Source: Alphaproteobacteria bacterium
GTDB taxonomy: Bacteria; Pseudomonadota; Alphaproteobacteria; JASGCL01
DNA length: 64,000 nucleotides
Assembly: GCA_051010635.1 (NCBI GenBank)
Contig: JBPCVJ010000002.1
Span: 14,848 to 78,847, forward strand
Reading direction: 5' to 3'
In this document: one piece after another, positions 1-64,000 of the stretch
Layout of the letters: each line of letters begins with the position of its first letter
Position numbering within the stretch: the stretch's first letter is position 1
Program-made: the position numbers and the translations under genes
Notes under the pieces: model-generated
Seen by the model: only the letters and a program-made list of their open reading frames with translations
Database searches by the model: none
Told to the model about the DNA's origin: nothing

Positions 1-1
1 C

Positions 2-1006
2 AATTTTGGCAAGGGCAGTATTATGAAATTGGGGGCAAAACAGCAAGAACATGTTGCATCCATTTCGACTGGTTCATTAAATTTAGATATTGCCTTGGGG
101 GTTGGCGGTTTGCCAAAAGGTAGGGTGGTTGAAATTTATGGTCCTGAAAGTTCGGGCAAAACCACCCTTGCCTTACATGTTTTGGCGGAGGCACAAAAAC
201 AGGGCGGGCAGGTAGCTTTTATTGATGCCGAACACGCCCTTGACCCTGCATATGCTAAAAAACTTGGCGTCAATATTGATGATTTGTTGATATCACAGCC
301 CGATACTGGCGAACAGGCTTTGGAAATTGCTGATACTTTGGTGCGATCATCGGCGGTGGATGTTTTGGTGATTGATTCGGTGGCCGCCCTAGTGCCGCGT
401 GCCGAATTGGAAGGCGAAATGGGCGATGTGCAGGTAGGCACGCAAGCAAGATTGATGAGTCAGGCATTGCGAAAACTTACTGGCACAATCCATAAATCAA
501 ATTCAATGATTATTTTTATTAACCAAATTCGTATGAAAATCGGCATGATGGGTTATGGTAGCCCCGAAACCACCGCTGGCGGTAATGCGTTGAAATTTTA
601 TGCATCGGTTAGGTTAGATATTCGCCGCATTGGTGCGGTGAAACATAGCGATGTTATCATTGGTAATCAAACCAAAGTCAAGGTGGTCAAAAACAAAGTT
701 GCCCCGCCTTTTCGTATTGTGGAATTTGATATTTTATATGGCGAGGGTATATCGCGGGTTGGCGAAGTGATTGATTTGGGGTTGGCCGCTGGGGTTTTGG
801 CAAAATCGGGGGCTTGGTTTTCATATGGCGATGAGAGGATAGGTCAAGGGCGTGAAGCGGTGCGAAGTTATTTAAAAAATAATCCTGAGATTTGCAAAAA
901 AATTGAATTGCAGATAAGGGAAAAATCAGAAAAAATTTCTGAAAATATGCTTGAAGAACCATTAACGCCCGCTGACGAAGATTTACCCCCACCGCCCGTG
1001 GAGTAG
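2..1006 (+). CDS. recA: Recombinase RecA (5' end cut by window edge)
   Basis: Reading frame is open back to position 2 (..[11 protein letters not shown]..). Walker [10 protein letters not shown] and RecA core [14 protein letters not shown] are present. Confidence 0.95.
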
Positions 1007-1023
1007 GTGTGGTTTATTATTCA

Positions 1024-1830
1024 TTATAAAATTTGCAAAAATAAACCAATCCCCACAATAATCGCCAAGCCGATTCGCCACCAAGCAAATAGAATTAATG
1101 TGTGGCTTTGTAAATAATGCACCAGCCATTTAACCGCCATAAAGGCAGTTATGAATGAAACGGCAAAACCGCTTAACAATACCCCAATATCATTGTTGGC
1201 TAACAATGCCGAACCATGTTGCCATATCTTAAAAATTGACGCCGCCGATAAAGTTATCACCCCAAGCAAAAATGAAAATTCAATCGCCCCCGCCATTGAT
1301 AAACCCACCCACATCCCGCCTAACATAGTGGCAAGGCTGCGGCTAACGCCGGGCCACATAGCAAAACATTGTATCAAACCTATCACCAATGATTGTTGCC
1401 AAGTCATATTATCTATTGTGCCTTTTTTGATATGATAATTTTTGGGCAATGATAAAATAACCACCCCGCCAACAAACCACGCCACCACGACTGGTGCCAA
1501 ACCAAATAGATGTTCTTCAATTTTTTTATCAAATAATAAACCTATCACCGCGGCGGGCAAAAATGCCACCAATAAATTTTTTAATAATTTCAACCCCTTG
1601 CGGTCAGAATGAAAAACCCCTGTCAATAATTGTAAAAAACGATGTTTGTAAATTGCCAATACCGCCAATATAGCGCCACCTTGAATGGCAATAATATAAG
1701 CATTGTTGATAGCAGACGAATCAATACCCAATAGCCTTTGGGTGAGAATAAGATGCCCAGTGGAACTCACTGGCAAATATTCGGTTATACCCTCGACCAC
1801 ACCCAATAGGATAGATTGAAAATAATCCAT
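1024..1830 (-). CDS. uppP: Undecaprenyl-diphosphatase (BacA/UppP)
   Basis: MDYFQSILLGVVEGITEYLPVSSTGHL is the N-terminal signature of UppP and the protein is multi-TM. Start chosen at the internal MDYF Met (ATG complement at 1828-1830); the ORF could extend to 1872. Confidence 0.85.
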   Translation of the reverse strand: MDYFQSILLGVVEGITEYLPVSSTGHLILTQRLLGIDSSAINNAYIIAIQGGAILAVLAIYKHRFLQLLTGVFHSDRKGLKLLKNLLVAFLPAAVIGLLFDKKIEEHLFGLAPVVVAWFVGGVVILSLPKNYHIKKGTIDNMTWQQSLVIGLIQCFAMWPGVSRSLATMLGGMWVGLSMAGAIEFSFLLGVITLSAASIFKIWQHGSALLANNDIGVLLSGFAVSFITAFMAVKWLVHYLQSHTLILFAWWRIGLAIIVGIGLFLQIL

Positions 1831-1898
1831 AAAATAGCCTCTACCCATAAAACGATTCGTAAATCCCAGCAATCAAAAAAATAATACCCCTTAAACCA

Positions 1899-1975
1899 TG
1901 GCGTTCCCGACAGGATTCGAACCTGTGACCTTAGGATTAGGAATCCTACGCTCTATCCAGCTGAGCTACGGGAAC
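1899..1975 (-). tRNA. tRNA-Arg (anticodon CCT)
   Basis: Reverse complement GTTCCCGTAGCTCAGCTGGATAGAGCG-TAGGA-TTCCTAA-TCCTA-AGGtCACAGGTTCGAATCCTGT-CGGGAAC-G-CCA forms a cloverleaf: 7-bp acceptor stem, D-loop AGCTCAGCTGGATAGAGC, anticodon loop TTCCTAA, T-loop GGTTCGAATCC, encoded CCA. Confidence 0.9.
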
Positions 1976-2009
1976 ATTGTTTTTATCAATGGCTTTTTTT
2001 ATAAAAAAA

Positions 2010-2609
2010 CTAGTCGTCGCTTTTCATAAAATGGCTAGGCTTCATATCGGTTGAAATAGCTACCACCCCTGATCGCACCAATTCTATCTTACCCAAATCA
2101 TAAGCCCATTTAATAAATTGTTCTGTGTCAGCCACATGGCCACTATATTCAATTATCATACCGCGTGCCATATTTTTAATAACCATCGCACCTTTCTTTT
2201 CTATTTGGGCAATGATTTTTTTTCTCTTATCTTCTGTGCCCTCCAGCAATAATTTTATCAATATAATTTCTACTGACATAAAATTACCATCGGTGGTCAA
2301 ATCATGCACCTCATGCACCGGTACCAACCTTTCAAGCTGGGCTTTAATTTGCCGAATGGTTTTTTCATTACCCAATGTCACCAATGTAATTCTTGATAAA
2401 TAATTATGCTGGCTAACCGGCGAAACAGTAAGGCTTTTGATATTATAACCCCGCCCTGAAAACAACCCCACCACCCTTGCCAATACCCCCGCTTCATTAT
2501 CCACCACCACTGCTAATGTATGAAAACGCCTTTTGGTTTTTTCTTCGCTGATTTCATAAGCCGAAGCTGGCGGCGCATCATCATGGATAGGTTTTTTTTT
2601 ATTTGTCAT
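2010..2609 (-). CDS. ilvH: Acetolactate synthase small (regulatory) subunit
   Basis: ACT-domain AHAS small-subunit pattern HTLAVVVDNEAGVLARVVGLFSGRGYNIKSLTV. Start set at MTNKKK (ATG complement at 2607-2609), 8 nt downstream of the ilvB stop. Confidence 0.85.
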   Translation of the reverse strand: MTNKKKPIHDDAPPASAYEISEEKTKRRFHTLAVVVDNEAGVLARVVGLFSGRGYNIKSLTVSPVSQHNYLSRITLVTLGNEKTIRQIKAQLERLVPVHEVHDLTTDGNFMSVEIILIKLLLEGTEDKRKKIIAQIEKKGAMVIKNMARGMIIEYSGHVADTEQFIKWAYDLGKIELVRSGVVAISTDMKPSHFMKSDD

Positions 2610-2616
2610 ATTTATA

Positions 2617-4383
2617 TCACACCAAAGTTTTTCCTGCCTTGTCAATAGCCTCTTCCCCCTCCACCATCGGCCCCAACAACATTTCATTATGTGGCTTACC
2701 CGATGGTATCATAGGATAACAATTTTCCATTGGGTCAATACAAACATCCACCATCACTGGTCCATCATATAAAAGCATTTTATCAATTATCGTATCCACA
2801 TCTTTTGGTTTTTCCACACGCAAACCCAACCAGCCAAAACTCTCTGCCAATTTAACAAAATCGGGCAAAGAATCAGAATAACTTTCTGAATAACGCCCAC
2901 CATGCAACAATTCTTGCCACTGACGCACCATACCCAAATATTCATTATTAAGAATAAAAATTTTAATCGGCAAACGATATTGTTTGGCGGTTGCCATCTC
3001 TTGCATATTCATCAAAATAGAACCTTCGCCCGCTATATCAATCACCAATTTATCGGGGTTACCAAGTTGTGCCCCTATCGCCGCTGGCATACCATAACCC
3101 ATCGTGCCAAGTCCGCCCGATGTAAGCCAACGATTCGGTTTCTCAAAATGGATATATTGTGCCGCCCACATTTGATGCTGACCCACCTCGGTTGAAATAA
3201 TATAATCACGCGATTTTATTTTTTGTTGTAGGCGTTCTAAAGCATATTGCGGCTTGATAACCTCATCGCTGTTTTTATAATTGAGACATTTTTTACTACG
3301 CCAATCATTTATATTTTGCCACCATTGGCTAAGGTCTGCCTGTTTGGTTGTTTGTGAAAGTGTTTTTAATGTATCACGCAAAGCCAAAAGTGCCGCCTCG
3401 CAATCGGCAAGAATGGTCATATCCACCTCAACCGTTTTATTAAAACTACTACTATCAATATCAATATGAATTTTTTGACTATGGGGCGAAAAATCATCCA
3501 ACTTACCAGTGATTCTATCATCAAACCTTGCCCCCACGCATAACATCACATCGCAATCATGCATCGCCCAATTAGCTTCATAAGTGCCATGCATACCCAA
3601 CATACCCAAAAAATTTTTATCACTGGCAGGAAAAGCCCCAAGCCCCATCAAAGTCAAGGTTACGGGAAAATTTCCCATCGCCACAATGTCTTTCAATAAA
3701 TTAAATCCATGCCCGCCTGAATTGATAAGCCCACCGCCACCATAGATGATAGGTTTTTTTGCCGCCCATAATATTTCGGCAAGTTTTTTTATTTTATGAC
3801 CATCGGGTTTGGTTTGTGGCTGATAACTGGGGTGCGGTTTATCCTTAAAAGATTTATAATCGGTGGCGGCAAATTGCACATCTTTGGGAATATCAATCAA
3901 AACCGGTCCTGGTCGCCCAGCGGTTGCCACATAAAAAGCCTGATGAATAACCCGTGATAGATTTGTAAGGTCCTTCACCAAATAATTATGTTTGGTGCAA
4001 GAACGGGTGATGCCCGTGGTATCGCATTCTTGAAAAGCATCGGTGCCGATAAGATGCGTTGGCACCTGACCCGAAATACACACTATCGGTATTGAATCCA
4101 TCAAAGCATCGGTTAAACCTGTGATGGCATTGGTAGCGCCCGGTCCCGATGTAACCAATAAAATACCGGGTTTGCCTGTGGATCTAGCATAACCCTCAGC
4201 CGCATGGGCGGCACCGCCCTCTTGCCTCACCAAAATATGGCGAATATGATTTTGTTGAAACAGCTCATCATAAATCGGTAACACTGCCCCCCCCGGATAG
4301 CCAAACACGGTATCAACCCCTTGCTCTTTTAAAACTTGTAGCAAAATCTGCGCACCAGTTAATTGAATTTTATCAGCGGTCAT
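2617..4383 (-). CDS. ilvB: Acetolactate synthase large (catalytic) subunit
   Basis: TPP-enzyme motifs (GYPGGAVLPIYD, ThDP-binding GLGTMGYGMPAAIGA.. NNEYLGMVRQWQ). Start at MTADKIQLTGAQ (ATG complement at 4381-4383). Confidence 0.9.
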   Translation of the reverse strand: MTADKIQLTGAQILLQVLKEQGVDTVFGYPGGAVLPIYDELFQQNHIRHILVRQEGGAAHAAEGYARSTGKPGILLVTSGPGATNAITGLTDALMDSIPIVCISGQVPTHLIGTDAFQECDTTGITRSCTKHNYLVKDLTNLSRVIHQAFYVATAGRPGPVLIDIPKDVQFAATDYKSFKDKPHPSYQPQTKPDGHKIKKLAEILWAAKKPIIYGGGGLINSGGHGFNLLKDIVAMGNFPVTLTLMGLGAFPASDKNFLGMLGMHGTYEANWAMHDCDVMLCVGARFDDRITGKLDDFSPHSQKIHIDIDSSSFNKTVEVDMTILADCEAALLALRDTLKTLSQTTKQADLSQWWQNINDWRSKKCLNYKNSDEVIKPQYALERLQQKIKSRDYIISTEVGQHQMWAAQYIHFEKPNRWLTSGGLGTMGYGMPAAIGAQLGNPDKLVIDIAGEGSILMNMQEMATAKQYRLPIKIFILNNEYLGMVRQWQELLHGGRYSESYSDSLPDFVKLAESFGWLGLRVEKPKDVDTIIDKMLLYDGPVMVDVCIDPMENCYPMIPSGKPHNEMLLGPMVEGEEAIDKAGKTLV

Positions 4384-4470
4384 TTTTTTTCTTTCAATAA
4401 AACAAATACTCACAACAGATGAACATGTCAAGGTTGCGATAATTGATAAATTATTTTATAGGCTTGATAT

Positions 4471-5334
4471 ATGAAAAATTTAATCACCATGTTACGCCCA
4501 CACCATTGGGTTAAGAATCTTTTGGTTTTTACGATTTTGGTTGCCGCCAAACAGGCTTTTAACATTGAATTGCTTTGGCAAAATATCATTGTTTTTTTTC
4601 TATTTTGCCTATCTGCATCAAGCGGTTATATTATCAATGATGTGCTGGATAAAAAAAATGATATGCGGCACCCATCAAAAAAATTTCGCCCGATCGCATC
4701 GGGCAAGGTTTCTATATCCATAGCCTTCATCACGACTTTTATTTTATTATTGCTGATGGCATGTTTATCATTGGTATTTTTTTCACCAATGGTTTTATAT
4801 TTGCTGTTTGGTTATTTTCTATTGGCAGTTTTTTATTCCCTCTACTTAAAAAAATTACCGATACTTGACCTGATGATGCTTTCTTTATTTTATTTTTGGC
4901 GGGTGTGGGTGGGTAGCGAATCTGCAAACATACCATTAAGTTTTTGGCTTATCATTTTTACATTGTTTTTATTTTTTAGCCTATCTTGCCTGAAACGATA
5001 TGTTGAATTACAAAAATCAAAAACCAACCGAGAATATAAAAATATCGGTGGGCGTGGCTATTTGCCAAATGATGATATATTTGTCATGTTGATTGGTATA
5101 GCTTCATCTTTTGCGGCATTGGTGGTTTTGTCTTTATATTTTCATGAAATCAATTATTATTTTTCTTATATCTATATTATCATATTATTCCTTTGGCTGA
5201 TGCGGCTTTGGCTATTGAGTTATCGCAATATCATGTATGATGACCCGCTGGTATTTGCCATCAAGGATAAATGGTCGCTGATATTATTTTTCTTTGCTGG
5301 TGTTTTTATCATCATCGATACGCTGTTGATATAA
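4471..5334 (+). CDS. UbiA-family polyprenyl-phosphate 5-phosphoribosyltransferase (DPPR-synthase, Rv3806c-like)
   Basis: N-terminus RPHHWVKNLLVFTILVAA matches the Rv3806c motif RPRQWVKNVLVLAAPLAA. YIINDVLDKKNDMRHPSKKFRPIASGKVS matches YLVNDVRDVEADREHPTKRFRPIAAGVV, including the Asp-rich NDxxDxxxD. The 287-aa protein has about 8 TM segments. Confidence 0.8.
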   Translation: MKNLITMLRPHHWVKNLLVFTILVAAKQAFNIELLWQNIIVFFLFCLSASSGYIINDVLDKKNDMRHPSKKFRPIASGKVSISIAFITTFILLLLMACLSLVFFSPMVLYLLFGYFLLAVFYSLYLKKLPILDLMMLSLFYFWRVWVGSESANIPLSFWLIIFTLFLFFSLSCLKRYVELQKSKTNREYKNIGGRGYLPNDDIFVMLIGIASSFAALVVLSLYFHEINYYFSYIYIIILFLWLMRLWLLSYRNIMYDDPLVFAIKDKWSLILFFFAGVFIIIDTLLI

Positions 5335-5349
5335 ATTTTATAAAATTTT

Positions 5350-7102
5350 ATGAAACATATACAACATTTAAAAAAATATCTTCTAGCTAATAAAATAGCT
5401 AATTATATTTTTTCTTATCGCCTTTACATATTATTTATATTGTTGGTGGTGGCGTGTTTTTATTCTTTTTATAAAAATTCATTCCATATTGTCAAACCAC
5501 ATGCCATGGCAAGCTATCAAAAAAAGGTGGAGGCAATGGTTCTTAGCTATCTGGTTGCTGATGAATATTCTATTGATACCCATAACAAGTGGGGGTTTCT
5601 TATGCAGGACCATTCTTATTATAATCATCTCATCATACCAGAAAATCTTTCTATGCATAATATTTGGATGAATAATAAAAAACGCGAATCAATAACATTG
5701 AGGGTAAAATCTTATCAACCCATAGATTATCTATTACCCAGCTACACTCACCCAAAACCCCATACCCTTGTAAAATTAGAATTGGATAAAAATAGTGCCT
5801 TGCCCATAGATGGTCGTTTTAATTATGGAAAAAATAATTATGGTTATAATGGTAGAGATTTATTTATTAATAAAAAATCACCCCCCCCCCCCCCTCAAAA
5901 CCATCATTAGGGCGGTTGAAATAATTGGCGATAAAACTTATATCACCGTTGCCTTACCATTGGATAAATTATCAGCCATCAATCAAAATAATTTTACCAT
6001 TACACTATCTGGCGAACCCATCACTGCAGATAATATTAAAACATTTGGCTTTTGGCCCTATTTCAGTGCCATAGGCGGACAAAGCTATATTTTTTCTTGG
6101 CTTTACAAACATACCGATAACAAAGATATTAAAACATTATGGAAAATCACTGCCCTGTTATCAGCCATTGGCTTGGTTAGTTTAACATTTTTATATTATC
6201 GTTCCAATATCTTTCCCAAGGGATTTTCAATCGCATTTTTTGTCAGTATATTTTTTTCTACCGCCTTTACCCTATATGCTAGAAATCCTTACTGGATACC
6301 ATTCTTATGGTTTTTGCCAATCATATTTGCATTGCTTTATGTCAAGGCAAAATCTATCAAACAACAGAGGATAACTTTATTATTATTATATTTTGCCTTT
6401 CTATTAAAATGTATGACCAGCAGTTATGAATTTCTTAGCCCCATTGTTTTGATGATGGCGGCACCTGCCAGTTATTTATTTTTTGTAAGTAACAACTATA
6501 AAGATAAAATTGCAAATGGTAAAAAATTTCTTATGATATTTTTTATAACATTTTTAGCTTTTGTAACAACCATTTTTATTCATGCCTATATGGTAGGTGA
6601 AATGATATTGCATCAAAATATCATTGAGGGATTCAAATATCTCTATAATGAAAGATTCCGAGTTAGAGTTATAAATCTTTCAGGCTCAGATGACATATTT
6701 CAGCTTCATTCTTATAGTCAACCTAGCCACGAAGTATCTTATCTATCGGTATTAAAAACTTATATTTTTGATAGATGGTATTATAACAATATTATTTGGG
6801 GTATATCGGGGAAATGGTTTCCATGGTTAATTTTTTTAACTGGTTTGATGATCATATCTAATGATTTTATACCCCTAACCCAACGCAAAAGAAAAACCTA
6901 TAGTGCCTTATTTTTATCATTTGTTTTGGTGGCACCATCTTGGTATATTTTGGTAAAACCTTCAGCCTATAATCAGCAACATATATATTATATGGCATGG
7001 TATTTTGGATTCATCGCGGCATTATTTTATATTATAGCCAGCCACTTAAACATCTATAGAAAAATAATTTTTTCTTATGGCAAAATGAAACTTGATAGAT
7101 AA
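5350..7102 (+). pseudogene. GT-C-like multi-pass membrane glycosyltransferase, disrupted by a +1 frameshift in a C14 tract (phase-variable or pseudogene); paralog of the 14079-15878 gene
   Basis: ORF 5350-5910 (frame 1) ends ..KKSPPPPPQNHH*. ORF 5810-7102 (frame 2) continues ..HPPPPLKTII..NNFTITLSG..KTLWKITALLSAIGLVSLTFLYYRSNIFPKGF. The two pieces align collinearly with the N- and C-terminal parts of the intact 599-aa paralog; removing one C (or adding two) fuses them. Confidence 0.75.
5881..5894 (+). repeat. Homopolymeric C14 tract inside the coding sequence (slipped-strand mispairing site)
   Basis: Fourteen consecutive C from 5881 to 5894, read directly. The homologous position in the paralog (14748-14753) has only C6. 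Confidence 0.9.
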
Positions 7103-7125
7103 AATTTTTTTTATATTTTATCTAT
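7094..7125. terminator. Weak AT-rich inverted repeat between convergent genes (possible bidirectional terminator)
   Basis: atagataaaat (7095-7105), a 9-nt loop, then attttatctat (7115-7125). It overlaps both stop codons. The stem is almost entirely A/T, so stability is low. Confidence 0.2.
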
Positions 7126-8580
7126 AAATTCTGTGCCATATTTTTTGGCTATCGCCATAATGGTGGCTTGGGGGTTGCAACCCATAGCGGTTGGCACTTG
7201 CGACCCATCGGCAATATAAAAATTATCATAACCCCATACCAAACCTGTCTGGTCGGTTATACCCATCTGGCGATTACCGCTTGGCGGGCAAGACCCCATT
7301 AAATGGATAGACATCAAATTATAATTTTCGGTTCGAGAAGAATCTTTTTTTACATCTGCCATATTATGCCACCCCCGATGCCCAGCAATATCGGGCATAA
7401 CTTTTTTGGCACCATATGCAAACATAATTTCAGCCAAATACCCCATACCTTTTTTTAAATTAGCAAAATCAACCATCGCCAATTTATAGTTAATCAACGG
7501 GCTATCAAGCATTGGCAAAAAATGAAACCTACCTTTGGCGGTGGGCTTTATCATAACATAATAGGATCCAACATAATCCATATCCTGTAAAAATTCTGAT
7601 GCATTGTCATAATTATTTGCCAATGCCATACCTACAAAACCTCTGGTAAAAATAGAACCACCAAGCCGAATATCTGGCATAAATTCAGAAACAAAAGCCC
7701 CTGGCGCCATGGAAGCAGCCGTTTGAATTTTTTTAGGAAACAAACCAAACATTTTTAGCGTTGGGTGTAATTGAAAATTATCAAATGGCAAATTTGACCT
7801 TACGCCAGATTTTTTTAATATCATTGGCGTGTGGATAGAGCCAGCACAACAAAATACATATTTGAATTCAATCACCAGCTTTTTTGATGTATTATTTTTT
7901 TTCACATCGCAATAGGCACGCACAGCTTTTTTACCCTTAAAGCTAAGACGATTCACACGGCAACCCAATATCACCCTCATACCCCTTTTCAATGCCAATG
8001 GCAAAAGGCTGTTTGACATTGAGCGTTTGCCCTTTATCGGGTTGCCATATATTCTATCATCTTTTTCATCGGGCTTCATAGCAATCGATAAATATTCAGC
8101 GGCATAATTTAATTTTGCGGCACCTTTGATTAAAACATCGCTATCGGCATAATATTTTTTATGATAACTCACATGCATCTGTGAAAAACTTTTATCCCAA
8201 TAGCGAAGCAAATTTTTATAAGACCATGAATCATCTAATTGATAGGCACTTTGCCAATTTTTTACCACCTGTTCATGAGGGCGTTGAAATATTGCCGAAT
8301 TAATTTCGGTTGAACCGCCAAATGTTTTGCCTTCGGCAAATGCGATATTAGGTTTGCCCAATGTTGCGGTTAAACCCGAATTACGCCACAATTTGATAAA
8401 AACCTCTTCGGGTGTTTTTAATTGTTTGATGGGGTATTTTTCCCCCTCCTCCACCATCAAAACATCCATACCATGTTGGGTGGCAATATCGGCTATGGTT
8501 GCCCCGCCAGCTCCAGAACCTATAATCAACAGGTCAGCTTTATAAATTTTATCAGTGGCATTAACATTGATGAAGGTCAT
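7111..8580 (-). CDS. GMC-family FAD-dependent oxidoreductase
   Basis: N-terminal Rossmann DLLIIGSGAGGATIA..VLMVEEG; 489 aa with GMC-type C-terminal region (..GSCPPSGNRQMGITDQTGLVWGYDNFYIADGSQVPT..). Confidence 0.8.
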   Translation of the reverse strand: MTFINVNATDKIYKADLLIIGSGAGGATIADIATQHGMDVLMVEEGEKYPIKQLKTPEEVFIKLWRNSGLTATLGKPNIAFAEGKTFGGSTEINSAIFQRPHEQVVKNWQSAYQLDDSWSYKNLLRYWDKSFSQMHVSYHKKYYADSDVLIKGAAKLNYAAEYLSIAMKPDEKDDRIYGNPIKGKRSMSNSLLPLALKRGMRVILGCRVNRLSFKGKKAVRAYCDVKKNNTSKKLVIEFKYVFCCAGSIHTPMILKKSGVRSNLPFDNFQLHPTLKMFGLFPKKIQTAASMAPGAFVSEFMPDIRLGGSIFTRGFVGMALANNYDNASEFLQDMDYVGSYYVMIKPTAKGRFHFLPMLDSPLINYKLAMVDFANLKKGMGYLAEIMFAYGAKKVMPDIAGHRGWHNMADVKKDSSRTENYNLMSIHLMGSCPPSGNRQMGITDQTGLVWGYDNFYIADGSQVPTAMGCNPQATIMAIAKKYGTEFIDKI

Positions 8581-8849
8581 TTTTTATCCCCCTCAAATAA
8601 AACCAAAAAAGTAAGCGAACGATAAACCCTTATCAATAATTGAAAAAAATGAATATGTTTGCGTAAAATTTTATCCAATTTCAAAAACAAAAATGGTAAA
8701 TAACATAAAGTCAAAATAACAATAGCCCATTTCACATGAAAGGGAGCATTTTTTAATGATTGTTTAACAAATAAAATATGGGGTGGCTTGACCGCTTTGC
8801 GAAAATGAAGCGGCAATGAATGATGTGTCATCAAACGCACGAATATCAT
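8577..8849 (-). CDS. Small hypothetical membrane protein (90 aa) packed between the SDR and GMC genes
   Basis: The ORF exactly fills the gap: its start is 7 nt after the SDR stop and its stop overlaps the GMC start. One predicted TM (WAIVILTLCYLPFLFLKL). No recognisable family. Confidence 0.35.
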   Translation of the reverse strand: MIFVRLMTHHSLPLHFRKAVKPPHILFVKQSLKNAPFHVKWAIVILTLCYLPFLFLKLDKILRKHIHFFQLLIRVYRSLTFLVLFEGDKK

Positions 8850-8855
8850 ATTGAT

Positions 8856-9896
8856 TTAAAAAATTTTTGATGCTTGCTTGGCAAGGGATAATATCCCGCG
8901 CGGCACTGGCTTGCGATGGGTGGATTGATGGGTTTTATCAAAAGAAGAATAGTTTTTTAAATACCAGCGATAGCTATCAACCATCATATCAACATTGCCA
9001 TATTTCGGTTGCCAGCCAAGTGCTTTGGTTATATGGGTAATATCATAATAAAAATCCTTGTGATAACTTAAATAATGCCATGGACCCAAGGGGGATAATT
9101 TTAACTTATCTGCCGTCAATAAAACCAATTTAGCCAAACCAATCGGTAAAGAAATAACTTTTGATTTTGCACCAACTTTTTTAATAAAAGCTTCTAGGTC
9201 ATGCCTTAAACAGCCAAATGGCAAACCACCAACATTAAATAAACCAGATTTTTTTAACAGGGATGCCCTTACACTCACATTCGCCAAATCTTCAACCTGC
9301 ACAAATTGAAACAAATTATTACCCTTGCCAATGATAAAGATATTGGCATCGTCTTTTATCCAATCAAATAATATTTCAAATATACCAAGCCGTTCCTTGC
9401 CAATGACGGTGCGTGGTCTTATTAAACAGGCTGGCAAACCATCTTTCATCGCCTGTTGCACCAATTTATCAGCATCGGCTTTGGCTTTGCCATATTGTTC
9501 TATCGGTTGCAATGGCGCATTGGGCAAAATAGGCATGGTTTTGGCTAAACCAAAAATTGCCGATGATGACATATTACAAAGCATTTTGATATTATGCTTG
9601 AAACCCATATCAATAATATTTTTTGTGCCCACCACATTGACTTCATGAAATTTTTTGCCCGCTTTCGCCAATGGCACCAAAGCGGCATTGTGGTGAATAT
9701 GGGTAACATGTTTCATCACCTTATCGACTGCCGCCTTATCGGTTACATCCAAATAGGCAAAATGATCCTTGAATTCATCATTTTGCCAAATATCGGTTAG
9801 TAATATATTTTGTTTTTTTGCCAAAAGTTGCCTAGCAATATGGCTACCCACAAAACCCGAACCGCCGGTTATCAAATGTAAATCATTATTTGCCAT
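8856..9896 (-). CDS. NAD-dependent epimerase/dehydratase (extended SDR)
   Basis: N-terminal LITGGSGFVGSHIARQLL Rossmann motif; 346 aa with extended-SDR layout. Confidence 0.8.
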   Translation of the reverse strand: MANNDLHLITGGSGFVGSHIARQLLAKKQNILLTDIWQNDEFKDHFAYLDVTDKAAVDKVMKHVTHIHHNAALVPLAKAGKKFHEVNVVGTKNIIDMGFKHNIKMLCNMSSSAIFGLAKTMPILPNAPLQPIEQYGKAKADADKLVQQAMKDGLPACLIRPRTVIGKERLGIFEILFDWIKDDANIFIIGKGNNLFQFVQVEDLANVSVRASLLKKSGLFNVGGLPFGCLRHDLEAFIKKVGAKSKVISLPIGLAKLVLLTADKLKLSPLGPWHYLSYHKDFYYDITHITKALGWQPKYGNVDMMVDSYRWYLKNYSSFDKTHQSTHRKPVPRGILSLAKQASKIF

Positions 9897-10050
9897 GGTT
9901 ATACCCCATCAATATTTTAATCATTTTATCTATGGTTATAAATATCATCGCCATTCATCTGTTTGTTGGTCTTATTAGCCAATATCATAGCGATTGGCAA
10001 ATAGATAATTATCTTGTTATTTTAATAAAAATTATTTATCAACTAACATC

Positions 10051-10677
10051 ATGACGCAAAAAATTTTTCTAAAATGTTTGCTTTATATTGGCTATTATAG
10101 CTGTGGGTTATTTTTAGGATTCCTATTTTATATATTTGGAATGGCATTAGGTATGTTTGATAATGATTTGCTATTTTACCGCGGCATGAAAGTTATTTTG
10201 GTAAGCCAAATATTTTTGCTTGGCTTGTTATTCTTTTTTGATAAAATCATCAACCAGCACCAAAATACCAAAATAAATCAGCTATTAACATTGGCACCAC
10301 TGAAACCCCATATCATAGCCATTGTGCTTGTAGGGGCAAGTATCAATGTGTGTTTTCATTCGGTTGTGCCCACGATCATTGATAGATCCATCAGCGTTTT
10401 TTTATTAGGGTTCACCCATAATTTAGAAAAAAATAATCAAACAGCTAATATTGATAATTGGCGTCAAGGGTTTGATAAAATCTATGCCGATGATTATCAA
10501 GCCATCGAGCGGCGACTAGAAGAACAGATAAGAAGCGGTAATGTTATAACAACATCAAATGGCACAATTATGCTTACCAACAAAGGCAAACAATTTCTTA
10601 TAGCGGCGGCTTACCTTAACAAATTATTGGGGATTGATAATAAACATGTTAACCCGCCCGTTGATAAATTAAATTAG
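10051..10677 (+). CDS. Hypothetical membrane protein (about 4 TM N-terminal half, soluble C-terminal half)
   Basis: 208-aa ORF directly upstream of the GT-C-like gene (23-nt gap). Hydrophobic segments LLYIGYYSCGLFLGFLFYIFGMALGMF, VILVSQIFLLGLLFFF, IIAIVLVGASINVCF. No PAP2 or GtrA motif recognised. Confidence 0.45.
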   Translation: MTQKIFLKCLLYIGYYSCGLFLGFLFYIFGMALGMFDNDLLFYRGMKVILVSQIFLLGLLFFFDKIINQHQNTKINQLLTLAPLKPHIIAIVLVGASINVCFHSVVPTIIDRSISVFLLGFTHNLEKNNQTANIDNWRQGFDKIYADDYQAIERRLEEQIRSGNVITTSNGTIMLTNKGKQFLIAAAYLNKLLGIDNKHVNPPVDKLN

Positions 10678-10699
10678 ACCAAATATATTATCGCCCACC

Positions 10700-12508
10700 A
10701 TGCTACATCAGGTCAATCATCTTAAAACCAGCCCCATCTATATTACCTTTACTGCCATAACGATAATATTATATGGTTTGGTTATTTTCTTTGCCAAATA
10801 TGGGTTTGATATACTTGATGAGGGGTGGTATCTTTTCACTATCACAGACCCTGATTTTACCAAATCACGGTTTCATTATGGTTTGGGGTATCATTATCTT
10901 TTTCTTTTATTAAATGAAAATATTATTCATTTAAGAATTGCCAATATCATTATTTTTTTCATATTGGCATTCTTATTAGCAAAAGAAATTCTTTTTTCTT
11001 ATTTCAAATCATTCAAATTACGCCCTTATCAATTTTTTATTTTATGCGTGGCAATGGCATCCATATCATTATTATATTTTGTTATCATTTACACACCCAG
11101 TTATAATTCTCTTGCTATCAAAGCCCTCATCATTATAGCCATAGGTCTTATCAATATCCTTAATCACCCTACGCCAAAATTAAAAAAATGGTGGCAACAA
11201 AATAGGTGGGGTGCATTAATTTTAGGATTTGGCATGTTTTTACTTTTTCTTGCCAAACCATCATCATTTTTAGCTGTTTGTTTTTTTCTATTGATGATAT
11301 TTTTATTTTATAAATCATCTAGACTGCTCTTTATAATAGCTGGCATCGCAAGCAGTTCACTATTTTCCATTTATATTATTTTATATTTTGAAGCCGATAT
11401 TATCAAATATATTGAAGAAACAAAAAACACTATCATCGCCCTTCATAAGTTAGATCGCCATTATACATGGATCACTCAATTAAACCTATTGCGGGGGATT
11501 TACATACCCAACATAGCATATATTTTCCTTGCCCTGCCCCTCATATATAAAATAGCACTTACCTATCGCCCATCAAGCTCATGGCTTATCATTCGTTTTA
11601 TCAATCGGTATATTGATATATTTATTATGATATGTTTGTCATTGGGTATAGGTTTGGTAAAACCTTCTCATGTATATGCTTTACAAACTTTTTTTGCCAT
11701 CATGATAGTTTATTGGGCTATTTTGATAAATATATTTCACAATAATAAATTCATTGACCAATTATTAAACCCCAAGATATTTGCCATTATATTATTTTGT
11801 TTTTTATCACCCTATCTATTTGCCTTTGGCACAGCCAATATTATATTGTTTCAAATGTGCTTAGGCGCAATTTTATTTGCATTATGCGCTATTTTATTAT
11901 TATCATTTTTACCAAACAAGCCAAATTATCTTTATATCGGTATTTTATTTTCACAATTATTAACTTTTTATTGCACCACCTATTATATCCACCACCCTTA
12001 TCGCCATATTTCTTTTTTTTCTAACCAATTGGCACCATTAAAATTTTATGATAGCCATAACAAACCCTACTACCTCACCGTATCACAAAATTATAAAAAA
12101 CTAATAGAAAAAAGTCGGTCAATTTTTTATAATAATGGTTTTGCCGCAGGAACGCCCATTATAGATGCAACAGGTGTAGCAACCGGAATTATATTTGCGC
12201 TTGATGCCACCCCATTGGGGCGATATTTTTTAATTACCGAAACTGCTATCAAACATGATATTAAACAAAATCAATGCGATAGAATTGCAAAATCTTGGCT
12301 GATGACCATGCCAAGCCGCACAAATGACCTTTGGGGCGTTGTGCCATTACGCCCCAAAGAAATATTAAAAACCTATCATGCCGACCTAAAAACCGATTAT
12401 GATTTTATAGGCAATATCACGGCTTTAAATTTTCGCACCAAAGGCAAAACCGAAACCATCAATTTCTATCGCCCCAAACCTATACTAAAAACCAAATGTA
12501 AAAAATAA
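10700..12508 (+). CDS. GT-C-like polytopic membrane glycosyltransferase (ArnT/PMT-like architecture)
   Basis: 602 aa with more than 10 TM segments. TM1 is followed immediately by the acidic motif FDILDEGWY, the position of the catalytic DE/DD in GT-C enzymes. Lys-rich C-terminal tail. Confidence 0.5.
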   Translation: MLHQVNHLKTSPIYITFTAITIILYGLVIFFAKYGFDILDEGWYLFTITDPDFTKSRFHYGLGYHYLFLLLNENIIHLRIANIIIFFILAFLLAKEILFSYFKSFKLRPYQFFILCVAMASISLLYFVIIYTPSYNSLAIKALIIIAIGLINILNHPTPKLKKWWQQNRWGALILGFGMFLLFLAKPSSFLAVCFFLLMIFLFYKSSRLLFIIAGIASSSLFSIYIILYFEADIIKYIEETKNTIIALHKLDRHYTWITQLNLLRGIYIPNIAYIFLALPLIYKIALTYRPSSSWLIIRFINRYIDIFIMICLSLGIGLVKPSHVYALQTFFAIMIVYWAILINIFHNNKFIDQLLNPKIFAIILFCFLSPYLFAFGTANIILFQMCLGAILFALCAILLLSFLPNKPNYLYIGILFSQLLTFYCTTYYIHHPYRHISFFSNQLAPLKFYDSHNKPYYLTVSQNYKKLIEKSRSIFYNNGFAAGTPIIDATGVATGIIFALDATPLGRYFLITETAIKHDIKQNQCDRIAKSWLMTMPSRTNDLWGVVPLRPKEILKTYHADLKTDYDFIGNITALNFRTKGKTETINFYRPKPILKTKCKK

Positions 12509-12535
12509 AATCAATGTTCAATTTATCCCATGCGA

Positions 12536-13966
12536 TTAACATTCTGGCAGGGCAACCGAAACTTTACTGGCAAGCCCACCCTCGGAGGTTTCTTTGTATT
12601 TATGCATCATATCCTTCCCCGTTTCCATCATGGTTTCAATCACCTTATCCAAACTCACCAGATGCTCGCCATTGCCATGTAAGGCAAGGCGTGAAGCATT
12701 GATAGCCTTCACCGCACCCATGGTGTTGCGTTCAATGCATGGCACCTGCACCAAACCCTTTATCGGATCACAAGTTAGACCAAGATTATGCTCCATACCT
12801 ATTTCGGCAGCATTTTCTACCTGCTCAACCGAACCACCCATGGCTGCCGTCAATCCCGCAGCCGCCATAGAACAAGCCACACCAACCTCCCCTTGGCAAC
12901 CCACTTCGGCTGCCGATATGGAAGCATTTTTTTTATAAAGCATACCTATTGCCGCAGCGGTTAGCATAAAAATTCGCATATTTTTTATATCCTTACCACC
13001 TGGCACAAATCTATGGTAATAAGCCATCACAGCAGGAATAACCCCTGCCGCACCATTGGTCGGGGCGGTAACCACACGACCACCAGCGGCATTTTCTTCA
13101 TTCACTGCTAGGGCAAACACATTCACCCAATCCATGGTTTTCATAGGAATTTCATCAAGCTCCACATCGCCCAATTTCATTTTTATTTCTTGATTCGATT
13201 TTTCTAAATTATCGGCTATTTGTTTGGCACGCCGCCGAATATTAAGCCCACCGGGCAAAATTCCTTCTTGTTGTATGCCACGCTCAATAGAATTGTTCAT
13301 CGCCTGCCAAATATTATCTATAGATTTTTCAATATCTTCTTGCTTACGCCACACCAATTCATTTTCCATCAATAGTTCGGCAATGGTAATATTTTTTTTC
13401 TTGGTGATGCTTAACAATTCTTCGGCACTGTGAAAAATATTGGGCAAAACCACATTGCTTGATGCAGCGGCATTGCTAACGCCGCGGTTAAATTCTTCAT
13501 CGCTTAATACAAAACCTCCCCCCACCGAATAATATGTGTCTTGATAAATCAATTTGCCATTTTTATCGGTGGCAATAAATTCCATCGTATTGGAGTGTTT
13601 TTCTTTAAATTCGCCATAACGAAAATCCAAATGTTTTTCATAAATAAACTCAATTTCATGTTGCTGATGAAGCAAAAGTTTTTTGGATTTTTTGACATGT
13701 TGAATCTTATTTTCAACCAAATTAGGGTCGGTTTCATCTGGTTTTTCGCCCATCAAACCAAGCACAATGGCACGGTCGGTGGCATGCCCCAACCCCGTCA
13801 TAGCCAACGAGCCATATAGTTTCACCGTCAATTCAGCCACATGGTTTAATTTTTTTTGGGTTACCAAATCAGCCACATACCGATTTGCTGCCACCATAGG
13901 CCCCACCGTGTGCGAACTAGACGGCCCAATACCAATTTTAAATAAATCAAAAACCGATAGATGCAT
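12536..13966 (-). CDS. sdaA: L-serine dehydratase, single-chain Fe-S type
   Basis: [24 protein letters not shown] is the canonical SdaA N-terminus, and Cys-containing beta-domain motifs are present. Start at ATG complement 13964-13966. Confidence 0.9.
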
Positions 13967-14078
13967 AATGATACATTCTACCACAAAAAGCCACGATTAT
14001 CAAAAAATTATTGTATTTATATTAAAAATAATTTAGAAAAAACAAGCAAACTATCATTTTTTTACCATCATTCGCATC

Positions 14079-15878
14079 ATGCATATCAAATTAAAACCAT
14101 TATGGTCCTATCGCCATATTGCCATATTTTTGCTTTTGCTAACGGCTTGCTTTTTTTCTTTTTATAAAAATAGCTTTCGCATCGTAAAAAATAATTATCT
14201 TTTTTACCAAACACCCAGCTATGATGAAATGTTGGTCATTGGTAGAATTTTGGTTGATGAATATAACTTAAAAAAAATAATTACGGTGTATAATTTAGAT
14301 AAAATTGATAAACACAATACCAACAGATATGTTGGAAAAGAAGGGGCGACAAAATATAATTTGCTGTGGCCAGATGTGCCTTACCATTTAAGACTTTCTT
14401 ATATTTTTCAATTGCCACAAAATATATTACAAAATAACCAGCCGATTGACGATATAACATTATCACCCATTGCCTATGAAACAAAATGGTGGAAAAAACC
14501 TAACATCATATTTAATAACATATTTAAATTAAGTGATGATAAAATATATTTAACTAGAATAAAGGTCAAAAAAGATAAACTCAATTTTAAACAACATTAT
14601 CAATATAGGAATCAGCCAAGCGAAACAGCCTATAGACATGATTACAGCTACAGCGGTAGAACATTGCTTATCGGCAATTACAAAACCATGGTAAGGCAAG
14701 TTTTATATAGCCCTGCCTCAGACCTTGCCTATATCCACACCACCATACCCCCCGATGAATTACAAAAAATAAAAAAAAATAATTCCACTATCACCCTATC
14801 GGGCAATGTAATGGAAAAAGAAATATTACAAAACAATGTGCGTTTCGCCAGTTATATCAGCACCGTGGGATTACATGGTTATATTTTTTCTTGGCTGTTT
14901 CAACACAGCGATAAAAACCTTGAAACATTGTGGAAAATCACATCATTATTATCGGCATTGGTTATCGTTGGTTTAACATTTTTATATTATCGCAGTCATA
15001 TTTTTCCCAAAGGTTTTGCCATTAGTTTTTTTGCAAGTTTATTCTTATCGGTTATTTTTACCGCCTATGCTAGAGATCTTTATTGGCTACCCTTCACATG
15101 GTTCTTACCATCTATCTTTGCTATCCTCTATATCAAGGCAGAAAACCATTGGCATAGAATTATTTATATATTGCTGACCTATCTTGCCTTTACCTTAAAA
15201 AATATCACCACTGGCTATGAGATAACATCCAGCGTCATATTAATGGCGGCAGCACCAGCGGCTTATTTGCTATTAACCAGCCAATCACTCAATCAAAAAA
15301 TTATCGCCCTCAAAAAATTTTTTATGATATGTTTTCTAGGCGTAGCAGGTTTTTTCACCAGCCTATTGATACTTGCCTACATCAGGGGCGATTCTAATAT
15401 AATTGATGGGTTAAAATCCATTTATGATGTCAATATAACCAAACGCATTATCAATAAAAGCGATGAGAATATTCCTGGCTACATAAGGGATTCCTCCATA
15501 TCTTATTATGAAGTATTTAAAATATTCTTTCGCTGGAATCATGATTGGGGTTATCCCCAAACATTAAACATAATTGATTGGTTACCGATAAAATTTGTTC
15601 ATTTATTTTTCTTATCTTTTTTTATCACTCTATCCAGCTGGGTGGTGCCATTCTTACAACACAAAAAATATATCTATAACAGTCTATTTATCATATTCTT
15701 TCTTACCGCTTCATCTTATATTATCTTGGCAAAATATGATGCCTATCTACATATATTTCAAAATTTGGTTTTGTGGTATTTTGGTTTTATTGCCGCCATG
15801 TTCTATATCATTGCCAGTGGTATGATGACTTATGGCAAAATAATACTTGCCTATGGCAAAAAGAAAATAGCTGTCTGA
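14079..15878 (+). CDS. GT-C-like multi-pass membrane glycosyltransferase (intact paralog of the frameshifted 5350-7102 gene)
   Basis: 599 aa. N-terminal TM, then a conserved acidic motif (RILVDEYNL versus LVADEYSID in the paralog), then at least 10 TM segments. Long collinear identity blocks with the 5350-7102 product (e.g. ETLWKITSLLSALVIVGLTFLYYRSHIFPKGF). Confidence 0.55.
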   Translation: MHIKLKPLWSYRHIAIFLLLLTACFFSFYKNSFRIVKNNYLFYQTPSYDEMLVIGRILVDEYNLKKIITVYNLDKIDKHNTNRYVGKEGATKYNLLWPDVPYHLRLSYIFQLPQNILQNNQPIDDITLSPIAYETKWWKKPNIIFNNIFKLSDDKIYLTRIKVKKDKLNFKQHYQYRNQPSETAYRHDYSYSGRTLLIGNYKTMVRQVLYSPASDLAYIHTTIPPDELQKIKKNNSTITLSGNVMEKEILQNNVRFASYISTVGLHGYIFSWLFQHSDKNLETLWKITSLLSALVIVGLTFLYYRSHIFPKGFAISFFASLFLSVIFTAYARDLYWLPFTWFLPSIFAILYIKAENHWHRIIYILLTYLAFTLKNITTGYEITSSVILMAAAPAAYLLLTSQSLNQKIIALKKFFMICFLGVAGFFTSLLILAYIRGDSNIIDGLKSIYDVNITKRIINKSDENIPGYIRDSSISYYEVFKIFFRWNHDWGYPQTLNIIDWLPIKFVHLFFLSFFITLSSWVVPFLQHKKYIYNSLFIIFFLTASSYIILAKYDAYLHIFQNLVLWYFGFIAAMFYIIASGMMTYGKIILAYGKKKIAV

Positions 15879-15927
15879 TACTAAAAATTATTGTATTTCT
15901 AACAAGAATAATCTAAAAACACATATC

Positions 15928-16296
15928 ATGGCGAATATCCTCACCCATTTGATTAAAATTTTTGATAGTCGCTTTATCGGTAGCGACCCGCTAGGCAATC
16001 GCTATTATGAAAGACGAAAATATGACGCATGGGGGCGCAAAAAACGATTCATCATCTATATCGGCAAGGAAGATGATGCCAGCCTGTTGCCGCCCGAATA
16101 TCACGCATGGATGCATTATATCATTGATGATTTTCCCACCGCAGGGCAAACCAGCTATCGTCGTTTTTATCAAAAACCGCATAGTGCCAATCTATCGGGT
16201 AGCCGAATGGCTTATAAACCAAAACGCTCCCCTGCCACTGGCGATTACCGGTCATGGTCGCCCAACAAAATGCGTCATCATCAGCCAAAAAAATAA
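15928..16296 (+). CDS. NDUFA12-like protein (NADH:ubiquinone oxidoreductase 17.2-kDa subunit family)
   Basis: GSDPLGNRYYERRK ... RFIIYIGKEDDASLLPPEYHAWMHYIIDD matches the NDUFA12 family pattern G.NxYYE ... PPEWH.WLH..D. Confidence 0.75.
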   Translation: MANILTHLIKIFDSRFIGSDPLGNRYYERRKYDAWGRKKRFIIYIGKEDDASLLPPEYHAWMHYIIDDFPTAGQTSYRRFYQKPHSANLSGSRMAYKPKRSPATGDYRSWSPNKMRHHQPKK

Positions 16297-16300
16297 TATC

Positions 16301-16798
16301 ATGAGCTTTCGCCAATTTTTTATTCTATTTCGTTTGCGCCTGATGGGCATCGCTGTTATGGCGGGGTTGTTATGGGCAACCTATATGGGTCTGGTTAAGG
16401 TAGGGCAATGCAATAGCGATGGTCGTATGATGTTAAAGGGCGTATTTTCATCGGTGGATGGGGTAAAGCGTGGCACACCCATTTTATTGGCAGGTCTTGA
16501 AGTCGGGGAGGTTTGTGCCCTAACCTATCTAACCGATAAAAATCAGGTGGAGATATTAATGGCGGTTGAAGATAATTTAAATCTTGCCGAAGACAGCGGT
16601 TTTGCCATCGTATCTTATGGATTGAACGAACCAAAAATTATCAACATCACCCCTGGCGGTAGTTTTACCAACCTTGCCAATGGCGATGAAATTATTTATA
16701 CCTTGGGCACAGTAGCAATTGAAAAATTGTTATTGCTGGTGTTGGAGCGTGCCGAATCAAAAACCAATCTTACCAAACCCACATCCAACTTAGAATAA
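16301..16798 (+). CDS. MCE-domain protein, MlaD-like (copy 1)
   Basis: N-terminal TM (GIAVMAGLLWATYMGL) followed by an MCE-like core MLKGVFSSVDGVKRGTPILLAGLEVGEV. Start taken at the ATG 4 nt after the NDUFA12 stop; the longer ORF from 16007 overlaps NDUFA12 out of frame. Confidence 0.6.
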   Translation: MSFRQFFILFRLRLMGIAVMAGLLWATYMGLVKVGQCNSDGRMMLKGVFSSVDGVKRGTPILLAGLEVGEVCALTYLTDKNQVEILMAVEDNLNLAEDSGFAIVSYGLNEPKIINITPGGSFTNLANGDEIIYTLGTVAIEKLLLLVLERAESKTNLTKPTSNLE

Positions 16799-16801
16799 AA
16801 T

Positions 16802-17305
16802 ATGCAAACAAAACATAGTTCATTAGAAATTATTTTAGGTGCAGGGCTTTTGGTGCTGGCGGTTTTGTTTGGTTGGCAATTATGGCAAGATAAAGAAAAT
16901 ATTTTACAAAATAAATTTTATGTGGTGAAGGCATCGCTTGACAATGCAAGTGGATTAGATACTGGCACAGCGGTTAAGATGGCAGGATTAAAAATAGGTC
17001 GGGTCAAAAGCAAAAGCCTAAACAAAACAACCTATCGTGCCGAATTAGAAATAGAAATCAACCAAGATATTAAATTACCAAAAGATAGTCGGTTGGTGGT
17101 TGGCGCATCAGGATTATTGGGATCGCCCGAAATAAAAATTGAACAGGGTGCCTCAAGCGAAATGTTAGCCGCCGGTGCTACATTTGAAAAAACCGTCAGC
17201 CAACCATCGCTGGAAGATATGATAGGTCGCGCGATATTTGTTTTGAATGCGGTGGGCAGTGGTAACGATACCGATCTAAACAATGATGATGCGGTTAAAA
17301 AATAA
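16802..17305 (+). CDS. mlaD: MCE-domain protein MlaD
   Basis: TM (LEIILGAGLLVLAVLFGW) followed by the canonical MCE core YVVKASLDNASGLDTGTAVKMAGLKIGRVKS. Confidence 0.75.
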   Translation: MQTKHSSLEIILGAGLLVLAVLFGWQLWQDKENILQNKFYVVKASLDNASGLDTGTAVKMAGLKIGRVKSKSLNKTTYRAELEIEINQDIKLPKDSRLVVGASGLLGSPEIKIEQGASSEMLAAGATFEKTVSQPSLEDMIGRAIFVLNAVGSGNDTDLNNDDAVKK

Positions 17306-18518
17306 AACAATTTTATTTTTATTACCCGCCATGGAAGCGGGTGGAGTTGAAGGTTTTACCATTGATGCCGCAGCGGCAGTTATCAAAGCGGGCGGTCAAG
17401 CTTTGGTGGCATCAAGTGGCGGTGCGATGGTTGCAACGCTTAACAAAATAGGTGCGGTGCATTTTTTTATGCCTTTCAAAACATCATGGCAAAAATTTTT
17501 TCCATTATTTGTTTTGTTAAGACTCTATCGCTTAAGCAAAAGCAAACATGTTAAATTAATATATGTCGCCAGTCGCAGCCCCGCATGGTATGGATGGATG
17601 GTGGCTAAATTATTACGCCTGCCATTGATAACTGGTTTTCATGGCATCTACAGCGGTTATGGTTTTTTACCCAAAAAATTCTACAACCAAGTGATGACCT
17701 GGGGCAATGCAATTCATGCGGTGAGTTTTTTTGTTGAAAAACATATCAAAGATATTTACAAACCCAAAAACCCCATAGCGGTTATTCATGGCGGGGTGGA
17801 TATAAACAAAATTGCCAAGCACAAAATACTAGACAACGATAAACAATATGCCGATGGGGTATTAAAAAATATTTTCCCCCATAACAACAACCAAAGAATA
17901 ATTTTTATGCCTGGGCGATTATCGCACCTCAAGGGGCAATGGTTTTTGCTTAAAGCCTTCAGCCAATTATTAGAGCAAACCACCAATGACGAAGCAAAAC
18001 ATCACCAATGGCATGATGTGATTTTGTTATTACAATCGGTTGGCAAAAAACGCCACTTAAAAAAATTACACAACATCATCGCCCAAAAAAAACTTGATGG
18101 TAGGATTGGTTTTTTACCCTATCAGGAAAATCTTTTGCCATTTTATGATAGGGCAAGTCTAGTCGTCAATGCCAGCCGTCGCCCTGAATCTTTTGGGCGC
18201 ACCATCATTGAAGCCATGGCATTAAACAAAATAACCATTGCCCCCAATTATGGTGCCGCCCTTGAACAAATCAACGATAGTGTCAATGGTTTTTTATTTA
18301 TCGCCCAATCAAGTGAATCTATGGCAAAAGCTTTGAAACGCGCCTTTAACCTAAGCGACCAACAAAAAAAAAGCATCGAGGTAGCGGGGCGACACAGCGT
18401 AGAAGAAAATTTTTCTTTATCTGTCAAGCAAGGCGAATTGGTAAAATTGATGGCAGAGGTTATGGAGCGTCATCATAATATACCTTCATCAGGCAAAGCC
18501 CGTGTGGCGGCGCCGTAA
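17283..18518 (+). CDS. Glycosyltransferase family 4 (GT-B fold; RfaG-like)
   Basis: GT4 C-terminal EX7E region (ESFGRTIIEAMALNKITIAPNYGAALEQINDSVNGFLF). Confidence 0.75.
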   Translation: MMMRLKNKTILFLLPAMEAGGVEGFTIDAAAAVIKAGGQALVASSGGAMVATLNKIGAVHFFMPFKTSWQKFFPLFVLLRLYRLSKSKHVKLIYVASRSPAWYGWMVAKLLRLPLITGFHGIYSGYGFLPKKFYNQVMTWGNAIHAVSFFVEKHIKDIYKPKNPIAVIHGGVDINKIAKHKILDNDKQYADGVLKNIFPHNNNQRIIFMPGRLSHLKGQWFLLKAFSQLLEQTTNDEAKHHQWHDVILLLQSVGKKRHLKKLHNIIAQKKLDGRIGFLPYQENLLPFYDRASLVVNASRRPESFGRTIIEAMALNKITIAPNYGAALEQINDSVNGFLFIAQSSESMAKALKRAFNLSDQQKKSIEVAGRHSVEENFSLSVKQGELVKLMAEVMERHHNIPSSGKARVAAP

Positions 18519-19209
18519 CCCCAGCCACCGACCTATCTTTTGCTATCAAAATTCTTTTTATATCATCCATCGGGCGTTTTTTCAGCCCAACCTCCACCAA
18601 ACTACCCACCATATTACGCACCTGATGATGCAAAAAAGACCTTGCCGAAAAAAATATTTCTATTTCATCGCCCACCATTCTCACTTCGGCTTTATCAAGT
18701 TTTTTGATAGGGGATTTGGCTTGGCAGGCATTGGCACGAAAACTTGTAAAATCATGCTGACCAAGCAAAAAATATGTAGCATTCTTCATCGCTACCCCAT
18801 CAATTTTTTTAGGAATATGCCACACCAAACCACGCTCCAAAACTGGTGGTGATGGGCGATGCAACAACCGATAAAGATAATCACGCCTTATGGCAGAAAA
18901 ACGCGCATGAAAATCATCAGGCACAATATGGCAATCAAGCACAACTATCAAATGGGGTTTTAAATAATAATTCACCGCCCTTAACAATCTTTCGGGGGCA
19001 ATGTGACGCATCATATCAAAAGAAATAACCTGCCCCACCGCATGCACCCCGCTATCGGTGCGCCCCGCGGCATGAATGGTTATTTTCTGCCCTTCAATTT
19101 TTTGCAAAACCTCCTCTATCACTGCCTGCACCGATATTCCCTCCATTTGCCTTTGCCAACCAACATAAGCACCACCATGATAACCGATAGTCATTTTGAA
19201 TCTGGTCAT
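18460..19209 (-). CDS. truA: tRNA pseudouridine(38-40) synthase
   Basis: TruA active-site region AAGRTDSGVHAVGQV with catalytic Asp; 249 aa. Its 3' end overlaps the GT4 ORF by 59 nt (convergent). Confidence 0.85.
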   Translation of the reverse strand: MTRFKMTIGYHGGAYVGWQRQMEGISVQAVIEEVLQKIEGQKITIHAAGRTDSGVHAVGQVISFDMMRHIAPERLLRAVNYYLKPHLIVVLDCHIVPDDFHARFSAIRRDYLYRLLHRPSPPVLERGLVWHIPKKIDGVAMKNATYFLLGQHDFTSFRANACQAKSPIKKLDKAEVRMVGDEIEIFFSARSFLHHQVRNMVGSLVEVGLKKRPMDDIKRILIAKDRSVAGVTAPPHGLCLMKVYYDDAP

Positions 19210-20081
19210 GATCTATTTTTATCCCATTGATATATCATATCAATCCCTTGGCGATAAGACGGGTATTGCAACTGCCAACCGATATTTTTTATTTTATCAT
19301 TTTTAACCCGTTTATTATCAGCAAAAAAACTCTGTGCCATAGATGACATGGTGTGTTTGGCATCGGCAAATTTTTCCAAAGCTGGCAATGGCAAACCAAG
19401 CAATTGAAAACCATAATCCACCACCAAGCGGGGATTGATGGGGGCATCATCAACCACATTGAACACCTCGCCTTTGATATTTTTTTCTATCAACAATGCG
19501 ATTGCCGTTGCAATATCAAAAACATGAATGCGACCAAAAACCTGCCCCGATTTTTCTATTCGCCTTGCCGTGCCATTTTTGATAGATTGCAAAATATTCT
19601 GCCCCATACCATCAAGCAAGGGTCCATAAATACCGCCCAAACGCAAAACCACCGCTTGATATCTAAGCCATGATTTTTCAGCCAGCCATCTTTGTTTGCT
19701 GCGTGTATGTTGGGGGTTGGGCAAGGTGGTTTCATCCACCCACGCACCACCATGGTCGCCATACACCCCCGTGGTTGAAAGATAAATAATATATTTTTGC
19801 CTTGCCCATTTTTCTACCACCATACCATAATGTTGTAAAAAAGCATCGCCATCATTATCGGGTTTGGCTGAAACCAACCATATATCACTATCTACCATGG
19901 CTTTCGCCAATCGGTCGGTAGCCATTTCAAGCGGGGTAATATTTTTTGCCTGTAATAATTTTTTTTTATCCTTATCACGCCAACTGGCAAAAAAACGCAA
20001 TTCATCTAACTTGCCTTTTGTTTGCCAATCATACCATAAACCATTGGCACAGAATCCAAAACCCAAACAGAGTATTTTCAT
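19206..20081 (-). CDS. NAD(P)-binding epimerase-like protein (atypical SDR)
   Basis: MKILCLGFGFCANGL is a degenerate Rossmann N-terminus, and YLSTTGVYGD is an extended-SDR-like core. ATGA overlap with the truA start. Confidence 0.55.
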   Translation of the reverse strand: MKILCLGFGFCANGLWYDWQTKGKLDELRFFASWRDKDKKKLLQAKNITPLEMATDRLAKAMVDSDIWLVSAKPDNDGDAFLQHYGMVVEKWARQKYIIYLSTTGVYGDHGGAWVDETTLPNPQHTRSKQRWLAEKSWLRYQAVVLRLGGIYGPLLDGMGQNILQSIKNGTARRIEKSGQVFGRIHVFDIATAIALLIEKNIKGEVFNVVDDAPINPRLVVDYGFQLLGLPLPALEKFADAKHTMSSMAQSFFADNKRVKNDKIKNIGWQLQYPSYRQGIDMIYQWDKNRS

Positions 20082-20320
20082 AGCTTAAATCTAGCATCGG
20101 CTGATAATAATTTTTTACCACACCGCACCACCACCAAAAGCGATAACGCGGTGCAAATATCTATTGTCATTCTTTTTGACCGATAGCGATCAATGGTATT
20201 TTTAGCCTTTGCTTCATAAAAAAATACCTAACCGAGAATCATAACAAAATCAACTGGCGACCTGAAACCCAAAGATAAGGCTTGACCCTCAACAGAATCC
20301 AACCTATCGATTACATTTGC

Positions 20321-23300
20321 ATGCCGCAAAGAAAAGATATTCACGCTGTATTTATTATTGGTGCAGGCCCCATCGTTATCGGTCAATCTACCGAATTTGA
20401 TTATTCTGGTAGCCAAGCCTGTAAAGCCTTAAAAAAAGCGGGGTATCGTATTGCCCTGGTTAATTCAAACCCCGCCACCATCATGACCGATCCTGCCCTT
20501 GCCGATGCCACCTATATCGAACCCATCACACCCGAGGTGGTGGCTGATATTTTGGCAAGAGAAAAAAAAATACATCCAAATGAAAAAATGGTTTTGCTAC
20601 CCACCATGGGGGGGCAGACCGCACTTAATACCGCCATGGCACTTTACAAAAATGGCACATTAAAACAACTTGATATTGAAATGATAGGGGCAAAACCACA
20701 AGCGATTGACAAAGCCGAAGACCGCGAACAATTTCGCCAAGCAATGAAAAATATTAACCTACCAAGCCCAAATGCTATGTTGATAAAAAATCAGGCAGAG
20801 GCAAAACTTGCTTTAGAAAAAATTGGTTTGCCATTGATTATCCGCCCAAGTTTTACACTTGGCGGGCGGGGTGGCGGCATTGCCTATAACCAACAAGAAT
20901 ATTTTGATAAGATCAATTATGGCTTACAAGAAAGTCATTTGGCAACCGATGGGCAAGGTTCGGTTTTGGTCGAACAATCGGTGTTGGGTTGGAAAGAATT
21001 TGAAATGGAGGTGGTGCGGGATAAAAAAAACAATGCGATTATTGTTTGTTCAATAGAAAATCTTGACCCAATGGGCGTGCATACCGGCGATTCAATTACC
21101 ATTGCCCCCGCCCTTACCTTAACCGACAAAGAATACCAAACGATGCGTCTTGCCAGTTTGAATGTGTTGCGTGAAATTGGTGTAGAAACTGGCGGGTCAA
21201 ATGTACAATTTGCTATCAATCCAAAAGATGGTGCGATGGTGGTGATAGAAATGAACCCACGGGTTTCACGCTCATCGGCGCTGGCATCAAAAGCCACTGG
21301 TTTTCCCATCGCATCGGTGGCGGCATTATTAGCAGTTGGTTATAGTTTAGATGAATTACCCAATGATATCACTGGCGGAAAAATTCCTGCCAGTTTTGAA
21401 CCTAGCTTGGACTATGTCGTCACCAAAATCCCGCGTTTTGCTTTTGAAAAATTTAAGGGTGCCGATGATACCCTCACCACCACCATGAAATCGGTTGGCG
21501 AGGTGATGGCTATTGGGCGTAATTTTAAGGAAAGTTTTCAAAAAGCCCTCGCCAGTTTAGAAACACCCAAAGCACTATTACAATTATTTTATCAACCTGA
21601 TAAACCATCGGAAGTTATTGATGTTGTTGATGGTGATACAATACTATCTTTCTTATCCACCCCAACCCACGAAAGAATTTATTATGTCGCCAGAGCCTTT
21701 GCTGTTGGTTATGGTATAGAAGAAATTTACAGACTAACCAACATAGACAAATGGTTTCTTTCACAAATAAAAGACATCATAAATATAGAAAAAAACAATC
21801 TCAAATTTAGAAAAAAAAATATTTTGCAAGGTCGCCCCGAACCCAAAATAGATATAACCGATATATTGCAAATGAAAAAACAAGGTTATAGCGATGCCAA
21901 TATCGCCCTGCAATTAAGAATGGATGAAGAAGCCATTCGCACAAAAAGAAAAAAATATGGCATTGTGCCAATATTTAAACGCATTGATTCTTGTGCTGGG
22001 GAATTCCCCTCCCCCACCCCTTATCTTTATTCTTGCTATGAAGGCAGTATAGTTAATCGTAAATATGAAAAGGGCGAAGATGAAGCCAACATCACCGATT
22101 CAAATAAAAAAATTATCATCTTGGGCGGCGGACCCAATCGCATCGGGCAGGGCATTGAATTTGATTATGCTTGTGTGCATGCCGCATATAGTTTGAAACA
22201 ACAAGGCTATGAAACCATCATGATCAATTGCAACCCCGAAACCGTATCCACCGATTATGATACTGCCGACCGATTATATTTTGAACCACTAACTGCCGAA
22301 CATGTTTTGAATATATTAGATAAAGAATCAGAAAAAGGCAAGATATTGGGGGTGATAGTGCAATATGGCGGGCAAACACCATTGAAATTGGCAGATGACA
22401 TCATCAAGGCTGGTTATAATATTTTAGGCACTGATTTCACATCAATCAGCAATAGCGAAAACCGCCAATATTTCAGCCGCATAATTGAAAAATTACAATT
22501 ACAACAACCGCCCAACCAAACCATTACCTTTGATAGAAATAAACCATTGGATGAATATTATAAAAAATTTGGCACCGATAGCAAAAAAAATAAAGAATCA
22601 TTATCTACATTGAAAAAACTATCTAATCAAGAGGATGATAAAATAAAAAAAAACATATTATCCGCTTGCCAAAAAATTGGTTTTCCCATCATCATCCGTC
22701 CATCAGAAGTCTTGGGCGGACGGGCAATGGAAATTATATATGATGAAACATCATTCAATGATGCTATTGGGAATTTTATTAGGGAGGTGATAGAATTATC
22801 GGCTAACGCCTCAATCCTGATTGATAAATATTTGAATGATGCCATAGAGGTTGATGTTGATGCGATCGCCGATATAGATGATGATGGCACGGGCGAAGTT
22901 TATGTGGCTGGCATTATGGAACATATTGAAGAAGCGGGGGTGCATTCGGGAGATTCGGCTTGTGCATTACCAACATTTTCTTTATCACCAAACATTTTAA
23001 CAAAATTGGAACAGCAAACAAAAATTTTAGGAAAAGCATTTCGTGTCAAGGGTTTGATGAATATTCAATTTGCTATCAAAGGCGAAGATATATTCATATT
23101 AGAAATGAATCCTCGTTCTAGCCGCACCGTGCCCTTCGTTGCCAAGGCAACCAATTACCCGCTGGCAGAAATGGGGGCTCGGGTTATGGCGGGTGAAAAA
23201 TTATCAAACTTGCCTTGCCCCAAACCATTGACGGCAATGACAGATTTGCCTTTTATATCGGTGAAGGAAGCGGTTTTTCCATTTGATCGTTTTATTAATT

Positions 23301-23887
23301 TTTCTAACAATAATGATACCAAAGGTGCATTGGTGGCATTAGGTCCTGAGATGCGTTCAACCGGTGAAGTGATGGGGATAAGCGAAACCTTACCAGCGGC
23401 TTTTGCCAAATCGCAATTGGCATCGGGTGCTGGTATCCCCTCGCCAAAAACAGCAAAAGGCAATATATTCATATCTATCAAAGATAGCGACAAAAAAATG
23501 GTTTTGCCGCTTGCCAAAAAATTACAACAGGCGGGGTTTCATATTCTTGCCACCCATGGCACCGCCAATTATTTTGAAAAAAATAACATCAGCGGTATCA
23601 CCAAAATAGATAAATTGAGTCAAAAAAATATCCAACAACCATCAATCAAAGAATTATTACTAACAAAAAAAATTGCTATGGTATTTAACACCATGGAGGG
23701 GGGGGTAAGCCGTGGCGATGCCAAAACCATCCGTGCCCTTGCGGTTAAGAATCACATACCCAATTTCACCACCACCCGTGCTATGCAACAAGTTGTCAAT
23801 GCCATCAGCCATAGTGAAGAAAAAAATGAACCCTTAAGCCTACAAGAATGGCATAAAAAAATTCCCAAAACCACAACAAAAAAATAA
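20321..23887 (+). CDS. carB: Carbamoyl-phosphate synthase large subunit
   Basis: [30 protein letters not shown] is the canonical CarB start, and two ATP-grasp halves and an MGS-like C-terminus are present. About 120 aa longer than typical because of low-complexity insertions (e.g. ..[39 protein letters not shown]..) and a Lys-rich tail. Confidence 0.95.
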
Positions 23888-23929
23888 ACCATGATGGCAA
23901 TTTGAACAAGCCTATGCTATGACCGCAAA

Positions 23930-24733
23930 ATGAAATTTTTAATCACTGGTTTTCGTAGTTTTATCTCTTTGCTTGGCACGATAGGTCATACGCTATTGGC
24001 TATTATTGATTCGGCAGGTGCGGTTTGGTTATTTTTTATACGAGGTGTCTTAACAGGGATTTTTCCCCCCTATTACCCACGCTTATGGTTGGCACAGATG
24101 GCAGAAATTGGTTTTTATTCCTTACCAGTGGTTGGTTTAACCACTATCTTCAGCGGTATGGTGCTTGCTATACAAGCCATCGGTAGTTTAAGTGCCAGCC
24201 TAGCCCCCGTGGCGGTGCCAAATTTGGTGGTTTTTGCCATGACCAAAGAATTATCACCCGTGTTGGTGGGGTTGATGGTGGCAGGGCGTATCGGCTCTGC
24301 CATATCTGCCGAATTGGGCACGATGCGGGTAAGCGAACAGCTCGATGCCCTTCATACCCTCAATACCAATGTTTTTGCCTATTTGGTTTTTCCACGATTA
24401 TTGGCGGCCATGGTCATGTTGCCTTTGTTGGTATTGATCGGTGATGCTTTGGGTATTTTTGGTGGTTATATAATGGCGGTGCAACAATTAAAATTACCCA
24501 GCGATGTTTTTTTAAACAATGCTTGGCAAGCCATATCCTTGGTTGGTGTATTTGGTGGATTGATAAAGGCTTTTTGTTTTGGGTTGATCGTTGCCTTGAT
24601 GGGTTGTTATCATGGATATCATTGCACTGGCGGGGCTGAAGGGGTTGGCATTGCCACCACCCGTGCCGTGGTAAGCTCCTCTATCCTTATTCTGATAGCC
24701 AATTTTTTGGTAACCATCTGGTGGTATCAATAA
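23930..24733 (+). CDS. mlaE: Phospholipid ABC transporter permease MlaE
   Basis: 267-aa polytopic permease with the MlaE-family conserved segment (..SAELGTMRVSEQLDAL..). Confidence 0.8.
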   Translation: MKFLITGFRSFISLLGTIGHTLLAIIDSAGAVWLFFIRGVLTGIFPPYYPRLWLAQMAEIGFYSLPVVGLTTIFSGMVLAIQAIGSLSASLAPVAVPNLVVFAMTKELSPVLVGLMVAGRIGSAISAELGTMRVSEQLDALHTLNTNVFAYLVFPRLLAAMVMLPLLVLIGDALGIFGGYIMAVQQLKLPSDVFLNNAWQAISLVGVFGGLIKAFCFGLIVALMGCYHGYHCTGGAEGVGIATTRAVVSSSILILIANFLVTIWWYQ

Positions 24734-24741
24734 TAAAAATA

Positions 24742-25509
24742 ATGGCAAAACACATCCCTAATCCCAACCATCTTATCTCCGTCAATAATTTGTCGGTTAA
24801 GTTCGGTTCTAAACAAGTATTAAAAAACCTATATTTGCATTTGGATCAAGGCGAATCATTGGCAGTTATCGGTGCATCGGGTTCGGGAAAATCGGTGTTA
24901 TTCAAATCTATCTTGGGGCTATTGGAGGTGGCTTACCAAGGGCGTATTTCATTATTTGGCATTGAGCCAAGCCATGCCTCGCGCAGTAAATTAACCGAGG
25001 CTTTTAAAAAAATCGGTATGTTATTTCAATATGCGGCTTTGTTTGATTCCTTACCATTATGGCAAAATGTTGCCTTTCAATCCTATCAAACCAAACAATT
25101 AAATAAATCACAAGCCCGCCAGCAAGCCATTGAATTGATGCAACGGGTTGGGGTGGCCGCCGAAAATGCCGATTTGTTTCCTGCCGAAATTTCTGGTGGT
25201 ATGAAAAAACGGGTTGGTTTGGCACGCGCACTTTTTATGAAACCAACATTATTGTTTGTTGATGAACCCACCTCAGGGCTTGACCCATTGATGTGTCGGG
25301 TGATTGATGATTTGGTATTAGAAAATATCTTGGCTTATAATGCCACCGCCATCACCATCACCCACGACCTTGATACCGTAAAACGCACCGCCAGCCGAGT
25401 TGCCTTGCTCCACCACGGCACCATCGCTTGGCAAGGCACGCCCGATGATATGTTTCAATCGCCCGACCCAGTGGTCAGGGCATTTGTTGATGCAAGAAAA
25501 ATAACCTAA
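24742..25509 (+). CDS. mlaF: Phospholipid ABC transporter ATP-binding protein MlaF
   Basis: Walker A GASGSGKSV, ABC signature LSGGMKKRVGLARAL, Walker B LLFVDEPTSGLD. Start could alternatively be the upstream Met at 24721. Confidence 0.85.
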   Translation: MAKHIPNPNHLISVNNLSVKFGSKQVLKNLYLHLDQGESLAVIGASGSGKSVLFKSILGLLEVAYQGRISLFGIEPSHASRSKLTEAFKKIGMLFQYAALFDSLPLWQNVAFQSYQTKQLNKSQARQQAIELMQRVGVAAENADLFPAEISGGMKKRVGLARALFMKPTLLFVDEPTSGLDPLMCRVIDDLVLENILAYNATAITITHDLDTVKRTASRVALLHHGTIAWQGTPDDMFQSPDPVVRAFVDARKIT

Positions 25510-25577
25510 ATAAAATCCATTCTTAAAAAAAATCCCTTTTTGCAATCTTGGGGTATTTTTGATAGTCATATTTTACT

Positions 25578-27557
25578 ATGTCGCTGAAACAATTTTTTTC
25601 AGATGTTGATGGTCGCATCAGCCTTGCCAGCATTATTGAAAAAGATATGAAATTGACAAAGCGCGGGCGAGAATATGTTGGGCTTTGCCCTTTTCATCAT
25701 GAAAAAACCCCTTCCTTTACGGTGATTGAAGATAAAAAATTCTTTCATTGTTTTGGTTGTGGCAAAAGCGGGCGGGCGATTGATTGGCTGGTTGAAAAAC
25801 GCGGTCTATCTTTCAAAGAAGGTTTATTAACATTATCGCAATTATCTGGGGTGGCATTACCGAATTATAAAAAAACCTCAGCCAGCGAACAAAAAGGATA
25901 TGAGCGTGAAAACGAAGTCTATCCACTTATTATGGCGAATGTTAAACAATATTATCAAGACCATCTTTATAGCCAAGCGGGAAAACACGCACTTAATTAT
26001 TTGCAAGATCGCGGCCTTAAACAACCAACCATACAACATTTTGGTTTGGGATATTCGCCCGATGAATTTGATATAAACAATCTGTTGCAATACCTCACCA
26101 CCAAACTTAAGCAACATCATATCAGCGAGCAAGACCTTATCAAACTTGGGCTGGTGCGCACCACCCATGATCATCGCCAAAAAAAATTTTTATTATTTCG
26201 TGGCAGGGTTATGTTCCCCATCGAACAAAGACATGGCAATATCATCGGTTTTGGCGGTCGGTTTATGGGCGATGCCAGCAAACATAACACTGGCAAATAT
26301 ATCAATTCCCCTGATAGTGCATTATTCTCAAAAGGCAGTCATCTTTATAATTTTAACCATGCCTTGCAAGCCATAAAAAATATCAAAAGCAAAAAACCAC
26401 CCCTGTTGGTGGTGGAGGGCTATATGGATGTTATTGGTTTAACCAAGGCTGGCTTTCTATCAGCAGTGGCACCATTGGGCACGGCACTCACCGAGCAACA
26501 ATTACAACTTCTCTGGCGAATGACCAATATACCCATCATCGGCTTTGATGGCGACCAAGCGGGTATGATGGCGGCTTTTCGTGCGGCACGCCGTGCCTTG
26601 CCCCACCTGTCTAGCAACCAAACGCTGGAATTTGCTTTTATGCCAAATGGCGATGACCCCGATTCTCTGGTGCGGCGACTTGGGGTGGGTAGCTTGATGG
26701 CTGTGCTGTCTAAAAAAATACCACTTCACGAATTTTTATGGCAATGGGAATCGGCACAGGCTGATATAACCCGCCCTGAGGGCATATTGGGGCTTAAGCA
26801 AAACCTGATGAGCTATGCCCGCACCATTGCCAATCCATCGCTGGCAAAACTTTATCAAGATTTTTTTTATGACAAAATTTATCAAACAAAAAACACCCAC
26901 CGCCCATCGCCCACCCGATACCGCCCAAAGCCTGATGGTTATAATAGGTTTTCTCCCAAACCGCCCATCGCTGAAAAGATGGTTGCATTACCAAAAATGG
27001 ATGATTTGACTCTGTTGCCACCCCGTGCCATATTGGCAATTATTAGCCTTTACCCAATGATATACCAAGAATGGCAAAATCAAGGCTTGGAAAGTGGTTT
27101 TTATGATAAATTACAAGAAAAAAATACAAAAAAATCTATCAAAAAGCATCTTGACAATTACTTAAAAAAATTACATATCATTATGAAGGCATTACCCGAA
27201 AAAGACAAACCCAATTATAAAACCCCCAACCCTGAAGATGTATTATTGCAATGGCAAAATCAATTGAAAAATTTATTTTTGCAAGACAACAACGATTCCT
27301 TATGGTATGAGGTTTTTGATAAAAAATTGGGTATGTTTTACCAGCAAATTTTTGCCGGTGATGAAGGTGATGTTCAATACCTAATGAATGAATTAATCGA
27401 ATTGGAAGCCATTGGCACATTGAAAAAAGATTTTCAACACATCCTCTATCAATCACCTGCCAACACAGCCGAACAAAAAAAAATAGAATCTTTTCAAAAG
27501 GAAATTGAAAAAATGGAAAATTCTTTGCATCAGCGTTCATTAAAAACCGACCATTAA
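25578..27557 (+). CDS. dnaG: DNA primase
   Basis: Zinc-ribbon [23 protein letters not shown], then TOPRIM ([11 protein letters not shown] ... GFDGDQAG). Confidence 0.95.
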
Positions 27558-27577
27558 GCCCTCATCAATATAACATC

Positions 27578-29800
27578 ATGAAAAATATTTTTACCAAAAA
27601 AACATTTTCCAACAAGAAAAAACACACCACTGCCAAGCCGAAAAAAACGATGGCCAAAATGCGTGCCAAACCCAAAACAAAAAAAGTTGCGGTAAAAAGG
27701 GTAGTTAAAAAAACAATGATAGGGGTGGCTAAGCAAAATTTATCAACCAAACAGGTGGTAGAAATTTCATGGAAAATAAGCAAAAAAACCAGCCGTATCA
27801 TCGCCAATAAAAAATTTGACCACAACATTGCCAATTTAAACAAATGGGATAAGCTTGACCGATCGGTCAATGCCGAAGATATTATACTGAATATTGATGA
27901 TAAAAATAGCGATAAAAAAACTGAATTAAGCAATCTTGATGCGGTAAAAAAACTCATCCATCGTGGTAAAAAACGCGACTTCATTACCTTTGATGAATTA
28001 AACAAGGTTTTGCCCGAAGGAAAATATAGTTCAGAGCAATATGAAGATTTGATGAGCGAATTATCTGAAATGGGTATTAAAATTTTAGATGATGATGACA
28101 AGGATGACGACAAAGATAGTAAAACCAAAGAAGACTCAAGCGATGAAAAATCTGTGGTAGCCGAGGGCGATGATATACCCACCAAGCCACAAGAAGAAAA
28201 AGAAGCAACCACTCGTTCGCGCGAAGGTGATCCAGTGCGTATGTATTTGCAAGATATGGGAACGGTGGATTTATTATCACGCGAGGGTGAAATTGCCATT
28301 GCCAAAAGAATAGAGGCAGGCAAAATAACAATGATGACCGCTTTATGTGAAAGCCCCTTGACTATGGAAGCGATTATAAAATTTCATGACCGATTGCTAG
28401 AAGGCAGTGGCGTGTTGTTGCGTGAAATCGTTGATTTGGATTTGAGTATCAATCAAGGCAACAGCGGCATCCCCGCCACTTTGGCTGAAGCCGAAGAGGT
28501 TGATTCTTTTTCATCGCATGGCGATGATGATAATAGCTCTTCTTTGACCCATAAGGAGCAATTGTTAAAACCAAAAATTCTAAAAATTTTTGATAGCATT
28601 GCCAGCAATTACCTACGCTTACGCCAACAACAACAAAAGATATTAGACGATATGGAAAATGGTGTTGCCACCAACCCTGCCACCAAAAAAACCTATGATA
28701 AATATCATCTTGAATTGGTTAATTTATTAAAATCACTCTATTTTAATCCCCGCAAAATCGAACAATGGATTAACGAACTTTATGTTTTAAAAAAAGAATT
28801 ATCATCTTATGAAGGGCCTATGTTACGCCTTGCCTTAGGTGCTGGGGTGCCACAAAAAGAATTTTTAGAAGCCATCCAAGGACAAGAATTAAACAAACGC
28901 TGGTTCACCGAGGTCAAAAAGAAATCCAAAGCTTGGAATGAATTTATTATCAAAAATAAAACCACCATTGAAAAATATCGCCAAAATATTATGCGCATTG
29001 TTATTCGCAATAATATGCCAGTGGCACAAATCAAAAAAATTTTTAATAATGTGCAACAGGGTGAGCGAGATTCGAATCGTGCCAAAAATGAAATGATTGA
29101 AGCCAACCTACGGCTTGTCATATCCATCGCAAAAAAATACACCAACCGTGGCTTGCAATTACTTGATTTGGTGCAAGAGGGTAATATCGGCTTGATGAAA
29201 GCGGTGGATAAATTTGAATATCGCCGTGGCTATAAATTTTCAACATATGCCACATGGTGGATCCGCCAAGCCATCACCCGCTCAATAGCCGACCAAGCCC
29301 GCACCATTCGTATCCCCGTGCATATGATAGAAACCATCAATAAAATTTTGCGTTGCTCACGGCAATTAAAACATGAATATAGCCGTGAACCAACCCCTAT
29401 AGAAATTGCTAACAAACTTTCTATGCCACTTGATAGGGTGCAAAAAGTTTTGAATATCGCAAAAGAACCTATCAGTTTAGAAACCCCAGTGGGCGATGAA
29501 GATGATTCCAGACTTGGTGATTTTATTGATGACAAGGCGGCTATCCAACCGCTGGAGGCATCTATCCACGCCAATTTAAAAGATACCACCACCAAAGTCT
29601 TGGCAGGTTTAACCGCACGCGAAGAGCGGGTATTGAGGATGCGTTTTGGCATCGGTATGAATCGCGACCACACACTGGAAGAGGTCGGGCATCAATTTAA
29701 TGTCACCCGTGAAAGAATAAGGCAGATAGAGGCTAAGGCTTTAAGAAAATTAAAACACCCCAAACGGTCAAAAAAACTTCGCACCTTTATTGACCAATAG
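27578..29800 (+). CDS. rpoD: RNA polymerase sigma-70 factor
   Basis: Region 2 [38 protein letters not shown], region 4 [25 protein letters not shown], acidic region 1.1/NCR. Sits immediately after dnaG, the classic operon order. Confidence 0.95.
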
Positions 29801-29854
29801 TTTTTTTATTGGCATGAATTTTTTTTTCATCGCAATATGTTTTAAAAAAATATC

Positions 29855-30757
29855 ATGCCCCACCAAACCCCAAACCCCAGCCGACCGCAAGATTATTTTC
29901 GCTTGCTAAAACCTCGTGTCATGTCGCTGGTGGTTTTTTCAAGTCTGGTCGGGCTGATGATGGCAAAATCTATGGCAGATAATCACCAACATCATTGGGT
30001 GATAGACCTGTTGGCTATTATGTTTATTGCCATGGGGGCAGGTGCAGCGGGGGCGTTAAATATGTGGGTTGATAAGGATATAGATGGCAAAATGTTCCGC
30101 ACCATGAATCGCCCCTTGCCACAAAAAATTATCAGTAGCGATAATGCACTCACCTTTGGTTTATTGTTTGCTATATTTTCGGTTTTATTATTAGGTTTTA
30201 CCACCAATTATCTGGCGGCTGGTTTATTGGCTTTAACCATATTTTATTATGTTGTCATCTATAGTGTGATATTAAAAAAACGCCATATTTACAATGTGGT
30301 GATAGGCGGGGTGGCAGGGGCGTTGCCACCCGTTATCGGTTTTGTTACCATATTACCACAATTCTATTGGCAGGCTTGGTTATTATTTTTTATCATTTTT
30401 TTTTGGACCCCACCCCATTCATGGGCATTAGCCATTTTTCGCAATAAAGATTACAAACGCGCCAATATAAAAATGTTACCTGCGGTTTTAGGATTCAAAA
30501 ACACCGCCTATCAAATGGTGGGGTATAGTTTTTGCCTGCTATTAACATCGCTATTATTTTTTGTCAGCGATCTTACCAGCGATCTAGTAAATTATCTATT
30601 GTTATCACTCACCATGTGGTTTTTTTTATTATCTTTGCAATTTTTATTTTTACACCAAGACAAACAAAAATTTACCCTAGTAGCAAAAAAATTCTTTTAT
30701 TATTCAATTTTTTATCTTTTTTTCTTTTTATTGGCAATTATGATTGATATTTGGTAA
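29855..30757 (+). CDS. ctaB: Protoheme IX farnesyltransferase (heme O synthase)
   Basis: UbiA-family enzyme with the CtaB/CyoE N-terminus YFRLLKPRVMSLVVFSSLVGLMMA and Asp-rich motifs; 300 aa. Confidence 0.9.
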   Translation: MPHQTPNPSRPQDYFRLLKPRVMSLVVFSSLVGLMMAKSMADNHQHHWVIDLLAIMFIAMGAGAAGALNMWVDKDIDGKMFRTMNRPLPQKIISSDNALTFGLLFAIFSVLLLGFTTNYLAAGLLALTIFYYVVIYSVILKKRHIYNVVIGGVAGALPPVIGFVTILPQFYWQAWLLFFIIFFWTPPHSWALAIFRNKDYKRANIKMLPAVLGFKNTAYQMVGYSFCLLLTSLLFFVSDLTSDLVNYLLLSLTMWFFLLSLQFLFLHQDKQKFTLVAKKFFYYSIFYLFFFLLAIMIDIW

Positions 30758-30769
30758 AAGAATAATGAC

Positions 30770-30958
30770 ATGAAAAAATCTACCTTGCCAAAAAAATCTT
30801 ATCGCCAAAATCACCATGTGGTCAAACCCCGCCCCAATGGCAATTTGCGACAAAAAAATTTGGTGGTGGCACTTTTGGTATTGGCATTGGCAGGGTTGTT
30901 TTTTTTCATCACCTTGATAAGATTAAAAACAGGTGCAGACTTGCTTGGGTTAATCTAA
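30770..30958 (+). CDS. Small single-TM protein between ctaB and downstream genes (62 aa)
   Basis: Basic N-terminus plus one TM (LVVALLVLALAGLFFFITLI). Small ORFs occupy this position in several alphaproteobacterial cta clusters. No motif. Confidence 0.35.
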   Translation: MKKSTLPKKSYRQNHHVVKPRPNGNLRQKNLVVALLVLALAGLFFFITLIRLKTGADLLGLI

Positions 30959-30975
30959 AATAAAAAAATTCATCG

Positions 30976-32235
30976 ATGCCGTCATCGCCCACCAGAATGT
31001 TATCGGCAAACAAACATCATTCGCCATTTTTTCAGGGCGCCTTCTTATGGTTGAGTATTGCACTCTTCACATCCTATTTATCGGCAACCTATGGGTTTGG
31101 TGTTTGGTTGTTCCCAGCCATTGCCCCTGAAATAATGAAAACGATAGATTTTTCCTATCAACAAATGGGTATTGCCACCGCTTCTGCACAGATGGCTTTT
31201 TTCATCTTCGCCATTGCCAGTGGTTATATCACCAATTGGATCGGTGAGTTACGCCTATCACGCATTGGGGTATTAATAGCTTTTTTATCGCTGGGTGGCT
31301 TGATAATAGCAAAAGATTTTTGGCTGATAAGTATTTTTTTGGTGCTATTGGGGGGGTCGGCGGCGGTGGTGTGGATACCGATGGTCATGGTAGCAAAACA
31401 ATTTTTTCCCAAAAAACATCGCGGCAAAGCCTTGGTGATTATTTCATCAGGTCCAAGTTATGGTATTTTTATCAATAGTATTTTAATCCATTATTTGTTG
31501 GATAATTTTGGTTGGCGGTCATTATGGTTGGCAACATGTCTTATCGCATTTTTTATCTATCTATTATCGCTGGTTATGTTTCGCCAAGTAATAAAATCAT
31601 CAGCCATAAAAAATAAAAAAACCATAGCAACACAAAAATCACCTTCCATCATCGCCGCGCTTAAATCACAACCACGCAATATGACCCTGATTATTATTTT
31701 TATGTTATTCTTAAATGGCTTAACCTGTCTGCCCTATCTAACCTATCTATCCTCATGGTTGGTGGATGAAAAAAATTTTGATATCAAACAAACTGCCGAC
31801 CTATGGCGTATCTTAAGTATGGTCGGTATGGCAAGTGGTATTTTGATGGCATTGCTGACGGATAAAATATCCATCAAACGCACCCTTATCTTAACCTATA
31901 TTATATTATCGCTGTCGCTGATATGCCTCATCGCAACCAGCGGGGGCATGATGTTATTACCCTATCTATCGGTCATCTTATTTAGCTTATCTTTTTATCC
32001 TATCTATGGGTTGGTGCCAGCCTATATCACCCGCATCTACCATAAAAACCATGCTACGGTATTTTTTTCTTTTGGCAATATAGCACTTGGTATGGGTGCT
32101 TTTCTTGGCAATGGAGCAGGTGGTATATTAAAAGATATGTCTGGAACTTTTTTACCCATCTATATGATTATATTATTAGGTGCGTTGCTTTCTATCTTGC
32201 TTGGTGTTATGATGAAAAATGAACAACGCATATAA
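30976..32235 (+). CDS. MFS transporter
   Basis: 419 aa with 12 predicted TM segments and an MFS-like loop 2-3 motif (..FFPKKHRGKALVI..). Inserted between ctaB and ctaG. Confidence 0.65.
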   Translation: MPSSPTRMLSANKHHSPFFQGAFLWLSIALFTSYLSATYGFGVWLFPAIAPEIMKTIDFSYQQMGIATASAQMAFFIFAIASGYITNWIGELRLSRIGVLIAFLSLGGLIIAKDFWLISIFLVLLGGSAAVVWIPMVMVAKQFFPKKHRGKALVIISSGPSYGIFINSILIHYLLDNFGWRSLWLATCLIAFFIYLLSLVMFRQVIKSSAIKNKKTIATQKSPSIIAALKSQPRNMTLIIIFMLFLNGLTCLPYLTYLSSWLVDEKNFDIKQTADLWRILSMVGMASGILMALLTDKISIKRTLILTYIILSLSLICLIATSGGMMLLPYLSVILFSLSFYPIYGLVPAYITRIYHKNHATVFFSFGNIALGMGAFLGNGAGGILKDMSGTFLPIYMIILLGALLSILLGVMMKNEQRI

Positions 32236-32795
32236 TGAAACCTAATAACCGAAATATCGCTATTGGTTTGGTGGTCATGGTGGTGGGGCTATTGTTGGGT
32301 AGTTTTGCCTCCGCCCCTTTGTATCGTCTGTTTTGCCAAATCACTGGCTTTGGCGGCACACCACAAAATGCTTCGGCAAATCCATCAGGTTATAACAACA
32401 GCGAATTAATCACGGTTGATAATATCAAGGGGTTTCAGCCTTTAGCTATTTTTTTTGATAAAACCATTGCCACCAATACCCCCATTCGTGTCACTATTTT
32501 AACCCCAAAAGCGGTGGTAAAAATTAATCAACCACAGCGAATTATCTATCAGGTGGAAAACCTAACCGACCAACCGCTCATCATCACCAGCACCTACAAT
32601 GCCACACCCCACAAATATGCCAGCAATATCGTCAAGACCGAATGTTTTTGTTTTTATAAACAACCCCTACAGCCACGGGCAAAAAAAGATATGAGCTTGG
32701 TTTTTTTTATCAGCCCAAGGGTGCTAACTGCCGAAGGGGCAAATAAATTGCGTGAATTGACCGTTGGTTATCATTTCTTTTTGGCACAGCAATAA
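32235..32795 (+). CDS. ctaG: Cytochrome c oxidase assembly protein CtaG/Cox11 (copper delivery)
   Basis: Single N-terminal TM plus the Cox11 copper-binding CFCF motif (VKTECFCFYKQPLQP). TAATG overlap with the MFS gene stop. Confidence 0.9.
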   Translation: MKPNNRNIAIGLVVMVVGLLLGSFASAPLYRLFCQITGFGGTPQNASANPSGYNNSELITVDNIKGFQPLAIFFDKTIATNTPIRVTILTPKAVVKINQPQRIIYQVENLTDQPLIITSTYNATPHKYASNIVKTECFCFYKQPLQPRAKKDMSLVFFISPRVLTAEGANKLRELTVGYHFFLAQQ

Positions 32796-32860
32796 AAAAA
32801 ATGGCTGGTTATAAATCTTACTTGATTCTTTTTTGATAAATTGTTAAATCCATTTTTATC

Positions 32861-33730
32861 ATGTCAAACAAAAAACCCAATCATGATTACCATTTGGTTG
32901 ACCCCAGCCCATGGCCATTGTTGGGGGCATTTGCTGGTTTTGTGCTTGCCTTTGGTTTTATCTGTATGCTCCACCCGAATGTTTTCAATATCAAGCCCGC
33001 CACCGATGACCAATTATTAAAAATAACCTATAATGTGTTGATGCTGGCACCGGGGCTTTTATTATTGCTAGCAACTTTTTATTATTGGTGGCGTGATGTC
33101 ATTAGGGAAGGCAAACATGGTCATCACACTGAGGTGGTTGAACAGGGTTTAAGAATAGGTATGGCATTATTTATTCTATCTGAGGTGATGTTTTTTGTGG
33201 CATTTTTTTGGGCATTTTTTTATAGCAGTCTGTTTGTTGATGATATAAAATTAATCACCCGTTATAGTTTCACTGGTGGCACATGGCCACCCAAAGGCAT
33301 CGTGCCTATCAAAACTTTTGAACTGCCCTTTGTCAATACCATGATATTATTGCTATCGGGCACAACCTTAACTTGGGCGCATTATGCCTTGAAAGAAAAT
33401 AATCGCAAAGATTTGGTGCGGGGTTTGCGTTATACTATCCTATTGGGGTTGTTATTTTCTGCTATCCAATTATTTGAATATCTCCATGCCGATTTTGCTC
33501 TCAAAACTGGCACCTATGGTGCAACCTTTTTTATGGCAACTGGGTTTCATGGGCTACATGTTATTATTGGCACGATATTCCTTGCTATCTGTTATTTGCG
33601 TGCCAAGCAGGGTGATTTTTCCCCCACCCATCATTTTGGTTTAGAAGCCGCCGCATGGTATTGGCATTTTGTTGATGTGGTTTGGTTATTTTTATTTGTT
33701 TCTATCTATTGGTGGGGGGGCAGTGGTTAA
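32861..33730 (+). CDS. ctaE: Cytochrome c oxidase subunit III
   Basis: 7-TM COX3 family with conserved HHFG..AAAWYWHFVDVVWLFLF region. Confidence 0.9.
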   Translation: MSNKKPNHDYHLVDPSPWPLLGAFAGFVLAFGFICMLHPNVFNIKPATDDQLLKITYNVLMLAPGLLLLLATFYYWWRDVIREGKHGHHTEVVEQGLRIGMALFILSEVMFFVAFFWAFFYSSLFVDDIKLITRYSFTGGTWPPKGIVPIKTFELPFVNTMILLLSGTTLTWAHYALKENNRKDLVRGLRYTILLGLLFSAIQLFEYLHADFALKTGTYGATFFMATGFHGLHVIIGTIFLAICYLRAKQGDFSPTHHFGLEAAAWYWHFVDVVWLFLFVSIYWWGGSG

Positions 33731-33752
33731 TCATTCCCTATCAATCGCCTAC

Positions 33753-34589
33753 ATGTCGCAAAAAAAATCACGGCTTCGCCCGAAAATTCTATTACCACTT
33801 ATTATCATAAGTTTTTTACTTGGTGTATGGCAATGTTTTCGCCTTTATGCCAAGCAAGATATCATTACCGTGCAATTAAAAAACCAATCCAATCCTGCAC
33901 TTATATGGCAACAACCCAATGATAAAAATTTTTCTTTCATAAAAAAGCAAAACCGAGGCAAAAAATATATCATCAGCGGGGAATTATTTCCTGCCCAAAC
34001 CATCTATCTACTCAGTCTTGCCCCTGATGGTAGCGAAAGTCGCGGCTATTTGCCCATCATGCCATTTTTAACCAGCGATGGTGATTGGTTGCTGGTGGCA
34101 GTTGGTTTTTATCGGGAACGATTGAAAAAAAATATCACCAGCCAAATGATAGATAAAACCATCGGTGATGATTTGGCACAATTACAAAAAAAAAACCTTA
34201 CCCTTACCCTTTACAGCGACCCGATAAGGCAAAAAGGTTTTTTTATGCCTGACAATATTGCCAATAGCAAAATTTGGTTTTACCTAGATAAAACTCATCT
34301 AGCAAAAAAATGGCAAAGGGCAGAATTCTTATCACCCGAACCCAGCAATGATTTTATTTTTAAACTGGCACAATTACAACCTGAAAATACCATCAACCTA
34401 TCAAGCCCGATAGAATTTTTTAGCGAAGGCCTGCCCCTGCCTTACAATCGCCATGTGGAATATATTGCCACATGGTGGTTGCTTGCGCTGTTTGGTTTTC
34501 TACTCTATTGGTTTGGCACAGGCACGGCTAATAAAACAACCAAAAAAAATTATCATAAAAAAAAATTAACATCACAAAAACAACCTTAA
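33753..34589 (+). CDS. SURF1-family cytochrome oxidase assembly protein
   Basis: N-terminus RLRPKILLPLIIISFLLGVWQCFRL and a C-terminal TM, typical of SURF1. Start set at the MSQKK Met (33753); the ORF extends back to 33669. Confidence 0.8.
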   Translation: MSQKKSRLRPKILLPLIIISFLLGVWQCFRLYAKQDIITVQLKNQSNPALIWQQPNDKNFSFIKKQNRGKKYIISGELFPAQTIYLLSLAPDGSESRGYLPIMPFLTSDGDWLLVAVGFYRERLKKNITSQMIDKTIGDDLAQLQKKNLTLTLYSDPIRQKGFFMPDNIANSKIWFYLDKTHLAKKWQRAEFLSPEPSNDFIFKLAQLQPENTINLSSPIEFFSEGLPLPYNRHVEYIATWWLLALFGFLLYWFGTGTANKTTKKNYHKKKLTSQKQP

Positions 34590-34592
34590 CCA

Positions 34593-35237
34593 ATGAACGA
34601 TATTTATGATGAAACACCAAAATACCTGCCCGATAAAATTTCATCGGTGGTGATATTGCTACATGGCTATGGCGCCGACGGCAATGATCTACTAAAGCCG
34701 ATAAAAGAATCTTGGCATAGTCTATTCCCAGAAACCGCCCTGTTTGCCCCGAACGGGCTTATCAAAAGACCCGCTATGGGTTATGAATGGTTTCGCCTTA
34801 CCAATATCAACGAAGAGGAAATCACCACTGGCGTTATTGAAACCGAAAAAACCATCTGGGCATTGATAGCAGCGATTGTAAAAAATCTATCCCTGCCACA
34901 TAAAAAAATTTTTTTTCTCGGCTTTAGCCAAGGCACCATCGTTGCCCTTCATGCGGGATTAAAATACCCATCGCTTTTGGGTGGGGTGATAGGTTTTTCA
35001 GGCGCTCTACCTGACCGTGCCAATATCAAAACCAGCATCAAGCAAAAACCACCGATTGTTTTGTTGCACGGCGAACTTGACCCTGTGGTGCCTTTTATGG
35101 CAAGCGAAATGGCGTCCAATGCCTTAAAGGATGCAAGGGTTGATGTTGCCCTTCATCTTGAGCCCGATCTTGCCCATGCGATAGGACCGATAGGTTTTAA
35201 AATTGCCACCAATTTTTTACAAAAACATCTTGGTTAA
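34593..35237 (+). CDS. Carboxylesterase/phospholipase-family alpha/beta hydrolase
   Basis: Nucleophile elbow GFSQGT, C-terminal His (LAHAIGP), 214 aa (Abhydrolase_2-like). Confidence 0.75.
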   Translation: MNDIYDETPKYLPDKISSVVILLHGYGADGNDLLKPIKESWHSLFPETALFAPNGLIKRPAMGYEWFRLTNINEEEITTGVIETEKTIWALIAAIVKNLSLPHKKIFFLGFSQGTIVALHAGLKYPSLLGGVIGFSGALPDRANIKTSIKQKPPIVLLHGELDPVVPFMASEMASNALKDARVDVALHLEPDLAHAIGPIGFKIATNFLQKHLG

Positions 35238-35332
35238 AATCATTTTGATTTTTTGGGCAATGATTTTTGCCAAGCAAAACAACCAAATTATGATATAAGG
35301 GATAAAAAACCTAAAGGATAAAATAATATAAC

Positions 35333-35917
35333 ATGACCCTTAAAAAACTTGATTTTATTTTGGCATCACGCTCGCCAAGGCGATTGCAATTATTAGCACA
35401 ATTATCCATCGCCCCCAATAGGGTGATACCAGCCGATATTGATGAATCCGTCTTGCCAGATGAATTACCCAAAGATTTTTCCCTTCGCTTAGCAAAAAGC
35501 AAAGCCACAGCTGTGGCAAGGCAGTACCCCAACCATATTATTCTTTCTGCCGACACCGTGGTGGCAATGGGAAGACGGATAATGGCAAAGCCAAAAAATG
35601 AAACCGAAGCCAAACATATAATAAAAAAATTATCGGGCAGACGATGCCGCATCTATACCGCTATGGTGCTAATAAATAAAAAACAAAAACCATTATGCCG
35701 CATCAGCAAAACACGCTTAAAGTTAAAGCCATTACATGATGGGGATATAACAAACTATATCAAAACAGGTGAATGGCAAGATCGGGCGGGCGGGCTGGCA
35801 CTTGATGGCTTGGCTTCTGCATGGTGTATATGGCTAAATGGTAGCCCCACTGCCGCCATTGGGCTTGACCTTGCCATCACCCGTCAATTATTAAAAACTG
35901 CCGAGTTGTTATCGTGA
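35333..35917 (+). CDS. maf: Maf-like nucleoside triphosphate pyrophosphatase
   Basis: ILASRSPRRLQLL ... ILSADTVV signature of the Maf family. Confidence 0.85.
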   Translation: MTLKKLDFILASRSPRRLQLLAQLSIAPNRVIPADIDESVLPDELPKDFSLRLAKSKATAVARQYPNHIILSADTVVAMGRRIMAKPKNETEAKHIIKKLSGRRCRIYTAMVLINKKQKPLCRISKTRLKLKPLHDGDITNYIKTGEWQDRAGGLALDGLASAWCIWLNGSPTAAIGLDLAITRQLLKTAELLS

Positions 35918-37206
35918 AAAATTTATTTTCTACCAACCATAGAGGGCAATTACTTGCCGATAATTTACGCCCAAAAAATTTAAACGATGTGGTTGGGCAG
36001 GAACATCTTACCAGCGATAATGCACCTTTGAGGCTTATGGTGCATGAAAAAAAAATGCGGTCAATGATATTATGGGGACCACCAGGGGTAGGAAAAACCA
36101 CCATCGCCCTACTATTGGCGAAAGATTCCCAAATGGAATTTCGTTCGCTGTCAGCGGTGTTTAGCGGGGTGGCAGATTTGAAAAAAATTTTTGAAGAAGC
36201 CGAAACAGCAAAAAATATGGGTCTAGCAACTTGTTTGTTTGTTGATGAGATTCATCGTTTTAACCGCGCACAACAGGATAGTTTTTTACCATTTGTTGAA
36301 AGCGGTTTAATTACCCTTATGGGTGCCACCACCGAAAACCCATCTTTTGCCCTTAACAATGCTTTGCTATCACGCTTAAGTGTTTTTGTTTTATACCCTT
36401 TGGCAGAAAAAGATTTTATCAAGATATTAAAGCGTGCCGAAGACCATTATGGCAAACAATTCTTGCTTGATGATAATAACAAAAAAACCTTGATTGATTT
36501 GGCGGCGGGCGATGGGCGTTATTTTTTGAATATGTTAGAGCAGGTGCATTTTGCCAATCTCAGCGCTCCACCAAGCCAAGAAGCATTGTTATCACTGGTG
36601 CAAAAAAAATCAGCCATCTATGATAAGGGCGAAGACGGGCATTATAACTATATTTCGGCATTGCATAAAGCAGTAAGGGGTAGCGACCCCGATGCCGCAC
36701 TCTATTGGCTATACCGTATGTTGAATGCGGGGGAAAATAGGGATTTTTTGGCAAGACGGATATTGCGTATGGCTTATGAAGATGTGGGGCTTGCCGATAA
36801 CCATGCCCAACAGGTCGCCCTAACCGCTTGGCAAACTATGGAACGATTGGGTAGCCCCGAGGGTGAAATTGCTCTGGCAACAGCGGTGGTTTATATCGCC
36901 CTTGCACCCAAATCGAATCGCATTTACAAAGCCATTCAACAGGCAGAGGTGTTTGCCAAACAACATAACAACCAATCTCCGCCAAAAATTATTTTGAATG
37001 CACCGACAAAATTGATGAAAGATTTGGATTATGGCAAAGATTATATCTATGACCACAATGACCCTGATGGTTTTTCTGGGCAAAATTATTTTCCCGATGG
37101 TATGGCACGGGTAGAATTTTTTGACCCAGTGGATAGGGGGTTTGAAAGGGAATTGATAAAACGCAAAAATTATTTTGCCCGCTTGCGTGCCAAAAAACAA
37201 AAATAA
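35914..37206 (+). CDS. rarA: Replication-associated recombination protein A (AAA+ ATPase)
   Basis: Walker A GPPGVGKTT, Walker B LFVDEIHRFN, MgsA C-terminal region. ATGA overlap with maf. Confidence 0.9.
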   Translation: MKNLFSTNHRGQLLADNLRPKNLNDVVGQEHLTSDNAPLRLMVHEKKMRSMILWGPPGVGKTTIALLLAKDSQMEFRSLSAVFSGVADLKKIFEEAETAKNMGLATCLFVDEIHRFNRAQQDSFLPFVESGLITLMGATTENPSFALNNALLSRLSVFVLYPLAEKDFIKILKRAEDHYGKQFLLDDNNKKTLIDLAAGDGRYFLNMLEQVHFANLSAPPSQEALLSLVQKKSAIYDKGEDGHYNYISALHKAVRGSDPDAALYWLYRMLNAGENRDFLARRILRMAYEDVGLADNHAQQVALTAWQTMERLGSPEGEIALATAVVYIALAPKSNRIYKAIQQAEVFAKQHNNQSPPKIILNAPTKLMKDLDYGKDYIYDHNDPDGFSGQNYFPDGMARVEFFDPVDRGFERELIKRKNYFARLRAKKQK

Positions 37207-37207
37207 T

Positions 37208-38782
37208 ATGAATCATTATATCTTTGCCAATTATATTTTGCCATATGGTAAGTGGTGGGCAACGATATTGTTTGGTGGTTTGGCAGGGTTTGCCTTTGTG
37301 CCATGGCAGATATTTTGGCTGTTTCCCCTAATGATGTTTTTTTTTATAAAAAACATTTTTGATAAAAATTTTTTTTATAAAAAACCTATAAAAATAATTT
37401 TGGCACATGGGTTTTTATTTTATTTTTTACAAAATCTTGTTGGTTTATCATGGGTAGGGTCTGCCCCTTTGGTATTTGACCAAAGCCTGTGGTGGGTTGG
37501 GTGGTTGATGCGGGTGATGCTACCTGCGATAATCGCATTGCTTTATATGCCTGCCTTTTTTATCGCAAAAAAATTTGGCACAACCCATCTTAAACAATTA
37601 TTATTGCTAGGGCTTGGGTTATCATTGATAGATATATTACGCCACGGGTTTTTATCAGGCTCGCCATGGAATATTGCCAGCCATAGTTTTCTTTATCTTA
37701 ATTTTTTTATGCCATGGGTATCATTGGTCGGGCAATATGTTTTATCTTTTTGGTTATATGGGGTGATTTTTTTATGTGCCATAGGGTTTTATTTCAACAA
37801 CCATCGCCCGTTGGTTTTTAGCACAGTGGTGTTATGGTGTTTGATACCGATGGGTTTGTTTTATTATCTACCTCATCAACCAATCACTTCAGCAGATACA
37901 AACCAACATATACGAGTGGTGCAACCAAATCTATCGGTTGGTGATAAAAAACAAAAACCATTTTTTGAAAATATCAAACGATTAAAAAACCTAAGCCATA
38001 ACCAAGATACTATCCCCACCATCATCATTTGGCCCGAAAGTGCTGTGCCTATCAATTTTGTCAAAAATATTGCGACACGACAATTTATCACCGATTTTAT
38101 GCAAACAAATGATAAATTGTTGCTTGGCGGATTGCGACAAGACGAAGATGGTGCTTATCGCAATAGTATTTTTTTGCTTGATAGCAATGGTAAAATTTTG
38201 GCTTATTATGATAAACATCATCTGGTGCCATTGGGCGAATATGTGCCTTTTGCCTCGCTTGCCAAACAATTAGGTATCTTGCCCTTGGCGGCACAAAATA
38301 TCAATTTGGCAAGGGGGGATGCACCCGTGCCAATAAAAATAAGCGATAATTTTTTTTTCCAACCTTCGATATGTTATGAAATTATTTTTCCTAACCTTGC
38401 CAGACGCAACAATCTAACCACCGACATTGATGCCATCATCAATATCAGCAATGATGCATGGTTTGGCAAAACCATAGGACCAAAACAACATCTTTTTTTG
38501 GCACGCTTGCGGGCAGTAGAAAATGGCGTGCCGCTTTATCGTTCTGCCATAACTGGCATCAGTGCCGTCATTGACCATCGGGGGCATATAGTGCAAAACA
38601 TAGATTTTGGCAAAGCCGATAATATCATATCACCGCTATTAGCCAAAACCACTTATCCACCTTTTTATGCCCGCTATCAAAATATCATTGATGGTAGCTT
38701 GGCTGGCGGGCTGGCTTTGACATTATATTGCCTTTGTTTTATATCATTACCATCGCGCAAAAAAACCAAAAGAAAAAAATGA
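37208..38782 (+). CDS. lnt: Apolipoprotein N-acyltransferase
   Basis: N-terminal polytopic domain plus the CN-hydrolase domain with the catalytic Cys in ICYEIIFP. Start at the ATG at 37208 directly after the rarA stop. Confidence 0.85.
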   Translation: MNHYIFANYILPYGKWWATILFGGLAGFAFVPWQIFWLFPLMMFFFIKNIFDKNFFYKKPIKIILAHGFLFYFLQNLVGLSWVGSAPLVFDQSLWWVGWLMRVMLPAIIALLYMPAFFIAKKFGTTHLKQLLLLGLGLSLIDILRHGFLSGSPWNIASHSFLYLNFFMPWVSLVGQYVLSFWLYGVIFLCAIGFYFNNHRPLVFSTVVLWCLIPMGLFYYLPHQPITSADTNQHIRVVQPNLSVGDKKQKPFFENIKRLKNLSHNQDTIPTIIIWPESAVPINFVKNIATRQFITDFMQTNDKLLLGGLRQDEDGAYRNSIFLLDSNGKILAYYDKHHLVPLGEYVPFASLAKQLGILPLAAQNINLARGDAPVPIKISDNFFFQPSICYEIIFPNLARRNNLTTDIDAIINISNDAWFGKTIGPKQHLFLARLRAVENGVPLYRSAITGISAVIDHRGHIVQNIDFGKADNIISPLLAKTTYPPFYARYQNIIDGSLAGGLALTLYCLCFISLPSRKKTKRKK

Positions 38783-39405
38783 TAAGACAGCACCAACCCA
38801 TTCCGCACGATATTCTTATCTTACCTGATAAATTATTAAGAGAAACATCAAAAGAAATTCCACGGGTATCTGATGAAACCCGTATGATATTTGATGATAT
38901 GTTAGAAACCATGCAACTTGCCAATGGCATTGGTCTTGCCGCACCACAAATTGGTATTTTGCAAAGATTGGTGGTGATAGATTTTCATTATTCCACCCGC
39001 TACCCAAAGGAAGATCTGTTGCTTGCCGAAAAAACTTTGGCATTGGCAAAAACACAAAAAATTCATGATGAAAAACCACAACCCAAAAATGACCAAAAAC
39101 CCCACAGCCTATTTCTTGCCAACCCAGAAATTATTTATCAATCAGACGAAACCAATATCTATGCCGAGGGTTGTCTTTCTATCCCCAATATTTTTGAAGA
39201 TGTTGAACGCCCCAAACACATAAAATTACGCTATTGGGATTATCATGGCAAAGAACGCGAAATAACAGCCGATGGTTTGCTTGCCACTTGCTTGCAACAT
39301 GAGGTGGACCACCTGAATGGCAAATTATTTATTGATTATCTTTCGCCATTAAAAAAAAATATGATTACAAAAAAATTTACCAAATCGGCAAAGGCAAAGC
39401 TATAA
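38779..39405 (+). CDS. def: Peptide deformylase
   Basis: Motifs GIGLAAPQIG, EGCLS, HEVDHLNG. Contains an insertion of about 40 aa (..STRYPKEDLLLAEKTLALAKTQKIHDEKPQPKNDQKPH..) between motifs 1 and 2. Confidence 0.9.
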   Translation: MIRQHQPIPHDILILPDKLLRETSKEIPRVSDETRMIFDDMLETMQLANGIGLAAPQIGILQRLVVIDFHYSTRYPKEDLLLAEKTLALAKTQKIHDEKPQPKNDQKPHSLFLANPEIIYQSDETNIYAEGCLSIPNIFEDVERPKHIKLRYWDYHGKEREITADGLLATCLQHEVDHLNGKLFIDYLSPLKKNMITKKFTKSAKAKL

Positions 39406-39410
39406 AAAAA

Positions 39411-40148
39411 TTAATCATCCTCTGTGCCATTGTTATTTTCTTTTCGTAATTGTTCATAATAATCATCTTCATTATCTAACACATCAGGCGGGGGCACAAA
39501 AACCTCCGCCAGAGCATTTTCTTTGGCAATATATTGATTGGCAAGCCGTTGCAATGCTGCCATATTGTTAGAAAAAAAATGATCGGCGCGCTTTACAAAA
39601 GCATATTCAATCTTGATACCCGGCTGGTTTTGTAATTTTTCAACCAACTTTTCCTGTTCGTTATACGGCACAATTGAATCGGCAGAACCTTGCATAATCA
39701 ACCCTGAGGTCGGGCAAGGAGCCAGAAAAGAAAAATCATAAAGATTAACTGGCGGTGCCACAGCGATAAAACGAAAAATTTCTGGGCGACGCATCAATAA
39801 TTGCATGGCGATCCATGCACCAAAAGAAAAACCCGCTATCCAAAAACGGCGGCTATGGGTATGGTGTTGTTGCATCCAATCAAGCACCGTTGCCGCATCG
39901 GTCAATTCACCTTCGCCCTTAGCAAATGAACCTTCTGATTTTCCCACCCCACGAAAATTAAATCGCAAAACATGGCAACCTTGTTTGGCAAAACAATGAA
40001 ACAGATTAAACATCACCTTATTATTCATCGTGCCACCCTGTTGGGGGTTGGGGTGAAACAAAACAGCACAAGGCGAATCCAATTTTACGCCCGGCATATA
40101 ACGCCCTTCCAATCTTCCTTCTGGTCCATAGATAACAACTTCGGGCAT
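39411..40148 (-). CDS. Alpha/beta hydrolase
   Basis: Nucleophile elbow AGFSFGA and an HPNPQQGGTMNNKV oxyanion region. Start set at the MPEVVIYG Met (ATG complement 40146-40148); the longer ORF to 40358 would overlap the cysE start. Confidence 0.7.
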   Translation of the reverse strand: MPEVVIYGPEGRLEGRYMPGVKLDSPCAVLFHPNPQQGGTMNNKVMFNLFHCFAKQGCHVLRFNFRGVGKSEGSFAKGEGELTDAATVLDWMQQHHTHSRRFWIAGFSFGAWIAMQLLMRRPEIFRFIAVAPPVNLYDFSFLAPCPTSGLIMQGSADSIVPYNEQEKLVEKLQNQPGIKIEYAFVKRADHFFSNNMAALQRLANQYIAKENALAEVFVPPPDVLDNEDDYYEQLRKENNNGTEDD

Positions 40149-40279
40149 GGTGATAGTCCTTCTTAAAAAAATAATTTTTTTATCTATAGAATAATCATAT
40201 TTTTTTAGCAAGCCTTTAAAAAAAACCGCAATATCCATAACGGGCTTGATTTCATAGGGCAATACAGATAAAGGAAACC

Positions 40280-41044
40280 ATGGGAAAAATATCATCAATA
40301 AAAAAACCAAAACAAAAAATGGCAAAAAAATCTCCATCGCTTGCCCAAAAACCACCACGCAAAAAATATCTATGGTGGTTGTTTCGTGAAGTGGATAGTA
40401 TTATTGCTCGCGACCCCGCGGCACGCCATCGCTTAGAGGTGATATTGCTTTTTCACAATTATCATGCGGTAAAAATACACCGATTAAATCATTTTTTATG
40501 GCATTGCCATTTGAAACTTTTGGCAAAATTCATCACCCTGTTGGTGCGTATTTGGAGTGGTATAGAAATTCACCCCGCCGCCGCCATTGGTAAAAGATTA
40601 TTCATTGACCATGGCATGGGGGTGGTGATTGGCGAAACCGCCACCATCGGCGATGATGTTACCTTATACCATGGCGTTACTTTGGGCGGGGTATCACCAT
40701 CGGTGAATGCCGATAAACAACGCTTACAAAAACGCCACCCCAGTTTAGAAAATAATGTTATTGTGGGTTCGGGGGCACAGATATTGGGCCCCATCACGGT
40801 GGGGCAAGGGGCAAGGGTGGGCGCCAATGCGGTGGTGGTAAAGGATGTGCCGCCCTATAGCACCGTGGTGGGTATCCCCGCCAAAGTGGTGGAACAATGG
40901 AATAAAAACGATACCAAACACGATAGTTTTTCAGCCTACGGTGTATCGCAAAAATCTGCAACCAGCGACCCCTTATTAAATGACATTAAACAATTACAAA
41001 AACGCATCAGCCAATTGGAACAACAGGCAAAAAAGAAAAAATAG
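40280..41044 (+). CDS. cysE: Serine O-acetyltransferase
   Basis: SATase N-terminal helix region (..LWWLFREVDSIIARDPAA..) and left-handed hexapeptide repeats GIEIHPAAAIGKRLFIDHGMGVVIGETATIGDDVTLYHGVTLGG. Confidence 0.9.
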   Translation: MGKISSIKKPKQKMAKKSPSLAQKPPRKKYLWWLFREVDSIIARDPAARHRLEVILLFHNYHAVKIHRLNHFLWHCHLKLLAKFITLLVRIWSGIEIHPAAAIGKRLFIDHGMGVVIGETATIGDDVTLYHGVTLGGVSPSVNADKQRLQKRHPSLENNVIVGSGAQILGPITVGQGARVGANAVVVKDVPPYSTVVGIPAKVVEQWNKNDTKHDSFSAYGVSQKSATSDPLLNDIKQLQKRISQLEQQAKKKK

Positions 41045-41047
41045 ACT

Positions 41048-41130
41048 CTTGCGATATAGCCTATAGAGATGTTATATTAGATGAAGATTAGAATCTTACC
41101 ACTTGCGATATAGCCGTAAAAATGTTATAT
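41048..41130 (+). promoter_or_regulatory. Imperfect direct repeat (2 x about 29 bp, 54-bp period) upstream of the toxin-antitoxin pair; candidate operator/promoter
   Basis: CTTGCGATATAGCC-TATAGAG-ATGTTATAT at 41048-41077 and CTTGCGATATAGCC-GTAAAAA-ATGTTATAT at 41102-41130, read directly. Confidence 0.35.
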
Positions 41131-41171
41131 CAAACAAAAGGGGGAAAAACTGTGAAAAAGGCAAAAAAACT

Positions 41172-41342
41172 ATGACTGATAAAAACACAACTAATATAAA
41201 ACCCAAAAAAAATATTGGGAAAAAAATGGCTACTGCCGAACCGTCTGGCTTGACCGAAAAACAAAAGGCAGATATTGAATTTGTGGTAAATGATATTTAT
41301 CGTAGATACCCCATTACCATGCGAAAATTAGCCGATGGTTGA
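41172..41342 (+). CDS. Putative antitoxin partner of the Doc-family toxin (Phd-like position)
   Basis: Small ORF (56 aa from ATG 41172; the TTG-initiated ORF from 41103 runs inside the repeat). Its stop overlaps the Doc gene start by 8 nt, the typical type II TA arrangement. No sequence-level family match made. Confidence 0.45.
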   Translation: MTDKNTTNIKPKKNIGKKMATAEPSGLTEKQKADIEFVVNDIYRRYPITMRKLADG

Positions 41343-41784
41343 TTCTGTCAAGTCTCTTTTTGTTGAAGAAATTAAGGCATTAACTATCATTGCACAAAAA
41401 AAGGCGGTTGAAAAAAAACATGAGCCTATTCCTGATTTTTCGACCCGTTATGATGGAAAATTGGAAAGTTGTTTAAACACACCCTTTACCAGTTTTGGTG
41501 AGGTTGATGTCTACCCTGATTTGCCAGCAAAAGCATCTATTTTGTTTTATTTGATGGTTAAAAACCACCCCTTTCAAAATGGTAATAAAAGAATAGCTGT
41601 TATAACTTTGGGTTATTTTTTATACAAAAACCAGCATATTTTATATATACCAGATGCAAATTTATACCAATTAGCAACATTCGTTGCCGCGTCCGAGTCT
41701 GAAAAAAAAGACTATATGATGAGTATATTAAAAGGTCTTATAGGTTATTTTATGAAACCAGCAACCCCCAAACAATCTAATTGA
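41335..41784 (+). CDS. Doc/Fic-family toxin (death-on-curing-like)
   Basis: NHPFQNGNKRIAV matches the Doc motif HxFx(D/N)GNKR; 149 aa. Confidence 0.7.
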   Translation: MVDSVKSLFVEEIKALTIIAQKKAVEKKHEPIPDFSTRYDGKLESCLNTPFTSFGEVDVYPDLPAKASILFYLMVKNHPFQNGNKRIAVITLGYFLYKNQHILYIPDANLYQLATFVAASESEKKDYMMSILKGLIGYFMKPATPKQSN

Positions 41785-41790
41785 CCAATA

Positions 41791-42120
41791 TTGGTGGTTA
41801 AAAAATGGTTGAAAAAAAATACTGGTTCTGTTAAAAAAAATTCTATGCAGATATTACAAAAAACTATCAGACGGGTGAGGCGAATACAAACCATTGATAG
41901 AATCATTCATAAAATTAGTGATAAAAAAATTGATAACATTCTTTCTTCGCCCTTCATTAAAAAAATGGGGCAAAATATAAAACATTCTTTACCAAGTTAT
42001 TTTTGGGGGGATAATTGGTTACCAACACATATTTCACAATGGAGTATCAATATGACGCTTCAATCAATTGAGGCTTTGCCCGAATCGTTGCTTAATATCA
42101 TTAAAAAAAATGAAATATAA
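41791..42120 (+). CDS. Hypothetical basic protein (109 aa)
   Basis: ORF only; Lys/Arg-rich N-terminus; no motif recognised. Confidence 0.3.
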   Translation: MVVKKWLKKNTGSVKKNSMQILQKTIRRVRRIQTIDRIIHKISDKKIDNILSSPFIKKMGQNIKHSLPSYFWGDNWLPTHISQWSINMTLQSIEALPESLLNIIKKNEI

Positions 42121-42913
42121 TTTAGATCACCTAAATCAACCAGAAAATCAAATCGTGGAAGGTCCTATCCAAGATGATGATGCGTTATTTTTGTTTGCTA
42201 TCATAAGATCTATGGAAATAAGACGCATATTAGAAATTGGTGGATTATCAGGTTATTCGGCAACAAATTTTTTAAAAGCTTTTCGTGAACCAAGTCAATC
42301 GGTGGTTTATACGGTGGATCGCAAGCCTGTTCCCAAAATTGCCGATAACCATCAAGTCATTGTAAAGGATGCAAGATATATCACCATGCAAGATATTGGC
42401 AATCAGCCGCTTGATATGATTTTTTTTGATTGCCATGATTATTATGTGCAAATGGCAATATATAATAATTTTGTCAAAAATGGCATCATCACCAATAAAA
42501 CGCTTTTGGTATTGCACGACACCGATACCATTAAAGTAAAACCCGATGAATTGCCACATAGCAAAAAAAGAAAATATTGGAATAAGCGCGAAAGACTCCT
42601 ACATGATTATTCATTGCCACCAGATAAAAAAAATGGCGAATATCTAGAATGCGCCCATCAACCAGTTGAGCGTGATATGGTAAATAAATTAACTTCTTTG
42701 GGTTATCACCCATTTTCGTTGCATGGTATCAAGCAAAATATAACTAGCAAAAAACCCTATACCTATGGCACCACGGTGATGCAAAAATTTAAAAAATTAC
42801 CCTTGCCCAAACAATATCTACGAATAAGAAAAAGAACAATGTGGCTAAAAAAAAATGCCTATTTTTTATATAAACCCTTGCGGAAAATTTATAAAAAAAT
42901 TCAAAAAAAATAA
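42110..42913 (+). CDS. Class I SAM-dependent methyltransferase, CmcI/O-methyltransferase-family-3-like
   Basis: Motif I ILEIGGLSGYSA, then DMIFFDCHDYYVQMAIYNNFVKNGIITNKTLLVLHDTD (the D-x-IF-x-D-x-H-x-Y ... VVDD pattern of the CmcI family). Start at MKYNLDHL (42110). Lys-rich C-terminal 80 aa. Confidence 0.6.
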   Translation: MKYNLDHLNQPENQIVEGPIQDDDALFLFAIIRSMEIRRILEIGGLSGYSATNFLKAFREPSQSVVYTVDRKPVPKIADNHQVIVKDARYITMQDIGNQPLDMIFFDCHDYYVQMAIYNNFVKNGIITNKTLLVLHDTDTIKVKPDELPHSKKRKYWNKRERLLHDYSLPPDKKNGEYLECAHQPVERDMVNKLTSLGYHPFSLHGIKQNITSKKPYTYGTTVMQKFKKLPLPKQYLRIRKRTMWLKKNAYFLYKPLRKIYKKIQKK

Positions 42914-42917
42914 TCAT

Positions 42918-44969
42918 TCATTCTTGTAATTCTAATCGCCAATAGATGATGGTTTTTCCCGGTGCGGTTTGCCCTGATAACATCATCACTTGGCAAGGTT
43001 CTTTGATAAAATTATTCAAAAAAAATCCTTTGGTCAAAGAAAGGGTTGCCCCCCTTGCCAACAATCGCCCACCCGATTTATCGCTTGATTGCAAAAAAAC
43101 CTCTTGCAATGATGTCATCTTACTTTCTAATTTTTTATCAGGATGTTCACTAAAAATAAGCGGTTCAATAATCACCCCGCCCATATTCTGTTTGTTGCCC
43201 TTTATATTATCCTTATCATGGTTTTTTAGCGATCTCTGCCAATGCTGTTCCAAATCACTAATATGCGAATCGCTTTTGCCAAAAGCCTTCACCGCGGGCG
43301 ATAATGGCAATAGCAAAAAAAAATCCATACCACCAGGGGCGATAATTGTTTCCATCACCTTGATAGAAACCTTGCCCGATGTAGGTTTTGGCATAAATAT
43401 TCTTCTTTCCACCATCAGCCGTTGATATTTTTTATCACCCGCTAAAGCACCTAATTTTTTTTCAAGATTTTTTCCGCCATCAAAAAATTTTTTCCCCACC
43501 AACATCTTACCATTTGGCAATAAAAATTTTTGGCAACTGGCAAAATGCCATCCGCCTTTCAATGCAGAATCTATTTCATAAAATTGTATATCATTACCAA
43601 AATAATAAAAATTTTTATTATCAAACCATTTTTTCCACAACAAAGGTTTAAGCATTTTTTCCACCACCTGCCCCATAGCCCCTGCTTTGGCTGGCTGGCT
43701 AGGCAACCACACCCCCGATTCAATAAAAGATTTTTTCTTAAACACCACATCAAAATTCATCATCAAATGGTTATTAATATTTTGGTGTTTTTGCCCCCCC
43801 ACCGCATCAAGGTTATGATGATACCGCCATTTTTGCCAGGGCAATATCATCGGCAATGATTTTTTCATAACCATCTGCGTTGGTTTTTTTATCTTATCAT
43901 GCCCCACCATTGATAAAATAAATTGCCTATCGCTTAACATTAATGGCACATGGGAAAGCCTAACATGTTTGGGCGGAATTTTTGGCATGGTAATTTTTAT
44001 TGACCGCAATTGGTCGTCTATTCTTTCTAAAACTTCACGATAGATCGGGTAATGGTCGCGTAATTGATAATAAAGTTTTTTATCCATCGCCATCTGCAAA
44101 CTATAACGCCAATTTTGTAAAGATTGGCTGATAATTTTTTCATATGTGGCATCAGCACTATTCAATAACCAATGGGTTAGGCTAGCCAAATTCAACAGCA
44201 TCAAAAAAGGCGATGCCATAGGCATCCGCCGATCGGTAGCAAGGTCAAGCAATTCCAAAAGATGATAATGAATTTTTTTACTACGCAACCAAAACACCAC
44301 AGGCAATTCGGCTGGGGATTTTTTTCTTACCATTTTGCGTTGTTGCTCGGCACGATAAAATATATCCAAATGGGTCAAGGCGAATGCTTGATGCAAAGCC
44401 GTTAGATGATATATTTCATAAGTTTTTTTAAAAAATGGCAAAGGAATTTTTTTTTGCATTATCGGCATCAAGTGATCAATGGCTTGTTGTCGCCATTTAC
44501 CCACATCGGCACGCGCCGCATTGTCATCTATGGTGGTTATATCAATCGCTACTATGGAACGCAAAATTAACCCCGCCAATATAGTTATCACCAATCTATC
44601 CACCGCTGGCTGGTGGGATAATATCATATCAACCATTTTATCTTGGCATGGCAACAGATGGTATTTTTTTTGTGCCGACATATCGGTCATATCCAAAGGA
44701 TATCGTTGTGGCAAAATTGCCAAATGCTGTGGCGACAAGTAAGGCAAATGCGATAGGCTGAGGTTTAAAAAATCATAAAAAGATGGTAGAGGAAAATCCA
44801 CCATCTTATCATGGTGGGGGTTATCAACCCCACCCAACCCCAAATCACCAAAAAGATTATCGGGGGTTAATATCACCCTTTCCAATTTTTCAAATAATGA
44901 TTCATTACCCAAAAAAACCGCAGGGGCTATAGCTAAAGAAATCGCCAGAGGTTTTTTTTCTATCACCAT
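42918..44969 (-). CDS. Large conserved hypothetical protein (683 aa), downstream of ubiG and co-oriented with it
   Basis: Long intact ORF separated from the ubiG stop by 22 nt. No TM segments and no motif I can assign. Confidence 0.5.
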   Translation of the reverse strand: MVIEKKPLAISLAIAPAVFLGNESLFEKLERVILTPDNLFGDLGLGGVDNPHHDKMVDFPLPSFYDFLNLSLSHLPYLSPQHLAILPQRYPLDMTDMSAQKKYHLLPCQDKMVDMILSHQPAVDRLVITILAGLILRSIVAIDITTIDDNAARADVGKWRQQAIDHLMPIMQKKIPLPFFKKTYEIYHLTALHQAFALTHLDIFYRAEQQRKMVRKKSPAELPVVFWLRSKKIHYHLLELLDLATDRRMPMASPFLMLLNLASLTHWLLNSADATYEKIISQSLQNWRYSLQMAMDKKLYYQLRDHYPIYREVLERIDDQLRSIKITMPKIPPKHVRLSHVPLMLSDRQFILSMVGHDKIKKPTQMVMKKSLPMILPWQKWRYHHNLDAVGGQKHQNINNHLMMNFDVVFKKKSFIESGVWLPSQPAKAGAMGQVVEKMLKPLLWKKWFDNKNFYYFGNDIQFYEIDSALKGGWHFASCQKFLLPNGKMLVGKKFFDGGKNLEKKLGALAGDKKYQRLMVERRIFMPKPTSGKVSIKVMETIIAPGGMDFFLLLPLSPAVKAFGKSDSHISDLEQHWQRSLKNHDKDNIKGNKQNMGGVIIEPLIFSEHPDKKLESKMTSLQEVFLQSSDKSGGRLLARGATLSLTKGFFLNNFIKEPCQVMMLSGQTAPGKTIIYWRLELQE

Positions 44970-44990
44970 AATCTATTGCAATGTTGTTGT

Positions 44991-45782
44991 TTAAAAACTG
45001 GCGGTTAAAAAATAATTAACCTTAAAATTATTTTTTGACAAGGCAGTTTTTTTTAATAAAGGATTATACAAAAGCCCCGTCAAATCTTTTGGCAATAACC
45101 CTGCCAGACGACAATAACCACTCAATTCTTCGGGGCGAACAAATTGCCGATATTGATGCGTGCCTTTTGGCAAAAGATGCAAAATATATTCTGCCCCAAC
45201 AATTGCCAACAAAAAAGAATTGAGATTACGATTGATGGTTGAAAATATCACCAAGCCATCAGGTTTAACCAATTGAGCAATGTTTGCCACAAATTTTTTT
45301 CCATCCATCACATGTTCAATCACCTCCATCGCCAACACCATATCAAATGCCGCCAGATTTTTTTTATCGGCTAATAATATCTCAGGTGTTGCCACATCAA
45401 AGGTCAAACCATCATAGAATTTTTGTTTTGCCTGATAGGTGCGTGCCACCTTGATAGTGGTTGGCTCGGCATCTATACCAAGCACCACCCCCCCCCATTG
45501 ATATAAAGCCACCGATAACAACCCACCGCCACAGCCAATATCAAGAATTTTTTTGCCCGCTATACCATGACCACAATGTGCCTGCCATTGCTGTTGAATA
45601 TAATCGCACCTGATAGGATTCAATTCATGCAAAGGGCGAAACGCCCCATCGGGGCGCCACCATTCCTCAGCCATAGTTTGAAATTTTGCCAATTCATCAT
45701 CGCTGATATTATTGGTAAATGATGATGAATCGCCCTTAGCACCATATAATTTATTTTTTGTATTTTTTTTCGCCCGTGCCAT
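44991..45782 (-). CDS. ubiG: Bifunctional 3-demethylubiquinol 3-O-methyltransferase / 2-polyprenyl-6-hydroxyphenol methylase
   Basis: UbiG N-terminal region EEWWRPDGAFRPLHELNPIRCDYI and SAM motif I KILDIGCGGGLLS. Divergent from lysC, a conserved alphaproteobacterial arrangement. Confidence 0.9.
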   Translation of the reverse strand: MARAKKNTKNKLYGAKGDSSSFTNNISDDELAKFQTMAEEWWRPDGAFRPLHELNPIRCDYIQQQWQAHCGHGIAGKKILDIGCGGGLLSVALYQWGGVVLGIDAEPTTIKVARTYQAKQKFYDGLTFDVATPEILLADKKNLAAFDMVLAMEVIEHVMDGKKFVANIAQLVKPDGLVIFSTINRNLNSFLLAIVGAEYILHLLPKGTHQYRQFVRPEELSGYCRLAGLLPKDLTGLLYNPLLKKTALSKNNFKVNYFLTASF

Positions 45783-45944
45783 ATTGCCCCCATATTGAAT
45801 GATATAAATCGCTACCGACCTTTTTTATAAAATTGTTGCAACAATTCGCTTGAATAATCAAGAGAGACTGGTTAAAAGCAAACAGCGATTTTTTTATAGC
45901 CTATTTTTTTATAACTGCAATTATCCCTCTTAAATTATTATCAA

Positions 45945-47264
45945 ATGGCAAAAAACACAAAAAAACATAATACCAATATAAAAAAAACTATCTTGGTCAA
46001 AAAATTTGGCGGTACATCGCTTGGCAATAAACAACGCATCCATGCCACAGCCAATATTATCAAGCATTTTTATCACACCAGCAATGATGGTTTATGTATT
46101 GTGGTATCGGCTATGGCAAAAGAAACCGACCGACTAGTATCGCTGGTGGCGGATATTTTAGAACATGACAAATTTTTTCATCGCACCCGTGAATATGATG
46201 CGGTGGTGGCATCGGGCGAAAATGTCAGCGCAGGTTTATTGGCACTTGCCCTAAATCATATCGGCATCAAGGCAAAATCATGGCAAGGTTTTCAAATCCC
46301 GATTGAAACCGATGACCAGCATGGTATGGCACGCATCACATCAATCAATATAACGGCAATAAAAAAATCTATCCTTAATGGCGAGGTGGCAGTGATAACT
46401 GGGTTTCAAGGCATCAACCATCAAGGATCTATCACCACCTTAGGGCGGGGCGGGTCAGACACATCGGCAGTGGCAATGGCGGTGGCACTTGGGGCAAGGC
46501 GGTGCGATATCTATACCGATGTTGATGGCGTTTATCGCATTGACCCAAAATGGCTGATGGCGGCAAAAAAAATCCCTGCCATTGCATATGAAGAAATGTT
46601 AGAAATGGCATCTTTGGGGTCGGGGGTATTGCACGCCCGTTCGGTTGAATTGGCAATGAAATGCAAAATGCCTTTACAAGTTTTATCAAGTTTTGTAGAA
46701 CCAAAAAACCCCAATGCCAAAAAAAATGGCACGATGGTGCTTGATGAAAAATCTATTACAAAAAATATGAAAAATAATATCGAAGAAAAACTTATCACCG
46801 CTGTGGCAGTTGATAACCAAGAAGCCAAAGTTACGATTTATAAAATCAAAAACCAACCGGGTATGGCGGCTATCATATTTGGTTTATTGGCAGATGCCAA
46901 TATCAATGTTGATATGATTATTCAATCGGGCTCGCACCACGAAAGGGGCGATGAATTTTCTGACATCACCTTTACCTTGCCACGCCAAGAATTAGCCCAT
47001 GGGGTCAAGGTGCTTGAACAAAATCAAACCGCTATCGGTTATGAAGATATTTTAGCCGATGCCGATGTAGCAAAAATTTCCATCATTGGTGTGGGTATGA
47101 GGTCATCGCCAGGGGTGGCAAAAACTATGTTTGCCACATTGGCAAGTGCTGATATCAATATCGAAGCCATTGCCACCAGCGAAATAAAAATCAGCGTGCT
47201 GGTGAAGGAATCCCATGCCCCCCGTGCGGCAAAATTACTGCATAAGGCTTTTCATTTGGGATAA
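45945..47264 (+). CDS. lysC: Aspartate kinase
   Basis: LVKKFGGTSLG kinase N-terminus and two C-terminal ACT domains (..AKVTIYKIKNQPGMAAIIFGLLADANINVDMI.. and ..ISIIGVGMRSSPGVAKTMFATLA..). Confidence 0.9.
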   Translation: MAKNTKKHNTNIKKTILVKKFGGTSLGNKQRIHATANIIKHFYHTSNDGLCIVVSAMAKETDRLVSLVADILEHDKFFHRTREYDAVVASGENVSAGLLALALNHIGIKAKSWQGFQIPIETDDQHGMARITSINITAIKKSILNGEVAVITGFQGINHQGSITTLGRGGSDTSAVAMAVALGARRCDIYTDVDGVYRIDPKWLMAAKKIPAIAYEEMLEMASLGSGVLHARSVELAMKCKMPLQVLSSFVEPKNPNAKKNGTMVLDEKSITKNMKNNIEEKLITAVAVDNQEAKVTIYKIKNQPGMAAIIFGLLADANINVDMIIQSGSHHERGDEFSDITFTLPRQELAHGVKVLEQNQTAIGYEDILADADVAKISIIGVGMRSSPGVAKTMFATLASADINIEAIATSEIKISVLVKESHAPRAAKLLHKAFHLG

Positions 47265-47303
47265 AAACTACCTCAAAATAGCAATTATTTTTTTGTAATT
47301 TTT

Positions 47304-48788
47304 GTGAACATTGCTATAAGTATCTATATGAAAAATAAATTATTCTATGGCGATTGCTTGTCAGTTATGCAAGATAAAATGAAACCAGAATCGATTGATT
47401 TAATTTATCTTGACCCGCCTTTCAATTCTAACAAAACCTATAATGTAATTTATAAAGATAGCACAGGGCGACCATTGCCAGAAAATGTTGAAGCCTTTTG
47501 CGATATGTGGGAAATTGATGACGAGAAAGAACGCATTATTCAAAAAATGCCTATTCTAATGATGAAAAGTGGCATAGATAAATCAGCGGCAGAATTATGG
47601 CAATTGTGGATGCAGGCTTTAAGGAATACCCAACCAAAACTATTAGCATATCTTGCCTATATGACCGAACGGCTTTTACAAATGAAATTAATCTTAAAAC
47701 CAACAGGAAGTTTTTTTTATCATTGCGACCCAACCGCTAGCCATTATATCAAAATTATACTTGACGCAATTTTTGGACATCAAAATTTTACCAATGAAAT
47801 TGTTTGGTGTTATAAATCAGGCGGTGCAAGTTCATATTATTTTGCAAAAAAACATGATATTATTTTCTATTATAGAATGTCAAAGGAAAATTTTACTTAT
47901 AACAATGAAAAAGAAAAAAGTTATATGGGCAAAAATTATAAAACGGGTAATAAAAAAGTTAAATTATATAATGACAATAAAGGAATCTATACTTTAGTTA
48001 ATCCCAAAGATTGGTGGCAAATATCAATGATGGCGACCTCATCAAAAAAGCGAATGGGCTATGATACTGAAAAACCGCCTGCACTGCTTGAAAAAATTAT
48101 AAAAGCAAGTAGCAATGAAGAAGATATTATATTTGATCCATTTTGTGGTTGTGCCACTACACTTATTTCGGCACATAAATTAAATAGACAATGGGTAGGA
48201 ATTGATATTGCTTATCACGCCATAGATAAAATTTCACGAAATAGATTGTCACGAGATAACGCCCTAGCTGAAGGGATAGATTATGAAATTGATGGCATAC
48301 CAAACACGATGGAATCGGCAATGGCTCTGTGGGAAAAAGATAAATATCAATTTCAAAAATTTTTTGTTGAATATATTGGCGGTTTTGTAAGTAGCAAAAA
48401 AAGCAATGATGGTGGAGTTGATGGAGTGCTTTATTGGGCTGATGAAGGCAATACAAAAAATTTGCATAAAATGATAATTGAAGTTAAAGGCGGTGAAAAT
48501 ATAGCAAAAAGCGTCATAAGAGATTTGAGAGGAACAATGGAAAAAACAGGGGCACAGATGGCAGGGTTGATAGTAAGAGATATAGGCGATATTCAAAAAA
48601 GAAATTTTATACAAGAAATGGCACAGGCAGGCGATTATCAAGGCAAGAGGGAACGACCCTATACAAGAATGCAACTACTTACCATAGACGAAATTATAGC
48701 AGGCAAAAGATTTGATACCCCCGACCCCGAAAACATAACCATCAAAGGTGCAAAACAAGGTGTCTTACCTGTGGGCGATACCCGATAA
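47304..48788 (+). CDS. Beta-class (N6-adenine/N4-cytosine) DNA methyltransferase fused to a C-terminal Mrr-like PD-(D/E)xK restriction-endonuclease domain
   Basis: Motif IV LIYLDPPF near the N-terminus and motif I IFDPFCGCATTLISAHKLNRQWVGIDI near residue 280 (beta-class order). The C-terminal 190 aa contain SNDGGVDGVLYWADEG..(x)..KMIIEVKGGENIAKSVIRDLRGTMEKTGAQMAGLIV, matching the Mrr catalytic pattern DGGID ... (Q/E)xK ... vr.l.g. Confidence 0.75.
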   Translation: MNIAISIYMKNKLFYGDCLSVMQDKMKPESIDLIYLDPPFNSNKTYNVIYKDSTGRPLPENVEAFCDMWEIDDEKERIIQKMPILMMKSGIDKSAAELWQLWMQALRNTQPKLLAYLAYMTERLLQMKLILKPTGSFFYHCDPTASHYIKIILDAIFGHQNFTNEIVWCYKSGGASSYYFAKKHDIIFYYRMSKENFTYNNEKEKSYMGKNYKTGNKKVKLYNDNKGIYTLVNPKDWWQISMMATSSKKRMGYDTEKPPALLEKIIKASSNEEDIIFDPFCGCATTLISAHKLNRQWVGIDIAYHAIDKISRNRLSRDNALAEGIDYEIDGIPNTMESAMALWEKDKYQFQKFFVEYIGGFVSSKKSNDGGVDGVLYWADEGNTKNLHKMIIEVKGGENIAKSVIRDLRGTMEKTGAQMAGLIVRDIGDIQKRNFIQEMAQAGDYQGKRERPYTRMQLLTIDEIIAGKRFDTPDPENITIKGAKQGVLPVGDTR

Positions 48789-48858
48789 AAAAAACCTTGC
48801 CAAAAAAACTATTTTGGCTTATAATGTTAAAAGACAATAAAAAAAGAGGTTATTATTT

Positions 48859-49338
48859 ATGTTCAAAAAACAAGAACCGATGCAATATTTTCGTCAAGAG
48901 GAAAACTATATTGGCGATGAAAAACCTATCATTATGGTGGATAAAACCGATGGCGAATCAGATGCGGTGATAGATATTTCTGACCCATCGCAAACCGACA
49001 CAAATGATGGAATGAAAGAAATTATTAGCCAACCCTTGAATAACAATACTGCCCAACCTGCATCAGGCGGGGATTTGATAGGCGATGAGTGGTTGAATAG
49101 TTCTGAAATTGTAAGCGACAATGCCCGTGCCCTATCAGAAAGTGCTATCAATCAGGTGCGTCAAGCGATACGTGATCGCGGCATCGTGGCGGGCGGTATC
49201 AATATCGGGCGGGGCGACATCACCATTGAACAGATCGTGCGTGAATCGGTGCGCCCCTATTTAAAATCATGGGTTGACCATAATTTGGAATCCATTGTTA
49301 AAGAAGTGATGCGGCGTGAAATGGCGCGTTTTGGTTAA
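48859..49338 (+). CDS. PopZ-like polar organising protein (DUF2497 C-terminal domain)
   Basis: Acidic, low-complexity middle. The C-terminus ITIEQIVRESVRPYLKSWVDHNLESIVKEVMRREMARF matches the PopZ C-terminal consensus (LEDLVRE.LRP.LKEWLD.NLP.LVE..V..E..R). Good RBS (AGAGG) 9 nt upstream. Confidence 0.6.
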   Translation: MFKKQEPMQYFRQEENYIGDEKPIIMVDKTDGESDAVIDISDPSQTDTNDGMKEIISQPLNNNTAQPASGGDLIGDEWLNSSEIVSDNARALSESAINQVRQAIRDRGIVAGGINIGRGDITIEQIVRESVRPYLKSWVDHNLESIVKEVMRREMARFG

Positions 49339-49368
49339 AAAAATTTTCTCTTTTGAATAATTAATGGA

Positions 49369-50001
49369 ATGATTGATGCTATCCCCGCCCCGTCAAACAA
49401 TTGGCAAAGGCGGTTGGAAAAACCTAGCATCATTGTTATCCATTACACCGACACCGAACATCTAAAAGATAGTTTAGCATTATTGCGATCGGTTGAAAAA
49501 AAAGTCAGTTGCCATATAGTGATCGATGTTGATGGCACCATCTACCGACTGGTTGATGATGACAAAACCGCATGGCATGCGGGGGTAAGTTATTGGCGGG
49601 GGCTGTATAACATCAACCACCATTCTTTGGGGGTGGAATTACAAAATGGCGGGGTGCGGTATAAAAAACCAAATGGCGATATGGTTGATTATCCCGAAAA
49701 ACAAATTTTATCTTTGATAACATTATTACAATATTGGCAAAAAAAATTTTCTATTGCCGCGCATAATATTATCGGTCATAGCGATATTGCCGCCAACCGC
49801 AAATGCGACCCCGGACCAAAATTCCCTTGGCACAAATTGGTAGAAAAAAACTTGGCTGAAGATATGACCGCACACCAATCTATTCTTGATTTACCCGATG
49901 ACTTGGCAAAAAAAAAATTATGCGATTTGGGCTATGACCCCAAACTACCAATTGAAACATTACGGCGTGCTTTTATGTTGAGATTGGGCTTGCAAAATTA
50001 A
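49369..50001 (+). CDS. ampD: N-acetylmuramoyl-L-alanine amidase, AmpD/amidase_2 family
   Basis: IVIHYTDTE, then AWHAGVSYWRG ... NHHSLGVELQNGG and a downstream CDPGPKFP (zinc-binding His/Cys layout of PGRP/AmpD). Confidence 0.8.
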   Translation: MIDAIPAPSNNWQRRLEKPSIIVIHYTDTEHLKDSLALLRSVEKKVSCHIVIDVDGTIYRLVDDDKTAWHAGVSYWRGLYNINHHSLGVELQNGGVRYKKPNGDMVDYPEKQILSLITLLQYWQKKFSIAAHNIIGHSDIAANRKCDPGPKFPWHKLVEKNLAEDMTAHQSILDLPDDLAKKKLCDLGYDPKLPIETLRRAFMLRLGLQN

Positions 50002-50023
50002 AAAAAAACTTGCAAAATAAAAA

Positions 50024-50382
50024 AGCCGTGGCTCGGCGATTGCAAATATGATAAATATTTGAGGAAAGTCGGGGCTTCGTTTTGGAATCCATTCCGCCTA
50101 ACTGGCGGCGGCATTGTTGGCGACGGCAATGTTAGTGAAAGTGTCACAGAAAATAACCGCCATCATGATGGTAAGGGTGAAAAGGTGGAGTAAGTGCCCA
50201 CCGCCATTTTAGCAATAGAATGGGCAAAGACAAACCAAATGGGAAGCAAGACCAAATAGGACTATCTTATAACTTTAATTCCAAAAAGTTGATAGTCGGG
50301 TTGGTCGCAAGACAATGGTGGCAACGCCATTGCTAGATGAATAATCGCCCAATACAGAACCCCGCTTATGAGCCACGGTATT
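50024..50382 (+). ncRNA. rnpB: RNase P RNA (bacterial type A)
   Basis: P1 pairing agccgtggctc (50024-) with gagccacggt (-50379); P4 signature gaggaaagtcggggcttcg; conserved aagggtgaaaaggtg and acagaaccccgcttat; U-rich tail 50390-50405. Confidence 0.85.
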
Positions 50383-50488
50383 TATTGTAACTACCTTTTT
50401 TGTTTTATCTTATAAAAAAATGTTTTTTTTATTGCAAATGGTGTTAAAAATGCATTAGCTTAACTATAATAGATTTATAAAAAACATC

Positions 50489-51481
50489 ATGGTTATAAAA
50501 TTAGATAAAAAAATCTATGGCAAGTTTTTTACTTGCCAGAATCCGTTTCGTTCTTTTTTATTTCAGCAATGGTTTAAAATGATACCTGCCTATCAAAATC
50601 AAACTATCCTTGAACCATTTGCAGGTGAAAACAATATTGTCAATTTGTTACGCGATGTTGGTATAGGCAATGATTTTAATTCATTTGATATTAACATTCC
50701 ATTAAATAATAAAGCTTCGGATGTTACCATTCAACAGCAAAATACACTAAAAAATTTTCCTAAAAATTATTCTATAGCTATTACCAATCCGCCATATCTT
50801 GCAAAAAATTCTGCAACCCGTGATAAATTGCCTTATCCAAAAATAAAATATGATGATATTTACAAATTCGCCCTTGATATAATGCTAAATCATCTTGATT
50901 TTGTTGCGGCTATTATTCCCGAATCTTTTATTACCTCTGGGTTGTTTCATCACAGACTTTACGGTGTGATTTCTCTTAATTATGAAATGTTTGATGATAC
51001 CGATTGCCCTGTTTGTCTCGCATTATTTATGCCGTTGCGTAATAAACATATTAATCCAAAAGATTTTGTTATTTATTGGGGCGATAAAAAAATTGGTTAT
51101 TATGAAAAATTATCAAAAAACATTATTTCAACACATAAAAGAAGCGATTGGCGTTTTAATGACCCTTCGGGACAAATTGGTCTTTATGCCATAGATACCA
51201 CAGAGGGTGCGACAATTCGTTTTGTGCGTGGTGAAGAAATAAATAGCAAAGAAATAAAAGTAACCAATCGGGGTATAACAAGGATTGGTAAAAACGACAA
51301 TGTTGACAGAGATGATATTATTAACAGAGCAAATGATGTTCTTACTATTTATCGCAAAGAAACTTATGATATTTTAATGACAGCTTTTCGTGGATTAAGA
51401 AAAGATGGCTACTACAGGCGACGATTATCTTTTTATCAAGCCAATCAAATTCTTACCCACGCATTAGCACAATATGTATAA
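50489..51481 (+). CDS. Gamma-class N6-adenine-specific DNA methyltransferase (orphan; no adjacent restriction endonuclease gene)
   Basis: N-terminal GKFFTCQNPFRSFLF (the G-x-(F/Y)-(F/Y)-TP helper motif of N6-A DNA MTases), motif I ILEPFAGENN, motif IV IAITNPPYLAKN about 58 aa later (gamma order); 330 aa. Confidence 0.65.
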   Translation: MVIKLDKKIYGKFFTCQNPFRSFLFQQWFKMIPAYQNQTILEPFAGENNIVNLLRDVGIGNDFNSFDINIPLNNKASDVTIQQQNTLKNFPKNYSIAITNPPYLAKNSATRDKLPYPKIKYDDIYKFALDIMLNHLDFVAAIIPESFITSGLFHHRLYGVISLNYEMFDDTDCPVCLALFMPLRNKHINPKDFVIYWGDKKIGYYEKLSKNIISTHKRSDWRFNDPSGQIGLYAIDTTEGATIRFVRGEEINSKEIKVTNRGITRIGKNDNVDRDDIINRANDVLTIYRKETYDILMTAFRGLRKDGYYRRRLSFYQANQILTHALAQYV

Positions 51482-51569
51482 TCATTTTTAATTTAATTCA
51501 TAAACCAACTACCCGCAAAATAAAAAAAAGGGGAAAGCGATGTTTGTTCGGTTGGCAAGGCAATCTATA

Positions 51570-52454
51570 TCAACCCAATCTTTTTATTAGGGCACTGGTA
51601 TCAAGTTTTTCACTGCCACTATTTTGTAATTCTTCATAGAATTTTTCAACCTGTTCGGTAATGGGTAATTGGATATTTAATTTTTTTGCCTCATCAAGAC
51701 ATATCAATAAATCCTTCACCATCCATTTGATTTGAAAACCAAAATCAAATTCCCGTGCCGCCATAGTTGTGCCGCGATGTTCAATTTGCCAACTCTGCGC
51801 CCCACCATTTGATACAACCTGCAAGGCTTTTTGCATATCTATACCCGCTTGTTCGCCAAAATAAATAGCCTCTGATAAAGCTTGCAACAACCCCGCTATG
51901 GCAATTTGATTCATCATCTTGGTTAATTGCCCCGAACCTGATTCGCCTATCCATTCAATGGTTTTACCATAACAGGTTAATAGTGGTTTGGCTTTGGCAA
52001 AAATAGCTTTATCGCCACCTACCATAATGCTTAAAATGCCTTTGGCCGCACCCGCTTCACCACCCGATATAGGTGCATCAAGGAAATGAATATTTTTTGC
52101 CAAAGCATCTTTATATAATGCCCGTGCCAAACTGGCTGATGCGGTTGTGTGGTCAATAAATATAGCACCTGCTTTCATCACCGAAAAGGCTTCATCGGCA
52201 ACCGCCCTAACCGATGCATCATTGCCAAGACAAGCAAAAACCATATCGGCAGATTCCACCGCACCCTTTATATCATCAGAACTCCTTATGCTTAAGTTAG
52301 ATGTTTCTAATCCCGCCAACCATTTTTTGGCAACCGATGTTGTGCGATTAAAAACCACCAGATCGCTGACCCCATGTTGCGAAGATGCCATTGCCAAATG
52401 GCGTGCCATATTACCACCCATGACTCCCAGACCAAGAAAACTTATTGTCTTCAT
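51570..52454 (-). CDS. NAD(P)-dependent beta-hydroxyacid dehydrogenase (3-hydroxyisobutyrate / 2-hydroxy-3-oxopropionate reductase family)
   Basis: N-terminal MKTISFLGLGVMGGNMARHL Rossmann motif and a 6PGDH-type NAD-binding C-terminal domain; 294 aa. Confidence 0.8.
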   Translation of the reverse strand: MKTISFLGLGVMGGNMARHLAMASSQHGVSDLVVFNRTTSVAKKWLAGLETSNLSIRSSDDIKGAVESADMVFACLGNDASVRAVADEAFSVMKAGAIFIDHTTASASLARALYKDALAKNIHFLDAPISGGEAGAAKGILSIMVGGDKAIFAKAKPLLTCYGKTIEWIGESGSGQLTKMMNQIAIAGLLQALSEAIYFGEQAGIDMQKALQVVSNGGAQSWQIEHRGTTMAAREFDFGFQIKWMVKDLLICLDEAKKLNIQLPITEQVEKFYEELQNSGSEKLDTSALIKRLG

Positions 52455-52478
52455 ATTGATTGCCTAGCAAAATAAAAC

Positions 52479-55184
52479 TTGCTAGACAAGCCTGACATGA
52501 CCCAGAAATTGCTTGATAAGATTTTTTCATTTGCCGCTGTGGAAGATGACCTCTATCAGCGTTGGGAAACATCGGGTGCTTTTCGTGCCGATAACCCGCT
52601 CAAGTCTTTGAAAAATGCACTGCCCTATACGATTATGATACCGCCACCGAATATCACTGGGTCTTTGCACATGGGGCATGCTTTAAATAATACATTGCAA
52701 GATATTATGGTGCGCTATCATCGCTTAAAAAATTATGCCACCCATTGGCAACCTGGCACCGACCATGCCTCCATCGCCACCCAACAGGTGGTGGAGGGGA
52801 AACTAGCAAAAGAGAATTTGGATCGCCACAAATTAGGGCGTGAAGAATTTTTAAAACGGGTTTGGGCATGGAAGGAAGAATCGGGCGGGATTATCAACCA
52901 ACAATTAAGGCGGCTTGGGGCAAGTCCCGATTGGCAAAGCGAACGCTTTACAATGGATGAGGGTTTATCAAAATCGGTTAGCAAAGCCTTTGTTGAACTT
53001 TACAATGATGGTTTGATTTACAAGGCAAAACGCATGGTGAATTGGGACCCAAAAATGGAAACTGCAATTTCTGACTTGGAAGTTGTGCCAACCGAAGTTA
53101 AGGGCAAATTATATTATATCCATTATCCATTGCTAGAGGGCGAGGGCGGTATCACCATTGCCACCACCCGCCCCGAAACCATGCTGGGGGATACAGCGGT
53201 TGCGGTGCATCCCCATGATGAACGCTATCAAAAATTTATTGGCAAGGTTTTACGCCAACCCATCACCCAGCGTGAATTGATAGTCATAGCCGATGATTGG
53301 GTGGATAAGGATGCAGGTTCGGGGGCATTAAAGGTAACGCCATCATCTGACCCCAATGATTTTAAGCTCTACCAAAAACACAATTTGCCCTTGATAGAAA
53401 TTTTTGACAAGACGGGGCATTTGTTAGATAGCGATGCTATCCCCAAACACTATCATAAGGTGGAGCGGTTTCAAGCCAGAAAACAAATCATTGAGGAGCT
53501 GGGCGATTATTTAATCAAAAGTGAAGATATCACCCACACCGTGCCATATGGCGATAGGGGCGGCGTGGCAGTGGAATATCTTTTGACCGAGCAATGGTTT
53601 GTAAAAACCGAAAAACTGGCGGAGCTAGCAATAACCGCAGTAAAATCAAGCAACATAAAATTTATCCCTGAAAATTGGCACAATGATTATTTTCGTTGGC
53701 TGGAAAATATTGAACCTTGGTGTATTTCACGCCAATTATGGTGGGGGCACCGCATCCCTGCCTATTATGATGATGATGGCAAGGTTTTTGTCGCAACCGA
53801 TAAGGCTACTGCCGAAAATTTGGCAATGAAGCATTATGGCAAACCCACCAGCCTAACCCAAGATGATGATGTTTTGGATACATGGTTTTCATCGGCACTT
53901 TGGCCCTTTTCAACGCTTGGCTGGCCAGATAAGGGCGATATGTTAAAACGCCATTACCCCACCAATTTATTGATAACTGGGTTTGATATTCTTTTCTTTT
54001 GGGTAGCACGGATGGTGATGATGGGTATGTATTTTATGAAATCAGTGCCTTTTAAAATGGTTTATGTGCATGCCTTGGTGCGTGATGAAAAGGGGCAAAA
54101 AATGTCTAAATCAAAGGGCAATGTGATTGACCCTTTGGATTTGATAAACCAATGGGGTGCCGATGCGATGCGTTTTACCTTAACCGCCTTATCATCGCCA
54201 GGGCGTGATATAAAATTATCACAAGAGCGTGTGAAAGGTTATCGTAATTTTATTACCAAATTATGGAATGGCGCACGATTTTGTCAATTTGTTTTGGGCG
54301 ATAAAATATCTGCCAGCCCTATCAACCACCAACCACCGCTTGCCAAACATCCCATCAATAATTGGATGATAGCCCAATTGGCAAACACCATTCAACAATG
54401 CGAAAAACATTTGCACAATTACCGATTTGATTATTATGCCAATCAATTACACCATCTATTGTGGCATGAATTTTGTGATTGGTATTTGGAAATTATCAAA
54501 CCGATATTGCAAGATAAACATCACCCCGATTATCATGAAACAAGCGATAGTTTATTATTTGTGTTGCATCAAATGCTTATCATTATGCACCCGACTATAC
54601 CATTTGTTACTGAGGAAATTTATCAAACATTTTTTGCCAAAAAAAATGGCGGGAAGGATTTTTTGTGTAATCAAACTTGGCCTATCTGGCAGGGGGAGGC
54701 AAAATATACATCGGCTGATGGCAACCATGATTATCGTAAAGTCGAACAAATGAAAGAGCTCACCAGTAAAGTGCGGTCGCTACGCACCCTGTTGGAGCTT
54801 GATGAAAAAATTTCACTACCATTGTTTGATAAAAAGAATGATGATAATTGGTATGCACCATTGATAGATTTGGCAATGTTGGTTTCGCATCAGGGAAAGC
54901 CGTCTGGCAAAACCATCGCCATCCCTGCGGGGGATAGCGAATTTATTATCGGGCTACCCAACGATTTACCGATGGAAAACATCAGCCACCTATTGCAAAA
55001 AAAATTAACCCAATTGGCTAAGGATATTGCTATCACCAGACAAAAAACCGACCACGCAGAATTTATGAAACGCGCCAAACCAGAGGTTAAACAAGAATTG
55101 ACTCTACGGCTGGCAAGATTATCCAATGAAAAAAAATTGATGCAGATGGTGGAAAAAAGCCTTTTGGGTATTGCGACAAAATAA
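52479..55184 (+). CDS. valS: Valine--tRNA ligase
   Basis: HIGH motif PPNITGSLHMGHA, KMSKS motif KMSKSKGN, editing domain, coiled-coil C-terminus; 901 aa. Confidence 0.95.
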   Translation: MLDKPDMTQKLLDKIFSFAAVEDDLYQRWETSGAFRADNPLKSLKNALPYTIMIPPPNITGSLHMGHALNNTLQDIMVRYHRLKNYATHWQPGTDHASIATQQVVEGKLAKENLDRHKLGREEFLKRVWAWKEESGGIINQQLRRLGASPDWQSERFTMDEGLSKSVSKAFVELYNDGLIYKAKRMVNWDPKMETAISDLEVVPTEVKGKLYYIHYPLLEGEGGITIATTRPETMLGDTAVAVHPHDERYQKFIGKVLRQPITQRELIVIADDWVDKDAGSGALKVTPSSDPNDFKLYQKHNLPLIEIFDKTGHLLDSDAIPKHYHKVERFQARKQIIEELGDYLIKSEDITHTVPYGDRGGVAVEYLLTEQWFVKTEKLAELAITAVKSSNIKFIPENWHNDYFRWLENIEPWCISRQLWWGHRIPAYYDDDGKVFVATDKATAENLAMKHYGKPTSLTQDDDVLDTWFSSALWPFSTLGWPDKGDMLKRHYPTNLLITGFDILFFWVARMVMMGMYFMKSVPFKMVYVHALVRDEKGQKMSKSKGNVIDPLDLINQWGADAMRFTLTALSSPGRDIKLSQERVKGYRNFITKLWNGARFCQFVLGDKISASPINHQPPLAKHPINNWMIAQLANTIQQCEKHLHNYRFDYYANQLHHLLWHEFCDWYLEIIKPILQDKHHPDYHETSDSLLFVLHQMLIIMHPTIPFVTEEIYQTFFAKKNGGKDFLCNQTWPIWQGEAKYTSADGNHDYRKVEQMKELTSKVRSLRTLLELDEKISLPLFDKKNDDNWYAPLIDLAMLVSHQGKPSGKTIAIPAGDSEFIIGLPNDLPMENISHLLQKKLTQLAKDIAITRQKTDHAEFMKRAKPEVKQELTLRLARLSNEKKLMQMVEKSLLGIATK

Positions 55185-55254
55185 CCGATGATAAAATAAC
55201 AACGGCTTAATTTTTGCAAGTATCAACTTTTGCGAATCTATATGGAAATAAAAT

Positions 55255-56214
55255 ATGAATAAAAACATTATCGCTAAAGATTTATCACCAGAGGCAGAAG
55301 AATGGCTTATGTATTTTTTGGAAACCTATGCCGCCGAGCGAGGTTTGGCAAATTTAAGTTTGCGTGCCTATAAAGATGATATTTGTCAATTTTTTTCTTA
55401 CCTTAAAAATAAAAACATTGCCATATCTAATATATCCATTAAGGTGGCAAAAAATTATTTGGCATGGCTGGTTGAAGATAAAAAAATTGGTCAAACCAGC
55501 CAAGCAAGAAAATTATCTGCCTTAAGGCAATTTTATAATTTTTTATGGCGGGAAAAATATATTGCTAATAATCCTTTTGCCGAAATTGAAAATCCAAAAA
55601 TGCCACGCTCCCTACCAAAAACCTTGTCGGTTGATGATGTGGCAAAATTATTAAAAGCGGTGGCGCATTTAGAAAAAAAGGAACAATTACGATTGCAGGC
55701 TATGGTTGAATTGCTTTATGCCGCAGGTTTAAGGGTTTCAGAAATGTTGGCATTGCCGATGGCGGCAATAGACCTTGAAAAAAAAATTATTCGTGTTATG
55801 GGCAAGGGCAAAAAGGAACGATTTGCCATCATCAATCATAGTGCAAAACAGGCAATAAAAAATTATTTAGCCGTGCGGAATTTATTTTTAAAAGGCGATA
55901 AGCGGTCAGAATTTTTATTTCCATCATCGGGTGGGCGTGGCGCGGTAAGCCGATCGGGGCATTTGACAAGGCAAAGATTTTCACAATTATTAAAACAATT
56001 AGCTGATGACGCCCATCTTTGTGAAAAAAATATCAGCCCCCATATGTTGCGTCATGCCTTTGCTTGCCATCTGTTGGCGGGTGGCACTGATGTTAGGTCA
56101 TTACAGATATTGCTAGGGCATAGCCATATTGCCACCACGGAAATCTATACCCAGCTTGATTTGGCACAAAAGAAAAAATTGGTGTTAGAAAAACACCCTT
56201 TGCAAAAATTTTAA
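55255..56214 (+). CDS. xerD: Site-specific tyrosine recombinase XerD
   Basis: Close collinear match to XerD: MVELLYAAGLRVSEMLAL, IIRVMGKGKKERF, HMLRHAFACHLLAGGTDVRSLQILLGHSHIATTEIYTQL (catalytic R..H-R-H..Y). Confidence 0.85.
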   Translation: MNKNIIAKDLSPEAEEWLMYFLETYAAERGLANLSLRAYKDDICQFFSYLKNKNIAISNISIKVAKNYLAWLVEDKKIGQTSQARKLSALRQFYNFLWREKYIANNPFAEIENPKMPRSLPKTLSVDDVAKLLKAVAHLEKKEQLRLQAMVELLYAAGLRVSEMLALPMAAIDLEKKIIRVMGKGKKERFAIINHSAKQAIKNYLAVRNLFLKGDKRSEFLFPSSGGRGAVSRSGHLTRQRFSQLLKQLADDAHLCEKNISPHMLRHAFACHLLAGGTDVRSLQILLGHSHIATTEIYTQLDLAQKKKLVLEKHPLQKF

Positions 56215-56606
56215 CTGCCCTTTTTAAAATCAAGCGACGCCGAATTGATACAATAACGCAAACCAGTTGGTTTAGGACCATCAGGAAAAACATGGCCAAG
56301 ATGTGCATCGCAAGCATTACAAATAACTTCGGTGCGTTTCATAAAAAAACTATTATCTGCCTCTTCCCCCACGACCTCGCCTTTTTGACCCTTAACGGGC
56401 TTGGTAAAACTTGGCCAACCCGTGCCCGAATCAAATTTATCATTTGATGCAAAAAGTTCGGCACCACAACAACGGCAATGATACATACCGCTTTCATGGT
56501 TATCATTATATTGACCGCTAAAGGCACGCTCAGTGCCTTTTTCACGCGTGATGTGATAAACATCAGGGGGTAAAATTTCTCGCCAATTTTTTTTATTTTT
56601 TTCCAT
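56211..56606 (-). CDS. msrB: Peptide-methionine (R)-S-oxide reductase
   Basis: Two CxxC zinc motifs (YHCRCCGAELF ... CNACDAHLGHVF) and the catalytic RYCINSASL. Confidence 0.9.
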   Translation of the reverse strand: MEKNKKNWREILPPDVYHITREKGTERAFSGQYNDNHESGMYHCRCCGAELFASNDKFDSGTGWPSFTKPVKGQKGEVVGEEADNSFFMKRTEVICNACDAHLGHVFPDGPKPTGLRYCINSASLDFKKGS

Positions 56607-57636
56607 ACCCCATATTGTAAAGCTTAGATTTCAAAAAAGCAATCAATTTTGGCTCTGCCACAATGGTTTGTGGCATCATCAAAACCTGTTTTGCTATATC
56701 AGGTGGCAAGCGGACAAAATCTTTTTTGGTGGTAATCAGTTTGGCGCGATGATGCTGGGCGAGATGAGTCAATTTATGCAATTGCTGTTTGCTAAAATAA
56801 TGATGGTCAGAAAATTTTTTATAACCGACCAGATGACCATGATGTTTTTTTATAGCCGTAAAAAAACTATCAGGGCGAGCAATCGCCGCAAAACCATATA
56901 ATTTTTGCCCAGTGACAAATGGTGGATGATAATTTTTTTTTAAAATAAAGACTGGTTGTTTTATGTTTGGCAAAGATGGTGTTTCATAAAACCCATCACG
57001 CAATAATAACAAACCAGCGGGCGGGCGATGTTGATTGTTAAGTGCCACTGATAAAAATTGTCTTAAAGGTCCAAGCGGCAACAACCAGCCATTTCCCAAA
57101 TAAAAATCTGCCTGTAGGGTTAAAAGAGTCAATGTTGGGCGAAAACTATAATCTTCAAAACCATCATCGGCAATGATAATATTATATTTTTTTTTGGCTC
57201 GCAATTTTTCTATCAATGTTAAACCAGCTCGGCGGTTTTTACATAATACCACATCGCTATATTGACTATGCAATATAGCTTCATCCATCAAAAAATGATT
57301 TTTTTTATTTTTTTCTAACAATATTGCATCACCCTTACCACGCCATGAGGTTTTATAATTCTTAACCAACACCACGGCACGCGGAAAATAACGGCACAAC
57401 ATTGCCACCACAGATGTTTTCCCCCCACCACCTACCACAATATTGCCAACCAATAATATCGGTAATTTGGTAGGCGATGAGCGGTATAAGATCAATTGCA
57501 ATTGTTTTCGCAAAAAACTTATCATCTGCCACAGCAATGCTACGGGCAATAATAAAAACAACAAAGGCAGGCTTGCCCAAAAAATAATTTTTTCCAAAGG
57601 CAAAAGCAAATGTCGGGGATACCACCACAAAAACAT
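56593..57636 (-). CDS. lpxK: Tetraacyldisaccharide 4'-kinase
   Basis: N-terminal TM and P-loop LLVGNIVVGGGGKTSVV; 347 aa. Confidence 0.85.
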   Translation of the reverse strand: MFLWWYPRHLLLPLEKIIFWASLPLLFLLLPVALLWQMISFLRKQLQLILYRSSPTKLPILLVGNIVVGGGGKTSVVAMLCRYFPRAVVLVKNYKTSWRGKGDAILLEKNKKNHFLMDEAILHSQYSDVVLCKNRRAGLTLIEKLRAKKKYNIIIADDGFEDYSFRPTLTLLTLQADFYLGNGWLLPLGPLRQFLSVALNNQHRPPAGLLLLRDGFYETPSLPNIKQPVFILKKNYHPPFVTGQKLYGFAAIARPDSFFTAIKKHHGHLVGYKKFSDHHYFSKQQLHKLTHLAQHHRAKLITTKKDFVRLPPDIAKQVLMMPQTIVAEPKLIAFLKSKLYNMGYGKK

Positions 57637-57637
57637 T

Positions 57638-59014
57638 TTATTTTTTTTTATTTTTTGTTTTTGGCAATGGTTTTGATAATATGGTGGCTGGCAAAGATTT
57701 TGCCATAATATGGGTGATGTTATGTATCATCTTATCTGGTGCATGGCGTGATGAGGTTTGCCAATTTTTTGCATTTTGGCTTATGGTATTTTTTTTACTG
57801 GTTGATAATGCCTTAAACCAAATAATTTTTTTATAGATAATATTGATATCTTCTGTCAAATAGGTCAAATGGCGATGGTCGGTATCTTGATAAATATCAA
57901 TAGCATTATCAATATATTTGCCATGCAAAATAAGCCCGCCTTGGTCAAGCGCTTCTTTTGGGTTATGCCCACCTCGATTGACCCAACTGCCACCCAAAAG
58001 CACCAATGGGCAAAGATGATAAAGACTAGGCAAATGACCAAAAGTTGTCACCTGTATAAATTGATGGTGGTTGAGGTTTTGCTTTGCCGCCGCCATGGCG
58101 AATGATGTTCGCCATAAACCAAGCCGTGGATGGCGTGGCACAATAATAGCAAAAAAATGTTTTTTTAATTCGGGAAATTTTTTGTAAAGTTCAAGAAATA
58201 TTTTTTCTTCGCCTTTATGCAAACAGGCAAACAACAAAGGTTGTTTATCGACTGGGATACAATTTTTATAAAATTGAACCAATGATGTTTGCGGAGCATC
58301 GGTTTTTTTGTATAATTTTAAATTGCCATCATAATGCACAGATTTTTTTGATAATTGGGATAAATAATATTGTGATGTGCTTGATTGTGCCCATAATAGA
58401 CGAAAATGAGAAAAAATAATCCATCTCCAGATAAATAAACATTTAAAAAATACCGCAGTTTTTTTACTAACACGACCATTTAATAAATAGGATGGAATTT
58501 TTTTTACCCGCAACCACAATGAACGACGGGGCAAAAAATCTGATTCTGCCAAAATAAATGCGGCAGGGCGTAAAACTCGCCAATTATTTTTTATCAACCA
58601 CAAGTTATCAAAAGGTGCAAGAGATAAATGAAAATTCTTATGGGGAAATGTGGTCAGCAAAAATGACATCAATGATTTTTTTAAAGCCAATTTGGCGGTT
58701 GGCGATTGACAGGTAATGACAAAAAAAATATCCTTTTGCAAAATGGTTTTTTGCCATGATGTTATCAATGGCAAAATAGATAAGGTTTCACCCAAAGATG
58801 GGGCATGAAGCCAAACAATATCTTTTGTCATAATTTTGCGATGCAATAAACGATGCCCGCAAAAACCAAATCGCTGTTTTAAATCGGCAAAGGATTCTCG
58901 TCTGGTGAGAAAAAACATAACCGCCACACCTAGCCAAAAAATTAACAATAGACCATCCACCAATAAAACAACGCTATAATACAACAATAGCAAAGGATAA
59001 AATTTTTTCATCAT
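57638..59014 (-). CDS. waaA: 3-deoxy-D-manno-octulosonic acid (Kdo) transferase
   Basis: VWLHAPSLGETLSILPLI matches the WaaA/KdtA N-domain signature (WxHxxSxGE); GT30 layout; 458 aa. Confidence 0.85.
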   Translation of the reverse strand: MMKKFYPLLLLYYSVVLLVDGLLLIFWLGVAVMFFLTRRESFADLKQRFGFCGHRLLHRKIMTKDIVWLHAPSLGETLSILPLITSWQKTILQKDIFFVITCQSPTAKLALKKSLMSFLLTTFPHKNFHLSLAPFDNLWLIKNNWRVLRPAAFILAESDFLPRRSLWLRVKKIPSYLLNGRVSKKTAVFFKCLFIWRWIIFSHFRLLWAQSSTSQYYLSQLSKKSVHYDGNLKLYKKTDAPQTSLVQFYKNCIPVDKQPLLFACLHKGEEKIFLELYKKFPELKKHFFAIIVPRHPRLGLWRTSFAMAAAKQNLNHHQFIQVTTFGHLPSLYHLCPLVLLGGSWVNRGGHNPKEALDQGGLILHGKYIDNAIDIYQDTDHRHLTYLTEDINIIYKKIIWFKALSTSKKNTISQNAKNWQTSSRHAPDKMIHNITHIMAKSLPATILSKPLPKTKNKKK

Positions 59015-59026
59015 TAATGTTTTATA

Positions 59027-60787
59027 TTATTCGCCAACCAATTGTTCCCGTGCCAATTCGGCATAAAGCCCACTTTTTTTCAATAATTGATTATGGGTGC
59101 CCTGTTCACGAATCTGCCCCTTATCAAGCACCAAAATCATATCGGCTTTTTTCACCGTTGCTAAACGATGGGCAATAATAATAGCGGTGCGATTTTTTAA
59201 TAATTCTTCCCATGTTTTTTGTAAAGATTTTTCCGTTTTGGCATCAAGTGCCGAGGTTACTTCATCAAGCAAAATAATCGGGGCATTTTTTAAAAAAGCC
59301 CGTGCCAATGATATACGCTGTTTTTGCCCGCCTGATAAAGCATTACCCATTTCGCCTGCTCGGGTGTGAAAGCCTTTCGGCAAATGATTAATAAAATGAA
59401 GCGCCTCGGCACGACTGGCGGCTTTTTTTATGTCTGCCATATCGGCACGCATATCGCCCACCAAAATATTGTCATAGATACTAACATCAAACAACCCCTG
59501 TTCTTGGCTCACCAAAGCTATCTGTTGCCTTAATGAATAAAGCGAAGTTGTTTTAATATCTTGCCCATCAATAAAAATTTTACCGCTATTGGTTTCATAA
59601 AGCCGTGGTATCAAACTCATCAAGGTCGATTTGCCCGCCCCCGATGCACCAACCAATGCCACCATTTTACCACCCGATATAGTCAAGGAAAAATCCTTAA
59701 AAACAGAACGACCATCAGGATAAATAAAACTCACCTTATCAAAAATTATTGTGCCTTTTTTTACTATCAAATCTTTACCCGCTGTAATGGTTTTTCTTTT
59801 TTTCTCTTCTTGTAGCAAGGCAAAAATGCGTGCCAGCGGTGGTAGTGCATCATTGATATTAGCTGTTACCCCAGCCAAAGCGCGTATGGGTGCAAACATC
59901 AGCATCAAGGTTACCAGATAGCTAATAAATTGCCCTTGTGTCATGATACCATTGGCAATACTATAACCCGCCATAGCCAAAGTAATAAAATAAATAATAC
60001 CCAAAATTATATTGACCGATGGATTAGACCAAGCCTTCATAAGATTGGATTTTTTTTGCGTGCGGCTGTTATCAGCAAAAGATTGATTAACCCGTGCCTT
60101 TTGCCATTCTTCAAGCCCATAGGCACGGGTATGTTTTGCCCCCTTCAAACTATCATCTAACACCGCCAGCATATCGCCCGCTTGTGATTGCTGGCGATGC
60201 GATAATATTTTTATGCGTCTGCCCAATATTCTAATAGGCAAAACAAACAATGGAAAAGCTATCAATATCATTAAGGTCATGACCCAATTATAGCTAAACA
60301 ATAACCCCATCAAAAAAATAAAGGTCAATAGATCTTTTCCCAAATTCACAACCAAATTGCTAAGATTGCCAATCACCACATTGACATCATGGGTAAAACG
60401 GGAAATTTCTTTGGCAGTGCCTTCGCTTGATAAAATTTCAAGCGGTCGGGTTTGCAAGGCGGCAAAAATTTTACGGCGTAAAGTTTCAATGATATTAACA
60501 GCGATGCGTTGCAACAAAACCGTCTGCCCAAGCAGGGTAAAACCACGCAACACCGAGGCAAAACAAAATCCACCACCCACCCATAATAAATAAGATAGGT
60601 CATTGTTTTGTGCCGCCTTGATGCCATCGTCAATCGCAGGTTCAACCAATTTGGCTATTGCCGCCGTTGATAAACCACTCATCACCATCAACAAAACAAT
60701 CAATGGATAATGCCAACGATAGTGAAAAAGATAATCACGCCAAAGTTTTTTTAAAAGAGCAAAATCTTGTTGAAGGTTGCTTTTCAT
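59027..60787 (-). CDS. msbA: Lipid A export ATP-binding/permease protein
   Basis: 6-TM ABC exporter domain plus NBD (Walker A GASGAGKST, signature LSGGQKQR, Walker B ILLDEVTSALD). Sits in a cluster with lpxK-waaA. Confidence 0.85.
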   Translation of the reverse strand: MKSNLQQDFALLKKLWRDYLFHYRWHYPLIVLLMVMSGLSTAAIAKLVEPAIDDGIKAAQNNDLSYLLWVGGGFCFASVLRGFTLLGQTVLLQRIAVNIIETLRRKIFAALQTRPLEILSSEGTAKEISRFTHDVNVVIGNLSNLVVNLGKDLLTFIFLMGLLFSYNWVMTLMILIAFPLFVLPIRILGRRIKILSHRQQSQAGDMLAVLDDSLKGAKHTRAYGLEEWQKARVNQSFADNSRTQKKSNLMKAWSNPSVNIILGIIYFITLAMAGYSIANGIMTQGQFISYLVTLMLMFAPIRALAGVTANINDALPPLARIFALLQEEKKRKTITAGKDLIVKKGTIIFDKVSFIYPDGRSVFKDFSLTISGGKMVALVGASGAGKSTLMSLIPRLYETNSGKIFIDGQDIKTTSLYSLRQQIALVSQEQGLFDVSIYDNILVGDMRADMADIKKAASRAEALHFINHLPKGFHTRAGEMGNALSGGQKQRISLARAFLKNAPIILLDEVTSALDAKTEKSLQKTWEELLKNRTAIIIAHRLATVKKADMILVLDKGQIREQGTHNQLLKKSGLYAELAREQLVGE

Positions 60788-60853
60788 ATCATTTTTATCT
60801 TAATTATTTTTTTATAGGCGAGTTTATATTGCTTGGCAATATAATACATGATG

Positions 60854-61465
60854 TTAAGGGTATAAAATTTCGCTATGAAAGCCTTTATCATTTTTAATAA
60901 AAACCAAGCGGTCGTGCAAACGATGCGGGCGATCTTGCCAAAATTCTATTCTGGTAGCAACCAAACACCAACCACACCAATCATCGGGTCGGGGAATTTT
61001 GCCACTGGCAATATATTTAGCAAATTTTTTTTGATAGACTAAGAATGATTTTTTTAAATCATCGGGATGAGCCATTATGCTAGATTGTGCCGATGCCCAA
61101 GCACCAATTTGACTATCTATTGACCGTGAATGAAAATAAACATCGACTTCTTCATCCTTTATCTGGCTCACCATACCTTCTATTCTTATTTGGCGTCTTA
61201 AAGTTTTCCAATGAAATAATAAAGCCGCTTTTGGGTTATCCGCCAAGGCCTTGCCTTTATCGCTTTTTTGATGGCTGTAAAACACAAAACCTTTTTCTGA
61301 AAAATCTTTCAATAGCACCATACGACTGGTGATTCTTCCAGCGGCATCAACCGTGCTTAAACCCATAGCATTGGGGTCATTTGATTCGGTTTTTTGTGCA
61401 TCGGCATACCATTCAGCAAATATCGCAAAGGGATTTTTATGGCGGGCATCAGCAAGAGAATCCAT
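60854..61465 (-). CDS. pdxH: Pyridoxamine 5'-phosphate oxidase
   Basis: FMN-binding split barrel; C-terminal signature IEFWQDRPHRLHDRLVF; 203 aa. Confidence 0.9.
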   Translation of the reverse strand: MDSLADARHKNPFAIFAEWYADAQKTESNDPNAMGLSTVDAAGRITSRMVLLKDFSEKGFVFYSHQKSDKGKALADNPKAALLFHWKTLRRQIRIEGMVSQIKDEEVDVYFHSRSIDSQIGAWASAQSSIMAHPDDLKKSFLVYQKKFAKYIASGKIPRPDDWCGWCLVATRIEFWQDRPHRLHDRLVFIKNDKGFHSEILYP

Positions 61466-61569
61466 AACCCATCATAGCGAATCATGGCTTGAAAAACAAT
61501 TTTTTTACCGCTATAAATAATTATCGTCATAACAAACTATCTTTATAAAAAAATAAGGGGACAAATTCT

Positions 61570-62406
61570 ATGAGCGAAAAAAAAACCGCTGGCCTGATGA
61601 CAGGCAAAAAAGGATTAATCCTTGGTGTTGCCAATGATAAATCTATCGCTTGGGGTATTGCCAATGTTTTACATCAATCTGGCGCCGAACTTGGTTTTAC
61701 CTATCAGGGTGAAGTTTTAGAAAAGCGGGTGCGCCCCCTAGCCGAATCGGTGGGGGCAGATTTTTTAGAACCTTGCGATGTAACCAATGATGAAGATATT
61801 GATAAATTATTTGAAAAGGCAAAAGCCAAATTCGGCACAATAGATTTTCTGGTGCATGCCATTGCTTTTTCTGATAGGAATGAATTAAGCGGTGAATATC
61901 TTGCTACCTCGCGCAAAAATTTTCTTAATAGTTTAGATATTTCTTGTTATTCTTTTACCGCCCTTGCCATGCGGGCTGATAAAATTATGCCAAATGGCGG
62001 GGCATTGCTTACGCTAACCTATTATGGTGCCGAACGGGTTATGCCACATTATAATGTGATGGGGGTCGCAAAAGCCGCCCTTGAGGCATCGGTAAAATAT
62101 TTGGCAATGGATATGGGAAAGCGTAATATTCGTGTCAATGCCATTTCGGCAGGGCCTATCAAAACTTTGGCGGCATCTGGTATTGGTGATTTTCGTTTTA
62201 TTCTAAAATGGAATGAAATAAATAGCCCACTAAGACGCAATGTTAGCATTGATGATATTGGTAAAACAGGTCTGTATTTACTATCCGATTTATCAACTGG
62301 GGTCAGCGGGGAAATTTTGCATGTTGATGCTGGCTACCATATTACTGGTATGGCACAGGATATGGAAAAAACAACCGAATTATTAAATGAATTTCATAAG
62401 GCATAG
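61570..62406 (+). CDS. fabI: Enoyl-[acyl-carrier-protein] reductase (NADH)
   Basis: [21 protein letters not shown]-terminus and the Y-x6-K active site ([12 protein letters not shown]). Confidence 0.9.
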
Positions 62407-62495
62407 TTGATTAAAATGGGCGAAACAAAATATTCGCTCAATTTTTCTTGGTAATATATTGGCATTATGAAAGAATCTGTTATAAAAACAGATAT

Positions 62496-63590
62496 ATGTC
62501 AAATATTTTTGGTCGCCTATTCCGCTTTATGACTTTTGGCGAAAGTCATGGCACTATGATGGGGGCAGTGATTGATGGTTGCCCGCCCAATATCGCCATT
62601 GATGAAAACATGATTCAAAAATGGTTGGATCGCCGGCGCCCGGGTAAAAGCCGTTTTACCAGTCAAAGACAAGAAACCGATAAGGTAAAGATAGTTTCAG
62701 GTATAATAAACGATAAAACATCCACCATCACCACAGGCACACCGATAGGTTTAATCATCGAAAACCATGACCAGCGTTCAAAAGATTATAGCGATATTGC
62801 AAAAAAATTTCGCCCTGGCCATGCCGATTATAGTTATCAACAAAAATATGGCATTCGTGATATGCGTGGCGGTGGGCGATCATCGGCACGGGAAACGGCA
62901 TTGCGGGTAGCCGTGGGTGCGATAGCCCATCAGGTTTTACAAAATATGATTGGCGGCGATTATGCCATCCATGCAGGGTTGGTGCAGATGGGCAAATATA
63001 AAACAAACGAAAAAAACTATGATTGGCAAGGCGTGTGGGATAATGATTTTTATACACCCGATAAAACCATCATAACCACCTTTGCCAATTATCTTGATGC
63101 TATAAGAAAAAAAGGCTCATCGGTTGGCGGTATGATAAAATTGGTGGCACATGGTATCCCCGCGGGATTGGGGTCGCCGATCTATGGCAAATTATCGGCA
63201 GATATAACCGCAGCTATGATGTCTATCAATGCTACCAAGGGGGTTGATATAGGCGATGGTATGGCAGTGGCGGGTATGGAAGCTATTGACAACAATGACC
63301 AGATGGAAAATTTTGATCACAAAGGGGTTAAATTTTTATCCAATCATGCAGGTGGTATTTTGGGCGGTATTAGCACCGGGCAAGATATTATTGTGCAACT
63401 TGCCATCAAACCAACCAGCAGTATTTTGATATCACAAAAAACTATTGATGAAGATTTTCAAAATACCGATATCATTACCAAAGGGCGGCATGACCCATGT
63501 GTTGCTATACGCGCTGTGCCGATAGTGGTAGCAATGATGGCAATAACATTGCTTGACCATCTTTTATTACATCGTGGGCAGGTGGGATAA
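62496..63590 (+). CDS. aroC: Chorismate synthase
   Basis: Start MSNIFGRLFRFMTFGESHG (ATG at 62496) and the conserved GGRSSARETA motif; ends at the ORF stop 63590. Confidence 0.9.
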   Translation: MSNIFGRLFRFMTFGESHGTMMGAVIDGCPPNIAIDENMIQKWLDRRRPGKSRFTSQRQETDKVKIVSGIINDKTSTITTGTPIGLIIENHDQRSKDYSDIAKKFRPGHADYSYQQKYGIRDMRGGGRSSARETALRVAVGAIAHQVLQNMIGGDYAIHAGLVQMGKYKTNEKNYDWQGVWDNDFYTPDKTIITTFANYLDAIRKKGSSVGGMIKLVAHGIPAGLGSPIYGKLSADITAAMMSINATKGVDIGDGMAVAGMEAIDNNDQMENFDHKGVKFLSNHAGGILGGISTGQDIIVQLAIKPTSSILISQKTIDEDFQNTDIITKGRHDPCVAIRAVPIVVAMMAITLLDHLLLHRGQVG

Positions 63591-63632
63591 AAAATAATTG
63601 CAAAAAAAAAATAAATTGCTTAAGGTCGCGCC

Positions 63633-64000
63633 ATGAGATTGGTGGTTTTGAATAATAATGTTAATGGCGAAACGCGTGTTTCAGCAACCCCTGATTCTCT
63701 AAAAATATTAAAAGATAAATATCATCTATCTATCGCTGTGGTTAAGAATGCTGGTATGGCGGCGGGATTTGATGATATGGATTATAAAAAAATCGGTGCT
63801 GAGATGATAGCCAGCAATGATATAGCGGTCGCAACTGGCGATATTATCATTGCCATCTCACCACCCAGTGAAGCTATAATAAAAAAAATGAAATCTGGTG
63901 CATGGCTGATGGCACCCTTACATGCCCAGCAAGATAAAAAAATATTGGCACAACTTATGGCACAAAAAATTTCTGGTTTCGCTTTGGAAATGATTCCACG
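63633..64000 (+). CDS. pntA: NAD(P) transhydrogenase alpha subunit (3' end cut by window edge)
   Basis: N-terminal AlaDh/PNT domain; ..ISGFALEMIPR matches the PntA dI region. The frame is open to the window end. Confidence 0.75.
   Translation, partial: MRLVVLNNNVNGETRVSATPDSLKILKDKYHLSIAVVKNAGMAAGFDDMDYKKIGAEMIASNDIAVATGDIIIAISPPSEAIIKKMKSGAWLMAPLHAQQDKKILAQLMAQKISGFALEMIP

Follow-up and report, generated by a model that had tools for sequence, protein, structure and literature searches.

The question raised by this locus is whether three open reading frames that stand between a toxin-antitoxin pair and the ubiquinone gene ubiG, in a 64,000-nucleotide stretch of DNA from an alphaproteobacterium (the window), belong together. 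A preliminary description had treated them as a single block. All three frames were confirmed at the coordinates it gave (41791-42120 and 42068-42913 on the forward strand and 42918-44969 on the reverse strand), but the block turned out to be composite: the first two, encoding a basic 109-aa protein and a methyltransferase, lie together with the toxin-antitoxin pair in an insertion specific to the window, while the third, encoding a 683-aa protein (protein X), belongs to a conserved ubiG neighborhood. The interval very likely consists of two unrelated elements placed tail to tail, the native gene of protein X and an inserted cassette. We put the probability of the full explanation, i.e., a native, clade-confined X and an acquired cassette, with the fold and functions proposed below, at about one-half. 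The features concerned are listed here.

41045 to 42917, forward strand: low-GC insertion of 1.87 kb, specific to the window, between the convergent stops of cysE and X, with four genes.
41048 to 41130, forward strand: a pair of ~30-bp direct repeats, CTTGCGATATAGCC..ATGTTATAT, separated by 54 nt and preceding the antitoxin gene; possibly the toxin-antitoxin operator.
41172 to 41342, forward strand: putative antitoxin of 56 aa (NCBI annotation), assigned by position; its stop and the Doc start share 8 nt.
41335 to 41784, forward strand: Doc (death-on-curing) toxin (Fic/DOC, PF02661, at 1.2e-10; TIGR01550; PHROG Doc-like toxin, 5e-18).
41791 to 42120, forward strand: basic 109-aa ORF (pI 10.5; hypothetical ACR2NY_00640), of uncertain coding status.
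42110 to 42913, forward strand: class I SAM-dependent O-methyltransferase (Methyltransf_24 / OMT family 3), in a frame open from 42068.
42918 to 44969, reverse strand: protein X, 683 aa, a native orphan gene of one clade, directly downstream of ubiG.
44991 to 45782, reverse strand: ubiG, ubiquinone O-methyltransferase (TIGR01983 at 3.4e-72), on the strand of X and 21 nt upstream of it.

Compared with the related locus L001, the window was collinear over more than 20 kb except for two low-GC insertions. The cassette is absent from all the relatives, and in L001 and L004 the stops of X and cysE are 3 to 4 nt apart. Its GC content is 0.328 and its GC3 is 0.27 to 0.30, versus a GC3 of 0.34 to 0.45 in 13 native genes, whereas X matches the genome in both GC and GC3 (GC3, 0.389). 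We take it that a low-GC cassette comprising the antitoxin, Doc, the small ORF, and the methyltransferase was acquired horizontally and would have entered at the point where cysE and X converge. The cassette resembles type II modules of the Phd/Doc kind in that Doc keeps an intact Fic motif (HPFQNGNKR; expected, HxFx(D/N)(A/G)NKR), a small overlapping ORF precedes it, and direct repeats lie upstream. It is also like those Phd/Doc cassettes that behave as small mobile insertions, as another toxin-antitoxin pair (SocA_Panacea and a 137-aa protein) occupies the same X/cysE junction in locus L002/3. It differs from them in having an antitoxin not recognizable as Phd or YefM (the ORF had no family match in Pfam or NCBIfam) and two extra genes, and neither terminal or target-site repeats nor an integrase were found at the insertion.

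The methyltransferase had been described as CmcI-like. The motifs LEIGGLSGYSA, MIFFDCHDYY, and LLVLHDTD are indeed all present in its sequence, but they are generic to class I SAM methyltransferases, and the CmcI assignment failed. The Pfam match was to Methyltransf_24 (PF13578), at 30.5 bits against a gathering cutoff of 26.3, while the CmcI profile (PF04989) matched neither the window protein at an E value of ≤0.1 nor any of 27 family members at ≤0.01; Methyltransf_24 was matched by all 27 and Methyltransf_3 by 23 of them. A profile search of the PDB returned only O-methyltransferase family 3 or COMT-like chains (3r3h at 1.8e-5, 8c9v, 3ntv, and others), with no CmcI chain among the matches at an E value of ≤1. 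What the protein shares with CmcI is the class I Rossmann-fold SAM methyltransferase type, a glycine-rich motif I, and the broad superfamily to which Methyltransf_24 also belongs. Its start is most likely ATG 42110 (MKYNL), which has an 11-nt overlap with the stop of the 109-aa ORF and from which the alignment with the viral homologues begins at residue 1.

The search for relatives of the methyltransferase yielded 242 homologues of about 208 aa, the closest of which (44 to 57% identity) are on giant-virus contigs; the homologue contigs carry NCLDV major capsid protein, TFIIS, and SNF2. The family was present on 37 IMG/VR contigs, many GVMAGs among them, and some of its contigs are phage-like. 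Neighboring genes are enriched in RGP, DUF3431, GDP-mannose dehydratase/epimerase, FkbM, GT2, and GLF, an enrichment of glycan genes at the family level only, as BLAST across the viral loci revealed no specific gene kept as a neighbor. LEIGGLSGYSA, YTVD, FFDCHD, and LHDT are invariant in 27 of 27 aligned sequences, the window copy included. This copy deviates at 9 of the 72 columns that are at least 90% conserved, among them R36E, H211I, R218T, and H219Y, at residues invariant in the other 26, and it carries a 24-aa insertion and, at the C terminus, a basic tail of about 40 aa. Judging from the alignment, it has diverged within a family whose members occur mainly in giant viruses.

A characterized glycan O-methyltransferase of a giant virus is A061L of PBCV-1, a 209-aa rhamnose 3-O-methyltransferase (PMC9614988). 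Likened to it by description and not by sequence, the homologues of the window protein are also class I SAM enzymes of similar length encoded on NCLDV contigs, often beside glycosyltransferases or nucleotide-sugar enzymes, while the window copy differs in its location in a bacterial toxin-antitoxin cassette, its insertion and tail, and the loss of the four invariant residues. By descent the enzyme would probably be a sugar O-methyltransferase, now isolated from any glycan cluster and with changes at conserved sites. The earlier proposal that it methylates sugars thus retains some support from the glycan genes beside the viral homologues, and its CmcI identity falls away.

The small ORF that precedes it begins with TTG 6 nt past the Doc stop; the NCBI version, of 91 aa, starts at M19 (ATG 41845). 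It had no family match in Pfam, NCBIfam, PADLOC, or PHROGs and formed a singleton cluster, with no homologue in giant-virus loci, clade loci, plasmids, or phages. It is quite possible, at somewhat less than even odds, that this is a chance open frame in the AT-rich spacer between the Doc and methyltransferase genes and that the methyltransferase is a decaying passenger. The missing homologues, the Lys/Ile/Asn-rich composition at a GC content of 0.294, and the TTG start (or ATG for the shorter version) all agree with this, as do the four lost residues of the methyltransferase and its unconserved insertion and tail. Against it, 330 nt are open, the arrangement between the Doc stop and the overlapped methyltransferase ATG is operon-like, and the methyltransferase retains motif I, FFDCHD, LHDT, and HQPVER with no frameshift.

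The second element, X, belongs to a block whose order is the same in all the relatives: read along the ubiG strand, lysC (reverse), ubiG and X (forward), cysE (reverse), and a hydrolase gene (forward), with X directly adjoining cysE in L001, L004, L010, and L011. Since X is conserved over its full length, at 32 to 47% identity, in five other genomes, the ORF is far beyond chance. It is known from about six genomes, that of the window and those of about five further MAGs, all within a single isolated clade of alphaproteobacteria. A scan of GTDB genomes found it in two species only, both of the same clade; a profile search against 1.84e9 representative proteins returned only the family itself; a JGI metagenome scan gave no relatives; and no paralogues were found within the window. 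X is a native, vertically inherited gene confined to one clade. The clade includes a small genome, with a chromosome of 1.63 Mb, and an ankyrin-repeat gene is present in L004.

In all six X-bearing genomes (loci L001, L002/3, L004, L005, L010, and L011) X follows ubiG, with a gap of 21 to 137 nt, so that the linkage is not unique to this genome, and the refuting outcome named in the preliminary description, a linkage confined to this genome, did not occur; all six are from one clade with general collinearity. The order is kept even in L005, whose X is the most divergent (33% identity). At the closest UbiG loci outside the clade, a generic ubiG is followed by a HAD phosphatase in place of X. 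Within the block X is the fastest-evolving gene (44 to 47% identity, versus 54 to 90% for its neighbors), and the UbiG of the clade is itself divergent, with 60 to 66% identity among clade members and no more than 49% to any protein elsewhere, and carries an N-terminal extension. X had been said to end 22 nt after the ubiG stop; it is its start that lies there, 21 nt past that stop. The accompanying suggestion of cotranscription holds up better: with both genes on the same strand, so short a gap, and no terminator found in the window's intergenic sequence, X is probably read from one transcript with ubiG.

As had been noted, X is uncharacterized and has no motif that can be placed; it is probably soluble, and no known domain emerged from sequence or profile searches. 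Neither single-sequence nor profile searches (full-length and C-terminal profile) against the PDB gave a match, Pfam at an E value of ≤10 gave none for any of the five members, Hepar_II_III and alginate-lyase domains included, and NCBIfam at an E value of ≤10, PADLOC, and PHROGs gave none for X. An ATP-grasp, GT-B, or kinase fold, put forward earlier as worth checking, found support in no search. A conserved transmembrane helix at residues 126 to 144 was rejected, as an invariant Arg and an invariant Asp lie within the segment, which in member P0005 lacks hydrophobic character. The short hydrophobic stretch at the N terminus (LAIAPAVFLG) shows the conservation of mature sequence and in P0005 is not long enough, and by inspection of the sequence no convincing signal peptide was recognized. 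About 150 positions are invariant in the family, including the clustered His/Tyr/Asp/Cys motifs IYHL..LH, IHYHLLE, DHYP, EQHW, and PCQV, while low-complexity inserts vary, such as a Pro/Thr/Gln-rich stretch in P0004 and HGHSHGHS in P0003.

In the predicted secondary structure of X, helices extend to about residue 330, and the part from about residue 450 onward is rich in beta structure. With a model of the C-terminal part (pTM, 0.47; strands at pLDDT 55 to 72), Foldseek pointed to Alg17c, HepC, and DS-epimerase, and with a full-length model it pointed again to heparinase II/III and AlgL17; both models are of low confidence (mean pLDDT, 34.5 and 44) and were built on five sequences, and the match could in part be an artifact of this. 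We consider the chances about even that the C-terminal part is a galactose-mutarotase-like beta-supersandwich. X would then be a soluble two-domain protein in which a variable linker joins an N-terminal domain, all-helical and about 330 aa long, to a C-terminal supersandwich of about 230 aa (residues ~450 to 683).

This predicted domain order would be that of heparinase II/III-type polysaccharide lyases (PL12, PL15, PL17, PL21, PL33, and PL35) and glycosaminoglycan epimerases (dermatan-sulfate epimerase), a likeness drawn from low-confidence models. The N-terminal domain of such lyases is an (alpha/alpha)n toroid with catalytic Tyr/His. X differs from them in having no detectable sequence similarity and no clear signal peptide; polysaccharide lyases are usually secreted, and most characterized heparinase II/III-type members are periplasmic or extracellular. 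Since the domain order suggested by the models is of the lyase/epimerase type, the most likely function of X would be binding, or cleavage/epimerization, of a glycan by means of the conserved His/Tyr residues, although a glycan-acting role is a tentative proposal, more doubtful than probable.

The fast evolution and variable inserts of X would fit a nonenzymatic or host-facing protein equally well. Such a lineage-specific protein, of an envelope-structural, host-interaction, or effector type, with the beta-sandwich as a mere binding module, is in our opinion unlikely. The orphan distribution, the highest rate of evolution in the block, and the inserts in P0004 and P0003 speak for it, as does the small genome within the clade, and the ankyrin-repeat gene of L004 together with the giant-virus-like gene of the window hints at life with a eukaryotic host. 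That host association is a hint from gene content, however, no secretion signal is recognizable in X, and the invariant His/Tyr/Asp/Cys clusters are more suggestive of an active site or of tight folding.

An accessory role of X in ubiquinone biosynthesis, particular to the clade (as a scaffold for the coexpressed UbiG, for example, or as a partner that presents lipid to it), had been proposed from gene position and seems very improbable to us. The invariant ubiG-X order on one strand with short gaps, its survival in L005, the window's lack of a terminator between the genes, and the divergence and N-terminal extension of the clade's UbiG agree with such a role, and X is like UbiJ, UbiK, UbiB, and UbiT in being encoded beside a ubi gene. 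The adjacency is unspecific, however, as lysC, cysE, and the hydrolase gene are equally conserved neighbors in loci collinear over more than 20 kb. X has no similarity to UbiJ/K/B/T/U/V, Coq proteins, or any other family, lacks an SCP2 or kinase-like domain, and is much larger than the four Ubi proteins named, and its predicted fold, if real, is of a carbohydrate type. Ubiquinone biosynthesis is universal in aerobic proteobacteria, and a factor present in only about six genomes of one small clade would be unexpected. It is likewise a long shot that X founds a new family, either recruited into ubiquinone biosynthesis by one deep-branching alphaproteobacterial clade as a partner of its divergent, extended UbiG (for example, as a scaffold or to present substrate in place of one of the canonical Ubi accessory proteins) or acting as an enzyme whose catalytic N-terminal domain, fused to the supersandwich, is wholly new.

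A joint module of the 109-aa protein, the methyltransferase, and X that tailors the glycan of the 4- to 16-kb locus of the window, as had also been suggested for the last two, is scarcely credible and is largely refuted by the distribution data: the methyltransferase family is associated with glycan genes in viruses, X may have a carbohydrate-type domain, and a UbiA-like/GMC-oxidoreductase/epimerase locus lies at 4 to 10 kb, but X and the methyltransferase are convergent, differ in origin and composition (the methyltransferase belonging to the low-GC insertion), and occur together in no other genome, X accompanies none of the 242 methyltransferase homologues, and the glycan-like locus lies at a distance of more than 25 kb.

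Hypothetical proteins restricted to one lineage are common, and neither X nor the cassette overturns current understanding. The cassette indicates that a methyltransferase family typical of giant viruses can be present next to a Doc toxin-antitoxin pair in the chromosome of a bacterium, which adds a data point to the gene flow between viruses of eukaryotes and bacteria that is already known (PMC11323580, PMC11364636, PMC5751055). The conserved pairing of ubiG and X poses the question of an effect of X on quinone synthesis. We found no literature on alphaproteobacterial heparinase II/III-like proteins. If the fold suggested by the models is true, the heparinase II/III-type lyases and epimerases would have in X a relative that is an orphan by sequence, apparently resides in the cytoplasm, and comes from an alphaproteobacterial lineage with small genomes, and X would be a useful test case for how far the lyase architecture reaches beyond the recognizable CAZy families.

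The ORF scan gave the following calls for the interval, that of ubiG with an additional TIGR01983 match at 3.4e-72.

41791-42120, + strand: small ORF of 109 aa
42068-42913, + strand: methyltransferase ORF
42918-44969, - strand: X, the 683-aa protein
44991-45782, - strand: ubiG
45945-47264, + strand: lysC
41045-42917, four co-directional genes: cassette of a 56-aa putative antitoxin, the Doc toxin, the small ORF, and the methyltransferase

The genes named in the preliminary description were all present at these coordinates, and the methyltransferase motifs it quoted were found in the sequence; taken as a whole, its observations were confirmed in part and its interpretation was supported in part. 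The NCBI annotation lists these genes as ACR2NY_00630-00650, with X as a hypothetical protein and the small ORF at 91 aa. The alignment with the viral homologues begins at the first residue of MKYNL, whose ATG is at 42110; the real methyltransferase gene is therefore most likely 42110-42913, and this ATG overlaps the small-ORF stop by 11 nt.

We then compared the neighborhood of X between the window and the relatives. Every X-bearing contig examined showed the same order: lysC, followed in the opposite direction by ubiG and X, then a cysE-like hexapeptide transferase convergent with X, and an alpha/beta hydrolase gene oriented as X. In the loci L001, L004, L010, and L011 of the relatives, 3 to 4 nt separate the X stop from the cysE stop, while the same junction in the window spans 1,873 nt (41045-42917) and holds the four cassette genes. 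Outside this insertion the window and L001 are collinear over more than 20 kb (Abhydrolase_2, Maf, MgsA, Lnt, Def, hydrolase, cysE, X, ubiG, lysC, DUF2497, and Amidase_2). The GC3 of the inserted genes is 0.27 to 0.30, and that of thirteen native genes, X among them at 0.389, is 0.34 to 0.45. The synteny, junction, and GC3 data together indicate that X is native, whereas the toxin-antitoxin pair brought the small ORF and the methyltransferase gene along. The single three-gene block proposed earlier is thus a composite, with the small ORF and the methyltransferase gene in the cassette and X in the conserved ubiG neighborhood. The cassette is a horizontally acquired toxin-antitoxin unit with a methyltransferase as cargo; its Doc toxin gave a Fic/DOC match at 1.2e-10, and the HPFQNGNKR motif is intact.

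A search of the cassette edges for flanking repeats and an integrase found neither. Two ~30-bp direct repeats (CTTGCGATATAGCC..ATGTTATAT; 41048-41077 and 41102-41130, 54 nt apart) lie directly 3' of the cysE stop, ahead of the antitoxin gene, and may serve as operator of the toxin-antitoxin pair or stem from a duplication of the junction. In the relative L002 (10369-11315, equal to L003 6357-7303), a different toxin-antitoxin pair, encoding a SocA_Panacea-domain protein and a 137-aa partner, occupies the exact cysE/X junction that holds the cassette in the window; toxin-antitoxin modules thus seem to have landed repeatedly between these convergent genes. L002 (GCA_030054115.1, JASGCL010000007.1) carries the NCBI label 'Hydrotalea sp.' (Bacteroidota), yet its genes match those of the X-bearing alphaproteobacterial MAGs one by one in order, so its bin or label is probably wrong.

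Other parts of the window also differed from the relatives. At 47304-48788 (+ strand), a gene for a 494-aa N6/N4 DNA methyltransferase (PF01555 at 3e-40; PADLOC Type II/III MTase; low GC, 0.34) splits lysC from the DUF2497 gene, the two being adjacent in all relatives. It is a second insertion specific to the window, and a cognate restriction enzyme was not seen. The segment 50024-51481 holds RNase P RNA (50024-50384, 254 bits) followed by a 330-aa ORF without a Pfam match. This stretch, between Amidase_2 and an NAD_binding_2 dehydrogenase, which in the relatives encodes DUF3800, Exo_endo_phos, and PLDc_2 proteins (L001) or a 465-aa orphan (L004), is another variable spot.

The CmcI-like label first given to the methyltransferase did not hold, since none of 27 family members matched CmcI, and their profile searched against the PDB retrieved O-methyltransferase family 3 / COMT-like structures only. 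The window protein scored above the cutoff with Methyltransf_24 and gave a weak match to Methyltransf_3. Its homologues (242, of ~208 aa, with 44 to 57% identity) include two on long contigs amid NCLDV hallmark genes (major capsid protein, TFIIS, SNF2, and the DUF5755/5824/5792 families); the family occurs on 37 IMG/VR contigs, many of them named GVMAG, and NCLDV capsid genes lie near the homologue in the viral loci L008/9, L018, L041, and L042. Phage terminases are present in a few of the viral loci, and some of the contigs are therefore phage-like and not of giant viruses. The window methyltransferase is a homologue of putative sugar methyltransferases of the giant-virus type. It has an insertion of 24 aa as well as a basic tail (~40 aa) ending 4 nt from the X stop. 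Of 72 highly conserved columns it departs from the family at 9, including four that are invariant elsewhere; it is therefore a divergent, possibly decaying member.

Methylation of the capsid glycans by class I enzymes of ~209 aa is known in giant viruses, with PBCV-1 A061L as an example (PMC9614988). In a survey of 119 ORFs flanking the homologues in 32 viral loci, ~27 were glycan related; the commonest families were RGP and DUF3431 (6 ORFs each), GDP-mannose dehydratase/epimerase (5), FkbM methyltransferase and GT2 (4 each), and UDP-galactopyranose mutase (2). One homologue, P0053 (413 aa), is a fusion of the virus-type methyltransferase to a DUF3431 domain. This fusion and the frequent adjacency of the two (viral loci L014-L050) suggest that DUF3431, possibly a glycosyltransferase-like enzyme, would be a partner of the methyltransferase in viral glycan synthesis.

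The product of the small ORF is basic (pI 10.5) and had no homologue in any collection searched and no family match. Given its AT-rich, Lys-rich composition it is only a possible coding sequence, for which the tight operon-like spacing is the sole argument.

Enzymes recognized in the 4-16 kb locus, for which a glycan product had been proposed, were the following.

4471-5334: UbiA-family prenyltransferase
7111-8580: GMC oxidoreductase
8856-9896: SDR epimerase

Five ORFs in 4471-15878 (186, 430, 208, 602, and 599 aa) had no Pfam match. The region bears less resemblance to a standard glycan cluster than to a pathway for a polyprenyl-phosphate sugar (decaprenyl-phospho-arabinose-like) that includes unknown membrane transferases.

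Homologues of X numbered only five among 5.8 billion proteins, and a GTDB scan added one further genome. The protein is full length in six genomes, at 32 to 47% identity, with ~150 invariant positions in the alignment (e.g., IYHL..LH, IHYHLLE, DHYP, LPWQ, CQK.LLP.G, PLSP..AFG, EQHW, and PCQV..LSGQT.PG), the pairs Y187/H188, Y235/H236, and H306/Y307 being invariant too; the family is real. No match was obtained in Pfam (E ≤ 10, all members), NCBIfam, PADLOC, PHROGs, or PDB sequences. Among 1.84 billion representatives, a full HMMER profile search retrieved nothing outside the family, and the JGI metagenome scan yielded no relatives. By these searches X makes up an orphan family. It is the fastest-evolving gene of the syntenic block (44 to 47% identity versus 54 to 90% for twelve neighbors), has variable low-complexity inserts, and lacks a conserved transmembrane helix and a convincing signal peptide. 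The UbiG proteins of the clade share 60 to 66% identity with one another and at most 49% with anything else, which marks the X-bearing clade as isolated on sequence grounds. They (window 44991-45782 and P0127-P0129) are 263 to 288 aa long with a basic N-terminal extension of ~25 to 40 aa, most other UbiG matches being of 233 to 250 aa.

A role of X in ubiquinone synthesis had been put forward, for which gene position is the only evidence. The linkage to ubiG was indeed kept in all X-bearing genomes examined, and the two genes, 21 nt apart (ubiG stop to X start; 44970-44990) with no terminator-like hairpin found in the gap, probably share a transcript. The invariant pairing lies, however, within a block in which lysC, cysE, and the hydrolase gene are equally invariant neighbors. 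The nearest rearrangement breakpoint is two genes off (parC/gyrA-like in L002 and L004 versus def-lnt in L001 and the window), and outgroup ubiG loci have a HAD phosphatase gene downstream. On the whole the proposed ubiquinone role is quite unlikely.

Modeling of X pointed elsewhere. The full-length AlphaFold2 model, built from five sequences only, failed (pLDDT 34.5); at this low confidence it placed helices up to residue ~330 and strands from residue ~450 onward. The C-terminal 312 residues modeled alone gave a pTM of 0.47, with core strands at pLDDT 55 to 72, and matched PL35 chondroitinase and PL17 alginate lyase (score of 10.4 each), heparinase II (10.0), GAGase II (9.5), PL33 (9.4), dermatan-sulfate epimerase (9.1), heparinase III (8.9), and PL15 (8.7). 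GH63, GH15, GH65, and GH94 enzymes and aldose epimerases were likewise among the matches, and Foldseek returned the same set weakly (E, 2e-3 to 2e-2). A helical domain followed by a supersandwich is the order found in heparinase II/III-type lyases and not in GH15/63/65/94 enzymes, and the predicted order in X, helical first and supersandwich second, resembles that of the lyases. We regard this predicted lyase-like architecture as a lead of moderate strength; X is a native, ubiG-linked orphan gene whose product is possibly lyase-like.

Follow-up and report, generated by a model that had tools for sequence, protein, structure and literature searches.

What is the function of a single polypeptide wherein a DNA methyltransferase (MTase) is followed by a nuclease fold? 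The question is raised by a gene located between lysC and popZ in an alphaproteobacterial contig, of which we analysed a stretch of 64,000 nucleotides (the window). A preliminary description of the locus had offered two options, namely a CcrM-related cell-cycle MTase that gained an additional module, or a compact restriction/anti-phage module. The latter remains the best-supported reading. We estimate a probability of roughly one in two that the fusion is a self-contained, single-polypeptide restriction-modification (R-M) enzyme of reverse domain order, as predicted from its sequence and that of its relatives.

The open reading frame described earlier is real, occupying 47304..48788 on the plus strand and encoding 494 aa from a mechanical start at GTG 47304. 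A database protein with 100% identity to the window protein (P0001) is 486 aa long and begins at the ATG at 47328 (MKNKLFYGDC), and the homologues all start at the equivalent position with the N-terminus MN(K/R)LYYGDC. Because both P0001 and all homologues begin at this ATG, the eight codons between the GTG and the ATG are probably not translated. Residues are numbered here from the GTG at 47304, though the ATG is the probable start. The gene and the parts of its MTase region are as follows.

47328..48788, plus strand: whole gene, a fusion of a beta-class MTase and an Mrr-type nuclease domain (open reading frame list, P0001, homologue starts and translation).
47328..47867, plus strand: N-terminal half of the MTase, residues 9-188, with motif IV and a helical insertion (Pfam, invariant columns and pLDDT).
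47412..47423, plus strand: motif IV DPPF, residues 37-40, the amino-MTase catalytic loop (translation).
47868..48047, plus strand: hypervariable region between motifs VIII and X, residues 189-248, the presumed target-recognition domain (TRD; column conservation and paralogue comparison).
48048..48278, plus strand: C-terminal half of the MTase, residues 249-325, with motifs X and I (phmmer alignments and invariant residues).
48135..48155, plus strand: motif I DPFCGCA, residues 278-284, the SAM-binding site (translation).

The original domain call was correct: a beta-class amino-MTase precedes an Mrr-type PD-(D/E)xK domain that keeps its D...ExK motif, and both domains are in one polypeptide. 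A search with the Pfam N6_N4_Mtase model (PF01555), which had been suggested as a check, matches residues 31-308 with 138.9 bits against a gathering threshold of 26.7 (E 3e-40). The motif order is that of the beta class, wherein DPPF (37-40) precedes the variable region (189-248) and DPFCGCA (278-284). Motif IV lies where it had been placed, at residue 37, and is nearly invariant among 200 relatives (D37 200/200, P38 197/200, P39 200/200, F40 197/200). Motif I is likewise present near residue 282 as proposed, with the letters F-C-G-C-A and not the FxGxG that had been read there. Motif X corresponds to T255-x-K257-P258, and these three residues, as well as D278 and C283, are invariant among homologues. 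Residues 250-306 are aligned by phmmer to M.BceJIV, RsrI, MboIIA and CcrM. A helical insertion after motif IV (residues about 45-130) is also conserved, with A64, F65, D67 and W69 invariant and helices 73-130 modelled at high pLDDT. Motif IV begins with D, as is typical of MTases acting on N6 of adenine, which suggests adenine as the target base. The N-terminal two thirds of the protein are a beta-class amino-methyltransferase that is intact, with N6-methyladenine as its predicted product.

Column conservation falls to 0.22-0.37 in residues 189-248, compared with 0.5-0.85 elsewhere in the protein, and the length of this region ranges from 55 to 144 aa across relatives. It occupies the same place as the established TRD of beta-class MTases (PMC7544214). 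Between paralogues of a single genome, identity is 77-97% in the MTase core and 71-97% in the nuclease domain, but only 21-45% in the TRD. The clearest case is P0014 and P0057, with 92, 97 and 97% identity outside the TRD and 23% inside, and one locus (L079) holds a tandem triplet. Specificity therefore appears to be diversifying while the nuclease stays constant, and the variable region of roughly 60 residues is likely to be the target-recognition element.

The remainder of the protein comprises the following features.

48279..48728, plus strand: Mrr-type PD-(D/E)xK nuclease-fold domain, residues 326-475.
48408..48428, plus strand: DGGVDGV, residues 369-375, with D373 as the putative metal-binding aspartate of the PD motif (conservation and alignment with Mrr).
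48480..48488, plus strand: E393-V394-K395, which would form the (E/Q)xK half of the active site of the nuclease (conservation and alignment with Mrr).
48729..48785, plus strand: C-terminal tail, residues 476-494, poorly conserved (0.34) and predicted to be disordered (pLDDT 28-30 for residues 481-494).

The second model proposed earlier as a check, Mrr_cat (PF04471), is passed marginally by the window protein, whose residues 363-423 score 22.7 bits where the gathering cutoff is 21. The same model is matched by 28 of 37 close homologues (best E 2.3e-6), and its score reaches 36-38 bits in more distant family members and fragments. When a profile of the C-terminal domain was compared with E. coli K-12 Mrr (EcoKMrr) by hhalign, a probability of 92.1% and an E value of 6e-7 were obtained; judged by these profiles, the likeness is well beyond chance. 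The alignment places DGGVD373G on the GDGGIDG of Mrr and E393-V-K395 on its Q-A-K, and the domain has the expected alpha-beta-beta-beta-alpha-beta core fold.

The putative catalytic residues are retained on this alignment, which speaks against the degenerate remnant that the preliminary description had named among the findings that would refute its proposal. Among the 200 relatives, which share 30-58% identity, DGGVDGV is maintained with D369 at 199/200, G371 at 197/200, D373 at 199/200 and G374 at 200/200, and both V394 and K395 are present in 200/200. At position 393, 132 sequences have E, 38 have Q and 30 (~15%) have S, the glutamine being the residue that E. coli Mrr carries. The spacing after DGGVDGV, given previously as about 13, is 15 residues to IIEVKGG (residues 391-397), with 19 residues between D373 and E393. 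From this conservation, both catalytic centres are judged to be under joint purifying selection across the 200 relatives. The window protein scores below threshold against NA-iREase1 (PF22722, an inactive restriction-endonuclease domain), with 20 bits against 27, and the loss of catalytic residues expected of an inactive domain is not seen, D373 and K395 being kept and essentially invariant. The C-terminal third is a predicted sequence-independent cleavage module of the Mrr/FokI type that is apparently intact. Within a PD-(D/E)xK fold, conserved D and K can also have a role in binding metal or DNA in a domain that does not cleave.

The fusion belongs to a very large family, which forms more than 8000 clusters at a 90% identity level and 962 at the 50% level. 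The nearest homologues of the window protein are scattered among Chloroflexota, Acidobacteriota, Cyanobacteria, Actinomycetota and phages, and members are carried by temperate phages, plasmids and cassettes flanked by insertion sequences (IS). In phages, plasmids and genomes alike the annotation is “DNA methyltransferase” only. To survey neighborhoods, genes within 5 kb of family members at 80 loci were clustered. No recurrent restriction enzyme, helicase or second MTase was found in these intervals, and the sole recurrent neighbor is an IS1595-like transposase (9/80). One prophage copy adjoins a BglII R-M pair and a Dam-type MTase. Phage copies sit at lysogeny or moron sites: that of Marinitoga phage MPV1 is directly downstream of a CI-like repressor, in Mycobacterium phage Dori it is gp42, between LysB and the integrase, and in Streptomyces phage Hippo one small hypothetical gene (gp49) stands between gp48 and the serine integrase.

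Short family matches were scanned and proved to be N-terminally truncated fusions, with two exceptions that were rejected as stand-alone nuclease domains. P0192, considered as a nuclease beside a separate MTase, lies on a contig of 2x coverage with an empty 1.3 kb upstream and is therefore probably a broken fusion; P0217, on a contig of 913 bp, is uninformative. A fold search of BFVD returned matches to the MTase core only. A literature search by Pfam names, domain wording, Aravind-group surveys and a beta-class MTase review yielded no description of the architecture, and no biochemical or genetic test of any family member is known to us or was found in the literature searched. We tentatively suggest that the family may constitute an unrecognised class of minimal (~55 kDa) single-chain R-M enzymes, each combining a dimeric beta-class adenine MTase with a C-terminal Mrr/FokI-type cleavage domain, wherein swaps of a ~60-residue cassette reprogram specificity. 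Such a class would have thousands of members in most bacterial phyla, annotated everywhere as plain “DNA methyltransferase”, and would be carried by temperate phages, plasmids and IS-flanked cassettes as a single-gene module for defence or addiction.

How might such an enzyme operate? The MTase part would find a specific site and act as a dimer, as beta-class MTases do (PMC7544214), and sites in the host chromosome would be kept methylated. If the protein is dimeric, then two nuclease domains would be available for a double-strand cut, a last step that we infer. When unmethylated DNA enters the cell, the two tethered nuclease domains would come together on it and cut at or near the site. This scheme parallels those of FokI and the Type IIG/IIL enzymes, but the domain order is reversed and the MTase is of the beta rather than the gamma class.

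The main alternative, which we hold to be possible yet on the unlikely side, is that the protein is an orphan DNA adenine MTase. Here the nuclease-fold domain would not cleave and would instead be a non-specific DNA-binding, clamping or dimerisation module, while methylation would protect phage or plasmid DNA from host restriction. An analogy is provided by CcrM, wherein an extra C-terminal domain holds the non-target strand. Phage-borne methyltransferases are usually simple self-protection enzymes, which counts against an R-M role, and anti-restriction methylation fits carriage by phages and plasmids. The gene is solitary everywhere and bears only its MTase annotation, which is as expected for an orphan enzyme. 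Beta-class MTases also use accessory DNA-binding surfaces contributed by the second subunit (PMC7544214). Two features of the nuclease fold both favor a non-cleaving domain and weigh against restriction: the serine at the middle catalytic position in the 30 relatives noted above, and matches to NA-iREase1 in 18 of 37 family members (E <= 0.01). Also counting against restriction are the upstream acidic residues E337 and E356, which are conserved only in the clade of the window protein, and the fact that PADLOC recognises the MTase part alone.

Against an orphan role, D373, K395 and V394 are essentially invariant and the (E/Q)xK motif is kept in 200 sequences to 30% identity, a degree of conservation that exceeds what structural DNA binding would need. 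Moreover, the presence of TRD-swapped paralogues within a genome is typical of the turnover of restriction specificity and not of a regulatory orphan. The position of phage copies beside the repressor or integrase suggests expression in the lysogen, which would be of little use for protecting packaged phage DNA.

Less credibly, the nuclease could be active and yet put to another use, either as an Mrr-like attack on foreign methylation or as a toxic nuclease checked by its own MTase, as in addiction or abortive infection. The closest sequence relative of the C-terminal domain, EcoKMrr, is methyl-directed, the modification-dependent enzymes AspBHI and MspJI are among its top fold matches, and the gene behaves as a selfish, mobile single-gene cassette. 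However, Mrr, MspJI and AspBHI read modified DNA through a separate N-terminal domain, a winged helix or SRA (PMC12707154), and this reader is absent here. The sole recognition module of the fusion is the MTase with its TRD, which would bind unmethylated targets. We consider this use improbable.

It is very improbable that the fusion is half of a two-gene system, completed either by a second MTase encoded nearby or, if it is a Type III Mod protein, by a Res subunit since lost. The preliminary description had suggested the first of these, with a gamma-class MTase as protective partner.

50489-51481: gamma-type MTase of 330 aa, in a separate variable spot.

Two MTase genes do lie within 3 kb, PADLOC models for Type III MTases match the fusion (E 1.6e-36), and EcoP15I Mod is among the PDB matches. 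The genomic context does not support the partnership: the conserved housekeeping genes popZ and that for an amidase stand between the two genes, and the spot of the second MTase carries unrelated cargo in the relatives. The 330-aa protein is a member of another family of phage MTases (phrog_18657, E 6e-47), and no homologue of it was found in the 80 loci encoding fusion relatives. Likewise, no Res-like helicase-nuclease is adjacent to the fusion gene in the window or recurrent in those loci.

Comparison with the two closest relatives (L092 and L093, with LysC 72% and 69% identical) bears on the origin of the gene. The relatives are otherwise syntenic, with lysC directly followed by popZ, and the fusion gene is absent. 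The boundaries of the insertion are as follows.

47265..47327, plus strand: left insertion junction, 63 nt from the lysC stop codon to the ATG (comparison with the relatives).
48797..48825, plus strand: right insertion boundary, a promoter-like site of popZ, TTGCCA-17-TATAAT, matching the consensus at 11 of 12 positions.

The promoter-like element is also conserved upstream of popZ in both relatives, and this comparison indicates that it is host sequence outside the inserted gene. Scans of the left junction for promoters and terminators found neither, so transcription of the fusion by read-through from lysC is plausible. The flanks of the inserted gene were searched for direct repeats and target-site duplications, and gave weak AT-rich similarities only, nothing above chance. 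The GC3 of the fusion gene is 0.267, whereas flanking core genes have values of 0.35-0.45. By its absence from the relatives and its composition, the gene is a recent, stand-alone horizontal acquisition, a foreign and lineage-specific insertion. The other option of the preliminary description, a CcrM-type cell-cycle MTase of this alphaproteobacterium with an acquired extra domain, is suggested by the host, the beta-class MTase and the adjoining cell-polarity gene popZ, but is hardly tenable given a score of 65 bits against the NCBIfam CcrM equivalog cutoff of 830, a locus and GC3 unlike those of a vertically inherited core gene, and nearest homologues in other phyla and phages. For this genome, the gene is thus foreign cargo and not a cell-cycle regulator.

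If the nuclease is active, then annotation and defence-finding tools label complete restriction systems as orphan methyltransferases, and counts of restriction systems change in many phyla. Temperate phages would be giving their lysogens a one-gene defence module. With its ~60-aa recognition cassette flanked by constant methylase and nuclease parts, the fusion could also be a small scaffold, modular by nature, for building new cutting specificities. An inactive domain would instead make the family a clear example of a nuclease fold that beta-class methyltransferases have taken on as an accessory for handling DNA.

Among known systems, the MTase core resembles the solitary or Type II/III beta-class MTases M.BceJIV, M.RsrI, M1.MboII, CcrM and EcoP15I Mod, with which it shares the motif order IV...X-I and DPP(Y/F); matches to beta-class MTases in sequence or fold have E values from 7e-17 to 1e-10, with Foldseek at 1e-14. 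None of these five has a nuclease-fold domain, and alignments show that M.BceJIV and RsrI lack the ~70-residue helical insertion that the family has after motif IV. No Type IIG/IIC enzyme described in PMC3185434 or otherwise known to us has the layout of the fusion, which counts against the R-M reading. As in Type IIG/IIL/IIC enzymes (BpuSI, Eco57I and the MmeI family), a restriction-type nuclease and an MTase are joined in one chain that has no separate partner genes, the cleavage domain is a FokI-like PD-ExK fold, and an exchangeable recognition region sets specificity. Those enzymes have about 900-1100 aa and run from an N-terminal nuclease through a gamma-class MTase to a Type-I-like recognition domain at the C-terminus (PMC3185434), whereas the fusion departs from this canonical layout: its 486 aa start with a beta-class MTase, which contains the recognition region, and end with the nuclease.

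A prophage-encoded “single-subunit restriction system” that defends lysogens has been described for cluster N mycobacteriophages, namely Panchino gp28, which combines Type-I-like restriction, modification and specificity domains (PMC12487901). It is encoded by one gene in the variable middle of its temperate phage genome, and Dori gp42 occupies the equivalent region. We considered whether it has the same architecture and rejected this, as gp28 is Type-I-like, different and much larger. The nuclease domain, too, is found in other settings. EcoKMrr joins Mrr_cat to a winged helix at the N-terminus that reads methylated DNA, and it has no MTase. In the Type ISP enzymes LlaBIII and LlaGI, an Mrr-like nuclease is at the N-terminus of a 1500-aa helicase-MTase, whereas in the fusion it is C-terminal to a small beta-class MTase. 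Finally, FokI and MspJI/AspBHI use non-enzymatic recognition modules, either helix-turn-helix or SRA-like, whereas in the fusion the recognition module is itself a methyltransferase.

The gene of interest encodes a beta-class amino-methyltransferase (MTase) joined to a C-terminal Mrr-type PD-(D/E)xK domain, and its product is termed here the fusion. Residues are numbered from the GTG codon at position 47304, although the ATG at 47328, 8 codons downstream, is the start in all homologues and in the 100% identical public copy P0001 ("MAG: DNA methyltransferase [Alphaproteobacteria bacterium]").

47304-48788, forward strand: fusion gene, intact, 494 aa
Residues 37-40 of its translation: DPPF
Residues 278-284: motif I, DPFCGCA
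Residues 369-375: DGGVDGV
Residues 391-397: IIEVKGG

The preliminary description proposed an MTase followed by an Mrr-like nuclease, and this domain call is upheld, with the motifs it quoted lying where it placed them. The Pfam model N6_N4_Mtase matches residues 31 to 308 (E 3e-40), and Mrr_cat matches residues 363 to 423 with 22.7 bits, marginally over its gathering score of 21. We trust this marginal score because independent comparisons support it: Mrr_cat is matched by 28 of 37 close homologues, and a C-domain profile of 26 sequences aligns with Escherichia coli K-12 Mrr (hhalign probability 92.1%, E 6e-7), pairing DGGVD373G with GDGGIDG and E393-V-K395 with Q-A-K of Mrr. More distant family members and fragments reach 36 to 38 bits. 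By sequence as well as by fold, the N-terminal part resembles M.BceJIV, RsrI, MboIIA, CcrM, and Type III Mod subunits. After motif IV it carries a conserved insertion (residues 45-130, nucleotides ~47436-47693) with invariant Y46, N47, T54, G55, A64, F65, D67, and W69, then three helices, which phmmer alignments find missing from the solved enzymes M.BceJIV and RsrI.

This architecture is no isolated fusion event. A search of 5.8 billion proteins returned at least 8000 candidates, and the best 120 of these, the query's own copy apart, are nearly all full length (462-548 aa) and 47 to 57% identical. A search with the C-domain alone gave 962 clusters at 50% identity; among the 150 matches listed, the domain lies toward the C-terminal end, with two exceptions (P0192 and P0217) that have it at the N-terminus. 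Ten such matches were scanned for domains; the MTase is also present in eight, and most of these eight are N-terminally truncated fragments. Among the taxa with full-length relatives are Alphaproteobacteria, Chloroflexota, Acidobacteriota, Cyanobacteria, Actinomycetota, Aquificaceae, and Saccharibacteria. Phages account for 28 records, with Marinitoga MPV1, Streptomyces Likavirus phages, and the Mycobacterium phages Dori and Amgine among them, and some copies are on plasmids, as in Ca. Megaera polyxenophila and on Mesorhizobium pMLa. Where they have a name, it is only DNA methyltransferase or methylase (one is "adenine specific DNA methylase Mod") or "hypothetical protein". In the papers searched we found no account of an Mrr domain at the C-terminus of a beta-class MTase, although a prior classification in REBASE is possible. 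The family is very large and apparently uncharacterized, with the window protein an ordinary member; interest attaches to the family, less to the window locus.

Open reading frames were called in 80 genomic loci and all neighbors within 5 kb were clustered, which revealed no recurring restriction enzyme, helicase, second MTase, or regulator beside the fusion. The sole recurrent neighbor is an IS1595/ISXO2-like transposase (9 of 80 loci), often directly downstream and, in the closest relatives (L012; also L007, L011, and L014), only 0 to 3 nucleotides after the fusion gene. At L012 a 27-nucleotide, 96% complementary inverted repeat (5023-5049 and 7611-7637) encloses the fusion, and the repeat itself lies between two IS copies, an arrangement resembling a composite transposon. 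Copies in temperate phages occupy lysogeny-associated positions. The MPV1 copy immediately follows the CI-like repressor, the Dori copy is flanked by LysB and the integrase, and in Hippo a single small hypothetical gene (gp49) separates it from the serine integrase. One prophage copy has a cI-like repressor, a Dam-type MTase, and a BglII R-M pair in its vicinity. Further chromosomal copies are solitary. The family has no conserved partner gene in the loci compared and a mobile, phage- and plasmid-borne distribution. At locus L006 (1155-9434), a HEPN_Swt1-SNF2 helicase (1213 aa) and a SACS-like ATPase (1037 aa) directly precede the fusion and IS110 is close by, possibly a larger defense operon that recruited the fusion.

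Conservation was counted in an alignment of 200 family members with 30 to 58% identity.

Conservation of motif residues in the 200-member alignment
D37 and P39 of DPPF: invariant
P38 and F40 of DPPF: 197/200 each
D369: 199/200
D373: 199/200
V394: 200/200
K395: 200/200
Q457: 199/200
Position 393: E in 132, Q (the residue of Mrr) in 38, S in 30

The window protein, with E393, belongs to the ExK clade, in which E337, W343, and E356 are also kept. Because D/E/K are retained and, at 0.5-0.7 per block of 20 residues, the nuclease domain is about as conserved as the MTase core, the C-domain does not fit the degenerate remnant that the preliminary description had allowed for.

Conservation is lowest (0.22-0.37) in residues 189 to 248, the presumed target-recognition domain (TRD), which varies from 55 to 144 aa in length and coincides with the recognition-domain position of beta-class MTases. 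Several genomes carry paralogues that differ here.

4334-9020 of L079 (Ca. Tariuqbacter arcticus): three paralogues head to tail, different recognition regions
5989-7644 and 11061-12677 of L056 (Acidobacteriaceae MAG): two paralogues on opposite strands, ~3.4 kb apart, different recognition regions

Elsewhere, three copies share one 1.98-Mb contig and two share one 46-kb contig. Within genomes, paralogues are 77 to 97% identical in the MTase core and 71 to 97% in the nuclease, versus only 21 to 45% in residues 189 to 248; for the paralogues P0014 and P0057, the values are 92, 97, and 97% outside this region and 23% inside. These identities, together with the low conservation of the region, indicate that the predicted nuclease is the constant module and the recognition cassette the diversifying part.

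At the level of sequence, these comparisons show that the beta-class MTase is intact and its recognition cassette diversifies, that the C-domain has an Mrr/FokI-type nuclease fold and retains its putative active-site residues, and that the two parts are under joint selection. We propose, with a probability of roughly one half, that the fusion carries out restriction and modification as a self-contained enzyme. The MTase and TRD would locate the site and, as beta-class MTases act as dimers (PMC7544214), dimerization would pair two C-terminal cleavage domains. Host sites, being methylated, would be spared, and incoming unmethylated DNA would be cleaved at the site or close to it, as by FokI and Type IIG/IIL enzymes. 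The main rival, an orphan MTase whose nuclease fold serves only DNA binding or dimerization, is favored by the 15% of members that have serine at residue 393 and by a match, below threshold, to NA-iREase1, a model of an "inactive REase"; with D373 and K395 essentially invariant, we consider it possible and the less probable of the two. An active nuclease put to another use, such as methyl-directed attack or addiction, seems improbable.

The window locus bears on the remaining readings, a CcrM-like and a two-gene system, both essentially excluded. In the two nearest relatives found (loci L092 and L093; LysC 72 and 69% identical), every gene of the shared order abhydrolase, hexapeptide transferase, 700-aa ORF, ubiG-like, lysC, popZ, amidase, dehydrogenase, valS, and xerD has an orthologue. 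Because lysC directly precedes popZ in both, the fusion gene is a lineage-specific single-gene insertion. Its GC3 is 0.267 versus 0.35 to 0.45 in core genes, and it sits just upstream of an intact popZ promoter.

48797-48825: sigma-70 promoter close to consensus (TTGCCA-17-TATAAT), ahead of the PopZ-family gene, kept in L092 and L093
50002-51569: amidase-dehydrogenase gap, with a 330-aa MTase as cargo
50489-51481: 330-aa NPPY (gamma-type) methyltransferase-like protein, GC3 0.221
10711-13785 of L092: same gap, with DUF3800, Exo_endo_phos, and PLDc_2 genes
10749-13592 of L093: same gap, with an unrelated 465-aa protein lacking a Pfam match

The suggested CcrM-type housekeeping, cell-cycle role is ruled out by this insertion with its foreign GC3 and by an NCBIfam CcrM score of 65 against a cutoff of 830. 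Nor is the 330-aa MTase the protective partner once envisaged: the gap is a variable-cargo hotspot of this lineage, independent of the fusion site, the protein belongs to a distinct phage family (full-length match to phrog_18657 "DNA methyltransferase", E 6e-47; sole Pfam match a weak, sub-threshold Eco57I), and none of the 80 loci encoding fusion relatives contains a homologue. Its 1543 homologues are for the most part without a name or called "hypothetical protein", and lie in phage-like or mobile contexts; two relatives have, directly after the gene, a 228-aa or 346-aa ORF that is absent in the window and could be a cognate nuclease.

A second low-GC insertion (41103-42913, GC3 0.27-0.30) is absent from both relatives, where the hexapeptide-transferase gene directly abuts the 700-aa ORF. 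Two overlapping ORFs there, of 79 and 149 aa, resemble a toxin-antitoxin pair, the larger encoding a Fic/Doc-family protein (PADLOC PDC-S23, E 2e-22); an ORF of 109 aa and a Methyltransf_24 protein of 281 aa come next. Between hexapeptide transferase and the ubiG-like gene, a 683-aa ORF (42918-44969, reverse strand) without a Pfam or PADLOC match keeps its position in both relatives at 44 to 47% identity and is a lineage-conserved protein without assigned function.

Among known systems, the fusion would appear to work most like Type IIG/IIC enzymes, although it is half their size and departs from the layout that defines them, with the nuclease at the N-terminus, a gamma-class MTase, and the recognition domain at the C-terminus (PMC3185434). 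Its nuclease belongs to the same Mrr_cat family as Mrr but lacks the methyl-DNA reader domain of that enzyme (PMC12707154). The beta-class MTase resembles Type III Mod, yet the fusion has no Res partner. Panchino gp28, a prophage "single-subunit restriction system", differs in having a Type-I-like architecture.
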